From positions 704,001-768,000 of the forward strand of contig OZ257142.1 of assembly GCA_965279035.1 (NCBI GenBank): a stretch of 64,000 nt of DNA, read 5' to 3'. Made by a program: the position numbers and the translations under genes. The stretch comes from Bacteroidia bacterium (GTDB lineage Bacteria > Bacteroidota > Bacteroidia > M30B66). Each line of letters starts with the position of its first letter. Position 1 is the first letter of the stretch. Of this stretch, positions 1 to 64,000 are shown piece by piece. A model generated the notes under the pieces. It had not been told where the DNA came from. It searched no databases and worked only from the letters and a program-made list of their open reading frames with translations.

Positions 1-579
1 CAACGCACTCAAAATGGCGTTTTTTGCGATCAACGAGGACAATTTTCATTGGATGTTCAGCCGACAGACTCGCTTTTGTTTTCCTTGACTGGCTATCAGT
101 TTAGTAAAGTAATTTTAGGCGATTCGTTACGCAAACCAGCTTACACATTGCGAATTCCTTTGATTGTAAAACCCGTTAAACTACGAACGTTTGAAGTAAA
201 AGCTCCAAAAACATTCGATCAGATTTTAGCCGATCTTGAGAAAGCCGAAAGCTCCAAAGTGCACCATACTACCAATGTAGGCAATGCGCTTGAAAGCCCA
301 ATCACTTTTTTATACATGCAGTTTAGCCGCGAAGGAAAAGCCATTCGACGTATTTCGGAACTTCGCGCCGAAGATCAAAAGCAAGCGCTCATCAAAGAAC
401 TCTTTACCAAATACATGTTGGCTCACATCATTGATCTCGATGAGAAAGACATGGACGACTTCATCGCTTTTTCAGGCTTGACTAATACTTTCAACCTGTT
501 CGATACCGAATACGAATTGGTGGTTTATGTGAAGAATCGATATGTGGATTACAAGAAATACCGAGGTATCGAAGATTGA
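1..579 (+). CDS. Hypothetical protein, 5'-truncated; probable carboxypeptidase-regulatory-like (CarboxypepD_reg) domain
   Basis: Frame is open from base 1 (QRTQNGVFCDQRGQFSLDVQPTDSLLFSLTGYQ), resembling the Bacteroidota 'G.F.l.v...DsL.FS..GY' domain; true start is outside the window. Confidence 0.6.
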   Translation, partial: QRTQNGVFCDQRGQFSLDVQPTDSLLFSLTGYQFSKVILGDSLRKPAYTLRIPLIVKPVKLRTFEVKAPKTFDQILADLEKAESSKVHHTTNVGNALESPITFLYMQFSREGKAIRRISELRAEDQKQALIKELFTKYMLAHIIDLDEKDMDDFIAFSGLTNTFNLFDTEYELVVYVKNRYVDYKKYRGIED

Positions 580-1101
580 TTATTCTTCGTCTTTAAACCA
601 CGATGCATATTTGAGGTAATTATCGGCGATGCGGTCTATTTGTCCTCGCACTAGTTCTTCGCTCACTTTTTTCACAGGTTTAGCAGGCACTCCAGCCCAA
701 ATCCAACCCGATTCTACTATACTATTTTCGAGTACAACTGCTCCGGCAGCGATGATGCTTCCCGAATGAACTACTGCATGATCCATCACAATGGCGCCCA
801 TTCCAATGAGGACATTATCGTGCAGCGTGCAACCATGAACCAGTGCATTATGACCGATCGAAACACGATTGCCAATGGTGGTAGCAGCTTGTTCGAATGT
901 GGCATGAATCACAGCTCCATCTTGAATATTCACTCGATCGCCAATTCGAATCGCATTCACATCGCCGCGAACAACAGCATTAAACCAAACGCTGCAATCG
1001 CGCCCCATGATTACATCACCAATCACTGTAGCTGTTTCGGCGAAATAGCAATTATCACCAAACTCGGGAACAAACCCACGTACCTTTTTTATAAGCGCCA
1101 T
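580..1101 (-). CDS. Gamma carbonic anhydrase family protein (YrdA/PaaY-like hexapeptide repeat)
   Basis: VRGDVNAIRIG..NIQDGAVIH, IGHNALVHGC motifs; likely ATG at 1101 (MALIKKVRG); the longer ORF call overlaps the divergent gene. Confidence 0.92.
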   Translation of the reverse strand: MALIKKVRGFVPEFGDNCYFAETATVIGDVIMGRDCSVWFNAVVRGDVNAIRIGDRVNIQDGAVIHATFEQAATTIGNRVSIGHNALVHGCTLHDNVLIGMGAIVMDHAVVHSGSIIAAGAVVLENSIVESGWIWAGVPAKPVKKVSEELVRGQIDRIADNYLKYASWFKDEE

Positions 1102-1219
1102 ACCTAAAATGCGTGTTAATTTGCGAAAGATAAAAGGAATTCGTTGAGCCTCTTTGAACCCATTGTGTAAAACTGCATAAGAAGCCCGATTCTCCTTTAT
1201 ATCCAATATTTCTGAGCCT

Positions 1220-2878
1220 ATGAAACGCTTTCTTTTTAACCTGCTTTTGCTTTGTTTCTCGACTAGCATTATTGCGCAGGACACCGAAAATCAACGTATT
1301 AAAACCAAACCTGAAAAAGTTACGCTCTACATCAGTGGAGCTCAGGTAGATTCAAAAGGTAATGGTTCTTTAAAAACGGGAACACAAACCTTGGTTTTCG
1401 ATAACCTATCGAATTTCGTCGATCCTAACTCCATTCAGGTAAAAGCCGATGCGGATATCACCATTATGGCGGTGAATTTTCAGTTGAATTATTTGGAACC
1501 GCAAAATAATCCCGAGTTCAAACGCATGGAGGATACGCTCCGCAATGCTAAGAAAGAAATAGCTCGTGTCACCTTGAGCAAAAACACCTTTCAAGAAGAA
1601 TTGACTATGCTCACGGCGAATCGTTCTATTGGAGGCGCAAATACAGGTGTGAGTGTGTCGGAATTAGAAAAGATGGCCAATTTTATTCGTGCCCGGATTG
1701 GTGATGTTTCCTTGAAGAAGTTAGAAGCGGAAGAAAAAGAAACCAAGCTACGCGAGCACATTACCCAACTTGAAAACCAGATGAATCAAATGCGTAATCG
1801 TGGAAATCAACCTAGTGGTGAAATTCAGGTTACAGTGGCTTCTGCATCAGCTGGCTCGGCAAATTTTGAGTTGAGTTATTTTGTAAGCAATTGTGGCTGG
1901 CAGCCGATGTACGACGTACGTGTGAAAGATGTGAATACGCCTGCAACCATTGTCGCTAAAGCAAACGTGGTTCAGAATACCGGCATGGATTGGAAAAACG
2001 TGAAACTTTCGCTTAACACGGGGAATCCAACACGAGGAAATACCAAACCCGTTTTGAATCCATGGTCTTTATCCTTATACGATCGTACCGTTTACAAACA
2101 ACGTCGTAAAAACAGCACTCGTAGCAGCTATATGTATGATGGAAATGCACCTGCGGCTGCACCAGCAGCAATGGACATGGAAAAATCGGGTTCTAAGAAA
2201 TATGAAGAAGAGAGCATCTCTGCTTGGAGCAGCAGTACTGCCGAACAAACTAAAGTGGGCAGCAGTACTACCAATGCGGTGTTTGATATACAAATCCCGT
2301 ATACCATTTTGAGTAATGGAAAAGACAACATTGTTGAGATTCAGGAATATGTAGTTGCAGCTAAATACTCCTATTTTGCTGTTCCTAAGGTAGATAAAGA
2401 TGCGTTTTTAGTTGCAGATTTGATTGGTTGGGACAAAAACGAATTGCTCCCAGGAAATGCGAATGTGTATTTCGAGAACAATTATGTAGGTAAAACCTAT
2501 TTCGATTCGCGCATTGTAGATGATACTTTGAGTTTTGCATTGGGGCGCGATAACAACATTCGAATTAATCGCACACAAGTAAAAGATGTGAAAGACAAAG
2601 TGAATATTGGCGGTGCAATTAACAAGCTTAACCGCGAGTTTGAGATGGAAGTTAAAAACACCCGCAAAGCGGATATTGAACTCGAAATAGAAGATCAAAT
2701 TCCATTGTCGACCAATGCCGAATTAATGATTGAAAAAACCGGAGCCGAAGGAGCAGCTTACGATACACAAACGGGCAAGCTCACTTGGAAACTCACGCTG
2801 AAACCCGGAGAATCGCGTAAAATCAAATTTGGCTATCAACTTAAATACCCGAAAAAATACAACCTCAACGGATTGTAA
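1220..2878 (+). CDS. DUF4139/DUF4140 domain secreted protein (MuiA-like)
   Basis: Signal peptide; VTLYISGAQV, coiled coil, WQPMYDVR, VQNTGMDW, EDQIPLS, GKLTWKL motifs. Confidence 0.88.
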   Translation: MKRFLFNLLLLCFSTSIIAQDTENQRIKTKPEKVTLYISGAQVDSKGNGSLKTGTQTLVFDNLSNFVDPNSIQVKADADITIMAVNFQLNYLEPQNNPEFKRMEDTLRNAKKEIARVTLSKNTFQEELTMLTANRSIGGANTGVSVSELEKMANFIRARIGDVSLKKLEAEEKETKLREHITQLENQMNQMRNRGNQPSGEIQVTVASASAGSANFELSYFVSNCGWQPMYDVRVKDVNTPATIVAKANVVQNTGMDWKNVKLSLNTGNPTRGNTKPVLNPWSLSLYDRTVYKQRRKNSTRSSYMYDGNAPAAAPAAMDMEKSGSKKYEEESISAWSSSTAEQTKVGSSTTNAVFDIQIPYTILSNGKDNIVEIQEYVVAAKYSYFAVPKVDKDAFLVADLIGWDKNELLPGNANVYFENNYVGKTYFDSRIVDDTLSFALGRDNNIRINRTQVKDVKDKVNIGGAINKLNREFEMEVKNTRKADIELEIEDQIPLSTNAELMIEKTGAEGAAYDTQTGKLTWKLTLKPGESRKIKFGYQLKYPKKYNLNGL

Positions 2879-2881
2879 ATT

Positions 2882-2923
2882 AATCCCAAAGCCTCGGAAT
2901 GAATTTCGGGGCTTTGGGATTTT
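2882..2923 (+). terminator. Intrinsic terminator hairpin
   Basis: aatcccaaagcctcggaa-tgaa-tttcggggctttgggatt followed by T residues, directly after the stop codon. Confidence 0.8.
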
Positions 2924-2972
2924 ATAGGGGAGCAATCTAATAACCAGATTCGAATTTAGATTATACATGCTC

Positions 2973-3063
2973 GTGGCAAGGATTGAGCGATTAGCCCGGA
3001 GTCTATGCCTTCGCTAAAGCTATGGCATAGAACGAGGACTAAAAGCGAAAGCCTGTATGCCAC
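2973..3063. repeat. ~91 nt imperfect palindrome (REP-like or structured RNA element)
   Basis: Nested arms gtggca/tgccac, ttagccc/ggactaa, tctatgcc/ggcataga around ttcgctaaagctat. Confidence 0.6.
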
Positions 3064-3142
3064 CCAAATTTTTTGAACAAGGGCGTGGATAAGTTTATTC
3101 GATAGAAGTTCGATTTATTCGATGTTACTGCAACGACAGCCG

Positions 3143-3150
3143 TAATTTTG
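3143..3150 (+). promoter_or_regulatory. Bacteroidota sigma-A -7 box upstream of recJ
   Basis: TAATTTTG matches TAnnTTTG, 30 nt before the ATG. Confidence 0.55.
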
Positions 3151-3180
3151 CTTCATATTAGAATCATTCATTTTTATTAG

Positions 3181-4911
3181 ATGACAAATAATTCGATAGC
3201 TAAACGCTGGATAATTAAACCGAATGGAGATGCAGAATTGGTTACTCAATTAGCAGAGCAGCTTGGTATTGAATTTCAATTAGCGAATATGTTGGTTCAG
3301 CGTGGTGTGAAAACGTTTGAGGAGGCGCGTAGTTTTTTTCGACCATCGTTGAGCGATTTGCATGATCCGTATTTGATGAAGGACATGAATAAAGCGGTTG
3401 ATCGGATTTTACTGGCTTTGGAATCGGATGAAACCATAATGATTTATGGAGATTACGATGTAGATGGAACGACTTCGGTGGCGCTGATGTACTCGTTTTT
3501 CAGAGAATTATGTCCGGAACGACTGCAGTTTTACATTCCCGATCGATATGCCGAAGGTTATGGAATTTCGTTTCGAGGTATTGATGTGGCAGAGGAGTTA
3601 AGTTGCACCTTAATTATCGCACTCGATTGCGGAATTCGTTCGGTTGATAAGGTGGATTATGCTACAAATAAAGGGATCGACTTTATTATTTGCGACCATC
3701 ACCTACCCGGATTGGAATTGCCCAAAGCCGCAGCAGTGCTCGATCCTAAGCAAAGTGATTGTGCCTATCCGTATAAAGAATTATGTGGTTGTGGAATTGG
3801 GTTTAAGCTGATTCAAGCCTTGAAGAAAGTGTTACCACATGCTGGCGATACCGATCATTGGCTCGATTTAGTGGCGACTGCCATTGCCGCCGACATAGTT
3901 CCGATAACGGGCGAAAACCGCATTCTGGCTTATTTTGGAATGTTACAAATTAATACCAAACCTCGTCCGGGAATTCGCATGTTATTACGTAGTGGAAATG
4001 ACGGAGCTAATTCAAATCCAACAAAGGAGTTTAGCATTTCGGATTTAGTGTTTACCGCTGCTCCACGCATTAATGCAGCCGGTCGGATAGATCATGGGAA
4101 GAAAGCGGTTGAATTGCTTATCACCGAAAATGAATCTACAGCTGAGGAAATTCTGTCGCATATCAACACACAAAACGTGAAACGTAAAGATTTGGATCAA
4201 CTCATGACTTCGGAAGCGCTTGCCATACTTGATTCGAACGAATTATATCGGGATGTTAAAAGCACCGTGCTTTTCAAAAATGATTGGCACAAAGGCGTCG
4301 TAGGAATTGTGGCTTCTCGGGTGATGGAAAAATATTATCGTCCAACCATTATTCTCACCGAATCGAATGGGAAAGCCACCGGAAGTGCTCGTTCGGTTAA
4401 AGGTTTTGATGTGCATGAAGCTATTAGTGCTTGTGCCGATTTACTGGAACAGTTTGGCGGACATAAATATGCTGCCGGAATGACACTCCCGCTCGAGAAT
4501 GTGGAAGCATTTCGACAACGATTCGAAGCTATAGTAGCTGATACCATTCAAGAAGAATCATTAATTCCCGAAGTGGATATTGATATGGAACTGGAGTTAA
4601 CGGATATCACGCCGAAGTTTTACCGAATCATGAAGCAATTTGCTCCATTTGGTCCGGGAAATATGTCGCCCGTTTTCTTGACCAAACATTTGCAAGATGA
4701 TGGATATGCCCGCATTGTAGGAACACATCATTTGAAATTGAAATTAGGCAAACCTGGGCAGCCATTTTTTGATGCTATTGCATTCGGAATGGCACACATG
4801 CAACCAGCAATTTCAAAGGGAATTCCAGTCGATGTGTGTTATACGTTGGAAGAGAACCATTGGAATGGTAAAGTGAATTTGCAGTGGATGGTGAAAGATA
4901 TGAGGTGCTAA
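3181..4911 (+). CDS. recJ: Single-stranded-DNA-specific exonuclease RecJ
   Basis: YGDYDVDG, DCG, DHH, PRINAAGR, GSARS, GGHKYAAG, PFGPGN motifs. Confidence 0.97.
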   Translation: MTNNSIAKRWIIKPNGDAELVTQLAEQLGIEFQLANMLVQRGVKTFEEARSFFRPSLSDLHDPYLMKDMNKAVDRILLALESDETIMIYGDYDVDGTTSVALMYSFFRELCPERLQFYIPDRYAEGYGISFRGIDVAEELSCTLIIALDCGIRSVDKVDYATNKGIDFIICDHHLPGLELPKAAAVLDPKQSDCAYPYKELCGCGIGFKLIQALKKVLPHAGDTDHWLDLVATAIAADIVPITGENRILAYFGMLQINTKPRPGIRMLLRSGNDGANSNPTKEFSISDLVFTAAPRINAAGRIDHGKKAVELLITENESTAEEILSHINTQNVKRKDLDQLMTSEALAILDSNELYRDVKSTVLFKNDWHKGVVGIVASRVMEKYYRPTIILTESNGKATGSARSVKGFDVHEAISACADLLEQFGGHKYAAGMTLPLENVEAFRQRFEAIVADTIQEESLIPEVDIDMELELTDITPKFYRIMKQFAPFGPGNMSPVFLTKHLQDDGYARIVGTHHLKLKLGKPGQPFFDAIAFGMAHMQPAISKGIPVDVCYTLEENHWNGKVNLQWMVKDMRC

Positions 4912-4915
4912 AACG

Positions 4916-4943
4916 AAAAAGCCCCAACCGAAGTTGAGGCTTT
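4916..4943. terminator. Terminator between convergent recJ and icd (probably bidirectional)
   Basis: aaagccccaac-cgaa-gttgaggcttt with flanking A and T runs. Confidence 0.8.
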
Positions 4944-4967
4944 AGGTTTTGCTGAATCGGGATTAAA

Positions 4968-6194
4968 TTAAGCTCCCAAACGCGATTTTAATTCTTGATT
5001 CAAAGCTTCTAAGAAGTCTTCTGTGTACAAGAATTGATCATCGCTTACTTTGTTTCCGTAAATACAAACTGCCAAGTCTTTGGTCATTTTGCCGCTTTCA
5101 ACTACATCTACACACACTTTTTCTAGTGTTTGGCAGAAGTTGATTAGCGCTTCGTTGTTATCTAAACGTCCACGATGCTCCAAACCACGTGTCCAAGCAA
5201 AGATGCTGGCAATTGGATTGGTGCTGGTTTTTTTGCCTTGTTGATGCATGCGGTAGTGACGAGTAACAGTACCGTGAGCCGCTTCAGCTTCCATGGTTTT
5301 TCCATCTGGAGTAACCAAAACTGAAGTCATCAAACCTAATGAACCAAAACCTTGAGCAACAGTGTCGCTTTGTACATCACCATCGTAGTTTTTACAAGCC
5401 CAAACAAAATTTCCGTTCCATTTCAAAGCTGATGCAACCATGTCATCAATGAGACGGTGCTCATAGGTAATACCTGCAGCATCCATTGTTGCCTTGAACT
5501 CAGCTTGATATATTTCTTCGAAAATATCTTTGAAACGACCATCGTATTTTTTCAAGATGGTGTTTTTAGTACTCAAGTACAATGGCCATCCTTTGCTGAT
5601 TGCCTGATTGAAACAAGCACGAGCAAATCCACGAATCGATTCATCGGTATTGTACATTGCTAATGCAACGCCATCACCTTTGAAGTTGTAAACTTCATGC
5701 TCGATTACTTGTCCGTCTTCCCCTTCAAACTTGATAGTCAGCTTTCCTTTTCCTTTAGTTAAGAAATCGGTAGCACGATATTGATCACCAAATGCATGAC
5801 GACCAATGCAAATTGGAGCCGTCCAGTTTGGAACCAAACGAGGAACGTTTTTACATACAATCGGCTCACGGAATACTGTTCCATCAAGGATGTTACGAAT
5901 AGTACCGTTCGGGCTTTTCCACATTTGTTTCAAGCCAAATTCTTTCACGCGCTCTTCATCAGGAGTGATGGTGGCGCACTTGATACCAACATTGTATTTC
6001 TTAATCGCTTCAGCAGCATCAATGGTTACCTGATCATTTGTTTCATCGCGGTGTTCCATCCCCAAATCGTAGTATTTAATATCTAGATCTAGGTAAGGAA
6101 GAATGAGTTTATCCTTGATGAAATGCCAAATGATGCGGGTCATTTCATCTCCGTCGAGTTCAACGACCGGATTTGCGACTTTAATCTTATTCAT
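4968..6194 (-). CDS. icd: NADP-dependent isocitrate dehydrogenase (eukaryote-like subfamily II)
   Basis: [50 protein letters not shown]; likely ATG at 6194 (MNKIKVANP). Confidence 0.97.
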
Positions 6195-6424
6195 GATGTG
6201 AAAATGAGACGTATAATGGAAAATGAGGGATTCATTTCCGGGTGGCAAAGGACGTTAACTGTGGGCATTTCCGCAAGGGGGATTTGGAAAATATTCTTGA
6301 GTGTTTTAACCATACACTGAAGTACATGGTTGCGATTGAAGTACAGAATAATCCAAAATGTTAACATAAAAAATGCAGTTACCGCTATGGAATTGATGTA
6401 TTTTGCAGCCCGAAACCCAATCGT

Positions 6425-7216
6425 ATGCACATTTCGTTTTCAAAAGGTGAGATTCGTTACAAAGCCGAAGGGCAAGGTCCAGCCATTGTCTTTTTACATG
6501 GACATATGGAAAGTGCGAAAATTTGGAAAAAATATGCTTCTGAATTAAGCAACCGGTTTCGGACCATTCGCATTGATCTTCCTGGACATGGAAAGTCATC
6601 GGTGTTTGATGAAGTTCATACGATGGAGTTTATGGCTGATGCAGTTCGTGCGGTGTTTGAAGCAGAGAAGATTGATAAGGCATTATTAGTTGGACATTCA
6701 ATGGGCGGCTATGTAGCTTTAGCTTTTGCAGAAACACATCCAGATAAAGTTCGTGGATTGGTCATGTTTAGTTCCATTTCTTTTGCAGATACCAAAGAAC
6801 GTCAGAACGAACGCGACCGAACAGTGAAAGCAGCCGATGCGCATAAGATGAAGTACATTACTTCCGTAATTCCAAACTTGTTTTTCGAACGCAGTGGTGC
6901 GAAAGCCAGCAAACGAATTTTCAAGCTAATAAAGCTAGCAGCCAAACAACCGAAAGAAGGTATTATCGCCGCCATTCGTGGCATGCGCGACCGAGCCGAC
7001 CGAACCAAAATCCTCAAAAACGCCAAGTTTCCAATATTATTCCTTGCCGGCCACGATGACTTGCTCATTCCCCTAGAGCGCATCGAAGAAATGCATCGCC
7101 AAGTTCCTCAAGCCAAATTAGTGGTGGTAGAACAATGTGGCCACGCCGGATTTATTGAGCAGGAAAAAGAATGCTATACAGCGATTAAGGAGTTTGCAGT
7201 AGAGAAGATTCTCTAA
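6425..7216 (+). CDS. Alpha/beta fold hydrolase
   Basis: FLHG oxyanion motif, DLPGHG, GHSMGG nucleophile elbow, C-terminal GH. Confidence 0.93.
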   Translation: MHISFSKGEIRYKAEGQGPAIVFLHGHMESAKIWKKYASELSNRFRTIRIDLPGHGKSSVFDEVHTMEFMADAVRAVFEAEKIDKALLVGHSMGGYVALAFAETHPDKVRGLVMFSSISFADTKERQNERDRTVKAADAHKMKYITSVIPNLFFERSGAKASKRIFKLIKLAAKQPKEGIIAAIRGMRDRADRTKILKNAKFPILFLAGHDDLLIPLERIEEMHRQVPQAKLVVVEQCGHAGFIEQEKECYTAIKEFAVEKIL

Positions 7217-7229
7217 TGAGCAAACTAAC

Positions 7230-7261
7230 CAGCACATCAGCACACTAGCACATCAGCACAC
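7230..7261. repeat. Octamer tandem array (YAGCACAY)x4
   Basis: cagcacat-cagcacac-tagcacat-cagcacac between convergent stop codons. Confidence 0.85.
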
Positions 7262-7264
7262 CAA

Positions 7265-8305
7265 TTACTGAAAACTATTCCAACCTTGTGCTTTGAGCTC
7301 GTGAACACCGCCGCTTTTATCGATCATGCGAATTCCTTCGTCGGCGTCGGTCATGTGGCCAATGATGCTGACTAGCATGTTGCCTTTTACTTTTTCGAAA
7401 TCTTCTTGTTTGATGGTGAACAGTAGTTCGTAATCCTCACCTCCGCTTAAAGCACAAACAGTTGGGTCGAGCGCAAACTCACGGGCCATGTTGTAGGTTG
7501 TTGGGTCGATGGGAATTTTCTCCTCATAAAGAGCACAACCAACACCGCTGTTCTTACATAAATGCATGATTTCGGAACTCAAACCATCCGAAACATCAAT
7601 CATCGATGTCGGCGTAACTCCCATTTCTGCAAGTAATTCAACCACATCACGGCGAGCTTCAGGTTTCAATTGTCGTTCAAGGATATAATCGTTTCCTTCC
7701 AAATCGGGTTGCGCATCGGGATGATCCATGAACACCGATTTCTCACGTTCGAGTAATTGCAATCCAACATAAGCTCCACCTAAATCGCCCGAAACAACAA
7801 GCAAATCACCTTTTTTTGCACCGTCGCGGCCAATGGCTTTTCCTTTTTCTACGCTGCCTAAAACGGTTAAACTTAGCACCAAACCTGCACGGGAGGAAGT
7901 TGTATCTCCACCAACTAAATCCACTCCGTAGTTTTTGCAAGCCATGGCAATGCCTTCATACAACTGCTCCAAGGCTTCAACCGGGAAACGATTCGAGCAA
8001 GCCAATCCAATGGTTAACTGCTCCGGTTTTCCGTTCATAGCATAGATGTCGGAAAAGTTCACCACGGCAGCTTTGTAGCCTAAATGCTTGATGGGCATGT
8101 AAGTCAAGTCGAAATGAATGCCTTCGAGCAACATATCGGTTGATACCAAAACATCCCGATCGCCATAATTCATCACAGCAGCATCGTCTCCAATGCCTTT
8201 TTTGCTGCTTTCGTTTTGAATTTCGAAGCCTTTTGTGAGTTGGTCAATGAGTCCGAATTCTCCTAAAGTTTCGAGTTCGGTTTTATTTGCAGGTTGTTGA
8301 AGCAT
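7265..8305 (-). CDS. thiL: Thiamine-monophosphate kinase
   Basis: GEFGLI, GIGDDAAV, EGIHF, NFSDIYAM, GGDT, IDVSDGL, GGEDYEL. Confidence 0.96.
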   Translation of the reverse strand: MLQQPANKTELETLGEFGLIDQLTKGFEIQNESSKKGIGDDAAVMNYGDRDVLVSTDMLLEGIHFDLTYMPIKHLGYKAAVVNFSDIYAMNGKPEQLTIGLACSNRFPVEALEQLYEGIAMACKNYGVDLVGGDTTSSRAGLVLSLTVLGSVEKGKAIGRDGAKKGDLLVVSGDLGGAYVGLQLLEREKSVFMDHPDAQPDLEGNDYILERQLKPEARRDVVELLAEMGVTPTSMIDVSDGLSSEIMHLCKNSGVGCALYEEKIPIDPTTYNMAREFALDPTVCALSGGEDYELLFTIKQEDFEKVKGNMLVSIIGHMTDADEGIRMIDKSGGVHELKAQGWNSFQ

Positions 8306-8307
8306 AA

Positions 8308-9309
8308 TCAAGCAGGGATTTCGGTAGGGAGATTTCCCATTACCGTTTCAATTTCATCGAGCACCGCCTGAACTTCAGGGTAGGTGGGCAATGTAACAAG
8401 TCGCATTCGGTATTCTTTAAAATGTGGAATGCCTTTGAAGTAATTTGTATAATGACGACGCATCTCAATAATCCCCAAAACAGGACCTTTCCACTCAATG
8501 GAAGCATCGAGGTGTGTACGACATACTTTTACACGATCCGCAATAGTGGGTGCTGCTAAATGCTCACCCGTGCGCATGAAATGTTTGATTTCATTGAAAA
8601 TCCAGGGATATCCAATGCTAGCTCGACCTATCATCACACCATCTACACCGTATTGATTTCGCATCTCAATGGCTTTCTCAGGAGAATCCACATCGCCATT
8701 TCCAAAAATGGGAATCTGTATGCGTGGATTGTTTTTTACTTCTCCAATGAGTTGCCAATCAGCTGGTCCTTTATACAATTGCGCTCGTGTTCTACCATGA
8801 ATGGTAAGCGCTTGAATGCCGATGTCTTGAAGTCGTTCGGCCACTTCCATAATATTCTTGGTCGTATCGTCCCAACCCAAACGGGTTTTCACGGTAACCG
8901 GAAGCGTGGTGCATTTGACAATCTCACTCGTCATCGACACCATTTTAGGAATGTTTTGCAGTAAAGCAGCACCAGCGCCTTTGCAGGCAACATTCTTCAC
9001 CGGGCAACCATAATTGATATCAATCAAATCGGGTTCGGCTGCTGCGGCAATCTCAGCTGCTTCACGCATCGAATCGATATCGCTGCCAAAGAGTTGAATT
9101 CCAATGGGGCGTTCGTATTCGAAAATATCGAGTTTCTTTTTGCTTTTTACCGCATCACGAATAAGTCCTTCCGAAGAAATAAATTCGGTGTACATCATAT
9201 CGGCACCGTATTGCTTGCAAACCAAACGAAATGGTGGATCACTCACATCTTCCATTGGTGCTAACAACAACGGAAACTCACCCAGCTCAATTGTACCTAT
9301 TCTAGCCAT
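8308..9309 (-). CDS. dusB: tRNA-dihydrouridine synthase B
   Basis: LAPME, DINYGCP, TVKTRLGW, IHGRT, GNGDV, GVMIGR. Confidence 0.95.
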   Translation of the reverse strand: MARIGTIELGEFPLLLAPMEDVSDPPFRLVCKQYGADMMYTEFISSEGLIRDAVKSKKKLDIFEYERPIGIQLFGSDIDSMREAAEIAAAAEPDLIDINYGCPVKNVACKGAGAALLQNIPKMVSMTSEIVKCTTLPVTVKTRLGWDDTTKNIMEVAERLQDIGIQALTIHGRTRAQLYKGPADWQLIGEVKNNPRIQIPIFGNGDVDSPEKAIEMRNQYGVDGVMIGRASIGYPWIFNEIKHFMRTGEHLAAPTIADRVKVCRTHLDASIEWKGPVLGIIEMRRHYTNYFKGIPHFKEYRMRLVTLPTYPEVQAVLDEIETVMGNLPTEIPA

Positions 9310-9323
9310 GTTCTTTCAGCCGG

Positions 9324-9331
9324 CAAAAATA
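9324..9331 (-). promoter_or_regulatory. Bacteroidota -7 box upstream of dusB-thiL
   Basis: TATTTTTG on the minus strand 14 nt before the ATG. Confidence 0.55.
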
Positions 9332-9463
9332 GGCATAAATCCCGCTCTTTCAGCTAGTCTGATTCAATTGCCATTTTGAATCATCCATTTTTCCAAAATT
9401 CCCATACAACACGTACAATTTTATACTTTCACCCAATCATTCCAACCCAACTCGAAATTTCGA

Positions 9464-10417
9464 ATGCCGCGTAATCGCTTTCAATTATATCCTCCCGCTT
9501 TACAAGATGCTGGTCCAACTCGGCGATTTATTTGGCTTTTGATTCTTTGCCTGATTGGAATCTCACTCGCTTCATTCATTTCTGTCGCTATTGGCAGTTT
9601 GGTTTTTGGTTTTTCTGCCACCGAACTAGCAGGGTTAGCAAGCAATCCCAATCAACCGGGTGCATTAAGCGTGTTGAAAATTAGTCAGCTGTTATCTTCA
9701 TGTGGAATATTCCTGTTTCCTCCAGTCATGCTCGTGTATTTGCAGGAAGTTCCCATTCGAAGAGGATTGTATTTATCGGGCAAACCAAACATGATTCTAT
9801 TCATATTGGCGATGCTGCTAATGTGGCTGCAACTGCCTATTATCAACCTATTAGCAGCCTTCAATAATCTACTTGTATTTCCAGAATTTCTAAAATCGTT
9901 AGGAGATTGGATGATGGCTCAAGAGATTCAAGCAGCTAAATTGACTGAGCTGTTTTTAACCATGTCGAGCCCGGTCGATTTTATTAGTTCCTTGCTCATC
10001 ATGGCATTGATTCCCGCTTTGGGAGAAGAGTTTTTATTTCGAGCTACGCTGCAGCCGATGTTTGTCAAGTGGACCGGAAAACCTCATCTCGCCATTTGGA
10101 TTACGGCTTTCGTTTTTAGTTTTATTCACTTTCAATTCTTTGGATTTCTTCCTCGTTTTCTGATAGGTGGATTTTTAGGATATCTCTTTTATTGGTCAGG
10201 TTCAATTTGGTATCCTTTTGCAGCACACTTTGCTAATAATGGCTTAGCTGTGTTTGTGTATTTCTTGCATCAACATAAGTTTATTCCATTCACTACCGAT
10301 AATTTGGGAGCAGGCGATTTTGCATACCTTCATGTCTTAATCGCTATTCTTATTCTTCCCTTTGGATTGTGGTTTTTTAAGCGCAAAAGCGATTCGGTAA
10401 AAAGTCAAACTGAATAA
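9464..10417 (+). CDS. CPBP family intramembrane glutamic endopeptidase (CAAX protease-like)
   Basis: EEFLFR, FSFIH, HFANN motifs; multiple TM helices. Confidence 0.92.
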   Translation: MPRNRFQLYPPALQDAGPTRRFIWLLILCLIGISLASFISVAIGSLVFGFSATELAGLASNPNQPGALSVLKISQLLSSCGIFLFPPVMLVYLQEVPIRRGLYLSGKPNMILFILAMLLMWLQLPIINLLAAFNNLLVFPEFLKSLGDWMMAQEIQAAKLTELFLTMSSPVDFISSLLIMALIPALGEEFLFRATLQPMFVKWTGKPHLAIWITAFVFSFIHFQFFGFLPRFLIGGFLGYLFYWSGSIWYPFAAHFANNGLAVFVYFLHQHKFIPFTTDNLGAGDFAYLHVLIAILILPFGLWFFKRKSDSVKSQTE

Positions 10418-11626
10418 ATGGGCACTAATTACATCGCACTTTCGGTTCCGGTCTTTTTTGTGTTGATTGGATTAGAGCTAGCTTGGTCGGCTTGGAAAGG
10501 ATTGAAGCTCTATAGTTTAAGCGATGCGATTTCCAATATTAGTTGTGGAATTGGACAGCAATTAACTGGAATCTTTTTCAAAACAGCCTTGTTCTTTTTC
10601 TACTACTGGCTTTTCAATCATGTTCGGGTTTATACTATTCCTCAAACCGGAATGTGGTGGGTGATTTTATTTGTCGCGGTCGATTTTTGCTACTACTGGT
10701 TTCATCGGTTAAGTCATGAGATAAATGCTATTTGGGCAACTCATATCGTTCATCACCAAAGTGAAGAATACAATTTAACGGTTGCTTTAAGACAATCTTG
10801 GTTTCAAGGTTTTTTCTCTTCGCTATTCTATCTGCCGCTTGCTATAATTGGGTTTGATCCATTAATGACCATCACAGTTATTGCTTTCAACACCTTGTAT
10901 CAATTCTGGATTCACACCGAGCTAATCCGAAACATGGGTTGGTTCGAATATATTTTCAACACACCATCTCATCATCGCGTACATCATGGAAGCAATCCCG
11001 AATACATTGATAAAAACCACGCAGGTACGCTCATCATTTGGGATCGACTATTCGGAACCTTCGAACCCGAAAAAGCACCAGTTGTATACGGAATCACAAC
11101 ACCATTGCAGAGCTGGGATCCTTTCAAAGCAAACTTTCATTATTGGTCCGATTTGATTCAAATTGCTAAACGGAGTCATCGTTTTAGCGATAAATTGTTC
11201 GTATTCGTTGCTCCACCCGGTTGGAAACCAAAAGAATTAGGTGGGCGAGAATATGCTAAACCGGTAAGTCGAAACCTGTTTCACAAATTTCAGGTGCTCA
11301 TTCCTAATAAGTTGTCGGTGTATGTATTAGTTCAATTTGCTGTGGTATTAGGAGCATCGTCGTTTATGCTATTTCAATCGGTCAATTTTAACATCATTGA
11401 CTTGCTTTTACCTATTTCCATTTTGCTTTTTTCATTACTCAGTTTCGGGCGTTTGTTAGAAGCTCAATCCTATGCCCGTATAATCGAAATAATACGATTG
11501 TTAATTCTCCCCGTTGGAGTTTTAGCTTTGGGATTTCCACCTCTGGCCATCGGAATTGCTGGAGTTTTTAGTCTATTATCGGGTGTGATTATCTATTCGA
11601 TTTTATCACCTAATCGACGTGTTTAA
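10418..11626 (+). CDS. Sterol desaturase/fatty acid hydroxylase family protein, alkylglycerol monooxygenase-like
   Basis: Eight-His di-iron motifs HRLSHE, HIVHH, QFWIHT, HHRVHH plus C-terminal TM extension. Confidence 0.88.
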   Translation: MGTNYIALSVPVFFVLIGLELAWSAWKGLKLYSLSDAISNISCGIGQQLTGIFFKTALFFFYYWLFNHVRVYTIPQTGMWWVILFVAVDFCYYWFHRLSHEINAIWATHIVHHQSEEYNLTVALRQSWFQGFFSSLFYLPLAIIGFDPLMTITVIAFNTLYQFWIHTELIRNMGWFEYIFNTPSHHRVHHGSNPEYIDKNHAGTLIIWDRLFGTFEPEKAPVVYGITTPLQSWDPFKANFHYWSDLIQIAKRSHRFSDKLFVFVAPPGWKPKELGGREYAKPVSRNLFHKFQVLIPNKLSVYVLVQFAVVLGASSFMLFQSVNFNIIDLLLPISILLFSLLSFGRLLEAQSYARIIEIIRLLILPVGVLALGFPPLAIGIAGVFSLLSGVIIYSILSPNRRV

Positions 11627-11648
11627 TTCTTTATAAACCCTTGGCAGG

Positions 11649-12239
11649 ATGAGAAAAGTTAAGGCTGCTATCAATATGACGTTGGATGGATTTTGTGATC
11701 ACACAGCCATCAATCCAGACGAAGAAATTCATCAACATTATACCAATCTGTTGAATGAAGGAGATGTAATTCTTTACGGAAGAATAACCTATCAATTGAT
11801 GGAATTCTGGCAGCCCATGGTGAAAAATCCTACAGGTGAAAAATCGATGGATGACTTTGCTCAAGCGATTGACAAAATCTCCAAGCTCGTTTTTTCACAT
11901 ACCTGGAATAAAAGCGAAACAAAAACTCTCAGTTGGGAGAGTGCCAAGTTGGCAAAAGGAACTCTCGAAGAAGCAGTGAATGCTCTCAAGCAGCAATCAG
12001 GAAAGGACATTTTTGTCGGTTGCAGGAGCTTAATTATTCAGCTATTAAAACTGAATTTATTGGATGAATTACAGCTTTGTATTCACCCAGTAATCGTAGG
12101 AAATGGCCTTCCATTATTTGAAAACCTCCATGAGAAGAAAATGCTGAAACTCTCTCATACAAAAGTCTTTGGTTCGGGTGGGTTATTCTTACCTACAAAC
12201 CGGAAAAATAAACACTCAAATTTTAAAGATTTCAGATAA
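11649..12239 (+). CDS. Dihydrofolate reductase family (RibD C-terminal-like) protein, apparent C-terminal frameshift
   Basis: MTLDGF, GRITY, LLDELQLCIHPVIVGNGLPLF; a family-like C-terminal strand VILTYKPEK* lies in another frame (12182-12211). Confidence 0.85.
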   Translation: MRKVKAAINMTLDGFCDHTAINPDEEIHQHYTNLLNEGDVILYGRITYQLMEFWQPMVKNPTGEKSMDDFAQAIDKISKLVFSHTWNKSETKTLSWESAKLAKGTLEEAVNALKQQSGKDIFVGCRSLIIQLLKLNLLDELQLCIHPVIVGNGLPLFENLHEKKMLKLSHTKVFGSGGLFLPTNRKNKHSNFKDFR

Positions 12240-12244
12240 TCCTT

Positions 12245-12673
12245 ATGAGCATCGAAGAACAAATCAAGCAGTATATAGAAAGTCAACCAGAACCCAAACG
12301 TAGTGAACTAGCGGCATTGCATCATAGAATGCTTGAGCTAATGCCGCATAGTAAATTGTGGTTTTTGGATGGTAAAAACTCTGAAAACAAAGTAGTTTCT
12401 AATCCCAATATCGGGTATGGAATGATCACGATGAACTACGCTGGTGGAAAAACCAGGGAGTTTTATCAACTAGGATTAAGTGCTAATACTACTGGTATCT
12501 CGGTGTATGTTATGGGCATAGATGATAAAAAGTATCTAGCTCAGCTACTTGGAGATCGGCTTGGAAAGGCTAGTGTGAGTGGATATTGCATCAAGTTCAA
12601 ATCACTGAAAGACATCAACCAAGAAGTATTGGAAGAAACAATTCGACTTGTGGTTAAACAAGGAAAATATTGA
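12245..12673 (+). CDS. DUF1801 domain protein
   Basis: VVSNPNIGYG, FYQLGLSANTTGISVY, GKASVSGYCIKFK pattern. Confidence 0.8.
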   Translation: MSIEEQIKQYIESQPEPKRSELAALHHRMLELMPHSKLWFLDGKNSENKVVSNPNIGYGMITMNYAGGKTREFYQLGLSANTTGISVYVMGIDDKKYLAQLLGDRLGKASVSGYCIKFKSLKDINQEVLEETIRLVVKQGKY

Positions 12674-12724
12674 TGTGTGAATGATTGATTCAGCTTTCTT
12701 TATTTAGCTAGAGCGGAAATGGAA

Positions 12725-12770
12725 ATGCTCAGGAAGAATTCCAGAATGAACGGAACTCTTACCTGAGCAT
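12725..12770. terminator. Hairpin between convergent genes (terminator or 3' stabiliser)
   Basis: atgctcaggaagaattcc ... ggaactcttacctgagcat imperfect inverted repeat; no clear U tract. Confidence 0.6.
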
Positions 12771-12795
12771 CAACACCATTCTCTCAAAAACGCTT

Positions 12796-13533
12796 TTAGT
12801 TTTTGATAAAACTCAGGCTTGTGTTCTGAGTTTCACTGAGCAGTAAAATGGTGTATAAACCGGGAGATAGGTTTTCAATAGCTACCTTTTCTGTATTACT
12901 CGAAATTGATTTATTGAGAACTACTTTTCCTTGAATATCATAAATCACCAAATGAGTATAATCTGTTATTCCGCTTAATTGAATTTCTTCATTTGCGGGA
13001 TTAGGAAATAGCTGCAAGCCATCCAATTTTTTCAATTCTGAAATACCCAAAACAGTCCCATCATAGTAAAAAGATGTACTTATTGGAACACTACGTATTT
13101 GCTCATTATCTACAAAACTGATAGAAATCTGATGGTTACCGATAGCTATTCCACTCACAGGTAAGCCCAAAGAATAAGCTTCTCCCTGACTAGGAGTTAA
13201 ACTCATGTATTCTTTTGTGCTGTAGTCGTTATCGTACCAATATTCAACGCCTACAATCTCATTATTTCCTTTGACAAACGGACTACTCACCGGTACCGAC
13301 CATCTACCATCGCTACTTTGTGTGTGAAACCAAAATATATGATTGCCTTGACTAAGTGTTCCTGTATTAATAGACGCATTGATATTAACCGTTGTTCCAC
13401 CCGAAATACTCACATTCGTGCGATTGGCATAATCCATATCAAACCAATATTCATAAGCAGTCATGGTTTGAGCAAAACTTCCTATGCTGGCTGCTAGCGC
13501 AACAATTAGGAACATTACTGATTTCGCTTTCAT
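12796..13533 (-). CDS. T9SS type A sorting domain protein with two YEYW(F/Y)DxD repeats
   Basis: Signal peptide ending FA-Q; YEYWFDMDY and VEYWYDNDY; CTD LFPNPA..IYDIQGK..LSPGLY..FIKN. Confidence 0.88.
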   Translation of the reverse strand: MKAKSVMFLIVALAASIGSFAQTMTAYEYWFDMDYANRTNVSISGGTTVNINASINTGTLSQGNHIFWFHTQSSDGRWSVPVSSPFVKGNNEIVGVEYWYDNDYSTKEYMSLTPSQGEAYSLGLPVSGIAIGNHQISISFVDNEQIRSVPISTSFYYDGTVLGISELKKLDGLQLFPNPANEEIQLSGITDYTHLVIYDIQGKVVLNKSISSNTEKVAIENLSPGLYTILLLSETQNTSLSFIKN

Positions 13534-13552
13534 AATTTCTATAGCTAAGCGA

Positions 13553-14641
13553 TTAATGACTTTGAGCTGATGTGGTGATATTCACATTCAGTAAACCATT
13601 TACAGTTGCAGGAGCGATGGTTTTGCTACTCACATGCGGATTATAGGGCACAATACCCAATTTCGCTGGATTAGCTCCTCCATAAATTCCACACTGTCCA
13701 CCAGCAATAGCAGCTGTTAAAGCTTCGCTACCAGCAACTAAGCGATAGTCATCACCATCTTCGTAGTTGTAATTTCCGTTTGTGTCAACAAAGAGGTTAG
13801 TTACATTGGCTGTACACGAATTGACTACTGTTGGATTTGAACCTGAACCACCTACAGGAATTGTTGCATGAGAGAAGACGCAATGATCGAATACATTGCC
13901 GTCGTTCATATATCCTCCAAGTAGATTAGCATTCGCGGCATCCCAAAAAATGCAACTATTGAACGAACATCCTGAGTTTTGAGAAATAGCATCTCCATCT
14001 ATCGTTGCCCAGAAAACACAGTTGTTAAACGTATACGCTCCCGTCCGCAGTCTAAATAATCCTTTGGCGAATAAGCAATTATCAAAGGTTATATTGGATG
14101 TTGCATTGGGTGTAAATCCATTTCCATTGACATACGTATTGAAGATGCACTCTTGGAAACGGTAATTGAGTTGTGATCCAGCGTAATTCGAGTTGTAGCT
14201 AAGACTTATATAGTCGCTCATAAACATACAGCGACTGAAAGTTACTAAGCTGATGTTTCCTGCATAGTCACAATCGTTCAAACGAAATCCTCCAAAATTA
14301 ATTCCGCTAAATGTGGAACCGCCTGCTGCTGGATGAATAGTAAATGAAATAGAATTTACATCAGTTGGAGTTATTTTAGTATAACCAGTTGCAATAGTAG
14401 AATCAGAATTTACTCCGGCACCAATCCATTGTAAGCGTTTGTCTACCGAATAGGAACTAAACTGAAACGTGTTACCTGACAAATAAAGAATATCGTCGTT
14501 TTGAGCATCAGCATATGCTGTGTCGAGGTTTGTATAAACTTCTCCCGAACCAGATGAAGGTGTGTAACGTAAAATGCTTTGTGCCGAAGCAGAAAATAAG
14601 CTTAACGAAAAGCTTAGAAATAAAAGTCCAATTTTTTTCAT
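13553..14641 (-). CDS. Secreted hypothetical protein, probable right-handed beta-helix
   Basis: ATG at 14641 (MKKIGLL..ASA-Q); repeated FxxCxF/NCVF turns; DYRLVAGS..A..GIYGG tail; no type A CTD. Confidence 0.7.
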   Translation of the reverse strand: MKKIGLLFLSFSLSLFSASAQSILRYTPSSGSGEVYTNLDTAYADAQNDDILYLSGNTFQFSSYSVDKRLQWIGAGVNSDSTIATGYTKITPTDVNSISFTIHPAAGGSTFSGINFGGFRLNDCDYAGNISLVTFSRCMFMSDYISLSYNSNYAGSQLNYRFQECIFNTYVNGNGFTPNATSNITFDNCLFAKGLFRLRTGAYTFNNCVFWATIDGDAISQNSGCSFNSCIFWDAANANLLGGYMNDGNVFDHCVFSHATIPVGGSGSNPTVVNSCTANVTNLFVDTNGNYNYEDGDDYRLVAGSEALTAAIAGGQCGIYGGANPAKLGIVPYNPHVSSKTIAPATVNGLLNVNITTSAQSH

Positions 14642-14784
14642 GACAATGAGTGTTAGGAATGAATGACACAAATTGACGGCATTCAACTAACCCTATCAAT
14701 AATCAATTTGTATTAGTGCTGAATTCTGATGTAAACCATTCCCCGAAATCCAATAGATTTATCTCTCGTTAATTTCCGGAACAG

Positions 14785-16716
14785 GTGATAAGAGTTCTAT
14801 TGATACTTTTTATTTGCTTGACTTTAATTCCAGTTGAATTAGATGCTCAAAGTCCTGCTATTGATACCCTATTAAATAAAATTCGATTCAGCAGAAATGA
14901 ATCCGAAAAACTCGATTTAGTGCTGGCTTTATGTCGCCGAAACGATACACACATCGACACATTTAATAGATATGCATTTATCGCTCGCGATTTAGCTTCA
15001 CTTTCGAACGATCCAGTCAAAATTGCTTATGCTCAATACAATGTAGCGTACGCTTATTATTTCTCCAATGCGAACGACAGCGCCCGAATTGTTATAGATG
15101 AAGCATTAAAAAACCTTTCGTTAAAAAATCCCGAACAACGAAAAATCTACTACAAACTAAAAGGCTTCAAAGCCACCACCTATCAAGGACAACGTAAGAA
15201 TTCCGAAGCACTTCAATTGCTGTATCCTTTGCTAACAGAGGCTGAGGAGAATAGCGACAGCTTATACATTGCTCAAACAATGCATCAAATTGCCGTTATC
15301 GAAGGTCAACAAACTAATCCTCAAAAACTCATCGCATGGGAGCAAAAAGCCTTGAAAGTTTTACCTCTAAGTGATACGGTTTCGCGCATTATATCTGCAA
15401 CCATCTATGCTACGTTAGGCAAAGCCTATTTACAGCTTAATCAGCCTGATTTTGCTACGTTTTATCATCTCAAAGCCATCGAAATATTTCGTACAGAACA
15501 AGATTTATATAACCTCGGAGTAGTCCTTCTGCGTCAATCAAATGTTTACATCCAACAGAAAAAAGTAAATGAAGCCAAGAAGATTTTGGATGAGCTTTCA
15601 GCACTAAATGATCAAATAAAATTTGGAGAAGGTGATCTCAATTACTACCTCAGTTTTATTCAGTATTGGTTGCTCATAGGCGATTATGACAAGGTTATCA
15701 TCTCTTGTAAAGAACATCTTTATGGAGAGGATGTTAACCCAAACGAAAGCATTCGATTGTCCTATTTAAAATCGCTTGCTGATGCCTATAAAGCCAAGAA
15801 AAGCTGGGTAGATTATAGTCTTACAATAGAAGAATTTATTGCAGCGAAAGAGAGTTTTTATCAGGAAAATTCGGTTGAAGCCATGGCCGAAATGGAAACT
15901 AAATATGAGGTTCAGAAGAAGGAGAATCTCATCATTCAGCAAGAATATGATCTCGTTCGAAAAAACATTTTGTTTTATGGTTCACTGGCTCTCTTGGGAT
16001 TAGTTCTCCTTATCGGCTGGTTGATTTTCATCAATTACCGAAGGAAAAGTGAGTTGAAACTTTTTCTCATGCAAGAAGATGAGAAACGACATGCAATTCA
16101 AGCAGTGAAAGATGCCGAAGAGAAGGAACGTAAACGTATTGCAGCCGATTTACACGATAGCCTTGGAAGTTATGCCGCTAGCATAAAGGCAAATGCCGAT
16201 GAGATTTTACATAATACTTCTATCTCTAAATCAAGCTTAGAACTTTTGCAAACTAATTCTCAGCAAATGGTTGCCCTCTTGGGTGATACTATTTGGGCAT
16301 TAAGGAAAGAAAAGATGAATCTGAGTGATACAAGTGATCGTATTAAAGTCTTCCTAAATCGACTTCGACCTAATTATCCTCAAGTGAATATGCGTGTGCT
16401 GGAAGATTTACAGAACGACTGGGAATTTCAACCCAATCAAGCGTTTCACATTTTTATGATTGTTCAAGAAGCTGTCAATAATGCTCTCAAGCACAGTCAG
16501 GGAAACGAAGTTAAGATTTGCATAACGAGTAAGGAAAACTGGGAAATTCTAATTAGTGATAATGGTCATGGGTTTAGCAAAACGGAATCTTTAGGTGATT
16601 GTGGAAATGGTTTGGCAAACATGCAAATTCGCTCTGAGAATATAGGGTGTTCAATACATTGGAAGCAATTAAGTCCTTCTGGAACTGAAGTATCAATTCG
16701 CCCTACTACAAATTAG
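14785..16716 (+). CDS. TPR-containing membrane sensor histidine kinase (HisKA_3 type)
   Basis: Periplasmic helical/TPR region, one TM, ERKRIAADLHDSLG H-box, QEAVNNALKHS, DNGHGF, GNGL. Confidence 0.93.
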   Translation: MIRVLLILFICLTLIPVELDAQSPAIDTLLNKIRFSRNESEKLDLVLALCRRNDTHIDTFNRYAFIARDLASLSNDPVKIAYAQYNVAYAYYFSNANDSARIVIDEALKNLSLKNPEQRKIYYKLKGFKATTYQGQRKNSEALQLLYPLLTEAEENSDSLYIAQTMHQIAVIEGQQTNPQKLIAWEQKALKVLPLSDTVSRIISATIYATLGKAYLQLNQPDFATFYHLKAIEIFRTEQDLYNLGVVLLRQSNVYIQQKKVNEAKKILDELSALNDQIKFGEGDLNYYLSFIQYWLLIGDYDKVIISCKEHLYGEDVNPNESIRLSYLKSLADAYKAKKSWVDYSLTIEEFIAAKESFYQENSVEAMAEMETKYEVQKKENLIIQQEYDLVRKNILFYGSLALLGLVLLIGWLIFINYRRKSELKLFLMQEDEKRHAIQAVKDAEEKERKRIAADLHDSLGSYAASIKANADEILHNTSISKSSLELLQTNSQQMVALLGDTIWALRKEKMNLSDTSDRIKVFLNRLRPNYPQVNMRVLEDLQNDWEFQPNQAFHIFMIVQEAVNNALKHSQGNEVKICITSKENWEILISDNGHGFSKTESLGDCGNGLANMQIRSENIGCSIHWKQLSPSGTEVSIRPTTN

Positions 16717-16754
16717 TTATTTCTATTCTAGTTGATTCTATTCATTTTTGATAC

Positions 16755-17447
16755 ATGATAACTCAGGAACGTAAAATCAAACTAGCACTCGCCGAAGATC
16801 AGGCAGTAAATCGAAATACGTTCATTCGGAAAGTGGATCAGATGGATGATTGTGAATTGGTTTTTATAGCTAATAATGGGAACGATTGTCTCGAAAAATT
16901 GAATGGTCTTCCCGAAAACAAGAAACCGGATGTCATTTTCATGGATATTGAAATGCCCGGTATGAATGGGATTGAGACGATTGCTCGTGCGCATCTTCTA
17001 TATCCATCCATCCATTTTTTGGTGCTTACAGTATTCGACGATGACGATAAAGTTTTTGAAGCAATAAAGGCTGGGGCAGAAGGCTATTTATTGAAACACG
17101 AAAGCGCACAAATACTAGAAGATGCAGTGCATAATGTACTTGAATTTGGTGGTGTTCCTATGAGTCCGGCAATTGCTCGAAAGGCGTTGAAGATGCTTCA
17201 ACGTTCTGAATATTATGAGTCGCATTTGCAACCCAAACATTCAAGTATTCCCGAAAATATTAGTGACCGAGAAACTGAAGTCCTCCAACTTATGGTTTCA
17301 GGAATGGATGCTAAAAGCATATCTGCTCATATGAACCTTAGCGTTCATACCGTTCGGAAGCACATTGCCAACGTGTACGAAAAACTACATGTTTGCTCCA
17401 AAGCTCAAATCATCAGCTTGGCTCATAAGCAAGGTTGGTTTCAGTAA
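16755..17447 (+). CDS. NarL/LuxR family response regulator
   Basis: AED, FMDIEMPGMNG, GYLLK, ISDRETEVL..HTVRKHIANVYEKL HTH. Confidence 0.95.
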   Translation: MITQERKIKLALAEDQAVNRNTFIRKVDQMDDCELVFIANNGNDCLEKLNGLPENKKPDVIFMDIEMPGMNGIETIARAHLLYPSIHFLVLTVFDDDDKVFEAIKAGAEGYLLKHESAQILEDAVHNVLEFGGVPMSPAIARKALKMLQRSEYYESHLQPKHSSIPENISDRETEVLQLMVSGMDAKSISAHMNLSVHTVRKHIANVYEKLHVCSKAQIISLAHKQGWFQ

Positions 17448-17454
17448 AGCAAGA

Positions 17455-18735
17455 TTATTTCGGCGTTTCGGCGCGACGTACAATCAAGCGTAATGCTCGT
17501 TCATACGTGAGGTAACTCCACATCCAATCTACAAACACAATTACCCGATTTCGGAATCCAGCCAACAACATTAAGTGCAAAAACATCCACACTAACCAGG
17601 CGAAAAATCCTCCGAAACTAAAGTTGGGCAAATCTACCACAGCTTTGTTCCGACCAACCGTGGCCATCGAACCGCTATCCTTGTATTGAAAGGGTTTCCA
17701 TGCTTTGCCATCGCTTAATCGTAGCAGGTTTTTAGCCAAATTGGTACCCTGTTGAACTGCCACTGGTGCAACCATAGGGAAACCTTTCGGCCTTTCCAAA
17801 GTAGCCATTCCAGCCGAATCTCCTATCGAATAAACAGAATCTGTTCCTGAAATTCGATTAAATTCATCTACCACATACCTATTTCCCTTGACGGATTCTT
17901 CCGGCAGCCCAGGAATGATGTATCCTTTCACTCCAGCCGACCAAACTAATGTATTGGATTCGAGTTCACTGAGATCACTAAAAACTACTTTCTGACCATC
18001 GTATTTCAATACAGCGACATTCAACAAAACTTCTACTCCTAGATTTTGCAAGTATTTGACAGCATTATTTCCCGATTTTTCCGACATGCCATTGAGCAAG
18101 CGCGATCCGGCTTCTACCAAATACACTCGCATTAGTTTGGGATCGAGTTCGGGATAATCGTGTGGCAGGACAAACTTCTTGAATTCAGCTAAAGCACCAG
18201 CTGTTTCAACGCCTGTTGGGCCACCTCCAACAATCACAAAGGTCATGTGTTGTTGTTTTTCCAACTGATTTGTCGAAAGAGTTGCTTTCTCAAATTCCTG
18301 AAGTATTTCACTTCTCAGATTTAAAGCTTCAGGGATGCTTTTCAGCGGCATGCCAAATCGTTCAATTTCGGTATTGCCAAAATAGTTCGATGTTGAACCC
18401 GTAGCTAAGATCAGATGGTCATAAGAAATAAATCCGGTTGAAGTTTCAAGTTGTTTCTTAATCGAATCAACTTTCTGTACTTCCGCCATACGAAAACGAA
18501 AATTCTTCTGATTCCGAAAAATTAATCGAAAGGGATAACCAATCGAATCTGCTCCCAAACCACCCGAAGCAACCTGATATAAAAGTGGCTGAAACGTATG
18601 GTAATTGTGCTTGTCAACTAAAGTTATATCGAACTCAGAATTTCGAAGTCGCTTGATGAGTTCTATTCCACCAAATCCACCGCCCACCACAACTAATTTT
18701 TGCTTTGGTTTGCTCGATGAATTTGTCGTTTCCAT
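17455..18735 (-). CDS. ndh: Type II NADH dehydrogenase (NAD(P)/FAD-dependent oxidoreductase)
   Basis: VVVGGGFGG, FQPLLYQVA, IVGGGPTGVE, APVAVQQG, GSMATVGR. Confidence 0.92.
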   Translation of the reverse strand: METTNSSSKPKQKLVVVGGGFGGIELIKRLRNSEFDITLVDKHNYHTFQPLLYQVASGGLGADSIGYPFRLIFRNQKNFRFRMAEVQKVDSIKKQLETSTGFISYDHLILATGSTSNYFGNTEIERFGMPLKSIPEALNLRSEILQEFEKATLSTNQLEKQQHMTFVIVGGGPTGVETAGALAEFKKFVLPHDYPELDPKLMRVYLVEAGSRLLNGMSEKSGNNAVKYLQNLGVEVLLNVAVLKYDGQKVVFSDLSELESNTLVWSAGVKGYIIPGLPEESVKGNRYVVDEFNRISGTDSVYSIGDSAGMATLERPKGFPMVAPVAVQQGTNLAKNLLRLSDGKAWKPFQYKDSGSMATVGRNKAVVDLPNFSFGGFFAWLVWMFLHLMLLAGFRNRVIVFVDWMWSYLTYERALRLIVRRAETPK

Positions 18736-18737
18736 AC

Positions 18738-21230
18738 TTAATTAACGCTTGAAGCAGCTTTATGTTTGTCTTTAGGAAGCTCAATCTTAACCGGATTCTT
18801 TACCAGTTGATTGGTCAATGCTAACTTTAATACTTCACGCATGGTAGAAACATAGTGAAACTCCATTCCCTTAAGGTATTCTGAATTAATTTCCTCTACA
18901 TCTTTTCGGTTTTCTTCCGAAAGAATAACGGTTTGGATATTTGCTCGTTTTGCGGCAAGAATTTTCTCCTTAATTCCACCTACTGGCAACACCACACCAC
19001 GTAAAGTAATTTCACCCGTCATAGCCAATTGTGACTTCACTTTTTTCTGAGTAAATGCCGAAGAAAGTGCCGTTAACATAGCAATACCGGCCGATGGACC
19101 ATCTTTCGGAGTTGCGCCCTCAGGAACGTGAATATGTACGTTATAATGATCAAAAATCTCTGGAGAAATCCCCAAATAGCTTTCAGCGTGCGATTTCAAG
19201 AATTCTAATGCAATAACAGCACTTTCCTTCATCACATCTCCTAAATTTCCAGTCAGCGATAATTTACCATTTCCTTTGCTGAGCAAGGTTTCGATAAATA
19301 AAATATCGCCACCAACCGAAGTCCAAGCTAAACCAGTTACCACACCTGCAACTTCATTGTTTTCATATTTGTCGCGGTGGTAACGCGCTGGTCCCATGAT
19401 GCGTTCAATATCTTCTACATCGATTTTAGGATTACTTACTTCATCCATCGCAATCGACTTTGCTACAGAACGAATCACTTTAGCAATACGTTTTTCTAAA
19501 GCTCGCACACCTGATTCACGTGTATAATCTTCAATCAGTTTATCCAGCGCCTTTTTGGAAAACTTAACTTGATTCTTTGTTACACCATGTTCTCCCAATT
19601 GTTTGGGAATCAAATGTTGTTTGGCGATTTCAACTTTTTCTTCCTGAGTATATCCAGTAACTTCAATGAGTTCCATCCGGTCGAGTAGGGCAGGTTGAAT
19701 GGTGTTTAGGTTATTGGCGGTAGCAATGAACATAGCACGACTTAGGTCAAAATCCTGCTCCACGTAATTGTCGTAGAACGTGCTGTTTTGTTCTGGATCC
19801 AATACTTCAAGCAATGCCGATGATGGATCTCCATGATAATCACTTCCTACTTTGTCAATCTCATCAAGCACAAAAACTGGATTAGCCGCTTTTGCCTTAC
19901 GTAAATTTTGGATAATACGACCTGGCATAGCACCAATGTATGTCTTGCGGTGACCACGGATTTCAGCTTCGTCTCTCACGCCTCCTAATGACATACGAAT
20001 GTATTCACGACCAAGTGCTTTTGCGATGGATTTTCCAAGAGATGTTTTACCAACTCCCGGAGGACCATAAAAGCAAAGAATAGGAGAACGCATATCACCT
20101 TTGAGTTTCAAAACAGCGAGGTATTCTAAGATTCGCTCTTTCACTTTTTCAAGGCCGTAATGGTCTTTATCGAGAATCTTTTGTGCGCCTTTGAGGTCGA
20201 AAGTATCGGTTGTGTATTTGTTCCAAGGCAATTCCAATAACAAATCGAGGTAATTGCGTTGAACAGAGTATTCGGCTGAGTTAGGGTTGATGCGTTGAAG
20301 CTTATCAAGTTCTTTGAAGAAGTGTTTTTTTACTCCTTCACCCCATTTCATTTCTCCAGCTTTTACACGAATTTCATCAAGTTCTTCTTCATACACATTA
20401 CCACCCAATTCTTCCTGAATGGTTTTTAATTGCTGATGAAGGAAATACTCTCGTTGTTGTTGGTCGATGTCAATCTTAACCTTACTCTGAATTTGGTTTT
20501 TAAGCTCTTGAAGTTGAAGTTCTTTGGTGAGATTCTTCAAAACCAATTCTGCTCGAGCTTTCAAATCGGCCACTTCCAACATCTGTTGTTTTTCGGCTAC
20601 TTCCGCATTCATGTTGGAAGAGATGAAATTGATGAGGAATGATGGACTATCGATATTCTTAATGGCAAAAGCTGCTTCCGAAGGAATATTTGGCGATTGC
20701 TGTATGATTTGTAGTGAGATGTCTTTTAAAGAAGACACCATGGCAGCAAATTCTTTGTCGTCTTTTGTAGGACGAGTTTCTTCGAAAGGTTTGATACGAG
20801 CCTTAATGTATGGGTCTTCTTGGGTAACTTCTTCCAATTGAAAACGCTTTTTCCCTTGGATAATTACAGTAGTGTTACCATCGGGCATGCGCAACATTTT
20901 GATAATTAGTGCGATGGTTCCCACCTTATTCAAATCCTCAAACCGAGGATCTTCAATTCCTACATCTTTCTGAGATACTACACCGATAATTTTATCTGCT
21001 TTGTAAGCATCTTTAATCAGCTTTATCGATTTGTCGCGCCCAACAGTAATGGGAATTACAACTCCTGGAAAAAGAACCGTATTGCGCAAGGGTAATATAG
21101 AAACCTCATTCGGGATTTCTTCGGTATTCATTTGCTCTTCATCTTCGCTCGATAATAGAGGGATGAACTCAGAGTCATCCTCAATCATTGGGTTAAAGCG
21201 AAAGCTGTCGAAGGGAATATTTTCGTTCAT
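18738..21230 (-). CDS. lon: Endopeptidase La (Lon)
   Basis: [20 protein letters not shown] Walker [15 protein letters not shown] catalytic Ser, GGIKEK. Confidence 0.98.
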
Positions 21231-21244
21231 AAAATTCGTTCAAG

Positions 21245-21317
21245 TGACATTTCGTCAGACTGCCGCACAAAATCAGGAATATCCAACGGGGCGCGCCTTT
21301 GGACAAGCTATGTGCCA
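21245..21317 (-). promoter_or_regulatory. sigma54-like -24/-12 element plus palindromic TGAC-N5-GTCA box upstream of lon
   Basis: Minus strand TGGCAC-ATAGC-TTGT (21303-21317); TGACATTTCGTCA (21245-21257). Confidence 0.55.
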
Positions 21318-21343
21318 AAGGAAATCAAGGTGAAATATACGAC

Positions 21344-22516
21344 TTAACCCTGACGATATTGTCGCGTTAATTCATAAACATCTTCCAACAAACGCGACTC
21401 TATTTCATCAAATACCTTATGCCTTCTTTCCATCACTAAGGCAGCTGTTTCGGATGCTTTATCTAGCCGGTATTCGGTAATTCCTTGTGGGCCGCCCCAG
21501 CTAAAGGATGGAATGAAATTTTTAGGGAATCCTGCTCCATAGATATTTGCGCTTACGCCTACTACTGTTCCAGTATTGAACATGGTATTGATTCCACATT
21601 TACTGTGATCGCCCATAATCAATCCACAGAACTGCAAACCAGTTGAAATTTGCTTCTCCTCCACATAATTCCAAAGCTTTACAGTAGAGTAATTATTCTT
21701 TAAATTGGAATTATTCGTATCAGCTCCAAGGTTACACCATTCTCCAATGACTGAATTTCCGAGGAATCCATCATGACCTTTATTTGAATATCCTTGAATG
21801 ACACTGTTGCTTACCTCTCCACCAACTCGCGAATGTGGGCCTAGAGTTGTTGCTCCGTATATTTTAGCTCCCATCTTTACCGAACTGCCTTCACACAAAG
21901 CAAAACTGCCACGAATCATACTGCCTTCCCAAACCTCGGTGTCTTTACCTAAATAAATAGGACCAGATTGAGTATTGAAAACCGAACACAAAGCTTTTGC
22001 ACCTTCTTCGGCAAAGAATCGATCACCAATTATGGTATTTGAACTGTCTATCTCGGCCGATTTTCTGCCTTTTGTAAGCAGTTCAAAATCATCTTCTATT
22101 GCACGGGCATTTAACGAAAAGATATCCCATAAATGTCGGATGCGAAACAAGGGTTTTTTGAATTCAAGGCACTCGTAATCTTCTTTTCGGGTTGATAAGC
22201 TATTTTCAGTATCAAATGCTGCTATGAGCTCTCCTTGTTGAACCAATGCCTGTCCTTTTGTAAGAAAACGAACGGCTTCCAATATTCCCTCTTCAGGCAT
22301 GATGCTTCCAGCAATCAAAATATTCTCAGTAAACCTGCGACTAGGGAATTTAGCTTGTAAATAGTTTTGTGTTAGATACGACGCTCGATCAAAACCATGA
22401 TTTTCCCATTTTTCCTTGATTGTTAATATTCCAATTCGAAGATCCGCAACAGGGCGAGTGAACGTAAGTGGAAGAAGATGGTTTCTTCGGGAATCGTCGA
22501 AAAGAATAATATTCAT
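21344..22516 (-). CDS. GlmU family protein (putative sugar nucleotidyltransferase with left-handed beta-helix)
   Basis: LLPLTFTRPVADLRIGILTI..KW, SNKGHDGFLGNSVIGEWCNLGADTN. Confidence 0.88.
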   Translation of the reverse strand: MNIILFDDSRRNHLLPLTFTRPVADLRIGILTIKEKWENHGFDRASYLTQNYLQAKFPSRRFTENILIAGSIMPEEGILEAVRFLTKGQALVQQGELIAAFDTENSLSTRKEDYECLEFKKPLFRIRHLWDIFSLNARAIEDDFELLTKGRKSAEIDSSNTIIGDRFFAEEGAKALCSVFNTQSGPIYLGKDTEVWEGSMIRGSFALCEGSSVKMGAKIYGATTLGPHSRVGGEVSNSVIQGYSNKGHDGFLGNSVIGEWCNLGADTNNSNLKNNYSTVKLWNYVEEKQISTGLQFCGLIMGDHSKCGINTMFNTGTVVGVSANIYGAGFPKNFIPSFSWGGPQGITEYRLDKASETAALVMERRHKVFDEIESRLLEDVYELTRQYRQG

Positions 22517-22523
22517 AGTTCAC

Positions 22524-22556
22524 AAAAATAAAAAAGCCCTCCAATTGGAAGGCTTT
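22524..22556 (-). terminator. Intrinsic terminator after L31 gene
   Basis: aaagccctcc-aatt-ggaaggcttt with an A-run giving a U tail on the minus strand. Confidence 0.8.
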
Positions 22557-22577
22557 AAATATGATTTTAGGTTTCGA

Positions 22578-22844
22578 TTACATATTAATCTTACCCTGAT
22601 GACCTTTGTATCGATTACGGAATTTATCAACGCGACCTGCAGTATCTACCAGTTTAATTTTACCTGTGTAGAATGGATGTGATGAAGATGAAATCTCCAA
22701 TTTTGCAAGTGGATATTCGTTACCATCTTCCCAAACGATTGTTTCTTTAGAGTCAATACATGACTTAGTTAAAGTCAACGTTTCGTCTGACATGTCTTTA
22801 AATACAACAAGACGGTAATTTGATGGATGGATATCTGGTTTCAT
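22578..22844 (-). CDS. rpmE2: 50S ribosomal protein L31 type B
   Basis: [37 protein letters not shown]; no CxxC pairs; ATG at 22844. Confidence 0.95.
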
Positions 22845-22865
22845 AGTATGCTCAAAAATGGACGG

Positions 22866-22896
22866 CAAATGTAAGACGATATGATTTCTTATGCAA
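22866..22896 (-). promoter_or_regulatory. Bacteroidota sigma-A promoter of L31 gene
   Basis: TTG-N20-TACATTTG on the minus strand. Confidence 0.65.
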
Positions 22897-22917
22897 GAAA
22901 AATAATTATGAATTTTA

Positions 22918-22961
22918 GAAATGGCACGCAGCAGCGGTTAGGCTACTGCCACGTGCATTTC
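22918..22961 (-). terminator. Hairpin downstream of the giant T9SS gene
   Basis: Minus strand gaaatgcacgtggcagtagc-ctaacc-gctgctgcgtgccatttc, bulged stem. Confidence 0.55.
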
Positions 22962-22997
22962 AAATCGAATCACATAACCACATTCTTGAAATTCAAT

Positions 22998-25900
22998 TTA
23001 ATGTGTTACTACCACGCGAATAGTTCTTGTGGTTTTGTTATCACGAATTACAGCTAGGTAAGTTCCTGCTTTCAAGTCGGAAGTGCTGATTGTTTCAACC
23101 GTATTTGTAAGCGTTTTTCTAAGAACCACTTTGCCAGTGATGTCGGTTAATTCTAACACCGCTTGACGAGAATCTGAACGAAGGATTTTTACTAATTCGT
23201 TGGCTGGATTCGGGAAGGCGATGAGTTGATTTCCGTCCGTTACATTGGCAATTCCTGTTACATCATCTGTAATGGCAATTTCGTAGCTCGAAGTAGAAGT
23301 ACAACCACCATTGCTGATTGAAAGCGTTACGGTATAGATTCCTGTTTGCATGTATGCGTGCGATACGTTTGCACCAGCAACTACGCTTGTTTGATCACCG
23401 AAATTCCACGTGTATTCAGCACCAGCAATTTGAACTGTGCTAAATTCTACGATGGCTTTATCAAGGGAGATGCTCGAAGCCGAACTTGTGATACCGGCAT
23501 TTTCGAAAGCTTCAAATCCTTGAATATCGATCAAAGTAGAATTGAATTCAGTTCCATCATACGATGTTTCCATTGAGTATGATTGTGGAGCCAAGCCAGT
23601 GAAGATGTATTCTGCCATCACTGAATCTTTCGCCATGACTACTTCGCCCGCTGTGTTTTTGATACGTGCTTGCATTGGGTAGTTTTGGTTTGGATTGCTT
23701 AGAATCACTTTTCCTGTGTTTTCGTTAGTACAAGAACCAGTTGAAGAATAAGCAAATGGAGCCATGAAATGCAGGCGGAAACGTGTCCCAACAAATGCAG
23801 GATCGTTGGTAAATGAATAATTCGAAGCTGCATTCAAGTTGTGGAATTCACTTGTTTTACGGTCTTCCAAGAACACACGAACTGTTGGATCGAAGTTATC
23901 AAATAGGTTGAGGTCGAATGAATAAGTTCCGGCAGTTGCCATCACCACACCTAAATCAATTACACGAGCAGCGTTGAGGACTGGTAAATACTGAGTTGTA
24001 AATTGACCATCACCAAGCATAGTGTATAATTCAAGTACATCGCTCGAAGGCATTCTTGGAGAATCGAATCCGAAATCAACGCCATCAGTGCCTGTTTCAC
24101 CAAAACCAACAACCGCATCAAAACTAATTTGATTTGGATTGGTTAAACGTAACCGAAGGATAGAGTAAGGACTATCGTTATCGAGGAACTGAGTTGAGTT
24201 ACCTGGATAATTTGGAACACGTTGATTTGAGTTGAAACTTACTGTTCCGGCACCGCTTACTTGAGCGAAAAATCCTTGTCCTGCAGAGATTTCAGCAGAG
24301 TTAAATCCGGGAACAGGATTTCCTGATAAAACACCTAAGCCTGATAATACAACATACGAGTTAGAAGTGAAAGGAAATGATCCTGCAAAAGACCAAAGAT
24401 AAACTGACCCAAGATTGGAATTAGTAGATCGGAGTAAATTGTAGGAAAGTGCCGAAGGATAAGGATTACTAAGTAGATTGAAGTTATTCCCAACATTCAC
24501 AGTCACAGGAAAATTGTAAGTACTTTCATTTGGAGTTCCAGTGAAAGTCACATTTCCATTTCCTGCATACGTTTGAATATATCCTTTGCCCGGTAACATT
24601 GCAACAGGAGTTGTTATTGGATTTCCCCAAGCACCTTGGATACTTCCTCCTGCCGACATGTTGTCATAAGCATAAATATTATTTCCAAAAGTTGATTGTA
24701 AGGAGTTTGTAGAAGCACCAGTTACAGGAGAACCCCAATAATTGTAACCTCCGTAAATAGAACCATTTCGTTTGTAAATAATGTTTCCAATTACATTTCC
24801 GCTATAATTTTTAGTTAAATCACCTGTAGCAACGCCACCACTTAGTAGTACTGAATTATTCTCAAAACTCATATTCCCATTGCTTGTAACGCTTACTCCT
24901 GCTCGAACAGCTACAACTCCATAAAAGTGAATGAGCGTTTGAACTGCACCGGAATTTAAGCCTCCTTCATTGAAACGGAGAGTCCCTTGTCCTGAAATTT
25001 TGGGCGCTGTGGCAACGATGTTCGCATAATTACCAGAACGTGTGATGAAACTTTTATAAGTAGAACTTGCTGTGAGTCGTAATTCAGATCCTGCAAATAT
25101 CAAGACTGAAGGTGTGAAACCATTTGCTAGCGTATGAACGAATTCAATTCCATGGGCGTTTTGTGTCCCACTAATTGTCGGATAAACATTGCTTGCTAAG
25201 GTTGGAATGATGACCGTTGAACTTGCTGAAGGTGTAGTTAAGGCTGTTGCGTCTCCTCCAACCCAATTAGCTGGGTTAGAGAAATTATTATCTATAGCTC
25301 CAGTCCATATTAATCCATTGGTTACAGCCATCTTAAGATATTGAGCAGGAGCAGCATTACCGGCAGTTGTTCTAGCCAAACGGATGTAAACAGTAGTTCC
25401 AGGAGTTAATCCAGATGCAGCAGCATAAGCCATATTAGCAGCAGCTCCCCCTGAATTACAGGCAACTTGAGAAAGTCCAGTTGAACAAGTAGTTGCTGTG
25501 AAAATCTGAACTAAGGCACTAGTTATATTTAATGAAGCAATTGGATTATTATGTTCTTGTGTAATTACATGGATTTCCCCATTTGAAGGAACAACAGATC
25601 TAAACCAAATGTCTTTATCAATTCCAACACAAGCAGCGCCCGGACTTGCTGTTGCTCCCGCTAAAGAACGAAGAACGAATACTGGAGTATTAGTAACAGT
25701 TACTAGCCCTTGAGATTGATCTGCCAAGCAAATGTCGTTTGTTAGAGCAGGATCAACATTAACTAAAACAGCTGTTGCGCCCGAAGTACAACTTGTTACG
25801 CTACTAGTTGCTGTTACATGATATACAACAGTTGAAAAAGGAGCAGCATAAACCGTTGTAGAATGTGTATTCAATACATAAGGAATTGTAAGAGATGCAT

Positions 25901-28900
25901 CCATGTACAAGTCGCTTGCTGGTGACCAATGATACACTGAATTCACATCAATATTTGATATCGTAAGCGCTTGTGAAGAATTGGATGCATTTATTGTTGC
26001 CGACGAAGGATTTACAACTGGGCGTGGTTCAATAATAATTGTTTGATCGTAAGTTGCATCCGCACATGGAGAGTTTGATACGGTCATTCGCAAAGTAACT
26101 ATTGTTCCAGCATCATTTGGTGCAGGTGAATATGTTGGACTTGTAGAGCTTGTATTAATTAAAGCTCCATTTCCTGTAAGACGTGTCCAGTTTATCGTTC
26201 CATTGGTAGCTGTAATACCAGTTAATGTCACAAATCCATTTTCACATGTAATAAATGTTCCTGAACCAGAAGCCGTTGGGCTCTGACTAATACTCACAGC
26301 ATTTATAGCAGAAGTTGTATTACAACCATTCGTATTACTAACAATTAACGTATAGTTTCCACTAGTTGAAGCTGTGTAATTGTTGGATGTTGCTAAAGGA
26401 ATATTGACTCCTCCTAATTGCCATTGGAAGCCGCTTATCGAACCGCTACCAGCACTTGAGCCAATTGCACCTAAGACAGTTCCAGAGGAAGCGCAACCCG
26501 AAAGAGAACCACTTATCGTAGAAATTGGTTTTGCATAAACTGTAGCTATTACTGGAGTTCTAGTTGTGCTTTCGCAACCACTTGTGGTATTATAGATTGT
26601 GACATAATATGTTGCAGTGCTTGAAATTACAGTTGTTGTATAAGAACTACCAGTAGATTGTAATAAGGTTCCTCCACTTGAAGCATCGTACCATTTATAG
26701 TCTTCACCTGCAATTGCATCTGTTGCGTCAAGAAGAAGTGATCCAGTTCCGCAAATTTGTGATGGAATTCCTGTTGGAGCCGAAGGTATCGCCGGGTCGA
26801 ACAATGAAATGCTTCCTGAAACTGGATATGGATCAGAATTACATCCGTTGATGCTTACTATGATATTATCATAATCACCTTGTCCTAATCCGCTAAGTTG
26901 AAGAACACCACTTCCATTGCTTGTTATCGATCCGGCATTGATTGTTGCGCCACTGTTTTTCTTGTACGAAACAGAATAAGAAGTTGAATTTGATAAACCA
27001 CTTAGTTGAATAGTTCCATTTGTACCAGAACAGGTTGTTGGATCGATTGCAATAAAAGAGGAGATAACTGGTATTGCAGGATCTGAAAGTACAAGGTTTC
27101 CTGATAATGGATATGCAGGAGAATAGCAACCTAATGCATTGGTTACAACAAAGGTATTATATGAACCTTCTGTCAAGCCTGAAACGACTAATGCTCCCGA
27201 ACCATTTGTAGTTAAACTACCTGCATTAACAGGCGTTACACCTTTGATATACGTTAGAGTATAGCTTGTACTAACCGACAATCCATTTAAGGTAATACTA
27301 CCATTTGAACCACCACAAGTACTTGGATTCACTGGTGAGTATGATCCAATAGACGGGCTTGATGGCGGCACTAAAGCTATAACTCCAGAAGATGGAGTAG
27401 GAGAAGAATTACAACCTGACAGAGACACTACGATGTTATCATAATTGCCTTCTGTTAGATTATTTATTATTAATGATCCACCTCCATTTGTAAGTATGCT
27501 TCCAGCATTTGTATTCACAGTGTTTCTGTCATAATTCACTGTATACGAAGTTGAAGCCAACAGGCCGTTTAATTGGATACTTCCATCATTTCCAGCACAT
27601 GTAGTTGGATTGGTAGTAGAAACACCACTTACCGAAGGTGCTGCTGGATCGTTAAGGGCAATAAAGCCTGAACTTGGATATGCTGGTGTTGATGAACATC
27701 CGGCTAGAGTTAGAACGATATTATCGTATGCACCATCACCTAAACCAGTAATGATTAATGAACCACCGACATTTGTTGAAATGCTTCCTGCGTTCACATT
27801 CGGAGGACCATTTTTCTGATATAGTACAGTATAGCTTGTTGATGGGACTAATCCATTCAACGTAATTGTACCATTACTTCCAGCACAGGTAGTAGGATTT
27901 GTTTTAGAATCAGAGGTGATGATTGGATTTTTGAAAGTAACCACTATCGGTTTTACATCATTTCCACAAGTATTCGCATATTTTACATAAATGGTTGAAG
28001 CTACACTTACAGCAGAAGGATCGCCCGTATATGACGTTGTTGCACCTAGATTAGTCCAATAGGTTATTCCAGAAACAAGAACACCATTTGTAACATTCAC
28101 AATTCCTGATGCAGTTATATCAACAGTTCCAGGAGAACATCCTGCTGGAGGATTGGTTACAGAAATGATTGGTGAAGGTTCCAATATTTCAAATGGAGTT
28201 GTTTCACTACCAACAATTGCAGGTGTGCTTGATATGACACGAATCTTATAACCTAAACCAGCAAGTGCTCCGGCAGGTATTACACCCGGACCAGCTGTTA
28301 TTGTTCCACTAGCAGTGCTGGTTAGTGTTCCAATGGTGACAGGGCTCGCAAAACTTCCACTAGCATCTGAAAGTTGAGCAGTAAAAATATTTCCACCAGT
28401 ATAGGATCCAGTAACAGTATAGGAAACACTAATAGCAGAACCTGGACATTGTGTAACAGCTACATTGCTTGTAGTGATAGTATTACAAGAACTCACAACA
28501 ACAGCAACAGCATCAGAGTTTCTAGAACAGCTTCCGCTGGTTAATTTAACAGTATAAAAATAGTTCCCCGCTGTAGCAGTAGATGGACTATAGGTAGATG
28601 ATGTTTGTCCACCAATATTACTGTTACTTGGAGGCCAAGCGTATGTTTGCCATTGATACGTTGGAGAACTCATTCCTCCTGAATTCACTGCAGTAAGAGT
28701 AAGAGGACTTCCTGTACATACGTTTTGTTGTCCAGTTGGAGTTATAGTTGGTTTTGTAGTTGGAGTATAAACAAATATTCTTCCTGTAACTGGCCATGAA
28801 GATGCGCAATTCCATCCTCCAGCTAATGACATTCCATCGGTGTTTGAAACTCCAGCTGTTGTACTTGCCCATGGCCCTTCGCAACCGTTTGTTCTATTTA

Positions 28901-31823
28901 AATAATCACTAGTAAGCGATCCCCTAATTCCAGTTTGAGCAGAAAATACACCTAAACCACCTACAAATGTTAAATCGTAAGGAGAGCACCGATAAAAGAA
29001 TTCAATTTTATTGGTTCCTTCATAAAGACGTATTTGAAAATCACTTTGAGCACCTGGGCTACCAACGCCAACTTTATCAACACCAACAGAAGCCCATTCA
29101 ATGACACAAGTCCGAGAACCTGCTGTACCAAATGTTACATACTTAAGAGATGCTCCGGTAAATGAACCCATATCGGTTCCGTAAACAGAGGCTATTCCAT
29201 CTACAGTTCCTGATTGTCCAGCTGTTGAGCTAATAGGATTATATTGTGTTGAAGAACATGTTCCAGTACCAAACCAAATAAAACCATTCGAACTTATGCC
29301 CATTGTGGAGTACGGAGCATCGTTAAAATTAAATGTAAAACCAATGCTTTTATTGGTATATACTTGATCATCAGCCCATATTAATGTTGTTGGTGTTCCT
29401 AAGCTTGCAGCCGTTGCATAACTTCCTGTTGGACCATATGAATAGGCATAACCACAACTAACTGTTCCTGGGGAACCAGAACTAACATTTACGGTTACAG
29501 TTCCAGTTCTGGAACATCCTGAAGGATCGCTTGCTGTTACTGTGTAGGTTGCAGTTGATAGTGTAGTTGAATAAACCGTTTGTGCAAAATCACCAACATT
29601 ATAAGGAGTGGTTAATCCAGCATCAATATACAAGGCAGTTACTGGTGACCAAGAATAAGAAATTGCTCCATTGCTAGATGTTGTTGAAGCAGTTAATGTA
29701 GAGGTTTGACCTAGACCAATGGTCGAAGGACTTGCACTAGCAGTTACTACTGCCGGATTTACTGTAATTGTTGAATTGGCAGTTCCTACGCACGTATTAG
29801 CTGTTGCAGTAAGAGTATATGTTGTAGTAGTACTAGGATTTGCAGAAGGATTTGAAATGTTAGTTGCACTTAAGCCTGTTGCTGGAGACCAAGACCATGT
29901 GGTTGCTCCAGCAGCTGCATTGGCTCCTGTTAAAGCAATACTGTTTGGTGAACCTGTATTACAAATGCTTGAATTATAGGGTGCCGAACCATTTATCGTT
30001 ACACTTGGAGTGGGATTAACCGTTACATCTAAAGGCGTTGTTTGAATAGCGGTAGCTCCTCCATTTGTACATGTAATTAAACATTTATAGTAATAATGAA
30101 CCGCAGTTAAACCTGCATTTGTTAAAGAAGCAGTAGTATAATTAGCTGTATTTGCACCTGAACCTCCTACAACATTGGAATACGGACCTCCTGAAGAAGT
30201 AGCAACTTGCCATTGAAGATTAATGCCAGATACACCCGTAGTGTATCCAGTTGCATACATAGTTGTAGTGGCACTAGGGCATGCTGAAGCGGTAGTATTG
30301 GTTCCACTACTACCAGCATAAACATTTCCAGCTGTAGGTGTTCCAGAACAAGCCGATCCGGATATATTTACTCTATAATCTTCAACCTCACCAGCTCCTC
30401 CATTTGCTGCCGTGGTTCCAAAAGTAGCACAGGCTTGAGCATTCGTAATAGTATTAGTAGTTCCAAATCGGCCAATTACCCGCATGGATGTTGTGCCAGT
30501 TAAAGCTGTTCCAGGAACTGTAAATGCAATACTTCCTGTAGCATTAGGAGCCACTGCTGCCGCAAAAGCTCCAATAAATTCAGTAGTTTCAAACACCCCA
30601 TTTTGATTATAATCAATCCAAGCAGCTGCTCTGTGGTTTGATAAAGCTTGACTACCAACTTTTACTTGCAATGTATAACTTGCACTGAGAGCTAAATCAG
30701 CAACTTGAGAAGTATATAATGAATAATAAGGTGAAACTGAATTGACTGTTGTTACATTATTCAATGCTGTTGGACTACCATTTAGAATCACTTGTGTAAT
30801 TCCTCTTGTTCCACCATTTGCTGCATTAAATGTGGGAGTACAATAACAATTTAGAAATGAATTTAAGGAAACGGTTGAGATTTGAGAAGCTGTTGTTTGA
30901 CCAGATGCTGTACAAGTTACATTACATCTATAATATGTAGTTGTATAAGGCAAAGATGCTCCGGTTGGTGTTGTAAATGTGGCCGTTGTTGCACCTGAAC
31001 CACCTGTAACATTTACATAAGGACCACCGATAACGTTTGATTCTTGCCATTGATAAGTATAACCAGATGCATTTAATGTTAAAGCGATAGATGTTGTTGA
31101 AACGGCGCAAATGCTTGTTGATGCTGGTGTAACAACTAAAGACGAAGGTGTTCCTGAACAAGCAACTCCAGGTGTTATTGTAACTTTAAAATCTTTAAAC
31201 TCACCATAATATAAGCCTTGTCCAGCACAAGGTGCAATAGCAGGAATACTTCCAAATCCACCTCCCATTACTGCAATCCTCATTTTAACATCTCCCGATA
31301 GACCTGCACCTACAGTAAAAGAAGGTGAGGTAACATTAAGAGAACCCGGATTGGGAACTGTTATTCCCATTATATTTTCTCCAGCATCGGTAAATAAACC
31401 ATTGTTGTTCCAATCTATCCATGCATAAAAACATGTGTAATAACTTGCAGATGATGCTGCAGAGCTTGACATGTTAAATGTATAGGCTTGTCCTGCCGTT
31501 ACGTTACCTGTTACTGATGAATATAAGTTAGTATAAGGATTTGCACCAGCTGTTCCACCAGAATAAAATGTCGTGGAATTGAATTTTGCAGTAGTTATGA
31601 AAATATTGCCTGCAGCACCATTAGAGGTTCCTCCAAAAGCAGGAGAGGGAGTACATTGTGCCTTGCTTTCATTTGAATAAAAAATGCTAAAAACTAAAAT
31701 GAGAAAGTAAAAAATTAACTTAAAGTAGTTTGAAGCTATGATTGAAAACTGTTTAAAGAAATTCAATTCAGAAACATTCTTATTAATTGAATGATCAAGC
31801 ATATTTGTGTAGCTGTTTTTCAT
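22998..31823 (-). CDS. Giant (~2940 aa) T9SS-secreted surface protein/adhesin: 2x GEVED, Ig-like/SprB-like repeats, PKD, type A CTD
   Basis: WIDWNNNG..GEFKDF and WIDYNQNG..GEVEDY; four ~95 aa (N/D)P(T/S)TC repeats; YTWNFGD..HAY PKD; AFPNPA..DLKAGTY..VVVTH CTD; start uncertain (31823 or 31871). Confidence 0.9.
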   Translation of the reverse strand: MKNSYTNMLDHSINKNVSELNFFKQFSIIASNYFKLIFYFLILVFSIFYSNESKAQCTPSPAFGGTSNGAAGNIFITTAKFNSTTFYSGGTAGANPYTNLYSSVTGNVTAGQAYTFNMSSSAASSASYYTCFYAWIDWNNNGLFTDAGENIMGITVPNPGSLNVTSPSFTVGAGLSGDVKMRIAVMGGGFGSIPAIAPCAGQGLYYGEFKDFKVTITPGVACSGTPSSLVVTPASTSICAVSTTSIALTLNASGYTYQWQESNVIGGPYVNVTGGSGATTATFTTPTGASLPYTTTYYRCNVTCTASGQTTASQISTVSLNSFLNCYCTPTFNAANGGTRGITQVILNGSPTALNNVTTVNSVSPYYSLYTSQVADLALSASYTLQVKVGSQALSNHRAAAWIDYNQNGVFETTEFIGAFAAAVAPNATGSIAFTVPGTALTGTTSMRVIGRFGTTNTITNAQACATFGTTAANGGAGEVEDYRVNISGSACSGTPTAGNVYAGSSGTNTTASACPSATTTMYATGYTTGVSGINLQWQVATSSGGPYSNVVGGSGANTANYTTASLTNAGLTAVHYYYKCLITCTNGGATAIQTTPLDVTVNPTPSVTINGSAPYNSSICNTGSPNSIALTGANAAAGATTWSWSPATGLSATNISNPSANPSTTTTYTLTATANTCVGTANSTITVNPAVVTASASPSTIGLGQTSTLTASTTSSNGAISYSWSPVTALYIDAGLTTPYNVGDFAQTVYSTTLSTATYTVTASDPSGCSRTGTVTVNVSSGSPGTVSCGYAYSYGPTGSYATAASLGTPTTLIWADDQVYTNKSIGFTFNFNDAPYSTMGISSNGFIWFGTGTCSSTQYNPISSTAGQSGTVDGIASVYGTDMGSFTGASLKYVTFGTAGSRTCVIEWASVGVDKVGVGSPGAQSDFQIRLYEGTNKIEFFYRCSPYDLTFVGGLGVFSAQTGIRGSLTSDYLNRTNGCEGPWASTTAGVSNTDGMSLAGGWNCASSWPVTGRIFVYTPTTKPTITPTGQQNVCTGSPLTLTAVNSGGMSSPTYQWQTYAWPPSNSNIGGQTSSTYSPSTATAGNYFYTVKLTSGSCSRNSDAVAVVVSSCNTITTSNVAVTQCPGSAISVSYTVTGSYTGGNIFTAQLSDASGSFASPVTIGTLTSTASGTITAGPGVIPAGALAGLGYKIRVISSTPAIVGSETTPFEILEPSPIISVTNPPAGCSPGTVDITASGIVNVTNGVLVSGITYWTNLGATTSYTGDPSAVSVASTIYVKYANTCGNDVKPIVVTFKNPIITSDSKTNPTTCAGSNGTITLNGLVPSTSYTVLYQKNGPPNVNAGSISTNVGGSLIITGLGDGAYDNIVLTLAGCSSTPAYPSSGFIALNDPAAPSVSGVSTTNPTTCAGNDGSIQLNGLLASTSYTVNYDRNTVNTNAGSILTNGGGSLIINNLTEGNYDNIVVSLSGCNSSPTPSSGVIALVPPSSPSIGSYSPVNPSTCGGSNGSITLNGLSVSTSYTLTYIKGVTPVNAGSLTTNGSGALVVSGLTEGSYNTFVVTNALGCYSPAYPLSGNLVLSDPAIPVISSFIAIDPTTCSGTNGTIQLSGLSNSTSYSVSYKKNSGATINAGSITSNGSGVLQLSGLGQGDYDNIIVSINGCNSDPYPVSGSISLFDPAIPSAPTGIPSQICGTGSLLLDATDAIAGEDYKWYDASSGGTLLQSTGSSYTTTVISSTATYYVTIYNTTSGCESTTRTPVIATVYAKPISTISGSLSGCASSGTVLGAIGSSAGSGSISGFQWQLGGVNIPLATSNNYTASTSGNYTLIVSNTNGCNTTSAINAVSISQSPTASGSGTFITCENGFVTLTGITATNGTINWTRLTGNGALINTSSTSPTYSPAPNDAGTIVTLRMTVSNSPCADATYDQTIIIEPRPVVNPSSATINASNSSQALTISNIDVNSVYHWSPASDLYMDASLTIPYVLNTHSTTVYAAPFSTVVYHVTATSSVTSCTSGATAVLVNVDPALTNDICLADQSQGLVTVTNTPVFVLRSLAGATASPGAACVGIDKDIWFRSVVPSNGEIHVITQEHNNPIASLNITSALVQIFTATTCSTGLSQVACNSGGAAANMAYAAASGLTPGTTVYIRLARTTAGNAAPAQYLKMAVTNGLIWTGAIDNNFSNPANWVGGDATALTTPSASSTVIIPTLASNVYPTISGTQNAHGIEFVHTLANGFTPSVLIFAGSELRLTASSTYKSFITRSGNYANIVATAPKISGQGTLRFNEGGLNSGAVQTLIHFYGVVAVRAGVSVTSNGNMSFENNSVLLSGGVATGDLTKNYSGNVIGNIIYKRNGSIYGGYNYWGSPVTGASTNSLQSTFGNNIYAYDNMSAGGSIQGAWGNPITTPVAMLPGKGYIQTYAGNGNVTFTGTPNESTYNFPVTVNVGNNFNLLSNPYPSALSYNLLRSTNSNLGSVYLWSFAGSFPFTSNSYVVLSGLGVLSGNPVPGFNSAEISAGQGFFAQVSGAGTVSFNSNQRVPNYPGNSTQFLDNDSPYSILRLRLTNPNQISFDAVVGFGETGTDGVDFGFDSPRMPSSDVLELYTMLGDGQFTTQYLPVLNAARVIDLGVVMATAGTYSFDLNLFDNFDPTVRVFLEDRKTSEFHNLNAASNYSFTNDPAFVGTRFRLHFMAPFAYSSTGSCTNENTGKVILSNPNQNYPMQARIKNTAGEVVMAKDSVMAEYIFTGLAPQSYSMETSYDGTEFNSTLIDIQGFEAFENAGITSSASSISLDKAIVEFSTVQIAGAEYTWNFGDQTSVVAGANVSHAYMQTGIYTVTLSISNGGCTSTSSYEIAITDDVTGIANVTDGNQLIAFPNPANELVKILRSDSRQAVLELTDITGKVVLRKTLTNTVETISTSDLKAGTYLAVIRDNKTTRTIRVVVTH

Positions 31824-32227
31824 AGACTGTAGCTTTTTTGATATGTGTTCAGATGAATGTCCCATCTCCATATCTTCAAACTTACACTATATAAAACCCA
31901 TTAAAAACGCTCATGCTTCATCTTATCTCAGTCATTGCTGAATACAATTTGAGCTAGATTTTCGAGATAAAAATGCAATCACTAAGATGAATGTTGTATC
32001 AATTAAAATAGAATTCAAACAATCATAAATTGCTATGTCTCAATAATAGTATAAGAGATAGGTAGTTTTACTATAAAATATTACCGTTAAATAACCCTAG
32101 TGAAATCTGTGAAATAAGATTTTAAGTTGATTGTTTAACTATCTTTTAATGTTCGAATAAATAAGATGAACAATATCAAGTAAACCTTTTTATCGTGCTT
32201 TTTTAAGCAAACTCTTACAAGCTAATC

Positions 32228-32746
32228 TCAAAAATGGGATTTTGTATCATTTGAAATAGCCGCAAAAAATCGATTATGCCAACTCTCAGATGCAGGAATA
32301 AGCCAACTGTTTTTTAATTCTTTGCCACTAAACACCAAATTATTAAAAACTAATGTGTCAGAATCTAGTTGTCCATTCGATGCAAACGTCTCAAATTCAG
32401 CTATAGGGTTCAACTGTAACTGACCTTGCTCATCTAACCAAGCGACCTGCATACGATCTAAAAAATCGATATGAAGGTCATTTCCCAATGCTGAAATCCA
32501 ATGAACCGATTTGTCGATCGAACAACCACTTGCTTTGGCTTGATCTTCATCAACCATTACAATGACAAACAAATTTTTGAACACCAAAACTTCTGCACGT
32601 AAAGGTTTGCCATGTGCTGCCCAATTGGCAACAAACGTTTCCCCAGAAATCTGGATTAATTGAGCTTCATCGTCCGATAAAATCCGGTTTGCTTGATACA
32701 CCCAAATTCTATCTGTATCCTGAATGTGTTCGAAAGTCTTTTCCAT
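32228..32746 (-). CDS. Conserved Bacteroidota hypothetical protein (WxYQ..WxAHG..ASGCSID family)
   Basis: RIWVYQANR, WAAHGKPL, ASGCSIDKS, VFNNLV..W motifs; likely ATG at 32746. Confidence 0.8.
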   Translation of the reverse strand: MEKTFEHIQDTDRIWVYQANRILSDDEAQLIQISGETFVANWAAHGKPLRAEVLVFKNLFVIVMVDEDQAKASGCSIDKSVHWISALGNDLHIDFLDRMQVAWLDEQGQLQLNPIAEFETFASNGQLDSDTLVFNNLVFSGKELKNSWLIPASESWHNRFFAAISNDTKSHF

Positions 32747-32750
32747 GGTA

Positions 32751-33536
32751 TTATAAATCAGCAGCTTGAGCAATTAATTCAGCAATATCTAGAACACTAA
32801 CGCTTGCCTCTTTTTCAGCATGTTTCACACCGTCGGTCATCATCGTATTGCAAAATGGACAACCAACAGCTATAATTGATGATTGAGTAGCAAGTGCCTC
32901 TTCGGATCGTTCTATATTGACTTCTTTGTTTCCTGGTTCAGCTTCTTTGAACATTTGTCCACCACCTGCACCACAACACAATCCTTTTGTTTTACAACGT
33001 TTCATCTCCACCAATTCGGCATCGAGTTTCCCGAGTACCTCACGTGGAGCTTCGTATTCTCCGTTTGCGCGACCTAAATAACAAGGATCGTGAAACGTAA
33101 TTTTCTTCCCCTTGAACGAACCGCCTTCTACTTTCAAACGTCCATCTTTCATCAAACTCTCGATCAATTGAGAATGATGCACCACATCGTAATGACCTCC
33201 TAATTCAGGATACTCGTTTTTAAGTGTATTGAAACAATGCGGACAAGCTGTTACAATCTGCTTCACTTCATAACCATTCAAAACAGCGATATTTTGCATA
33301 GCCTGCATCTGAAACAGAAATTCGTTTCCAGCACGTTTAGCCGGATCGCCTGTACAGCTTTCTTCTGAGCCAAGTACAGCAAATTTCACATCGGCTGCTT
33401 GAAGCAATTTCGCTACAGCTTTAGTTACTTTTTTTGCACGGTCATCAAAACTACCAGCACAACCAACCCAGAATAAAATTTCAGGAACCTCACCATTTGC
33501 AAGGTATTGTGCCATCGTCTTTACATTTAATTCCAT
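32751..33536 (-). CDS. (Fe-S)-binding protein with two CCG domains (HdrB/GlpC/FadF C-terminal-like)
   Basis: FWVGC, ESCTGD, TACPHC, HDPCYLGR, CCGAGGG, GCPFC. Confidence 0.93.
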   Translation of the reverse strand: MELNVKTMAQYLANGEVPEILFWVGCAGSFDDRAKKVTKAVAKLLQAADVKFAVLGSEESCTGDPAKRAGNEFLFQMQAMQNIAVLNGYEVKQIVTACPHCFNTLKNEYPELGGHYDVVHHSQLIESLMKDGRLKVEGGSFKGKKITFHDPCYLGRANGEYEAPREVLGKLDAELVEMKRCKTKGLCCGAGGGQMFKEAEPGNKEVNIERSEEALATQSSIIAVGCPFCNTMMTDGVKHAEKEASVSVLDIAELIAQAADL

Positions 33537-33545
33537 GGTGATTTC

Positions 33546-33615
33546 AATTACGAATTAAAAATTACGAATTACGAATTACGAATTACGAATTACGAATTAC
33601 GAATTACGAATTACG
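33546..33615 (+). repeat. Heptamer tandem array (AATTACG)x10: 9 perfect units, 1 degenerate
   Basis: AATTACG, AATTAAA, then 8 consecutive perfect AATTACG (33560-33615). Confidence 0.98.
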
Positions 33616-33635
33616 AATGTATTTGTATTAAATAG

Positions 33636-33992
33636 TTAATTGGGGAGTTTGTTTTTGGTTGTTCGTTGTATAGAGCCAATAATACGAAGAATCTCATCTA
33701 TTTGAAGGAGTAATTCTTCTGAATGTGTTGGTTCAATTGTATTTGAATCTCTTAGTAATCGAATCCAAAATTTAGTTTCTCTCGCTTCTTTATATGCTAT
33801 GCTGATTTTGCTCAAAAAATCTTTTCTCGACTGACCTCCAATAGCTTCTTCCACATTCGCACCAATTGAAGTCCCTGATTTTAGTAGCTGTCGTGATAAA
33901 ATATACTCTTTATTCTTGTGCATTTGCCTTGAAATATTAATGATCTTTAGAGCAAAGTCATAGGTTTTTTGTTGAATCAAATTCTCTTTCAT
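33636..33992 (-). CDS. Four helix bundle protein (23S rRNA IVP / TIGR02436 family, Avd-like fold)
   Basis: K.YDFALKII..LSRQLLKSGTSIGANVEEA..QSRKDFLSKISIAYKEARETKFWIRLL. Confidence 0.95.
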   Translation of the reverse strand: MKENLIQQKTYDFALKIINISRQMHKNKEYILSRQLLKSGTSIGANVEEAIGGQSRKDFLSKISIAYKEARETKFWIRLLRDSNTIEPTHSEELLLQIDEILRIIGSIQRTTKNKLPN

Positions 33993-34064
33993 AATACTAG
34001 TTTAGGTTAATAGCTATTTTTTAATTTATATAATGTTTTCATTCCCTACTTCACAATCAAATTT

Positions 34065-34158
34065 ATTCATTCCTAATTTCTCATTCGTAATTGACCATTC
34101 GTAATTAGTAATTGATCATTATTGACCATTCGTAATTCGTAATTGACAATTCGTAATT
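34065..34158 (-). repeat. Degenerate heptamer array (CGTAATT/GACCATT on +), reverse complement of the 33546-33615 array
   Basis: About 13 NNNNATT units with 5 perfect CGTAATT (34086, 34100, 34131, 34138, 34152) interleaved with gaccatt/gatcatt/gacaatt/agtaatt. Confidence 0.93.
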
Positions 34159-34163
34159 AATTA

Positions 34164-35477
34164 TCATTCGTCTTTCCAATTCAAACGATCCGATGGAGAA
34201 AACTGCCAAGGAGCACCATTGTTCTCAATATTGGTAAACATTGAACTTAAAGCTGCAGGAGGAGCACTTTCTTCCATCACCAGTTGTCGACGTAAATCAA
34301 TGATAATACTGAGCGGATCAATATTCACCGGACATGCTTCTGTACACGCATTACACGTAGTACATGCCCATAATTCTTCCGGTTGAATATAATCGTGCAA
34401 CAAACTTTTTCCATCTTCCTTGAATTCACCTTTGTTGGCATCGATGTTTTTACTCACTTCTTCCAAACGATCACGTGTTTTCATCATGATCGCTCGTGGA
34501 CTTAACAACTTACCAGTTTGGTTTGCCGGACATTCCGATGTACATCGTCCACACTCAGTACATGTATAAGCATCGAGCAAGCTTTTCCAAGTTAAGTCTT
34601 GAACGTCTTTCGCTCCAAATTTCACTGGTCCATCCAACTCAACAGGAACAGCCGAAGGATCCATCATCAACTTCACTTCATTGGTAACAGCAGCCATATT
34701 GGTAAAACGACCTTTATTTTCGAGGTTGGAATACCAAACATTGGGAAAAGCTAAAATGATATGGAAGTGTTTGGAATAAGGGAGATAATTTAAGAAAGCA
34801 AGAATTCCAAGAATGTGAAACCACCAAGCGCCACGTTCATACGCTATAAGTGAGTGAGTTGACCAAGAGTCGAACAATCCAGTAATAAGCGAACTAACTG
34901 GAAAAGAGCCTGCTTGCATATAATGCTCAGTGGCTTCAGGGCGTAACTGCAAAACTTGATCTGCCGCATTCATAGTTAAAAAGGCAGTCATCAATAAGAC
35001 CTCAATCAGTAAGATTGCATTTGCATCGGATCTCGGCCAACCATTTAACTCGTTTTGACGGAAGCGTTTTATGTAAATAATATTCCTTCGGATGAAGAAG
35101 ATAATTACAGAAACAAGAACACCTAGTGCTAAGAATTCAAACGAACCAATTAGGAAATCATAAAAACCTCCTAAGAGCGGAGCAAATAGTCGATGCGTTC
35201 CGAAAATCCCATCGAGAATTATCTCCAGAACTTCTAAATTGATAATGACAAATCCTGCATAAACCAAAATATGCAATATCCCAGCAACAGGTTTCACAAC
35301 CATTTTACTTTGCCCCAAAGCAACACGTGCCATAAGCTTCCAACGCTCCGGTTTACGGTCGCTACGATCGAGCTTTCTTCCTAAACGAATGTTGCGAATG
35401 ATCTTTCGAACGTTGAATGTAAAAAGCCCTGCACCTGCACTAAATACTAGAAGAAATAATATGTTTGGAAGTCCCAT
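34164..35477 (-). CDS. Membrane (Fe-S)-binding oxidoreductase subunit (FadF/Hdr-like N-terminal half)
   Basis: TM helices, YLPYSKHFH, CTECGRCTSECP and CTTCNACTEACP ferredoxin motifs; likely ATG at 35477. Confidence 0.92.
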   Translation of the reverse strand: MGLPNILFLLVFSAGAGLFTFNVRKIIRNIRLGRKLDRSDRKPERWKLMARVALGQSKMVVKPVAGILHILVYAGFVIINLEVLEIILDGIFGTHRLFAPLLGGFYDFLIGSFEFLALGVLVSVIIFFIRRNIIYIKRFRQNELNGWPRSDANAILLIEVLLMTAFLTMNAADQVLQLRPEATEHYMQAGSFPVSSLITGLFDSWSTHSLIAYERGAWWFHILGILAFLNYLPYSKHFHIILAFPNVWYSNLENKGRFTNMAAVTNEVKLMMDPSAVPVELDGPVKFGAKDVQDLTWKSLLDAYTCTECGRCTSECPANQTGKLLSPRAIMMKTRDRLEEVSKNIDANKGEFKEDGKSLLHDYIQPEELWACTTCNACTEACPVNIDPLSIIIDLRRQLVMEESAPPAALSSMFTNIENNGAPWQFSPSDRLNWKDE

Positions 35478-35531
35478 AAGCGATTCTGGTTGGGTCAACA
35501 AATATAAAGGCAGATGGTTTCCTGCTATTTA

Positions 35532-36521
35532 TTATTTAGGGGATTTTCCCTTTTTAGGTGTTTTTTCTTTTTTTCCAAAAACCGAAAAATGAACATACCT
35601 ATTCGGGTGAGCTTTCATATCCTCTAACAATAAACTCAAGTTTCTTGAACTATGATCGAGATTTACATAAAGTGAATCGTCTGTAGCCAATTTACCTAAA
35701 GTTCCTTGTCCACTTTCGACATTCTGCAACACCTTATTTAAACTGGAAATGGTGCCTTGTAAATCGGTTAAGGTTTGCTTCACATTGCTTTTAGCCACAT
35801 CATCCGATATGCGATCCATATTGGTAAAAACATGGGAAAGCTTCTCATTGTTGTTTTTCAAATTATCAGTAATAGACGCCACATTGCTCAATATGGAGCT
35901 CAGTCTATGACGTTCGTTTGTCACTAATAAATCAAACTCATTTACTGTATGCTCAAATCGTTTGATCGACGTATTTACACTTTCGAAACTACTAATCAGA
36001 CCATCTTGAGTTTTTCGGTTGAATACATTATTGAAACCAGTAAGCACCGAATCAACTGAACCAGCCAATGCTTCAATTTGAGCTTTCAAAGGAAGAATTG
36101 CTTTCTTAATTTCATCAGTAATTCCTGCATCACGAACAGCAATCAAGGTATCACCTCGCTTTGCTAAGACAGTCGATTTTCCCAATGTTAGCTCCAAGGT
36201 TCTCGTTCCTAAAAGATCCTGAACAATATGAGCTTCCGAATCTTTAGGTATGTTGAGGTCATTGTTATCAATCAAGAATTTTACAAGGACTTTGTATGAA
36301 CCTTCGGACAAAAATCCAACTTGATCAACGATTCCAACTTGAAAGCCATTCACCTGTACACGAGCCGATGGCATGAGTTGATCAACATTGTCAAACACAG
36401 CGTAATATGAACGTGAAGGTGAAAAAAGGTTTTTACCTTTTAAAAAGTTAAAACCAAAATAGAGGAGTACGATACCCAGTGTTACGACGATACCAACACG
36501 TACTTCACGGGATACTTGCAT
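35532..36521 (-). CDS. MlaD/MCE family protein
   Basis: SREVRVG..FNFLKG, V.VNGFQVG.V, LLG, helical region, GTLGKL..DDSLY..LL.D.K.HP.RYV.FSVFG. Confidence 0.92.
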   Translation of the reverse strand: MQVSREVRVGIVVTLGIVLLYFGFNFLKGKNLFSPSRSYYAVFDNVDQLMPSARVQVNGFQVGIVDQVGFLSEGSYKVLVKFLIDNNDLNIPKDSEAHIVQDLLGTRTLELTLGKSTVLAKRGDTLIAVRDAGITDEIKKAILPLKAQIEALAGSVDSVLTGFNNVFNRKTQDGLISSFESVNTSIKRFEHTVNEFDLLVTNERHRLSSILSNVASITDNLKNNNEKLSHVFTNMDRISDDVAKSNVKQTLTDLQGTISSLNKVLQNVESGQGTLGKLATDDSLYVNLDHSSRNLSLLLEDMKAHPNRYVHFSVFGKKEKTPKKGKSPK

Positions 36522-36538
36522 GTTTTTTTAAATTAAAA

Positions 36539-37747
36539 TTAGGGTTGAATTGATTGTGCTTCCTGTAATGTAATGCGTTGATTGTTTTGAAATGCAACCA
36601 CAAAGGCATCACCGAATCCGGCCTTCTTCAATTCGGCGAGCAATTTAAGCGCTTCTTCCTGTTTCTCACAGTGCCCAACAGTATATTTCCAGGATTTATT
36701 GAATTTATATTCCCATACATCGGTTCGTCCTTTGAAACGTGCCGATTTCAATGAGATTTTTTCGGGTGATGTATACACTTGAATTCTGTAAACAATTCCA
36801 GAATTATCAGCTGTTAAAGCTGGATTTACTTCTTGTTTTTCGGGGCTTTTTTCAGGAACAACTTTATGCTCAATTGGTTTTTCCACTTTTACTTGAACAT
36901 CCTCTTCCTCATTGGGAAATTGCAAGTCGTGCCTTTCGTTAGTGCCATCAATCCAACTTTTATAGGTATCCAAAGCCTTTAAAATGGAATTGGCAATCTT
37001 TTGTTGACCAGCTGCCGATTTCAAATATTTCTCTTCTTCCCCATTGGTTAAAAATCCCGTTTCGATCAACACACTCGGCATCGTTGTGCGATATAAAACG
37101 AGAAAGCCAGCTTGCTTAACTCCCCGATTATGGCGCGCTCCATAGGTTTTAAATTCGTGTTGAAGTCGATCGGCGAAATACAGACTTTGATCTAAAAATG
37201 CATTCTGATACAAGGAAAAAATAATATTTGCCTCAGGACTGTTAGGATCAAAACCGTCGTATTTTTTTTGGTAATTATCTTCCTGAAGGATAACCGCATT
37301 TTCGCGTTTTGCCACATTGAGGTTATCGGTGCTTTTATGAAGACCCATCACGAATGTTTCTGCGCCAAAGGCTGTTTTTGGTCCACTGTTGCAATGGATG
37401 CAAATAAACAAATCTGCTTTATTCTCATTCGCAATCTGTGCACGTCGATACAGTTCAACAAACACATCTGTCTTCCGCGTAAAGATCACTTTTACATCGG
37501 GAAAGTTAGCTTCAATGAGCTTTCCTAATTTTAAGGAAACTGCTAAAGCCACATTTTTTTCATAAGCTCCTGCTCCATGACATCCGCTATCATGTCCACC
37601 ATGACCAGGATCTATCACAATGGTTCTCAAACCATTTTCACGATGAATGTTTTGATCAGCTTGAATTGATGGCAGAAATAACACTGTAATCCCTGCAAGT
37701 AGCAGAGTAAACAGAAGAATAAAACGTTTTTTTAGCAGGTATTTCAT
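36539..37747 (-). CDS. N-acetylmuramoyl-L-alanine amidase (Amidase_3) with C-terminal SPOR-like domain
   Basis: IDPGHGGHD, EKNVAL, FICIHCN, PSVLIETGF; C-terminal YRIQV..GFGDAFVVAF. Confidence 0.94.
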   Translation of the reverse strand: MKYLLKKRFILLFTLLLAGITVLFLPSIQADQNIHRENGLRTIVIDPGHGGHDSGCHGAGAYEKNVALAVSLKLGKLIEANFPDVKVIFTRKTDVFVELYRRAQIANENKADLFICIHCNSGPKTAFGAETFVMGLHKSTDNLNVAKRENAVILQEDNYQKKYDGFDPNSPEANIIFSLYQNAFLDQSLYFADRLQHEFKTYGARHNRGVKQAGFLVLYRTTMPSVLIETGFLTNGEEEKYLKSAAGQQKIANSILKALDTYKSWIDGTNERHDLQFPNEEEDVQVKVEKPIEHKVVPEKSPEKQEVNPALTADNSGIVYRIQVYTSPEKISLKSARFKGRTDVWEYKFNKSWKYTVGHCEKQEEALKLLAELKKAGFGDAFVVAFQNNQRITLQEAQSIQP

Positions 37748-37787
37748 GAGACTGATACAGCTTTGAAACGAGGTTGCAACGAAATAA

Positions 37788-37830
37788 ATTAGTTTTGCAC
37801 TCGTTTCGAAACGGATTTTACAAAACTAAT
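37788..37830. promoter_or_regulatory. Face-to-face -7 boxes (TAGTTTTG on both strands) flanking palindrome CGTTTCGAAACG
   Basis: attagttttg (37788-37797) / caaaactaat (37821-37830); 12 bp perfect palindrome at 37802-37813. Confidence 0.6.
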
Positions 37831-37841
37831 CGGCAGCAACC

Positions 37842-40391
37842 TTGCGATTACGTATAGCGCTACGGCACTTAACAACAGTTTTATTCACAGTTGTGGCTTT
37901 TGCCAGTTTGCTTGTGCAATCTGCTGTTTTGAACGCGCAAGTGCCCGATTCATTGCCTGTTGCAGATACTTCCAAGAAAGTTATTGCGCTCCCGCCAGGC
38001 TCTTTACCCCCTTCTCCCGATGCGCTTGATTCAAAAGTTGAGTACAAAGCCCGCGATTCAATGCGCTTTGATTTGAAGCAAAAGAAAATCTTTTTGTATG
38101 GTGCTGCCGATGTTAAATACGATCAAATTCACCTAACTGCCGATTACATCGAAATCAATTGGGGAACAAATGTCGTTCATGCCGAAGGTCGTCCCGATTC
38201 GACGGGGAAAATTGTTGGACATCCTGTTTTTGATGAAGGCACTCAAACGTTCGATGCCGAAAGGATGGACTATAATTTCAAAACGAAAAAGGGAAGAATC
38301 TCAGGAATCTTTACCAAACAGGGCGATGGGTATTTACATGGTGATCAAGTAAAGAAGAATGAAAAAGATCAGTTTTTCATCCGCAACGGGAAATACACCA
38401 CGTGCAATCTCCCCGATCATCCCCACTTTTATATCAATGCTACCAAAATCAAAGTTTTACCCAACGATAAAATTGTTTCTGGGCCAGCCAATCTTTGGAT
38501 AGAAGATGTCCCAACACCTTTAGCTGTTCCTTTTGGAATTTTTCCCAACACAACTAAACGCCAATCAGGTGTGATTTTTCCAACGTATGGTGAATCGCCC
38601 GGACTTGGTTTTTACCTTCAAGAAGGCGGTTATTATTTTGGAATCAACGATTATATCGATGCTTCAATACGAGGCAATATTTATTCAAGAGGTTCTTGGG
38701 GACTAAGTGCCGGAACATCCTATAATTACCGCTATCATTTTAATGGAAGTATGGATTTGAGGTTTTCGAAAATACTTCGGGGCGATCCTGATTTACTTGG
38801 TTCCTCAATCAATAAAGACTTTTTCATAAACTGGAAACACAGTCAAGATCCTAAATCCAGACCGAATTCTCGTTTCTCTGCTTCGGTTCAAGCAGGAACA
38901 AGTAATTACAATAAACTCAATTCTTTTAATACAAATAACATTGTAGCTAATACATTTCAATCGAGTATTTCGTATGCTAAAACCTTTGCGAACACCCCGT
39001 TCAATATGGTCATTAGCGCAGGTCATAGTCAGAATACGGCAACTAAAATCATAACGATTTCTGCACCTGAGCTTCAATTGAATATGAATCGCTATTATCC
39101 TTTAAAGCGGAAAAATCCGATTGGTGAACAACGTTGGTACGAAAAGCTTGGTGTAACGTATACCATGCAAAGCAAAAACACCATATCTCAAGCAGATTCA
39201 CTTTATGGAAGGCCTGGCTGGACTCAGAAATTCAACAATGGTGTGCAACACCAAATTCCTATTTCAACCTCCGTTCAATTTCTAAAATTCTTCACCTTTT
39301 CTCCTGGAATTAATTACACCGAACGATGGTACTTTAATACCATTGAAAAATACTACAATGAAAAAACGGGAACAGTTGCTGAAGACACCATTCGTGGATT
39401 CAAATCAACACGCGAATGGAACGCCAATGCGAACATCAGTACTCGTTTATATGGATTTCTGAAATTGGGAAAAAATACTGTTCGTAATGTAATGACTCCT
39501 CAAGTGAGCTTTCGGTATCAACCCGATTTCAGCACACGGAAATATGGATTTTATGGACCCAATGGAACAGTAGGATATTATTCTCCTTATGATCATGGAA
39601 TTTATGGACAGCCTTCAGTCGGCCGACAAGGAACCGTTGGATTAAGTTTAAACAACAATTTAGAAGCGAAAGTCCGTTCGAAACGAGATACCACAGGTAC
39701 AGGTTTGAAAAAAATTATTCTCTTTGATGCATTCAACTTTTCAACGGCATACAACCTTGCAGCCGATTCTTTGAACTGGCAAAATTTAGCCATCAATGCA
39801 AGAACTAAACTCTTTAAAAAACTCGACGTTGTTTACAGCAGCACACACGATTTTTATGCGTACGACACCATCGCGAAAACACGCATTAATACGTTTGAAT
39901 ATGATAAAACGGGACATCTTTTTAGAACAGTAAATACCAATTTGTCTTTAACTACAACTCTCGCCTCTGCCAAAAAACAAAAGTTGAGTTCTAAAGCAGG
40001 AACCGATGCAGAGCGAGCAGATCTTTCGCGTAACCCCAATAGTTATGTCGATTTTACTATTCCTTGGTCGCTAAATGCAGGCTTTGTTTTTAGTAAAACA
40101 GTTTCTGGTAACAATACAATTATCAATGAAGTATTGAATGTAAGTGGAGATTTAAATCTAACCTCGAAATGGAAAATTGGATTTAGTACAGGTTATGATT
40201 TTTACAAAAAGAAAGTCTCTCTTACCACAGTGGATATTTTCCGCGATTTACATTGCTGGGAGATGCATTTTAATTGGATTCCTTTTGGATTTAGACAGAG
40301 TTATAATTTCACCATCAATGTGAAATCATCCATGCTTCAGGATTTAAAAGTAAATCGAAGAAGACAATGGTATGATGTGCAAAACCAATAA
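37842..40391 (+). CDS. lptD: Putative LPS assembly protein LptD (Bacteroidota type)
   Basis: Y.ARDS..F, LYG.A.V.Y, YTTC..PHF, beta-barrel region, RDLHCWEM.F.WIPFG..SY.F. Confidence 0.9.
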   Translation: MRLRIALRHLTTVLFTVVAFASLLVQSAVLNAQVPDSLPVADTSKKVIALPPGSLPPSPDALDSKVEYKARDSMRFDLKQKKIFLYGAADVKYDQIHLTADYIEINWGTNVVHAEGRPDSTGKIVGHPVFDEGTQTFDAERMDYNFKTKKGRISGIFTKQGDGYLHGDQVKKNEKDQFFIRNGKYTTCNLPDHPHFYINATKIKVLPNDKIVSGPANLWIEDVPTPLAVPFGIFPNTTKRQSGVIFPTYGESPGLGFYLQEGGYYFGINDYIDASIRGNIYSRGSWGLSAGTSYNYRYHFNGSMDLRFSKILRGDPDLLGSSINKDFFINWKHSQDPKSRPNSRFSASVQAGTSNYNKLNSFNTNNIVANTFQSSISYAKTFANTPFNMVISAGHSQNTATKIITISAPELQLNMNRYYPLKRKNPIGEQRWYEKLGVTYTMQSKNTISQADSLYGRPGWTQKFNNGVQHQIPISTSVQFLKFFTFSPGINYTERWYFNTIEKYYNEKTGTVAEDTIRGFKSTREWNANANISTRLYGFLKLGKNTVRNVMTPQVSFRYQPDFSTRKYGFYGPNGTVGYYSPYDHGIYGQPSVGRQGTVGLSLNNNLEAKVRSKRDTTGTGLKKIILFDAFNFSTAYNLAADSLNWQNLAINARTKLFKKLDVVYSSTHDFYAYDTIAKTRINTFEYDKTGHLFRTVNTNLSLTTTLASAKKQKLSSKAGTDAERADLSRNPNSYVDFTIPWSLNAGFVFSKTVSGNNTIINEVLNVSGDLNLTSKWKIGFSTGYDFYKKKVSLTTVDIFRDLHCWEMHFNWIPFGFRQSYNFTINVKSSMLQDLKVNRRRQWYDVQNQ

Positions 40392-40392
40392 A

Positions 40393-41298
40393 TCACGATT
40401 GTTGGCTTCTCTGACGAAGAAGAATTTTGCGATAATGCAACCACTCATAAGTAATACTGAGACTTAGCAGCATTACAGGCAAGCAAATCAACCAGGAAAT
40501 AGATTCTAAATAAATTGTTCCTGTTTTTCCGAAAGAAATCGTTCCCCAACAGGCAAGACCAAACAAACCAAGTGGAATGGTTCTGTACCACATATACTCA
40601 TAACGGGCTTCAATCCAAGAAGAAACATCACCTTTTTTCACTTGCTTATTTAATTCTTTCGCAACCGTTTCGAGTGCCATATTATACAAACTGTACAAAG
40701 CATAAAAAACCATCATGGGTGGAAAGAATAATACTGCTCCCATCAAGCCTACAATACTCATAAGCAGGAAAGCAGCAATCAAGAAAATAGCCCCAAATAA
40801 TAAACGGAAAAACCGATAGATCGCGAAAGCAAATCCATTTAGTTTGTCTTCACCGGGATAATGTTTTTCAATTAAGTTTTCATACCATTTTCCAATGATA
40901 GCTGCAGGAGAAAAAGTCCATTTAATCGTCTTAGATCGCGTCTTTTTTCTATCGCTTGAGAGGAGCTGAAATAACTTCAGCACATTGTCCATTTCTTTGA
41001 TTAATGGTGATTCTACAATCTTTGGTGGAGGAGGCGGAGGTCTTCTTTCGCGACGAACAATTGGATCAGTTGCTCGATGAGATTCGGGCGAATTAATAAC
41101 GAATTCTGATTTCCTTAGAAGCAATTCGCTCGCTTGTCTGGCAGAAATAAATTGCTTAGAAGCCTGCTCTTGCAAACGCTCATCCCGATGTTTATCTGGA
41201 TGAAATATCTTTGCTTTTGACCTAAAAGCTTTACGCACATCGTCGTGGCTAACAGGCAATTGCAAGTCAAGTATGGCTATAGCTTCTCGTATGGTCAT
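40393..41298 (-). CDS. J-domain (DnaJ-like) membrane protein
   Basis: N-terminal AIAILDL..VRKAFR..FHPDK..F..A J-domain; Pro-rich linker; several TM segments. Confidence 0.8.
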   Translation of the reverse strand: MTIREAIAILDLQLPVSHDDVRKAFRSKAKIFHPDKHRDERLQEQASKQFISARQASELLLRKSEFVINSPESHRATDPIVRRERRPPPPPPKIVESPLIKEMDNVLKLFQLLSSDRKKTRSKTIKWTFSPAAIIGKWYENLIEKHYPGEDKLNGFAFAIYRFFRLLFGAIFLIAAFLLMSIVGLMGAVLFFPPMMVFYALYSLYNMALETVAKELNKQVKKGDVSSWIEARYEYMWYRTIPLGLFGLACWGTISFGKTGTIYLESISWLICLPVMLLSLSITYEWLHYRKILLRQRSQQS

Positions 41299-41393
41299 CC
41301 TCTAAATAACTCAGTCAAAAGCCAAATTGTTGTATGCGGCTTCTTGCTTTTCTTGCTGCAAATTTACATTACCTTTCGGCATTCTTCTTTTTC

Positions 41394-42350
41394 ATGAAAC
41401 TTACGCCTGCCCGAACACTTGCCGAAATTGCCGATTTAATCCATGCCCGTTTCTACGGAAACCCCGATCATCTAGTTACTGGCATCAATGAAATTCATAA
41501 AGTAGAAGTTGGAGATCTTTCTTTTGTTGATCATCCAAAATACTATGACAAATGTTTGAACTCAGCGGCAACAACCATTCTTATCAATAAAGAAGTCGAT
41601 TGTCCCGATGGCAAAGGTTTACTTTTTAGTGATGATCCGTTTAGAGATTATAATTTTTTAGTCGATTTCTTTCGCCCATTTCAACCCGCTGAAAAATTAG
41701 TAAATACCTCAGCGAAAATTGGCGAAGGAACCATTATTCAACCTGGTGCTTTTGTTGGAAATCATGTGGTGATTGGTCGCGATTGTTTGATTCATCCCAA
41801 CGTGGTAATTTATGACCACTGTGTTTTGGGCGATCGTGTGGTTATTCATGCTGGAACCATTATCGGTGCTGATGCTTTCTACTTTAAACGACGTCCCGAA
41901 GGATATGATAAAATGAAAAGTTGCGGTCGCGTTGTGATTGGCGATGACGTCGAAATTGGCGCTGGTTGTACAATCGATAAAGGCGTTACTGGCGATACCG
42001 TGATTGGTCGTGGAACTAAATTCGACAACCAAATTCATATTGGGCATGATACCGTTGTGGGTGAAGATTGTCTCTTTGCAGCTCAAGTAGGAGTTGCAGG
42101 AGTTGCTACAATAGAAAATAATGTCACCATTTGGGGACAGGTCGGCGTTTCGAAAGATTTAACGATTGGATCGGGAGCAATTATTCTTGCAAAAAGCGGT
42201 GTTGGTAAATCCCTCAAAGGAAATACTACGTACTTTGGAATACCGGTGTCGGAGGCGCGTGAAAAGATGCGCGATCTAGCTAATATCAAACGCATACCTG
42301 ATATTCTCGATACGGTTTACAAACGCACACAGGATAATAAAGAAGATTAA
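41394..42350 (+). CDS. lpxD: UDP-3-O-(3-hydroxyacyl)glucosamine N-acyltransferase (LpxD-like)
   Basis: GDLSFVDHPKY, hexapeptide repeats, IGADAF, VEIGAGCTIDKG, TKFDNQIHIGH; ATG at 41394. Confidence 0.88.
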   Translation: MKLTPARTLAEIADLIHARFYGNPDHLVTGINEIHKVEVGDLSFVDHPKYYDKCLNSAATTILINKEVDCPDGKGLLFSDDPFRDYNFLVDFFRPFQPAEKLVNTSAKIGEGTIIQPGAFVGNHVVIGRDCLIHPNVVIYDHCVLGDRVVIHAGTIIGADAFYFKRRPEGYDKMKSCGRVVIGDDVEIGAGCTIDKGVTGDTVIGRGTKFDNQIHIGHDTVVGEDCLFAAQVGVAGVATIENNVTIWGQVGVSKDLTIGSGAIILAKSGVGKSLKGNTTYFGIPVSEAREKMRDLANIKRIPDILDTVYKRTQDNKED

Positions 42351-42367
42351 ATTAAATTGTAAAAACC

Positions 42368-43585
42368 GTGATTGAAACAGTGAAAGGGACTAACGATCAG
42401 CATTACCGAAAGCAATTGTATGCGCTTTTGCAGGTAACTCGCGCGATTAATAGCAACTTTCCAGCTTCCGATCTCTTCAGTATTTACGAGTATATTTTAG
42501 GACACCAACTCGGATTTACCAAGTTTGCCTATTGCAGTTTCGATGGAATTTGGCGATGGCCAATTTGCGTAGGTGCCATGCATGAAACATTGAGCATTCG
42601 CCCAGAAATCGATTTGGAGCCTTTTGTTGAGATGACTTTTCTTGCTGAACAAGATAATCCTCAGCTTCAGAATTTTGATTTAGTTGTTCCAATTCAACAT
42701 AAAAATCACCCATTAGCCTATTTATTAATTGGTGAATTGGATGTTGAGGAAATTCGAAATGAGCGGAAGTTTGATTTAGAATTTATTCAAACTATCTGCA
42801 ACATCATTGCTGTAGCCATTGAAAACAAACGACTTTTCAAAGAAAATATTCAACAAGAAATGTTTCGCCGTGAGTTAGAAATGGCGCGAGAAGTTCAAGC
42901 AATGTTAATTCCTTCTTCTTTGCCGAATGATGAAGTTGTTGATTTTGCTGCGTTCTATCAACCTCAACGTCAAGTCGGTGGCGATTACTACGATTTCATC
43001 CGCATAAACGATAATGAAATGGTTTTTTGTGTGGCCGATGTTTCTGGGAAAGGAGTTTCTGCTGCTATTCTTATGGCAAATTTTCAGGCCTATTTGAGAG
43101 CCATGGTTCAGAATCAACCCGATCTTGAAAAGCTTGTCAGCGACTTAAATGATAAAGTTGTTCAAAGTGCAAAAGGAGAAAAATTCATCACGCTTTTCAT
43201 CGCACATTATAATCAAGTTACACGAATGCTCCATTATGTGAATGCAGGTCACAATCCACCAATTCTGCATAAACCCGATGGCGTCGAAATTCTCAAATTA
43301 GGAACGACTGGTTTGGGGATGATTGAAAAATTATATCGACTGGATTCGGGGAATGTTGAAATTCCACCAGGTTCGGTGTTGGTTTGTTATACCGATGGTT
43401 TGGTAGAGCAAGAAGATGATTCAGGAAGTGATTTTGGAATCGAGCACTTGATCGAATTTATTGAGCAAAATGCCGAATTGAGTTCAGAACAAATCAATGC
43501 TTCTTTGGTGAAACACTTAATAAGCTTCAAAGGCGATCAACCGTATATCGATGATATTGCCTTGCTTACCTGTCGTTTTCATTGA
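42368..43585 (+). CDS. PP2C/SpoIIE (RsbU-like) Ser/Thr phosphatase with GAF-like N-terminus
   Basis: VGGDYYD, ADVSGKG, NAGHNPP, YTDGLVE, DDIAL. Confidence 0.93.
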   Translation: MIETVKGTNDQHYRKQLYALLQVTRAINSNFPASDLFSIYEYILGHQLGFTKFAYCSFDGIWRWPICVGAMHETLSIRPEIDLEPFVEMTFLAEQDNPQLQNFDLVVPIQHKNHPLAYLLIGELDVEEIRNERKFDLEFIQTICNIIAVAIENKRLFKENIQQEMFRRELEMAREVQAMLIPSSLPNDEVVDFAAFYQPQRQVGGDYYDFIRINDNEMVFCVADVSGKGVSAAILMANFQAYLRAMVQNQPDLEKLVSDLNDKVVQSAKGEKFITLFIAHYNQVTRMLHYVNAGHNPPILHKPDGVEILKLGTTGLGMIEKLYRLDSGNVEIPPGSVLVCYTDGLVEQEDDSGSDFGIEHLIEFIEQNAELSSEQINASLVKHLISFKGDQPYIDDIALLTCRFH

Positions 43586-45078
43586 GCAATTGTACTTCCT
43601 TTTTTGGGTAGTTCTTCTTCCTTGTTATTGTGAAAAACATCCAAGGCAACCAACATGGCAATCATCGACCAAAATGGGGCAGAAGCTTTATCCTGATCGA
43701 GAAAATTGTTCAAAAAGCTATGAAGGAAATACGTTGATAATCCGATAAGAATTCCAATAGCTAGGAATTTCACTTCTTGAGATTTTGCAGTGATATAAAC
43801 CCTTCGGCCAGTTCTAACTGAAAGGATTACGATCATTAGATAACACAATGAGCCTATAAATCCAGATTCGGCTAATGGCCCAAGATATTCGCTATGCGCA
43901 TTCCCTAAAGTTCCCGCATTGGTGCTCACATAGGTGAGTTCATATGAACGCTGATAGGGTGCATATTGAAAGCGATAGGTTCCCGGCCCAAATCCCAGAA
44001 TGGGCTTTTTCTGAAACATCCGGATAGCCGATTTCCAACGATTAATCCGCTCTAAATTGGAAGCATCATTTTTAATGTTGGAGACTGATTTTAAATGTTT
44101 TGCAAGATCTTGAGAAGAACTTTGCTTGTTACTTGAGACCTTTTGCATGATATCGTCTTTGTAAACAAACAACACGGCAATTGCGATGATCAATCCACTT
44201 AAAACAATACGCCAATGGATTTTTAATAAGAAGATTAAATAAATCAAATACGCTCCAACAATGCTTAACCAAGCAGCTCGTGTATAGGAAACAATGATTC
44301 CTATAAAAATGATGAAGAAAAAGATGAGTGATGAGAATCGAGCTTTGGGTGAATAGGATTTATCGAAAGCAAATACAAACATCACTGGAAGCATCATCGC
44401 TATGACAGCTCCGTAAATTGTATGGTCCTTAAAAAAGGGCTGCATTACCCAGTACAATGCATTCTTATCAATATTATAATGGAAGAACTGAATGATGGAG
44501 TAAATAATTACAATGCTTAAAGGAATTGTGAAAAGCCAAATCCAAAAGCGGATGTTTTCTTTTTTCCTGAAAACCTGACTCGCTACGAAGTAAAACGAAA
44601 CCACAAACCACATCCGTGCAATCGTATACTTAATCGAAACCATGGGCATCGTGCTCGTTAACGAAGTAATTGTCATCCATAATAACATACAGATGATGGC
44701 TATGGTTACTGGATGTTTTGTAATTCGGCGATCAAATCCTCCTTCAAATAAAAGCTTGAAAAAAAACACGAGCATCACTCCAAAAAGCAATGGTTCTGTA
44801 GGAAGAGTTAATGCTGCATATTCGTTAAACTCTACGGTTAAGGAGAATGGAGTAAAGAATAAAATGAAATAAACCAGCTTGTCGAGCGATACGAGTGCTG
44901 AAAATAAAATAAGCAAGACCACCGGAATCAAAGGCAATAGGTAAACTTCTTGAGTTAGAAGCCAGGAATTTAATGCGATGAATGCACTAACAATCCCATA
45001 GAACCAAGCCGTTGGGCGGGAAAAAAAATGGAGAATACGATCACTCAAAACGACTACGGATTCGCTGAATGTTTTCAA
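43579..45078 (-). CDS. O-antigen ligase/polymerase family protein (WaaL/Wzy_C)
   Basis: Many TM helices, SYTRAAW, SNLERINRW, GFGPG, NAHSEYL; start uncertain (TTG 45078 or 45048). Confidence 0.88.
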   Translation of the reverse strand: MKTFSESVVVLSDRILHFFSRPTAWFYGIVSAFIALNSWLLTQEVYLLPLIPVVLLILFSALVSLDKLVYFILFFTPFSLTVEFNEYAALTLPTEPLLFGVMLVFFFKLLFEGGFDRRITKHPVTIAIICMLLWMTITSLTSTMPMVSIKYTIARMWFVVSFYFVASQVFRKKENIRFWIWLFTIPLSIVIIYSIIQFFHYNIDKNALYWVMQPFFKDHTIYGAVIAMMLPVMFVFAFDKSYSPKARFSSLIFFFIIFIGIIVSYTRAAWLSIVGAYLIYLIFLLKIHWRIVLSGLIIAIAVLFVYKDDIMQKVSSNKQSSSQDLAKHLKSVSNIKNDASNLERINRWKSAIRMFQKKPILGFGPGTYRFQYAPYQRSYELTYVSTNAGTLGNAHSEYLGPLAESGFIGSLCYLMIVILSVRTGRRVYITAKSQEVKFLAIGILIGLSTYFLHSFLNNFLDQDKASAPFWSMIAMLVALDVFHNNKEEELPKKGSTIAQ

Positions 45079-46066
45079 TAATAATAGTCAATACAACAGC
45101 TAAAAGAAAAGTAGCAACGGTTGAAACAAGAACGATCAACCAACGAACAGGGTAGCTTTTCTTTTCAGCAGGTTTCGCCAAATTCACAACAAATTTGTGT
45201 GGGATTTTATCTGTCGCATCTACTTTCGCTTCCTCATACTTGGTTTTCAATCGGCTTAAAGATTCCCGATCATGTTCCATGTCTTGCGTAATGGATGTAT
45301 ACAAACCACCATATTTAGCAAGAATGGCCATCTTCTCATCAATTTGTCGAGTAGCTGATGCACTTCCTGCCATCAAGGCTTTTCCGTATGCTTCACTCAA
45401 ACGTTCAACTTGAGAATCATAATCCAAAACACCTAAATCGCGTAGTTTATTTAAGGTGTCTTCGCGCGCTTGCAGATAATGAGTAAAATCGAAATATTCC
45501 TTTTGAACAATGGCTAAAGCCTGTGAAGCTCGTTCATGCTGCATTCGGGTTTTTACAGTATCGATTAAGGTACAGATTTCATTGGCGATATCAGCAGCTA
45601 GCTTGGGATCTTCATCCATCACATCTACCCGAACCGATAAATACTCAGTACGATTGAAAGAGATGTTCTCCTCAAACATTTTGTTGAGTTCAGTCATTGG
45701 ATATCGCCCATCTTTATTGATGCGATAATGCTCCATCAAATTATACTTCGAAATCAATCGTTCCCGAATCTCATCCGAATTCAAAATTTGAAGCATTTGC
45801 TCAACTTGCTCTTCTTCTCCAAACTGAAGGATATTCTCTTTCTCAAAAGAATTCTCACTTAAAAGCGATTTAGAAATGGAACTGTTGGTCGTCGGAAACA
45901 TAATGACCGATGACTTGAAGCGTGGTTTGATGAAAAATTCTGATGAAAATACCACTGATGCAATGAGTGCAGCCAGTGTTGCGATCAAAATCGGCTTACG
46001 TTTCTTCCAGAGAAATATCAACAAGTTTGTTGAATCAAACAGGCTTCCCGGTTGTGTTGACTCCAT
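45041..46066 (-). CDS. Wzz/polysaccharide chain-length determinant family protein
   Basis: N- and C-terminal TM helices, periplasmic coiled coil, A.PAEKKSYP.R. Confidence 0.88.
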   Translation of the reverse strand: MESTQPGSLFDSTNLLIFLWKKRKPILIATLAALIASVVFSSEFFIKPRFKSSVIMFPTTNSSISKSLLSENSFEKENILQFGEEEQVEQMLQILNSDEIRERLISKYNLMEHYRINKDGRYPMTELNKMFEENISFNRTEYLSVRVDVMDEDPKLAADIANEICTLIDTVKTRMQHERASQALAIVQKEYFDFTHYLQAREDTLNKLRDLGVLDYDSQVERLSEAYGKALMAGSASATRQIDEKMAILAKYGGLYTSITQDMEHDRESLSRLKTKYEEAKVDATDKIPHKFVVNLAKPAEKKSYPVRWLIVLVSTVATFLLAVVLTIIIENIQRIRSRFE

Positions 46067-46129
46067 ATTGAATTGGATTCTATCTTTAGTTTGCCCGCAA
46101 AAGTAGCATTTTCAGCCCATTTGCTTTAA

Positions 46130-47569
46130 TTACCCATATTTCAGAATGCGGAATATTGATTTTACGTGGAGTAATCCAATCGCAAAAGCAAATGCAGCCG
46201 ATATCCCGGAAAAAACAACCATCCCAATTATCCAATTTTGAAACAGCAATTGACTGATCCAAGCAAAGAGAATTACTGCAGGAATGAAAATGCAAAGTTG
46301 AGTGATTAAACGAACGTTTACCTTAAACTTAAAAATGCGTTGAGCTAGGTATAGTTGCAATATTGCCGTCCCGAATTGAGTAATTAATGAGGAAAGGGCA
46401 GCTCCCTGTGCCATAAAATGAGGAATCAAAAGAGCATTTAAGGTTAGATTAAACACCATTCCAGATCCAGCCATGATATTAAGCTGTAGAAGATTTCCAT
46501 TGGCCGTTAAGAGAGTACCGAAAATATAGGATAAGGAAGAAGCGATGAAACATCCCATCAAAATTGAAAATACCTGAGCCGATTCATGCGCATGTTCTTT
46601 ACACAACAAACGCATCATTTCTTCATTGAAAAAGATACAACCTACCGTAATAACTATAGCAGGAGTTAACAGAATAGTGAAAGCTAGTTTTACTAGTTGT
46701 TCAACTGACTCCTTATAACGAAGCATGCGTGCAAACATGGGCAACAGCAATCCTGCGAATAAAAATGAAATCATGTTTGCTGAATCGAGTAAACGATAAG
46801 CCGATGCATAAATTCCACTTTCGATTGCCCCATTAGGTAAAATTCGTTCGAGCATCACGGTATCAACTCGATTATAAAAGGTCATGAGCAAAACGAGGAT
46901 GGCAAAGGGAAAACTCTTCTTTAGTATTAAGAAGAAAAAAGGGCGATTCCATTTTAATTGTTTGAAAGCAGCTTTTCGAACAACAATGAAAAACGTAATT
47001 AATGTAGTGAGTAAATAGGAAAATGTTTGAGTATAGATGAACCATTCAATTTGAAATGGACCGTCAGTAACATGTCCCCACAATAAAATACTACAAAAAA
47101 GAATCATCAAACTTCGATCAAGTACCGAAATGATGCTATCCGTTTTGAAGAGATGCAATCCTGCTAAATTCGATCTCATGTAAAGAATCATGAAAGCGAG
47201 AAACTGATTAAAGCCCAGCATGGCTAGTAATCCAAGTTGCTTGGGCGAATATCCGATGAGGAAACCTGCTGTTAATGTAATCACCATAAAAGCAATTCCC
47301 AATAATAGCTTCAGAGCTAGAATGCTTGAAAAATGCTTATTAATTAAATGGTTGTTTTGAGCGATGTTCTTGTTATTGAAATTGGTAATTCCAAAATCCA
47401 AGAGGATATTCAATAAAAAAGAAAAATTGAAAATGGCAAAGTACATCCCATACGCTTCGGTACCAACAGTTTGCTGAACAGCTCTATCAATACCAAGAAT
47501 CCAAAATGGCTTGATGAGCAAATTGAGCGTAAGTAATAAAGCAAGATTTTGGATGAACTTTTTTTGCAT
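46130..47569 (-). CDS. Oligosaccharide flippase (Wzx-like)
   Basis: NLLIKPFW, YGMYF, LDFGI, PFA..Y.RVD..ML, GIYASAYR; about 12-14 TM. Confidence 0.9.
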   Translation of the reverse strand: MQKKFIQNLALLLTLNLLIKPFWILGIDRAVQQTVGTEAYGMYFAIFNFSFLLNILLDFGITNFNNKNIAQNNHLINKHFSSILALKLLLGIAFMVITLTAGFLIGYSPKQLGLLAMLGFNQFLAFMILYMRSNLAGLHLFKTDSIISVLDRSLMILFCSILLWGHVTDGPFQIEWFIYTQTFSYLLTTLITFFIVVRKAAFKQLKWNRPFFFLILKKSFPFAILVLLMTFYNRVDTVMLERILPNGAIESGIYASAYRLLDSANMISFLFAGLLLPMFARMLRYKESVEQLVKLAFTILLTPAIVITVGCIFFNEEMMRLLCKEHAHESAQVFSILMGCFIASSLSYIFGTLLTANGNLLQLNIMAGSGMVFNLTLNALLIPHFMAQGAALSSLITQFGTAILQLYLAQRIFKFKVNVRLITQLCIFIPAVILFAWISQLLFQNWIIGMVVFSGISAAFAFAIGLLHVKSIFRILKYG

Positions 47570-47585
47570 AATAGCAACTCCAGTC

Positions 47586-48053
47586 TTAACGCAAACGATC
47601 GGCAGAACGAACCAATGCTTCGTCTTTTCGAATTGCCCTATTGGCTAAAAAAATAAAAATCACCCCAATAAGTGGGAGCATTAATCCCCAACCATAGGTT
47701 CCTGCTAGGTGCTCTCCAGGTATTGCATCCAATGTTTTGTTGATCGAGCCAACCAACAATAAGAGCATGGCGGTATAAGCTAACATAGCTGATGCACTTA
47801 AACGTAATTGTAAAGAACGTCGTTTATATAGAAACAAAATGATGAGAGGAAAGAGCGTAAGTAAAAAACCTACTGCAACTAATGAAGGTTGACTCACAAG
47901 CACCTTTTCTTCTGGGCTTTCTTGCATCAAACCACCTAAATAAAATGTAAACGATGCACCATTTGCGATGGTGTGGTATAATGGGGCTGCAAGTAAAATT
48001 CCTGAGCAACAAGCGGCCAGAAATAAATAGAGACTTTGAATTCGTTGGATCAT
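47586..48053 (-). CDS. DUF4293 family membrane protein
   Basis: MIQRIQSLYL..., LYKRR.LQ, LANRAIRKDEALVRSADRLR; ATG at 48053 with TATTTTTG -7 box at 48072-48079. Confidence 0.9.
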   Translation of the reverse strand: MIQRIQSLYLFLAACCSGILLAAPLYHTIANGASFTFYLGGLMQESPEEKVLVSQPSLVAVGFLLTLFPLIILFLYKRRSLQLRLSASAMLAYTAMLLLLVGSINKTLDAIPGEHLAGTYGWGLMLPLIGVIFIFLANRAIRKDEALVRSADRLR

Positions 48054-48153
48054 TTTTTCTTTGAAAGGCTGCAAAAATAGATAATGATAGCTGTTTTCCT
48101 TCGCATAAAATATGTTCTTCCTATGTTGTATATCCAAATTATTGTATTATTGC

Positions 48154-48252
48154 ACTCGTTTATCACATAAATCACTCCGATACTGTTTCATATTCAGTCC
48201 TCAACACTGAATAACTTCATCGGAAATCCCCTCACAAAACTGAATTACGAGT
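48154..48252 (+). promoter_or_regulatory. Structured, C-rich/G-poor rho 5' leader
   Basis: Nested stems actcgt/acgagt, tccgat/atcgga, tattcagt/actgaata. Confidence 0.5.
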
Positions 48253-48273
48253 CATTTAATACGGTATATCCGC

Positions 48274-50361
48274 ATGTACGACATTCTCGAACTGAATGCC
48301 AAGCTTGTAGGTGAATTGCGTGAAATCGCCAAGAAGCTCAACATCTCCAAAGCTGACGTCCTTAAAAAACAAGATCTGGTATACCGGATACTTGATGAAC
48401 AGGCACTTAACCCTACTGAAGCAAGTCGATTGAAAAAGAAAGAAGAAAGCTCGAAGCCCGCTGCTAAACCAGCTGCCGAAGTTCCTCCAAACAAAAATGT
48501 GGAAGCCGTTAAATTGACGCTCAATCCAGCGGATGTTCGACGAATGGCAACTCAAGCTATGCAAGATGAAAAGCCTGTTCCTAAACAGGAAGTTTCAAAA
48601 CCAGCCATCAAAGAAGCGAAAGTTTCAAAAGAAGAAGTGAAACCTCTTCGGGGGCGTCGTCCAAATGCTCTTAAAGAAACACCTGCTCCTTCAATTCCTG
48701 AAGCTCCAGCACCTAAACCGCTTTCCGAGAAAATTCCGGTTAGAAATAATCCGCGTTTACCTCGCCCACTTGCTGGAAAACCTCCCGTTCCTTCTGAGCC
48801 AATTTCAGAAAAGCCAACAGTAGAAAAGCCCAATCCACCAGCTGAAGGTGAAGTTGTTAAAGTGGTTCCAACTCCTCATCCCGATGGAAAGTTGATTAGA
48901 ACCGATCGTCGCGAACGAACCAATCGAATGCCTTTTGATAAACGTTCCGATAACCTTGCGAATTATCAACCTCCTGCTTCTGCTCAAACACCTCCACAAG
49001 CACCGCCAACTCAAGCACCTCAACAAACTCCTCAACAAGCTCCAGCCCCTCAGAATAATTCTGGACAACAACAAAATTCAAATCAAAATCCTCAGCAAAG
49101 AGGAAATTGGCAGAATCAAAATCAGAATCAGAATCAACAGCGCCAACAGATGCCGCGTCCTCAGCACCAGCATCAACAACGCAATCCAAGCTTTCAACAA
49201 GCCAATGTAGAAAGTTCAACTCCAATTGATCCACTTCTTAATCTCGACCTAACTGTTCCTACCGAAGGTGTGCTCGAAATGATGCCCGATGGTTACGGAT
49301 TTTTACGCTCGTCTGATTATAATTACCTCGCTTCTCCCGACGATGTATATGTTTCTATTGCTCAAGTAAAACTTTACGGTCTTAAAACTGGCGATACAGT
49401 TGATGGTGGCGTTCGTGCTCCGAAAGAAGGAGAAAAATATTTTCCACTTACACGCATCGATAAAATTAATGGCCGCGATCCTTCCTATGTGCGCGATCGT
49501 GTTCCTTTCGATTTCCTAACACCTATGTTTCCGGATGAGAAATTGAAACTTACCGGTCATAAGCAAGGTACTATGTCGACTCGCGTGATGGATCTTTTTA
49601 CACCCATCGGAAAAGGTCAACGTGGATTAATTGTGGCTCAACCCAAAACGGGTAAAACAGTTCTACTAAAAGAAGTTGCTAACGCGATTGCTGATAATCA
49701 TCCGGAAGTATACCTTATCATTCTTTTGATTGATGAACGCCCCGAAGAGGTAACCGATATGGCGCGTAGCGTGAAGGCTGAAGTGATCTCCTCTACGTTT
49801 GATGAACCAGCAGAACGCCATGTTAAAATTGCCAATATCGTTCTCGAAAAAGCAAAACGCATGGTAGAATGCGGACAAGATGTAGTCATTCTACTCGATT
49901 CAATTACTCGTCTTGCAAGAGCTTACAATACAGTGCAACCTGCATCTGGTAAAGTACTTTCAGGTGGTGTTGATGCTAACGCACTGCATAAACCAAAACG
50001 CTTTTTTGGAGCAGCTCGTAAAATTGAAAAAGGTGGTTCTTTAACTATTCTCGCAACTGCACTCATTGATACTGGTTCTAAGATGGACGAAGTGATTTTT
50101 GAGGAATTCAAAGGAACCGGTAATATGGAACTTCAACTCGATCGCAAACTCGCTAACAAACGCGTTTTCCCTGCAATCGACTTGACCGCTTCATCTACGC
50201 GTCGCGATGATTTATTGGTTGATAAAGAAACCCTTCAACGTATGTGGATTCTTCGCAATCACCTAAGCGACATGAATACTGTGGAAGCGATGGAATTCAT
50301 TCGTCAACAAATGAATGGAACAATCAGCAATGAAGAGTTTCTAATAGGAATGAATGGCTAA
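48274..50361 (+). CDS. rho: Transcription termination factor Rho with long low-complexity N-terminal insertion
   Basis: [59 protein letters not shown]. Confidence 0.98.
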
Positions 50362-50364
50362 TCA

Positions 50365-50874
50365 ATGAAACCTGAAACACGTTTTGCCCTATTCATTTTC
50401 GCAGCATCTGTCATTTGGAGAACTGGTCTTTACCTAAGTGGTTTTGCCGATTCTACGTTAGGGAATTATCCTTTGCTACCTGTGTTTGGTTTTCTTCTCA
50501 TTGGAATGTTCCGAGGGATGGAAAACCGCAGACAACTCGATTTCCCAAACGGAATTCCGTTTTTGCCTGCTTTTAAAACAGGAATGTCAATCGCTGCATT
50601 GTTTTCTTTGATGTACACTTTATTCATTTATGTGTACATCACCTATTTAGATTACGATTTCAAAGGTCGATTTATAGCGAAACGTGTTCTTGATCTTCGG
50701 AAAAATAAAACTCCTGAAGTAGATATTACAGCATGGATTGATGGAGCAGAGAAATTTCCATTTGCCATGACCTGGATCCTTTTTACATTCATCGGATTGA
50801 TGGTGCTCAGTGTGTTTTATGCAGGTGTTATTGGTCGGATGATGGTTAAAAAATATCCTGTAAAAGCAGCTTAA
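50365..50874 (+). CDS. DUF4199-like membrane protein
   Basis: Four TM pattern with F..AFKTG..I, F.Y.Y..Y.D..F. Confidence 0.7.
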   Translation: MKPETRFALFIFAASVIWRTGLYLSGFADSTLGNYPLLPVFGFLLIGMFRGMENRRQLDFPNGIPFLPAFKTGMSIAALFSLMYTLFIYVYITYLDYDFKGRFIAKRVLDLRKNKTPEVDITAWIDGAEKFPFAMTWILFTFIGLMVLSVFYAGVIGRMMVKKYPVKAA

Positions 50875-52232
50875 TTCATTCCAAGTTGATTCGGAAGTTC
50901 CTCAAAACTCAACCCGTCAAAATTCCCGGAACTCATCATCAGTAAATTGGCATTGTCCCAGTTTTCATTTCTCAAGGCTTCAACAAGCAGAGCTGAATCG
51001 TTAAAGACAATCACATTATTTCCACCAAAAGCAGATTTAACTTGCTCGGTTGTAATAGGTTTTAATTTTTTGTGCTCTACCGTGTGCGGATTGAAGTAAA
51101 CATAGGCCTTATCTGCTTTGGCCATGGAGTTTTTATATTCCAATAGAAACAGCTCATTTAAACTACTAAACGTATGGAGTTCCATACAGGCAATGAGTTT
51201 TCTGTTTGGAAACTGCTCCCTTACTGCATCGGTTGTTGCTTTTAGTTTTGATGGAGAATGTGCAAAATCTTTAAACACGCTGGTGCTACTGTTAGAAAAG
51301 ACAAGCTCGAGCCTTTTTGCAGCTCCTGTGAACGATTGAATTGCTTGATAGAAATCGGCTTTACTCATCCCCAATTCTTCACAAACCAAGAGAGCTCCTT
51401 TTAAATTCTGCAAATTATGCTTTCCGAAAATCTTAAGCGGAATTCGTTGTTCTTCATCAATTAAATAAGTAAAGCCATTGATGATTTCAGAAGGATGTTC
51501 ATGATACGGGTGTAGCCGAATATCTTTTCTACAATTCGCTGCAATCTTCACTAATTCTGGATCTCCATCAAAGAAAATGAGCGTTCCGTTCAGTTCAATT
51601 TTATCAGCAAATAATTGGAATTGCTCTACATAATTTTCAAACGTTGGAAAAACATTGATATGATCCCAAGCAACACCACTCAATAATGCTATGTGAGGAT
51701 GATATAAATGAAATTTTGGGACACGTTCGATTGGCGATGCTAAATATTCATCACCTTCCAATAGGATGCGTGGTGATTCGGCAGTAATTTTTACCATTGT
51801 ATCAAATCCCTTCAGCTGCGCACCTACCAAATAATCACACTCCATGCTACATGCGTTCAAAGCATGAAGGATCATCGCCGTAATGGAAGTTTTACCATGG
51901 CTTCCGCCAATAACAACGCGTGTTTTGTTTTGACTTTGGTCATAAATATAACCCGGATAGGAAAATACGTTCAAGCCTAATTCTTGAGCTTTAAGCAATT
52001 CAGGATTATCGATTCGTGCATGCATTCCTAAAATAACAGCATCTAAATCTGAAGTTATTTTATCGGGAAACCAACCATCTTGTTTGGGTAATAATCCATG
52101 TGAAGCTAGCCGTGTGCGGGATGGCTCAAACACTTCATCGTCCGAACCACTTACTTCATATCCTTTTTTATGCATGGCAATCGCCAAATTATGCATCGCA
52201 CTTCCACCAATTGCAATCAGATGAACCTTCAT
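50871..52232 (-). CDS. mpl: Mur ligase family protein (Mpl/MurC-like peptide ligase)
   Basis: HLIAIGGSAM, GSHGKTS, EGDEY, WDH, DFAHSP, MSSGNF. Confidence 0.82.
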   Translation of the reverse strand: MKVHLIAIGGSAMHNLAIAMHKKGYEVSGSDDEVFEPSRTRLASHGLLPKQDGWFPDKITSDLDAVILGMHARIDNPELLKAQELGLNVFSYPGYIYDQSQNKTRVVIGGSHGKTSITAMILHALNACSMECDYLVGAQLKGFDTMVKITAESPRILLEGDEYLASPIERVPKFHLYHPHIALLSGVAWDHINVFPTFENYVEQFQLFADKIELNGTLIFFDGDPELVKIAANCRKDIRLHPYHEHPSEIINGFTYLIDEEQRIPLKIFGKHNLQNLKGALLVCEELGMSKADFYQAIQSFTGAAKRLELVFSNSSTSVFKDFAHSPSKLKATTDAVREQFPNRKLIACMELHTFSSLNELFLLEYKNSMAKADKAYVYFNPHTVEHKKLKPITTEQVKSAFGGNNVIVFNDSALLVEALRNENWDNANLLMMSSGNFDGLSFEELPNQLGMN

Positions 52233-52348
52233 TCCTCAAAATTTCCGGTAAATTTAGCCCCTGCGTTTAGCTTGATTCTTCACTTGTTCTGAATTTGTGA
52301 ACATCGTGCTGTGACCTAATGCACATTCATCTTTATTTGTAAAAAAAT

Positions 52349-53194
52349 ATGCAGTTATTTCCAATCAATGCCGGCCATTTCAAACTCGATGGTGGCGCTA
52401 TGTTCGGTGTAGTTCCTAAATCGCTTTGGAGTAAAAATTATCCTGCAGACGAAAACAATCTCTGCTCTTGGGCTATGCGTTGCTTATTGGTTCAAGATGG
52501 AAACCGCTTAGTACTTATTGATAATGGAATGGGAAATAAACAGGATGAAAAATTCTTCTCCCATTATGCATTGCATGGCGAAGACACTTTAGACAAATCG
52601 CTTCAATATGCTGGCTTTCATCGTGATGATATTACAGATGTTTTTTTAACGCATCTTCATTTTGATCATTGCGGCGGAAGCATCGAATGGAATTCCAATC
52701 GTTCTGGCTTTCGCCCAGCTTTTAAAAACGCCACCTATTGGAGTAATGCTGAACATTGGAAATGGGCCACCGAACCAAATCCTCGCGAAAAAGCATCCTT
52801 CTTAAAAGAAAATATTTTGCCCATACAAGAATCTGGACAACTCCGTTTTATCGAAGGGAATGAGTTATTTAAAGGATTCAATATCGAACGAGTGAACGGA
52901 CATACCGAATCAATGATGCTACCTGTAATTGAAACCGGTGGACATAAAATTATGTACATGGCCGATCTGCTTCCTTCGCCCGTGCATGTTCCAGTTGCTT
53001 GGGTGATGGCATACGATACCCGCCCATTGCTCACCATGCAGGAAAAGTCATCAGTGCTTTCAACCTGTGTCTCAGAAGAACGAATCCTCTTTTTTGAACA
53101 TGATAAATCCATCGAATGCGCCACATTGCAACAAACAGAAAAGGGAATTCGCATAAAAGATACCTTTCCATTGTCTGCACTTTTTTCTTCTTAG
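52349..53194 (+). CDS. MBL fold metallo-hydrolase (YtnP-like)
   Basis: LDGGAMFGVVPK, THLHFDHCGG, GHT, ADL, FEHD. Confidence 0.93.
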   Translation: MQLFPINAGHFKLDGGAMFGVVPKSLWSKNYPADENNLCSWAMRCLLVQDGNRLVLIDNGMGNKQDEKFFSHYALHGEDTLDKSLQYAGFHRDDITDVFLTHLHFDHCGGSIEWNSNRSGFRPAFKNATYWSNAEHWKWATEPNPREKASFLKENILPIQESGQLRFIEGNELFKGFNIERVNGHTESMMLPVIETGGHKIMYMADLLPSPVHVPVAWVMAYDTRPLLTMQEKSSVLSTCVSEERILFFEHDKSIECATLQQTEKGIRIKDTFPLSALFSS

Positions 53195-54261
53195 CTCAAT
53201 TCGCTTCGAATAGTGGTGCTCAAGCGCTTGTCATTATTGGAAAGCAAGCACCATTTATTCTTCGGGAACTTGTTCAGCCATTTGGTCAATTAAGCGACGT
53301 AGATTCTTGCTTATTTATTTCTCCAACTCGCTTGGCTGTTCGTAAAACGGGTGAGCAAGGATTTCGTTTATATACTTCAACCTTACGACCTATAGGAAAT
53401 TCATTAGTAAGTCGAATCGGAATTCAGCATGAAGCGATGATTCCTTTTGCCTTTGGCGATGATTGGGGAATTGCAGATACCAATGGACATGTTCTTATTA
53501 AACCACGTTTCGATGAAATAATATTAATTAAACATGGGAAAATTGCTGTTAGAAAAGGGAATCAATTTGGTGTGATTAATTCTTCTGGGAAATGGATTCT
53601 CAAGCCCGAATCGGATAAATCAAAAGCACTTAATCTACTCCATCCACCCCCCAAAAGCACATCGAAATTCGACTCTTCTCTTTTTGATAAAGTAGCGTTC
53701 GAAGACGGAGATTCTATTGTTCGAGTATATAAAAACAAACGTGTTGGATTTGTTGATTTGAGAACAGGAAGGACTATTTCTGAAATCATTTTTGAAGAAG
53801 CATCTCCTTTTATTTTGGGAAAAGCCATCGTTAAAAATGAAAACGGATATACATTAATGAATGAATCTGGACAGATTTGCCCTATGCAGATGTTCGATTT
53901 TATTCAGTTTGATCAATCCTTAAATCTTGTTTTTTATTCTGGAGAAGGTTCCGAACGTTGGATGGGACTTCTTGGAGATCATTGCGAAATTATTGTTCCA
54001 GGATCGTTTCGTGAAATTGGTCATTTTTCAGAATCTTTTGCTCGATGTTCTAGAACTGGAATCGGATATAATTACCTTGATCAAAAAGGAGATGAAGTAT
54101 TTCCGAAGAAAGTATTTAGTACAGCCGAAGATCCCCAAAATGGATTTGGGCTTGTATGCGAAAATAATGTGTGGCAAATTTTGAATCTATGGAATGCTGA
54201 TCCTCGACCTGTTTACGTATCAAACGATCGAACCGCCTTTCAAATCATTAGTTTTCATTAA
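53116..54261 (+). CDS. WG repeat-containing secreted protein
   Basis: WGIADTNG..IKPRFD, FGVINSSG, VGFVD, F.EASPF..G.A repeats; start uncertain. Confidence 0.75.
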   Translation: MRHIATNRKGNSHKRYLSIVCTFFFLAQFASNSGAQALVIIGKQAPFILRELVQPFGQLSDVDSCLFISPTRLAVRKTGEQGFRLYTSTLRPIGNSLVSRIGIQHEAMIPFAFGDDWGIADTNGHVLIKPRFDEIILIKHGKIAVRKGNQFGVINSSGKWILKPESDKSKALNLLHPPPKSTSKFDSSLFDKVAFEDGDSIVRVYKNKRVGFVDLRTGRTISEIIFEEASPFILGKAIVKNENGYTLMNESGQICPMQMFDFIQFDQSLNLVFYSGEGSERWMGLLGDHCEIIVPGSFREIGHFSESFARCSRTGIGYNYLDQKGDEVFPKKVFSTAEDPQNGFGLVCENNVWQILNLWNADPRPVYVSNDRTAFQIISFH

Positions 54262-54620
54262 TAAAACCAGCTTTTTCGAGTTTCTATTCCTACAAACAAT
54301 CCTTCTGGACGAATTTCAATTGGATAAAGATTGATATTGTTTTCTCGTCTTTCAACTTCTCTCCCTGTTTTTAAATTCCAAGCATAGCGATGAAACGGAC
54401 AAACAATCGTCCCGTTTTCACAAAATCCACCATGAGTAATCGGTAAGTTTTGATGAGGGCATTTTTCATCTAAAGCATAAAAGCCAGTTTCTGTCCTAGC
54501 TAAGCAAAGACGCTTTTCACCCACTTCAATGGAGATTGTTTTGTTGATTGGAACTATTTCTTTTGCTTTTTCAATGGAACTGAATACCATGAACCACTCG
54601 GTACTTTTCTTAGAAAACAT
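54258..54620 (-). CDS. Rieske (2Fe-2S) ferredoxin
   Basis: CPHQ...CPFH..W...TG. Confidence 0.92.
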   Translation of the reverse strand: MFSKKSTEWFMVFSSIEKAKEIVPINKTISIEVGEKRLCLARTETGFYALDEKCPHQNLPITHGGFCENGTIVCPFHRYAWNLKTGREVERRENNINLYPIEIRPEGLFVGIETRKSWFY

Positions 54621-55547
54621 TCAGGGTACTGTTACGATGTTGAGTTTTTGAGAATGAATGACAAAGATAGCGGGAGTTGAACCAATAGACTCACCATCTG
54701 CTTGAATTGGTAGGTCAGGAGTGTGGATTTCTAATTTCGCACAAGTCATCGTTTGTACTTCTTTCAGTTTAGTAAAGCTCCCTGTAAACAATCGGGGAAG
54801 ATTGAAAATGACTTTAATACGTTTTATTTTAGATGCAATAGTTAAATGAAACAAGCCATCCGATGGCTCTGCTTCTGGAACAAGTTTCATCGCATTGCCA
54901 GCATATCGACAAATGCCCGCCAATAGTGCAAATAATTCGGTGTCTTGTTTTTTATCGTCAACACTAAAATCGATTCTGGGTTCTTTATATTTAGTTAAGG
55001 TTCCAACTAAGTGAGAAACATAGGTTAAAACGCCACTTTTTCCTTGAGCTTTTGCTGCATTCGCAGCTTGTGCAACTTTAGCATCAAATCCACACCCTGC
55101 TACATTTATAAACCACATTTCCCTTTCAACTCCACGATTTTGAAAGGAGATATGAGCAACGTCTTGTTGTTTGGAAATTGGATTCTTTAATAAATTAATA
55201 GAAGATTCAATTGAGTTAGGGATTTTCCACGTTCGTCTCCAATCATTTCCGGTTCCAACAGGAATCTGTGCTAATAAAATCTGATTACTTGGAATGTGCG
55301 TTTGCTCTAAAATACCATTGGCAACTTCATTTAATGTTCCATCACCACCAGCCACAACAAATTTTCTGAATCCTTTTTCTATCGATTTCTTCGTTACTTC
55401 AATCGCATCACCACCGTGTTTCGTTTCATAAAGTGTATACGATATTCCAGCATTGACCAATGATTGCTCAATCCGCCATTTATGCCGAAGTCCTTTCCCT
55501 CCACCTGCTTTGGGATTCAAAATCAAAAACCAATCTGCTTGTTCCAT
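54621..55547 (-). CDS. Diacylglycerol/lipid kinase family protein (YegS/DgkB-like)
   Basis: NPKAG, GGDGTLNE, PVGTGND, QADGE. Confidence 0.93.
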   Translation of the reverse strand: MEQADWFLILNPKAGGGKGLRHKWRIEQSLVNAGISYTLYETKHGGDAIEVTKKSIEKGFRKFVVAGGDGTLNEVANGILEQTHIPSNQILLAQIPVGTGNDWRRTWKIPNSIESSINLLKNPISKQQDVAHISFQNRGVEREMWFINVAGCGFDAKVAQAANAAKAQGKSGVLTYVSHLVGTLTKYKEPRIDFSVDDKKQDTELFALLAGICRYAGNAMKLVPEAEPSDGLFHLTIASKIKRIKVIFNLPRLFTGSFTKLKEVQTMTCAKLEIHTPDLPIQADGESIGSTPAIFVIHSQKLNIVTVP

Positions 55548-55574
55548 TTTTCAAACATAATGGGAATTATCCAT

Positions 55575-55612
55575 AAAAAATAAGGCGCTGAATCAATTGA
55601 CTCAGCGCCTTT
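55575..55612 (-). terminator. Intrinsic terminator after hsp20
   Basis: aaggcgctga-N10-tcagcgcctt with A-run giving a U tail on the minus strand. Confidence 0.82.
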
Positions 55613-55631
55613 ATAACAACCACCATTTTGA

Positions 55632-56078
55632 TTAATTCAACTCAATTTTTCGAGCTATTTTAGTTTCAATCTCCTTTTTAGGTAATTCAATATGAAGAAT
55701 CCCATGCTCAAAACGAGCAGCAATTTTTTCTTGGTCTACATTTTCAGGTAAAGTAAAACTGCGTTTGAAATTCTGAAAACTGAACTCTTTTCTGCTATAA
55801 CGTTTCTCAGTTTGTTCTGTTTCTGATTTCTTTTCTCCACTTACCGTTAGGATTTCATTTTCAATCGACAATTCAATTTCCTCTTTTGTGAATCCAGGTG
55901 CCGATAACTCTAAATGAAAATGTTGCTCATTTTCTGAAATGTTTACTGCTGGCAATCCCGAAGCGGTACCAAATGGACGAAATCCTGACATTTCGTTTTC
56001 GAAAAAATCGTTGAACAAGCTTGAAAAAGCAGGTGATACAGGACGATTCGTTGGTTTGTTAAATTTTATAAGTGTCAT
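55632..56078 (-). CDS. Hsp20/alpha-crystallin small heat shock protein
   Basis: PAVNISE, APGF.KE, F.RSFTLP, A.FEHGIL.I.LPK; ATG at 56078 (MTLIKF). Confidence 0.95.
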   Translation of the reverse strand: MTLIKFNKPTNRPVSPAFSSLFNDFFENEMSGFRPFGTASGLPAVNISENEQHFHLELSAPGFTKEEIELSIENEILTVSGEKKSETEQTEKRYSRKEFSFQNFKRSFTLPENVDQEKIAARFEHGILHIELPKKEIETKIARKIELN

Positions 56079-56113
56079 GGGTTTTTGTTTTTTAATTGTT
56101 TCCTCAGCCGTTT

Positions 56114-56293
56114 TCAATCTATATTCCATTTAAAATTAACGGACAATATGGCGCAATTATTTTGGAGCGAATGACAAAACGGCGCACGAGAATTTAATCT
56201 AACACAGGATGACACGATTTCATTCAGTTCCATTTCAATCTGACAGTCTTTTCGTCGATATGTCTGAATTAAAACTGTCGGAATACTCTTTGA
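56114..56293. promoter_or_regulatory. Divergent sigma54-like promoters with four TGACA-type boxes between them
   Basis: TGGAAT-ATAGA-TTGA (minus, 56114-56128); CGGAAT-ACTCT-TTGA (plus, 56279-56293); boxes at 56141, 56172, 56210, 56241. Confidence 0.55.
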
Positions 56294-56326
56294 GTAGGGC
56301 AACTCACACAAAAAACTATAACGAAT

Positions 56327-57007
56327 ATGAGTGGAATATATCTGATCATGATCTTGGTGATGGGCGTTTCATGGTTTGTTAGCTACAGGCTAAAAAGCAA
56401 GTTCAAGTATTATTCTGAACAACAACTTCAATCTGGATTAAGTGGAAAAGAAATCGCTGAAAAAATGTTAAGCGACAATGGAATCGCCAATGTTCGAGTT
56501 ACATCTGTCGAAGGATTTCTTTCAGATCACTACAACCCATTAGAAAAAACAATCAACTTAAGTCCTGAAGTATATAATGGTAGAAGCATAGCTTCCGCCG
56601 CAGTTGCAGCACACGAATGCGGGCATGCTGTGCAACATGATAAAGGATATGCTTGGCTTTCGATGCGTTCGGCACTTGTTCCTGCAGTTCAGTTTTCATC
56701 CAATATTGTACAGTGGATTTTACTTGCGGGAGTTCTATTATTGAATGCATTTCCCTACTTATTAATCATTGGTGTTGCTCTTTTTGCAATCACTACCTTA
56801 TTTAGTTTGATCACCTTACCTGTTGAAATAGATGCTTCTCGTAGGGCTTTAATTTGGTTAGATAGCACTGGAATGGCCAAAGGTCAAGACCATGAAAAAG
56901 CAAAAGATGCTTTACAATGGGCTGCAATGACTTATGTAGTTGCTGCTATTGGTTCGATTGCTACCTTATTGTATTACGTTTCAATTCTAAATAATAGAAG
57001 AAATTAG
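56327..57007 (+). CDS. Membrane zinc metallopeptidase (YugP/Zn_peptidase_2 family)
   Basis: LSDHYNP, AAHECGHAVQ, TLPVEIDAS.RA, AA.TYV. Confidence 0.93.
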   Translation: MSGIYLIMILVMGVSWFVSYRLKSKFKYYSEQQLQSGLSGKEIAEKMLSDNGIANVRVTSVEGFLSDHYNPLEKTINLSPEVYNGRSIASAAVAAHECGHAVQHDKGYAWLSMRSALVPAVQFSSNIVQWILLAGVLLLNAFPYLLIIGVALFAITTLFSLITLPVEIDASRRALIWLDSTGMAKGQDHEKAKDALQWAAMTYVVAAIGSIATLLYYVSILNNRRN

Positions 57008-57034
57008 GTGTGGATATTTAATTTAACAAATAAT

Positions 57035-57063
57035 AGAGCTGGTTTTTAACCAGCTTTTTTTTT
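57035..57063 (+). terminator. Intrinsic terminator
   Basis: agctggtt-ttt-aaccagct followed by a T run. Confidence 0.85.
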
Positions 57064-57103
57064 GAAGCTCAGTATTTTCTATCTTGCAATACATATTTTT
57101 TTT

Positions 57104-60100
57104 ATGAAGAAATTTCTCCAATCGATTCTCATCATTGTCTTTGCATTTAGTTCAATTCAATCTTTTTCTCAAACAAGTTCCATTACGTGGATTGGTGGTG
57201 ATGGACTTGCTTCGCCAATTCGACTTAGATTTCAATTAGGAGAATATACTATCAAATCGGTATCTACTCCACGTGGTGCTGAATCCATCGTTGTTGCATC
57301 AGGCGCTTCTCCTATACTTCGAGCCGGTGCACCCGATCTTCCAAAATTTACAGGTTCGGTAATCATTCCTGATTTAGCTTCTTATCAAGTTGAGATTATT
57401 TCATCTCACACGATTGAAATTGCAAATCAAACAATTGCTCCTTCTAAAGGCAATCTTAAAAGAGATATAAATCCATCAACTATTTCCCGAAATCGCGGTG
57501 AAGTTTACCAAACAAATAACTTATTTCCAGAACACCTTGCTTCGCTTAGAAACCCATATATCTTTTCAGAATTTAGAGGTCAAACAGTAATTTTCTATCC
57601 GTTTCAATACAACCATCAATCTCATACTCTTCACGTAACTGATCAAATAGAAGTTGTACTTCGTCCGCTTGAACAAGTAAGTCCACAAAATCCATTTGTA
57701 AGAAATCTACAGGTTCATAGTGATATTAATAAGACAGATTTATATTCAAAACATTTTCTTAATTACTCTGTAGATCGCTATTCCCCAATTTTAGAGCAAC
57801 CACGAATGCTTATAATTTCCGATCCTGCCTTTGTTGCTGATCTCGAGCCCCTTATTACATGGAAACGTCAAACAGGAATGGACGTTGAAGTGCTCACCTT
57901 AGCTCAAGCTGGTGGAAATGCTGCAGGAATTTCTTCTGCAGTTCAAACACGTTATCATGGACAAGGCTTAAGTTATTTACTTCTTGTTGGTGATATTGCT
58001 CAAATCCCATCATTGTCTGCTTTTACAGGCAAATCCGATCCTTCTTATGGATTTATCGACGGAAATGATACCTATCCCGAAGTCATTGTTGGTCGACTTT
58101 CGGCTGAAAATACTACTCATGTTCAAACGCAAGTGAGCAAAATTGTTCAGTATGAAAAAGCGCTTCTGCCAGTTTCGAATTTATGTCACCTTTTAGCCAT
58201 GGCTTCTGATCAAGGTCCGGGTGATGACAATGAACTGGATTGGGAACACGAACGTGTAATGCGAAATAAATTAACTTCATACACGTATAATCTTGCTTAT
58301 GAATTATATGATGGAAGTGAAGGTGAACTCGATCAAGCAGGAAACCCAAGTGCAGCGAATGTAACATCAACTCTTAATCAAGGAGTTGGATTGTTGAATT
58401 ACACAGGACATGGTTCTGCAACCAGTTTTGGTACAAGCGGATTTTCCAACACACAAATAAATCAACTCCAAAATAACGGCATGCTTCCTTTTGTTTGGTC
58501 TGTTGGTTGTGTCAATGGTGAATTTGATAATGGTACTTGTTTCGGGGAATCTTGGCTTAGAGCAACATCTAATGGTCAATTAACTGGAGCTGTTGCTACA
58601 TATATGTCATCTATCAATCAAAGTTGGGATCCTCCAATGTCTGCTCAAGATGAAATGGTTGATTTGCTAACTGGTTTAGTTCAAACAACCAATACACGAA
58701 CTTTCGGTGGTTTGTGTTTGAATGGTTGCCTTCAAATGAATGATGAATATGGTACAGCAGGCGATGAAATGACTGCTACTTGGCATATTTTCGGAGATCC
58801 TTCTATGATGGTTCGAACTGCTGTTCCTACATCAATGGTAGTTACACATGCTGCAACTACTGCTTTAGGAACGAATGGCTTTTTAGTAAATGTTGATGTA
58901 GAAGATGCACGCGTTGGTATTACTCAAAATGGTGTTCTACTTGGAACCGCACTTGTTTCATCTGGTCAAGCCTGGGTTAATTTTTCACCACTTACTTTAA
59001 CCGATCCATTACTTATTACTGTAACAGCATTTAACCACATTCCATATCAAGGAAATGTTACAATTGAAAGTCCTTCAGATGCCTTTTTACTTTTGAGTAA
59101 CCACCAGTTGAATGAAGTTTCAGGAAATGGAGATCAACTAGCCGATTATGCTGAAACGTTACAAATTAATGCAAGCATCGAAAATGTTGGTGGGTCAGAA
59201 GCTACCGATGTTTCAGGTACTATTACTACTTCGGATGCATACATCACTATCCTTAATCCGAATTGCCAATTTGGGAATGTTGCTGCTGGATTAACAGCTT
59301 TATCAGATGGATGCTTCACTTTCCAAGTAGACAATAACATTGTTGATCAATCTATAGCACATTTTATTCTTACGTTCACCGATAATTCAGGTAATTCTTG
59401 GTCGCAACCATTAACTGTTACGCTCAATGCTCCTGTATTGCAAATTCCTACAATAAGCTTCAGCGAAATTACTGGAAACGGAAATGGTCAACCTGATGCT
59501 GGAGAAAGCCTCGAGATTGTTTTTTCAAATCAAAACGATGGACATGCTGCAACTCTCATTGGAATAGGAACTGTTACAGTGAATGCTAGTGAGATTTCTT
59601 TACCTCAGTCCGACATTTCTATTTCTTCACTTAATTCCTCAAATCAAGAAACAAGTTCATTTACTTTAAATATTCAATCTACTGTTAGTGCAGGTTCGTA
59701 TGTTCCCGTTCAATATACATGGACTGCCGGCTCCTATTCGGTTTCAAAAAACACCTTGCTTCATGTGGGTGCTGTAATTGAAGATGTTGAAACTGGAGAT
59801 TTTTCTCATTTCAATTGGCAAAACGCTGATCAAACTCCTTGGACAATTGATAATGCAACTGTTTACGAAGGAACAAATAGCTTCAAATCTGGAGCAATTG
59901 GTAATAGCGAAACGACTCAACTAATCATTCAATATAATGTGAGCACAGCCGATACATTGCGATTCATGAAGAAAGTATCAACTGAAGAAGGATATGATTA
60001 TTTGAAATTTTATCTTGATGGACAACCCATTCAAACTTGGAGTGGATTAATTGACTGGTCACAAGAAAAAGTAATCGTAAGTGCCGGAATCCATGAATTT

Positions 60101-60481
60101 AGCTGGATTTACGAAAAAGATGATATGGTTTCTGGAAATGAAGATGCTTGTTGGATAGATTATATCGTATTTCCTGCAGGAAACTCTGTAAGTCCATCTG
60201 GAATTCAGCAAACTAGTAATGTAACGGAGTCTTTTAATGTATTTCCGAATCCAATTCAACAAGGAGTTTTTACTTTAACAGGAAATCAGATTCAACAAGG
60301 AGTTTATACATTCCGTATGCTTGATGCATCGGGACGTTGTATTGAAAATCGTAAAGAAAAATCGGGATTATCCTCGAATCAATGGAAATGGGATATTTCT
60401 CAGTATGCTGCAGGATTCTATTTTCTTGAAATCAGAAAACCGGATAACCAAATTCAGACAATAAAACTAATGCTTGAATAA
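57104..60481 (+). CDS. C25 family (gingipain-like) cysteine peptidase with propeptide, Ig-like domains and T9SS CTD
   Basis: GAPDLP and IAPSKG propeptide motifs; PEVIVGRLS; YTGHGS (His); GCVNG (Cys); W.IFGDPS; CTD VFPNP..GFYFL; ATG at 57104. Confidence 0.93.
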   Translation: MKKFLQSILIIVFAFSSIQSFSQTSSITWIGGDGLASPIRLRFQLGEYTIKSVSTPRGAESIVVASGASPILRAGAPDLPKFTGSVIIPDLASYQVEIISSHTIEIANQTIAPSKGNLKRDINPSTISRNRGEVYQTNNLFPEHLASLRNPYIFSEFRGQTVIFYPFQYNHQSHTLHVTDQIEVVLRPLEQVSPQNPFVRNLQVHSDINKTDLYSKHFLNYSVDRYSPILEQPRMLIISDPAFVADLEPLITWKRQTGMDVEVLTLAQAGGNAAGISSAVQTRYHGQGLSYLLLVGDIAQIPSLSAFTGKSDPSYGFIDGNDTYPEVIVGRLSAENTTHVQTQVSKIVQYEKALLPVSNLCHLLAMASDQGPGDDNELDWEHERVMRNKLTSYTYNLAYELYDGSEGELDQAGNPSAANVTSTLNQGVGLLNYTGHGSATSFGTSGFSNTQINQLQNNGMLPFVWSVGCVNGEFDNGTCFGESWLRATSNGQLTGAVATYMSSINQSWDPPMSAQDEMVDLLTGLVQTTNTRTFGGLCLNGCLQMNDEYGTAGDEMTATWHIFGDPSMMVRTAVPTSMVVTHAATTALGTNGFLVNVDVEDARVGITQNGVLLGTALVSSGQAWVNFSPLTLTDPLLITVTAFNHIPYQGNVTIESPSDAFLLLSNHQLNEVSGNGDQLADYAETLQINASIENVGGSEATDVSGTITTSDAYITILNPNCQFGNVAAGLTALSDGCFTFQVDNNIVDQSIAHFILTFTDNSGNSWSQPLTVTLNAPVLQIPTISFSEITGNGNGQPDAGESLEIVFSNQNDGHAATLIGIGTVTVNASEISLPQSDISISSLNSSNQETSSFTLNIQSTVSAGSYVPVQYTWTAGSYSVSKNTLLHVGAVIEDVETGDFSHFNWQNADQTPWTIDNATVYEGTNSFKSGAIGNSETTQLIIQYNVSTADTLRFMKKVSTEEGYDYLKFYLDGQPIQTWSGLIDWSQEKVIVSAGIHEFSWIYEKDDMVSGNEDACWIDYIVFPAGNSVSPSGIQQTSNVTESFNVFPNPIQQGVFTLTGNQIQQGVYTFRMLDASGRCIENRKEKSGLSSNQWKWDISQYAAGFYFLEIRKPDNQIQTIKLMLE

Positions 60482-60483
60482 GT

Positions 60484-62145
60484 TTACTTTTTCATCATGG
60501 ATGAATCTAGATTCCATTCTAATTCAAGATCCCATCCAGCACGAATGTTGACTTCTCCTGAATAATATCTCATTGTTTCAGCTTGAGTTCGATTTGTAAA
60601 CTTTCCAGGTGTCCATTTTCCGTTTTTATCAAGATCTGATAAAATACGAATGCTATATTTTCCGGGTATAAGGCTTTCAAATACAAGCGCTTCACCCGAT
60701 TTCACCTTTCTTGAAAAGAGTTTCTTACCTTTTGAATCCACTAATTCGAGAAGCAAATCGTCTGTTGGATTTTCGGTAATAACTCGAAAGTCTAAAAGTC
60801 CTAAGTCATCTGGACTTAACAAACTGACAGTTAGTTTAAGCGTATCATTCTTCATTCCAAAAACATCTTCAAAAGCACCAGGTTTCATATAAAAACTAGC
60901 CTTATTTAGAGGATTTACAGGAAGAATTATTGGTACTCTAAAGCATACACTATCACGACTTAAATTGAGTTTTGCTTGGATTGTATCTTTTCCAATTATC
61001 CAAAATAAATTTTCAGGCTTAATAAGTTTTCCCGGATGATTTGGAATGATTTCAAATGAATTCTCAGGGCTGATTTTTCCATTTTCAAGAGTATTCGTAA
61101 ATCGCAACAAGGTGTCAATACCCATTTTACTTTTCTTGAAACTCATTTTGCGACGAATCTGATCAGGTGCGAAAACAAGTGTATCCGTTTTGTTTTTACC
61201 TCCTTGTTGAGTTTCAACATATAAACTCAAACTATCCTTTTTTTGATTAGGTATCCATACTATAATTGAATCAGTTCCCTTTGTATACTCAGAGTAAAAC
61301 GGAATAGCTTGAGAACTAAAATCCGTAATTTTCAAGGATTCAATGGGCAAAGCATATTTGAGCACAATTTTACCCGGAAGCTCAAACTCTTTTTTTAACA
61401 AACGTTGATTGGAGGCGATTTCTTGACTTAACCTAAAATTGATTGATTGAGTTATTGTAGAATCAATAATCAATGCTTCAGCTCGATATCCAATTTTTTC
61501 TTCAGGTTGATCGTATAAATAATTTGCATTGCCATCTTTTAATGCAAATGCTAAATAAGTTCCTTGACGAATATTATTTAATTGATAGTTTCCTGATGCA
61601 TCTGTTCTTGCAAAATAACGTGGTATTTGTTTGAAAGGCATGCTATCCTGAATGATAGAATACAGCATCACCAAAGCATCTTTTATCGGTTGGTTTGTGT
61701 AACCATCAAGTAGATTTCCTTTTACTCGAAGGGAATCAATTGTATTTCCTGTGCTAAATGCAAACGTTCTATCAGGAAAGGCATTCCCCTCACTAATATC
61801 GGTGACTGATTTACCAATAGTAACTGAATATGTTGTAGCACTATCAAGTGGTTCTGTAAAAGTTAACTGGACAGTTTTTCCTTTCAGACTGACTTTGGGT
61901 GGAACACGTAATGGGGGAGAAATAACGATTCCAGAACCTCCGTCTTTTAATTCAATAAACTCGTTAAAGGTGAAACTTATCTTATCCCCTTGAAAGTTCG
62001 TTGAAGCACTATCAGGAACTATTTTTACTAGGATTGGTGCTTCAGCGTCCTTTAATCCACCATTGGGAGGGACTCGACTTGCACAGGAAATTAAGACCAT
62101 TGCAATCAAGCAAAAAAATACCCGAAAGATTCCTATACTTCTCAT
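60484..62145 (-). CDS. Ig-like (Big_5) domain lipoprotein
   Basis: Lipobox LISC, CA...PP.GG.KD..AP, F.FNEFI, FSTG..IDSL, D.NAN..Y; ATG at 62145 overlaps the upstream stop. Confidence 0.85.
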   Translation of the reverse strand: MRSIGIFRVFFCLIAMVLISCASRVPPNGGLKDAEAPILVKIVPDSASTNFQGDKISFTFNEFIELKDGGSGIVISPPLRVPPKVSLKGKTVQLTFTEPLDSATTYSVTIGKSVTDISEGNAFPDRTFAFSTGNTIDSLRVKGNLLDGYTNQPIKDALVMLYSIIQDSMPFKQIPRYFARTDASGNYQLNNIRQGTYLAFALKDGNANYLYDQPEEKIGYRAEALIIDSTITQSINFRLSQEIASNQRLLKKEFELPGKIVLKYALPIESLKITDFSSQAIPFYSEYTKGTDSIIVWIPNQKKDSLSLYVETQQGGKNKTDTLVFAPDQIRRKMSFKKSKMGIDTLLRFTNTLENGKISPENSFEIIPNHPGKLIKPENLFWIIGKDTIQAKLNLSRDSVCFRVPIILPVNPLNKASFYMKPGAFEDVFGMKNDTLKLTVSLLSPDDLGLLDFRVITENPTDDLLLELVDSKGKKLFSRKVKSGEALVFESLIPGKYSIRILSDLDKNGKWTPGKFTNRTQAETMRYYSGEVNIRAGWDLELEWNLDSSMMKK

Positions 62146-62639
62146 TTTGAATACAAATGATGTTCGATCATTTTGCAAATGCGCTCTAATCCGAATTGAT
62201 CGTTTTCATCAAAAAAATTCAGAATCTCACTATCAATGTCCAATACCGCAATCACATTTTTTGATTTCGAGTGGATAGGAATAACAATCTCTGAACGAGA
62301 ATGGCTACTACAAGCAATATGTCCTGGAAAATTATCTACATCAGAAACTAAAATCGTTTTGTCTTCAGCCCAAGAAGAACCACATACACCTTTCCCCTTA
62401 TGAATTCGAGTACATGCAATTGGGCCTTGAAATGGTCCTAATACTAATTGTTCATCTTTCACAAAATAGAATCCGGTCCACAAAAAGTGAAATGCTTCTG
62501 TAATAGCAGCAACAGTATTTGCAAGACAAGCAATCTCATCATTTTCTCCATCGAGTAATGCTTTCAACTGTATTGCTAACTCGTTGTACCGAAGAACTTT
62601 TTCTTCAGGTTTACTTTCGAAAATGAGGGTAGTTGACAT
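62142..62639 (-). CDS. GAF domain protein, free methionine-R-sulfoxide reductase (MsrC/YebR-like)
   Basis: WTGFY, LGPFQGPIAC.RI..GKGVCG, FPGHIAC, SEIVIP, VLDIDS. Confidence 0.92.
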   Translation of the reverse strand: MSTTLIFESKPEEKVLRYNELAIQLKALLDGENDEIACLANTVAAITEAFHFLWTGFYFVKDEQLVLGPFQGPIACTRIHKGKGVCGSSWAEDKTILVSDVDNFPGHIACSSHSRSEIVIPIHSKSKNVIAVLDIDSEILNFFDENDQFGLERICKMIEHHLYSK

Positions 62640-62644
62640 TCGTA

Positions 62645-63637
62645 TTAATGCATGAATCCGATAATCTCTCGAACATCTTTTAAGGTTTTAGAAGCACTTT
62701 CTCTTGCTTTTTCTTCACCTCGTTCCATCACCTTTTTTAAGTAATCAGTATCAGAATGGAGTTCTAAAATTCGTTCTCTAATAGGCGTTGTGAATAGAAT
62801 CATGTCTTCGGCCAATTGCTTTTTCATATCCCCATAACGTATAGAACAAGCATTGTAATTATCTTCAAAATGTTGAATAGTATCTTTATTAGAAACCAGA
62901 GACATTAAGGTAAATAAATTAGAAATTGACTCTGGTTTTGTTTGAAACGGTTGAGTTGGACCACTGTCTGTTACCGCCCTCATAATTTTTTTACGAATAC
63001 TTTCTGGCTCTTCGGATAAGAAAATGGCATTTCCCTCACCTTCGCTTTTGCCCATTTTGCCTGATCCATCAAGACCAGGAACTTTTACTAGTTGTTCGCC
63101 AAAATTAAAGGCATATGGTTCTGGAAAATAATCAACATTATATAAATGATTAAATCGATTCACAAAATTTCTCGCCATTTCGAGATGTTGTTCTTGGTCT
63201 TTACCCACAGGAACTTTAGTCGCTTTGTGAATAATGATATCTGTAGCCATTAATACAGGATATGTGAGTAATCCCGCATTCACATTGTCAGGATGTTTTC
63301 TGACTTTTTCTTTAAACGAAGTACAGCGTTCCAATTCGCCAACATGCGCATACATGTTGAAAAGGAGATATAATTCAGGAATCTGAGGAATATCGCTTTG
63401 AATGTAAATTGTACTTACTTCAGGATCAATTCCAACAGCTAAATATTCAACAAGTACATTTTTAACGCTTTGTTTGAAATCACCAGGTTTGGGATGCGTG
63501 GTTAGCGCATGCATATCTGCAATAAAGAAGAAGCAGCGGTGTTCATGCTGCATCTTAAGAAAATTCTTTACTGCGCCAAAATAATTACCAATATGTAGGT
63601 TTCCGGTGCTCCGGATTCCACTAACAACCGTTTCCAT
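62645..63637 (-). CDS. trpS: Tryptophan--tRNA ligase
   Basis: SGIRSTGNLHIGNY (HIGH), YPVLMA.DI, VPVGKDQ, KMGKS; TAGTTTTG -7 box at 63642-63649. Confidence 0.97.
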   Translation of the reverse strand: METVVSGIRSTGNLHIGNYFGAVKNFLKMQHEHRCFFFIADMHALTTHPKPGDFKQSVKNVLVEYLAVGIDPEVSTIYIQSDIPQIPELYLLFNMYAHVGELERCTSFKEKVRKHPDNVNAGLLTYPVLMATDIIIHKATKVPVGKDQEQHLEMARNFVNRFNHLYNVDYFPEPYAFNFGEQLVKVPGLDGSGKMGKSEGEGNAIFLSEEPESIRKKIMRAVTDSGPTQPFQTKPESISNLFTLMSLVSNKDTIQHFEDNYNACSIRYGDMKKQLAEDMILFTTPIRERILELHSDTDYLKKVMERGEEKARESASKTLKDVREIIGFMH

Positions 63638-63674
63638 GCTGCAAAACTAATCGAATTTGTTGCAGCGCAAACGT

Positions 63675-64000
63675 TTATAGATTGCTTCTTAAAAGCTCAA
63701 TGATTAGATCCTTGTCCTTTATTCGATCCTGTAATAAAGCAAGTTCTTTCACAAGTTTCTCGTTTTGTAATTTTAACTCGTCCATCTCTTTCATCGATTC
63801 TAGTGGATCGATCAATTGCTCAACTTGTTTATTTTTCGATAGAGGAATACTGTAAAGACGGAAAAAGTCGAATTCTAATGCCTCCGATATTTTAAAAAGC
63901 ATTTCTGAGTCAATACTTTTCCGGGTGAATATATCATATACATTATTCCTGTTTGTATTTATCGTTCTAGAGAAATCAACAACCTTCAATCTTTTTCCTC
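63675..64000 (-). CDS. HTH (XRE-like) DNA-binding protein, 5' end probably outside the window
   Basis: F...I...R.NVYDIF.RKSID..ML..IS..L..DFF..YS followed by a coiled-coil tail. Confidence 0.75.
   Translation of the reverse strand, partial: GKRLKVVDFSRTINTNRNNVYDIFTRKSIDSEMLFKISEALEFDFFRLYSIPLSKNKQVEQLIDPLESMKEMDELKLQNEKLVKELALLQDRIKDKDLIIELLRSNL

Follow-up and report, generated by a model that had tools for sequence, protein, structure and literature searches.

Genes of the PF05635/TIGR02436 family, which encode small four-helix-bundle proteins, sit between inverted arrays of short tandem repeats, and this arm-gene-arm layout, present in at least five bacterial phyla, characterizes the protein family as a whole. 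We are highly confident of both the architecture and its generality. The layout is illustrated here by a block found at an Fe-S operon junction in a 64-kb stretch of DNA (the window, that is, the whole of the stretch analysed). This block is best explained as one of a class of intergenic hairpins that consist of inverted 7-nt arrays, in this case with a gene in the loop.

On the - strand, the block runs from the stop of the upstream Fe-S gene through 5 nt, the left array, the 118-aa gene, the right array and 9 nt (GAAATCACC) to the ATG of the downstream gene, and this order, as given in the preliminary description, was borne out by the sequence, the ORFs and the TRF analysis (Table 1). The upstream ORF stops at a TGA that is followed by TAA, and the left-arm units start 5 nt on; its product had HdrC/SdhB-like NCBIfam matches, every one below cut-off. 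The right array, separated by 17 nt from the end of the 118-aa ORF, was recognized by TRF with a period of 7, 93% matches and a score of 132. In the left arm, TRF detected 4.4 heptamers at 34128-34158 (75% matches) and a 10-nt period at 34111-34130, the units growing more degenerate from 34158 towards ~34053. The ten right-hand units that had been reported are thus there, while the left array of ~13 degenerate heptamers is more degenerate than stated. The spacer that follows contains GAAGTAGGGAATGAAA, which by eye approximates the complement of the array in a gene-less junction of the closest relative (L001, see below). The 14-mer AATTACGAATTACG, with one mismatch at most, occurs nine times in the window, all within the two arrays (expected, 0.04), and no further period-7 arrays were found elsewhere in it. 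The GC content was 0.25-0.35 across the block versus 0.38-0.45 in the flanks, which confirms that the block is AT-rich.

Table 1. The block and the operon genes on either side of it (positions in the 64-kb window).
Feature	Position	Strand	Evidence
Upstream operon gene, 445-aa membrane protein with 4Fe-4S dicluster domain	35501-34164	-	ORF, Pfam Fer4_8/Fer4_9 and related
5' (left) arm, degenerate AATTACG-type array with 10-nt variants (GGTCAATTAC...)	34158-34053	-	Sequence, TRF, inverted pairs, fold
60-nt A+T-rich spacer, left arm to ATG	33993-34052	-	Sequence
118-aa four-helix-bundle gene (PF05635 23S_rRNA_IVP; TIGR02436), hairpin loop	33992-33636	-	ORF, Pfam, NCBIfam
3' (right) arm, (CGTAATT) x 10.4, near-perfect	33618-33546	-	TRF
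Downstream operon gene, 261-aa protein with two CCG cysteine-rich domains	33536-32751	-	ORF, Pfam, NCBIfam

Two inverted pairings of the arms were found, one of 32 nt at 91% (33588-33619 with 34127-34158) and an alternative one of 68 nt at 72% (33553-33620 with 34053-34120). The "~70 bp duplex" proposed at the outset is therefore correct as to the pairing, but takes the form of an interrupted stem. Folding of the - strand RNA likewise paired the arms, as predicted, with an MFE of -132.3 kcal/mol versus -106.7 +/- 5.0 kcal/mol for shuffled sequences (z -5.1). An Rfam scan of the block disclosed no rRNA; its one match, between the repeat and a snoRNA model, was sub-threshold (28.1 versus 95 bits), and we took it as chance. 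The terminator scan yielded no terminators, the sigma-70 promoter scan stayed at chance level with a tool that lacks Bacteroidota promoters, and PADLOC gave no match at the locus.

The 118-aa protein is a full-length member of PF05635 (E 1.3e-26; 93.3 bits, cut-off 33.8; residues 3-106 on positions 2-105 of the 106 of the profile) and of TIGR02436 (E 1.7e-29; 102.2 bits, cut-off 24), above the curated cut-offs of both, and its closest solved structure was PDB 2rld_A (E 9.3e-25). The protein is not known to carry a catalytic motif. The only other Pfam family matched was bAvd (30.1 bits), under its cut-off of 40, and DivGenRetAVD (33.4 bits) was likewise under its cut-off of 80. Compared with its two closest orthologues (L111 and L112), the protein displayed dN/dS values of 0.06-0.10, indicating strong purifying selection. 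The neighbours scanned with Pfam (eight long ORFs of 30000-40391, with 22998-31871 outside the scan) encode Fe-S, CCG, MlaD, amidase and LptD proteins; none of them is a transposase or reverse transcriptase gene, which upholds the earlier remark on this point, and no template/variable repeat pair was apparent near the 118-aa gene. Genes of the family were present in 26 of 28 Flavobacteriales-type genomes, at 0-13 copies per genome.

The genomes of five relatives contained 30 PF05635 matches, and by eye nearly every copy was placed between a stop and a start with inverted short arrays on both sides, the repeat unit differing from copy to copy. We scored the arms by local (Smith-Waterman, SW) alignment of the upstream 120 nt with the reverse complement of the downstream 120 nt, using as a control 596 ORFs, some of them neighbours of elements (95th percentile, 22; 99th percentile, 31). 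For 27 PF05635 copies of the five genomes and the window, the median score was 35 versus 16 in the controls (Mann-Whitney p 3e-10), and 21 of them were above the 95th and 14 above the 99th control percentile. Two further genomes (G029 and G010) displayed SW >22 in 15/19 copies; in three low-copy genomes (G007, G032 and G009) this was so for one copy of four, the other three scoring 22 or less. With the addition of 80 metagenome loci, the best among 525 relatives of one protein, 75 of 103 elements reached an SW score of at least 24 and 28 were without significant arms; in this set, the median arm was 29 bp long, ended 15 nt before the ATG and restarted 8 nt after the stop. The period was 7 in 80 of the 86 strong flank arrays, and at least one strong array was present in 63/99 elements (36 had none) versus 50/412 control ORFs, in which the arrays were mostly of period 5. 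Most assessable elements (56/66) shared the orientation of the two ORFs enclosing them, from which they were separated by gaps with medians of 51 and 45 nt, and the host operons with inserts include thiolase, sdhA/sdhB, suf, acc, cas2/cas1 and hsdS/hsdR. The arms also depicted a base polarity, with more G than C in the 5' arm of 55/66 elements and more C than G in the 3' arm of 47/68.

A tblastn search against plasmids yielded 31 records, and we inspected 17 that were picked for diversity. These belonged to Cyanobacteriota, Spirochaetota, Bacillota and Chloroflexota, the hosts being Nostoc, Anabaena, Aulosira, Dolichospermum, Euhalothece, Gloeocapsa, Planktothrix, Pseudanabaena, Treponema, Monoglobus and Chlorohelix. 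Flanking period-7 arrays with SW >22 were present in all 17 copies, and with SW >31 in 13 of them. The insertion sites include cas2/cas1 (on the opposite strand), hsdS/hsdR, a helicase/methylase junction and a junction between drmD and an MmeI-type enzyme gene, and the AATTACG unit of the window was also found in a Nostoc plasmid (C052) and in Dolichospermum. Paired inverted arrays, which the first description led one to expect at other family members, are thus present in the sets of 27, 19 and 17 copies alike.

We compared the same junction in relatives using 80 loci fetched by the downstream protein, 78 of them with both flanking genes. The junction was 170 nt or shorter in 46/78. In the closest relative, L001 (flanking proteins 94% and 87% identical), it was 122 nt long and the gene was absent. 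This junction opens with the same AATTACGAATTGT.AATTACGAATG as the left arm of the window and ends much like the right arm of the metagenome contig L112, stubs of both arms being kept, and its centre consists of an array, (CCCTTTCTACTTTC) x 4, that is complementary to the arm family of L085, a PF05635 copy of the same genome. The empty site sought was thus found as arm stubs without a gene, and these results support the proposal of a compact arm-gene-inverted-arm unit that occupies a gene junction and is absent from relatives. Concerning the 32 larger gaps, the ORFs of nine loci were scanned with Pfam and the other 23 judged by eye. Gaps of 425-1365 nt were rejected as insertions, since eight of the nine scanned loci hold a HAD-like phosphatase, a host gene, and the 242-nt gap of L059 was an alignment artefact. 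Three of the nine (L016, L033 and L028) did carry PF05635 genes at this junction; these were distant from that of the window (32% identity, or undetected by tblastn) and had other repeat units, so that the Fe-S junction has been filled several times. The orthologous element was found at the same junction in two metagenome contigs, L111 (93% protein identity) and L112 (84-85%). Their arms keep the CGTAATT core and are otherwise greatly different, L111 having a 75-nt tandem duplication that takes in the left arm together with the last part of the upstream gene, and L112 five copies of a 40-nt higher-order repeat plus an extra inner array. By eye, no target-site duplication was visible on comparing the window, L111 and L112 with the empty site of L001, in agreement with what had been noted from the window, and the arm ends were variable.

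To what extent gene and arms travel together was assessed by correlating protein identity with the 6-mer similarity of the arms (Mantel rho 0.31, a value reached in 0/500 permutations); the arm Jaccard similarity rose from 0.033 to 0.089 with protein identity. The anticipated covariation of repeat unit with protein clade is therefore present but modest. Copies within one genome were only ~25-29% identical and had different arms. Pairs above 80% identity mostly share their flanking genes and thus represent orthologous sites, pairs at 76-79%, such as L142/L157, occupy different junctions and have arms of one family, and in the pair L165/L190 (89%) the downstream flank, the one covered by the comparison, differs. 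Judging from these sequences, the element does relocate, but rarely, and no recent bursts were seen. At 40-47% protein identity the repeat units differ widely; for this reason, we rejected a fixed protein-to-unit code, and the covariation may be plain co-inheritance.

Arrays and hairpins of the same kind occur in these genomes away from the genes. In G001, an incomplete MAG, AATTACG x 3 (two mismatches at most) matched 20 places at eight loci, versus none in G002-G005; the gene was present at none of the eight, two of which were gene-less hairpins, and none of the three PF05635 matches of G001 had AATTACG arms. The complete genome G005 contained 108 pattern matches of the arm family of PF05635 copy L083 at ~25 loci and 50 of that of copy L087 at ~9 loci, together with recurrent gene-less composites of 150-200 nt in which outer inverted arms of the L093 family enclose an L083-family array, and its array families outnumber its five PF05635 matches. 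In Flavobacterium G029, gene-less GTTTCAG/CTGAAAC hairpins were found at no fewer than three successive junctions of one operon, which includes an amidotransferase-like gene (trpG-like by eye), and TRF detected further arrays of this family ~1.6 kb downstream. Among the PF05635 copies of G029, L316 is flanked by the GTTTCAG family, L314 by AAGAAGC and L313 by the TTTAATCG family, the last of which also forms a gene-less hairpin at the Fe-S junction (L077). Several of these and the foregoing comparisons of flanks were made by eye. Sharing of 9-mers between arrays and arms was more frequent within genomes (23/221) than between them (53/1219; OR 2.6, p 8e-4), but the same-genome match is due largely to one family (10/13 arrays in G029) and is noisy in the other genomes (5/9 in G010, 2/6 in G007 and 0/2 in G009). 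Samples of 200 kb contained 0, 1, 3 and 1 period-7 arrays in genomes with 0, 0, 1 and 2 copies of the gene, and 8, 13, 2 and 1 in genomes with 13, 12, 12 and 11 copies, so that the trend of array density with copy number in these eight samples is only loose.

For the genome from which the window comes, the copy number of the AATTACG array was estimated from contig depth alone. The summed contig depth over the right arm was ~24 times that of the neighbouring DNA, four contigs of the one source sample break inside the right arm at ~33589, and other contigs of similar depth from this sample also bear such arrays. A series of "joint" contig rows was considered as an excised form and rejected, because they derive from other array-bearing contigs. 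A flanked gene plus dispersed gene-less repeats in the same genome, the combination typical of REPIN-RAYT systems, was found in relatives, and in the window's own genome the dispersed repeats are represented by the rise in depth and the other array-bearing contigs. Similarly, multi-copy, intergenic, tandem 7-nt units of the STRR type were observed. The heptamers had been described as the arms of a mobile cassette; they do form arms, but this description is too narrow, since the unit families also make up gene-less arrays and hairpins.

With regard to the level at which the arms are kept complementary, Watson-Crick pairs accounted for 2119 of 2402 columns in the aligned arms. The mismatches showed no sense-strand G:U excess (46 sense G:U-compatible versus 70 antisense-compatible, A:C-type), and the + strand of the block folded as well as the - strand (-139.4 versus -132.3 kcal/mol). 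On these two grounds, arm complementarity may be maintained on DNA.

Several known systems resemble the block in part. The 23S rRNA intervening sequences (IVSs) with an S23p ORF (Coxiella, Leptospira and others) bear the same protein family in the loop and, like the block, are bordered by complementary ends that pair into a long stem around the ORF. In Coxiella, RNase III cuts the 28-bp stem, and the S23p ATG is preceded by three tandem GACAGAT heptamers, the number of which varies among strains (PMC4990558), a further likeness to the window. Unlike these IVSs, the block is at an mRNA operon junction and not in helix 25 or 45, both of its arms are themselves heptamer arrays, and RNase III cutting, which has been shown for rRNA IVSs, is a proposal for the block. 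Short versions of the rRNA IVSs that lack an ORF also exist. From this comparison, the S23p-bearing 23S IVSs look like the same kind of element inserted in an rRNA helix. The likeness to REP/REPIN-RAYT systems lies in a usually single-copy gene flanked by inverted copies of a short repeat, of which further, gene-less copies are dispersed between genes of the same genome, in paralogues with their own repeat families, and in within-genome copies that diverged anciently. RAYTs are HUH/Y1 transposase-like enzymes; unlike them, the protein described here is a small four-helix bundle with no known catalytic site and not an IS200/IS605-like HUH tyrosine transposase (PF05635 and bAvd being its only Pfam matches), and unlike REP sequences the repeats are tandem 7-mers and not one fixed palindrome. 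A one-gene-one-repeat-family relation is partly supported for the heptamer elements. The Avd protein of diversity-generating retroelements is pentameric, basic and nucleic-acid binding. It has a homologous four-helix-bundle fold (PMC10053308), but, unlike in those retroelements, neither a reverse transcriptase nor an apparent template/variable repeat pair accompanies the 118-aa gene in the neighbourhood scanned.

The tandem 7-nt intergenic units are shared with the STRR of cyanobacteria, the GGGAATC repeats of Xanthomonas and the TAACTGA repeats of Beggiatoaceae. Heptamer repeats are described as intergenic and transcribed; many lie near start or stop codons, and convergent pairs are frequent (70 such pairs in X. 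campestris) (PMC4692102, PMC4679880, PMC6344855). According to a Nostoc preprint, they influence how neighbouring genes are expressed, and a binding partner yet to be identified is postulated there (10.1101/2022.06.06.494920). What sets the window-type arrays apart from the openly accessible accounts of these repeats is that they are tied to PF05635/TIGR02436 genes. This link is already visible in the data published for X. campestris, where GGGAATC array no. 15, at a distance of 6 nt from bccP, extends over the start of XCC0516 (PMC4692102 supplement), the family member whose pentameric structure has been solved (as cited in PMC4990558 and PMC10053308). In a literature search that had subscription journals and family descriptions outside its scope, we found no published link between these genes and heptamer arrays, and no work describing them as hairpin inserts in mRNA operons.

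We lean, if slightly, towards the view that the block is an IVS-like and REP/RAYT-like element whose protein reads or maintains the 7-nt arrays. The PF05635 gene would be transcribed together with the host Fe-S operon, the arms would pair, and RNase III would cut the stem as in the rRNA IVSs, which would free a stem-capped mRNA for the protein and leave the flanking cistrons usable. The protein, by homology a pentameric nucleic-acid-binding ring, would recognise the arrays in a 7-nt register, both in cis and on the gene-less copies, and would maintain, spread or regulate its own repeat family as a RAYT does with REP sequences. As neither a transposase nor a target-site duplication is visible, movement from site to site would most likely come about through recombination among arrays belonging to one family. 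For the RNase III step, proposed because of the rRNA IVS precedent, we consider the chances evenly balanced; that the protein binds its own arrays is, in our view, slightly less probable than that. That the period stays constant when the unit sequence is free suggests that the agent which makes or reads the arrays has a 7-nt ruler, for which the protein is the obvious candidate.

The chief alternative, which we judge unlikely, is a passive association: in A+T-rich DNA between genes, slippage of the polymerase and template switching would generate and lengthen the arrays, a small selfish or neutral ORF would survive only in such "safe" hairpins and be shuffled among them by homologous recombination, and the protein would have nothing to do with the arrays. 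Arrays are indeed common without the gene, and they change fast, as the window, L111 and L112 encode proteins 84-93% identical with very different arm lengths and higher-order repeats. The near-perfect Watson-Crick arms are what DNA-level quasi-palindrome correction would produce, polymerase slippage has been proposed for the heptamer excess (cited in PMC4692102), and, as noted above, no protein-to-unit code holds at 40-47% identity. However, slippage offers no reason why inverted pairs should abut starts and stops (at a median of 15 and 8 nt), or why the layout should be common to 17/17 copies in four other phyla. The strong purifying selection on the protein also argues against a passive association, as does the finding that two genomes free of the gene had just 0 and 1 period-7 arrays per 200 kb.

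It is improbable that the block is a host regulatory device, that is, a REP-like element of intra-operon RNA processing or stability, or an attenuator, with the small protein as its regulator. Although the exact placement between stop and start, the gene-less hairpins at operon junctions of relatives and the effects of heptamers on neighbouring genes in Nostoc (10.1101/2022.06.06.494920) would suit such a role, no terminator-like sites were found and the gene is absent from the junction in most relatives. Moreover, similar inserts are carried by unrelated operons (thiolase, sdhA/sdhB, suf, cas2/cas1 and hsdS/hsdR), which argues against an operon-specific role. Very improbable, too, is a DNA transposon or MITE-like unit with the arrays as terminal inverted repeats, a transposase acting in trans and the PF05635 gene as cargo. 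The inverted ends, the related proteins (76-79%, possibly up to 89% identical) at different junctions with the same arm family, as in L142/L157, and the nesting of arrays within the loops of other hairpins would fit it, but the neighbourhood is without a transposase, no target-site duplication is visible by eye in the window, L111 or L112 relative to L001, the ~25-29% identity of within-genome copies speaks against recent bursts, and the arms vary in length with no fixed terminus. Finally, the weak similarity to bAvd and DivGenRetAVD would suggest an Avd accessory protein of a diversity-generating or other retroelement, a reading we discount almost entirely given the scores below cut-off, the lack of a reverse transcriptase in the scanned neighbourhood and of an apparent template/variable repeat pair, and the absence of a PADLOC match.

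With respect to the openly accessible literature, what is new here is the systematic link of PF05635/TIGR02436 genes to heptamer arrays, both parts being known separately. This link joins two puzzles, the function of a widespread small protein family and the meaning of tandem heptamer repeats, and accounts for the fact that these genes separate operon genes which would otherwise be neighbours (acc, sdh, suf, cas and restriction-modification). It also affects annotation, operon prediction and, because contigs break in the arrays, assembly. A wider proposal, which we regard as possible though on balance doubtful, is that the intergenic heptamer repeats of prokaryotes (STRR, GGGAATC, TAACTGA, AATTACG and many others) have their missing partners in the TIGR02436/PF05635 proteins: each paralogue would be a non-enzymatic pentameric ring that reads nucleic acid 7 nt at a time, would be encoded within a hairpin of its own repeat family and would bind, process or propagate the gene-less copies of that family, with the rRNA IVSs as the special case in which the element landed in an rRNA helix. 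If this were true, the family would account for the fact that 7, a prime, is the commonest intergenic tandem period in bacteria.

Taken over all the elements, the 60 nt on either side of the four-helix-bundle gene showed a base-composition bias, G exceeding C in the 5' arm of 55 of 66 elements and C exceeding G in the 3' arm of 47 of 68. Since the inverted repeat is identical on both strands, this polarity belongs to the hairpin as such. The arms themselves differed greatly in the two metagenome contigs that carry the orthologous element at the same junction. In L111, about 75 nt were duplicated in tandem (L111:2300-2460), namely the left arm and, with it, the 3' end of the upstream Fe-S gene (its final codons and its stop). 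In L112, the AATTACG units were organized in a 40-nt higher-order repeat of approximately five copies (L112:2170-2470). Between this repeat and the gene lay an array oriented like the right arm, and because of this extra array two alternative arm pairings are possible.

Within the left arm of the window, the octamer TAAATTTG resembles the Bacteroidota -7 promoter motif, and it was not conserved in L111. An Rfam match of the heptamer array (33529-33602, - strand) to a eukaryotic snoRNA model scored 28.1 bits, below the threshold of 95, and was regarded as a low-complexity chance match. In many relatives, the junction of the two Fe-S genes was occupied by a gene for a HAD-like phosphatase of 132-166 aa, and the lineage of the window was devoid of this gene at the junction. 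The window also contains a long ORF of 2957 aa, the end of which, judged by eye, resembles a type IX secretion sorting domain.

Location of features in the window and in relatives' loci holding the Fe-S gene junction
Feature	Location	Strand	Remarks
TAAATTTG	window 34058-34065	-	66 nt upstream of the ATG of the four-helix-bundle gene
HAD-like phosphatase gene in junction gap	L003, L008, L015, L016, L020, L028, L063, L076		LNS2/Acid_phosphat_B matches
2957-aa ORF	window 22998-31871	-	many repeated Ser/Thr/Gly-rich modules

Members of the family were also found on plasmids. In Nostoc and Anabaena plasmids (L338 and L339), the four-helix-bundle gene with its GTAAAAA arrays occupied the cas2-cas1 interval on the opposite strand, and further copies of the gene were present in restriction-modification and DISARM-like operons (L342, L343 and L345). 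PMC4679880 describes 29 close paralogues of BOGUAY_0693, a hypothetical protein that reportedly has the same unusual distribution among taxa as the TAACTGA heptamer repeats.

Heptamer hairpins also occurred without the gene. In a Flavobacterium genome (G029:C5, approximately 381.9-383.2 kb; L290:1900-3170), gene-less GTTTCAG/CTGAAAC hairpins were read at three successive gene junctions of an operon, one gene of which is amidotransferase-like and, judged by eye, trpG-like. Moreover, the complete genome of a relative (G005) carried recurrent composite elements of 150-200 nt (L212-L222), in which an ATGAGAT/ATGAGTT array of a single orientation was enclosed by outer inverted arms of the AGTAGTGAGAAAAT type, as if one array family had been inserted into the loops of another.
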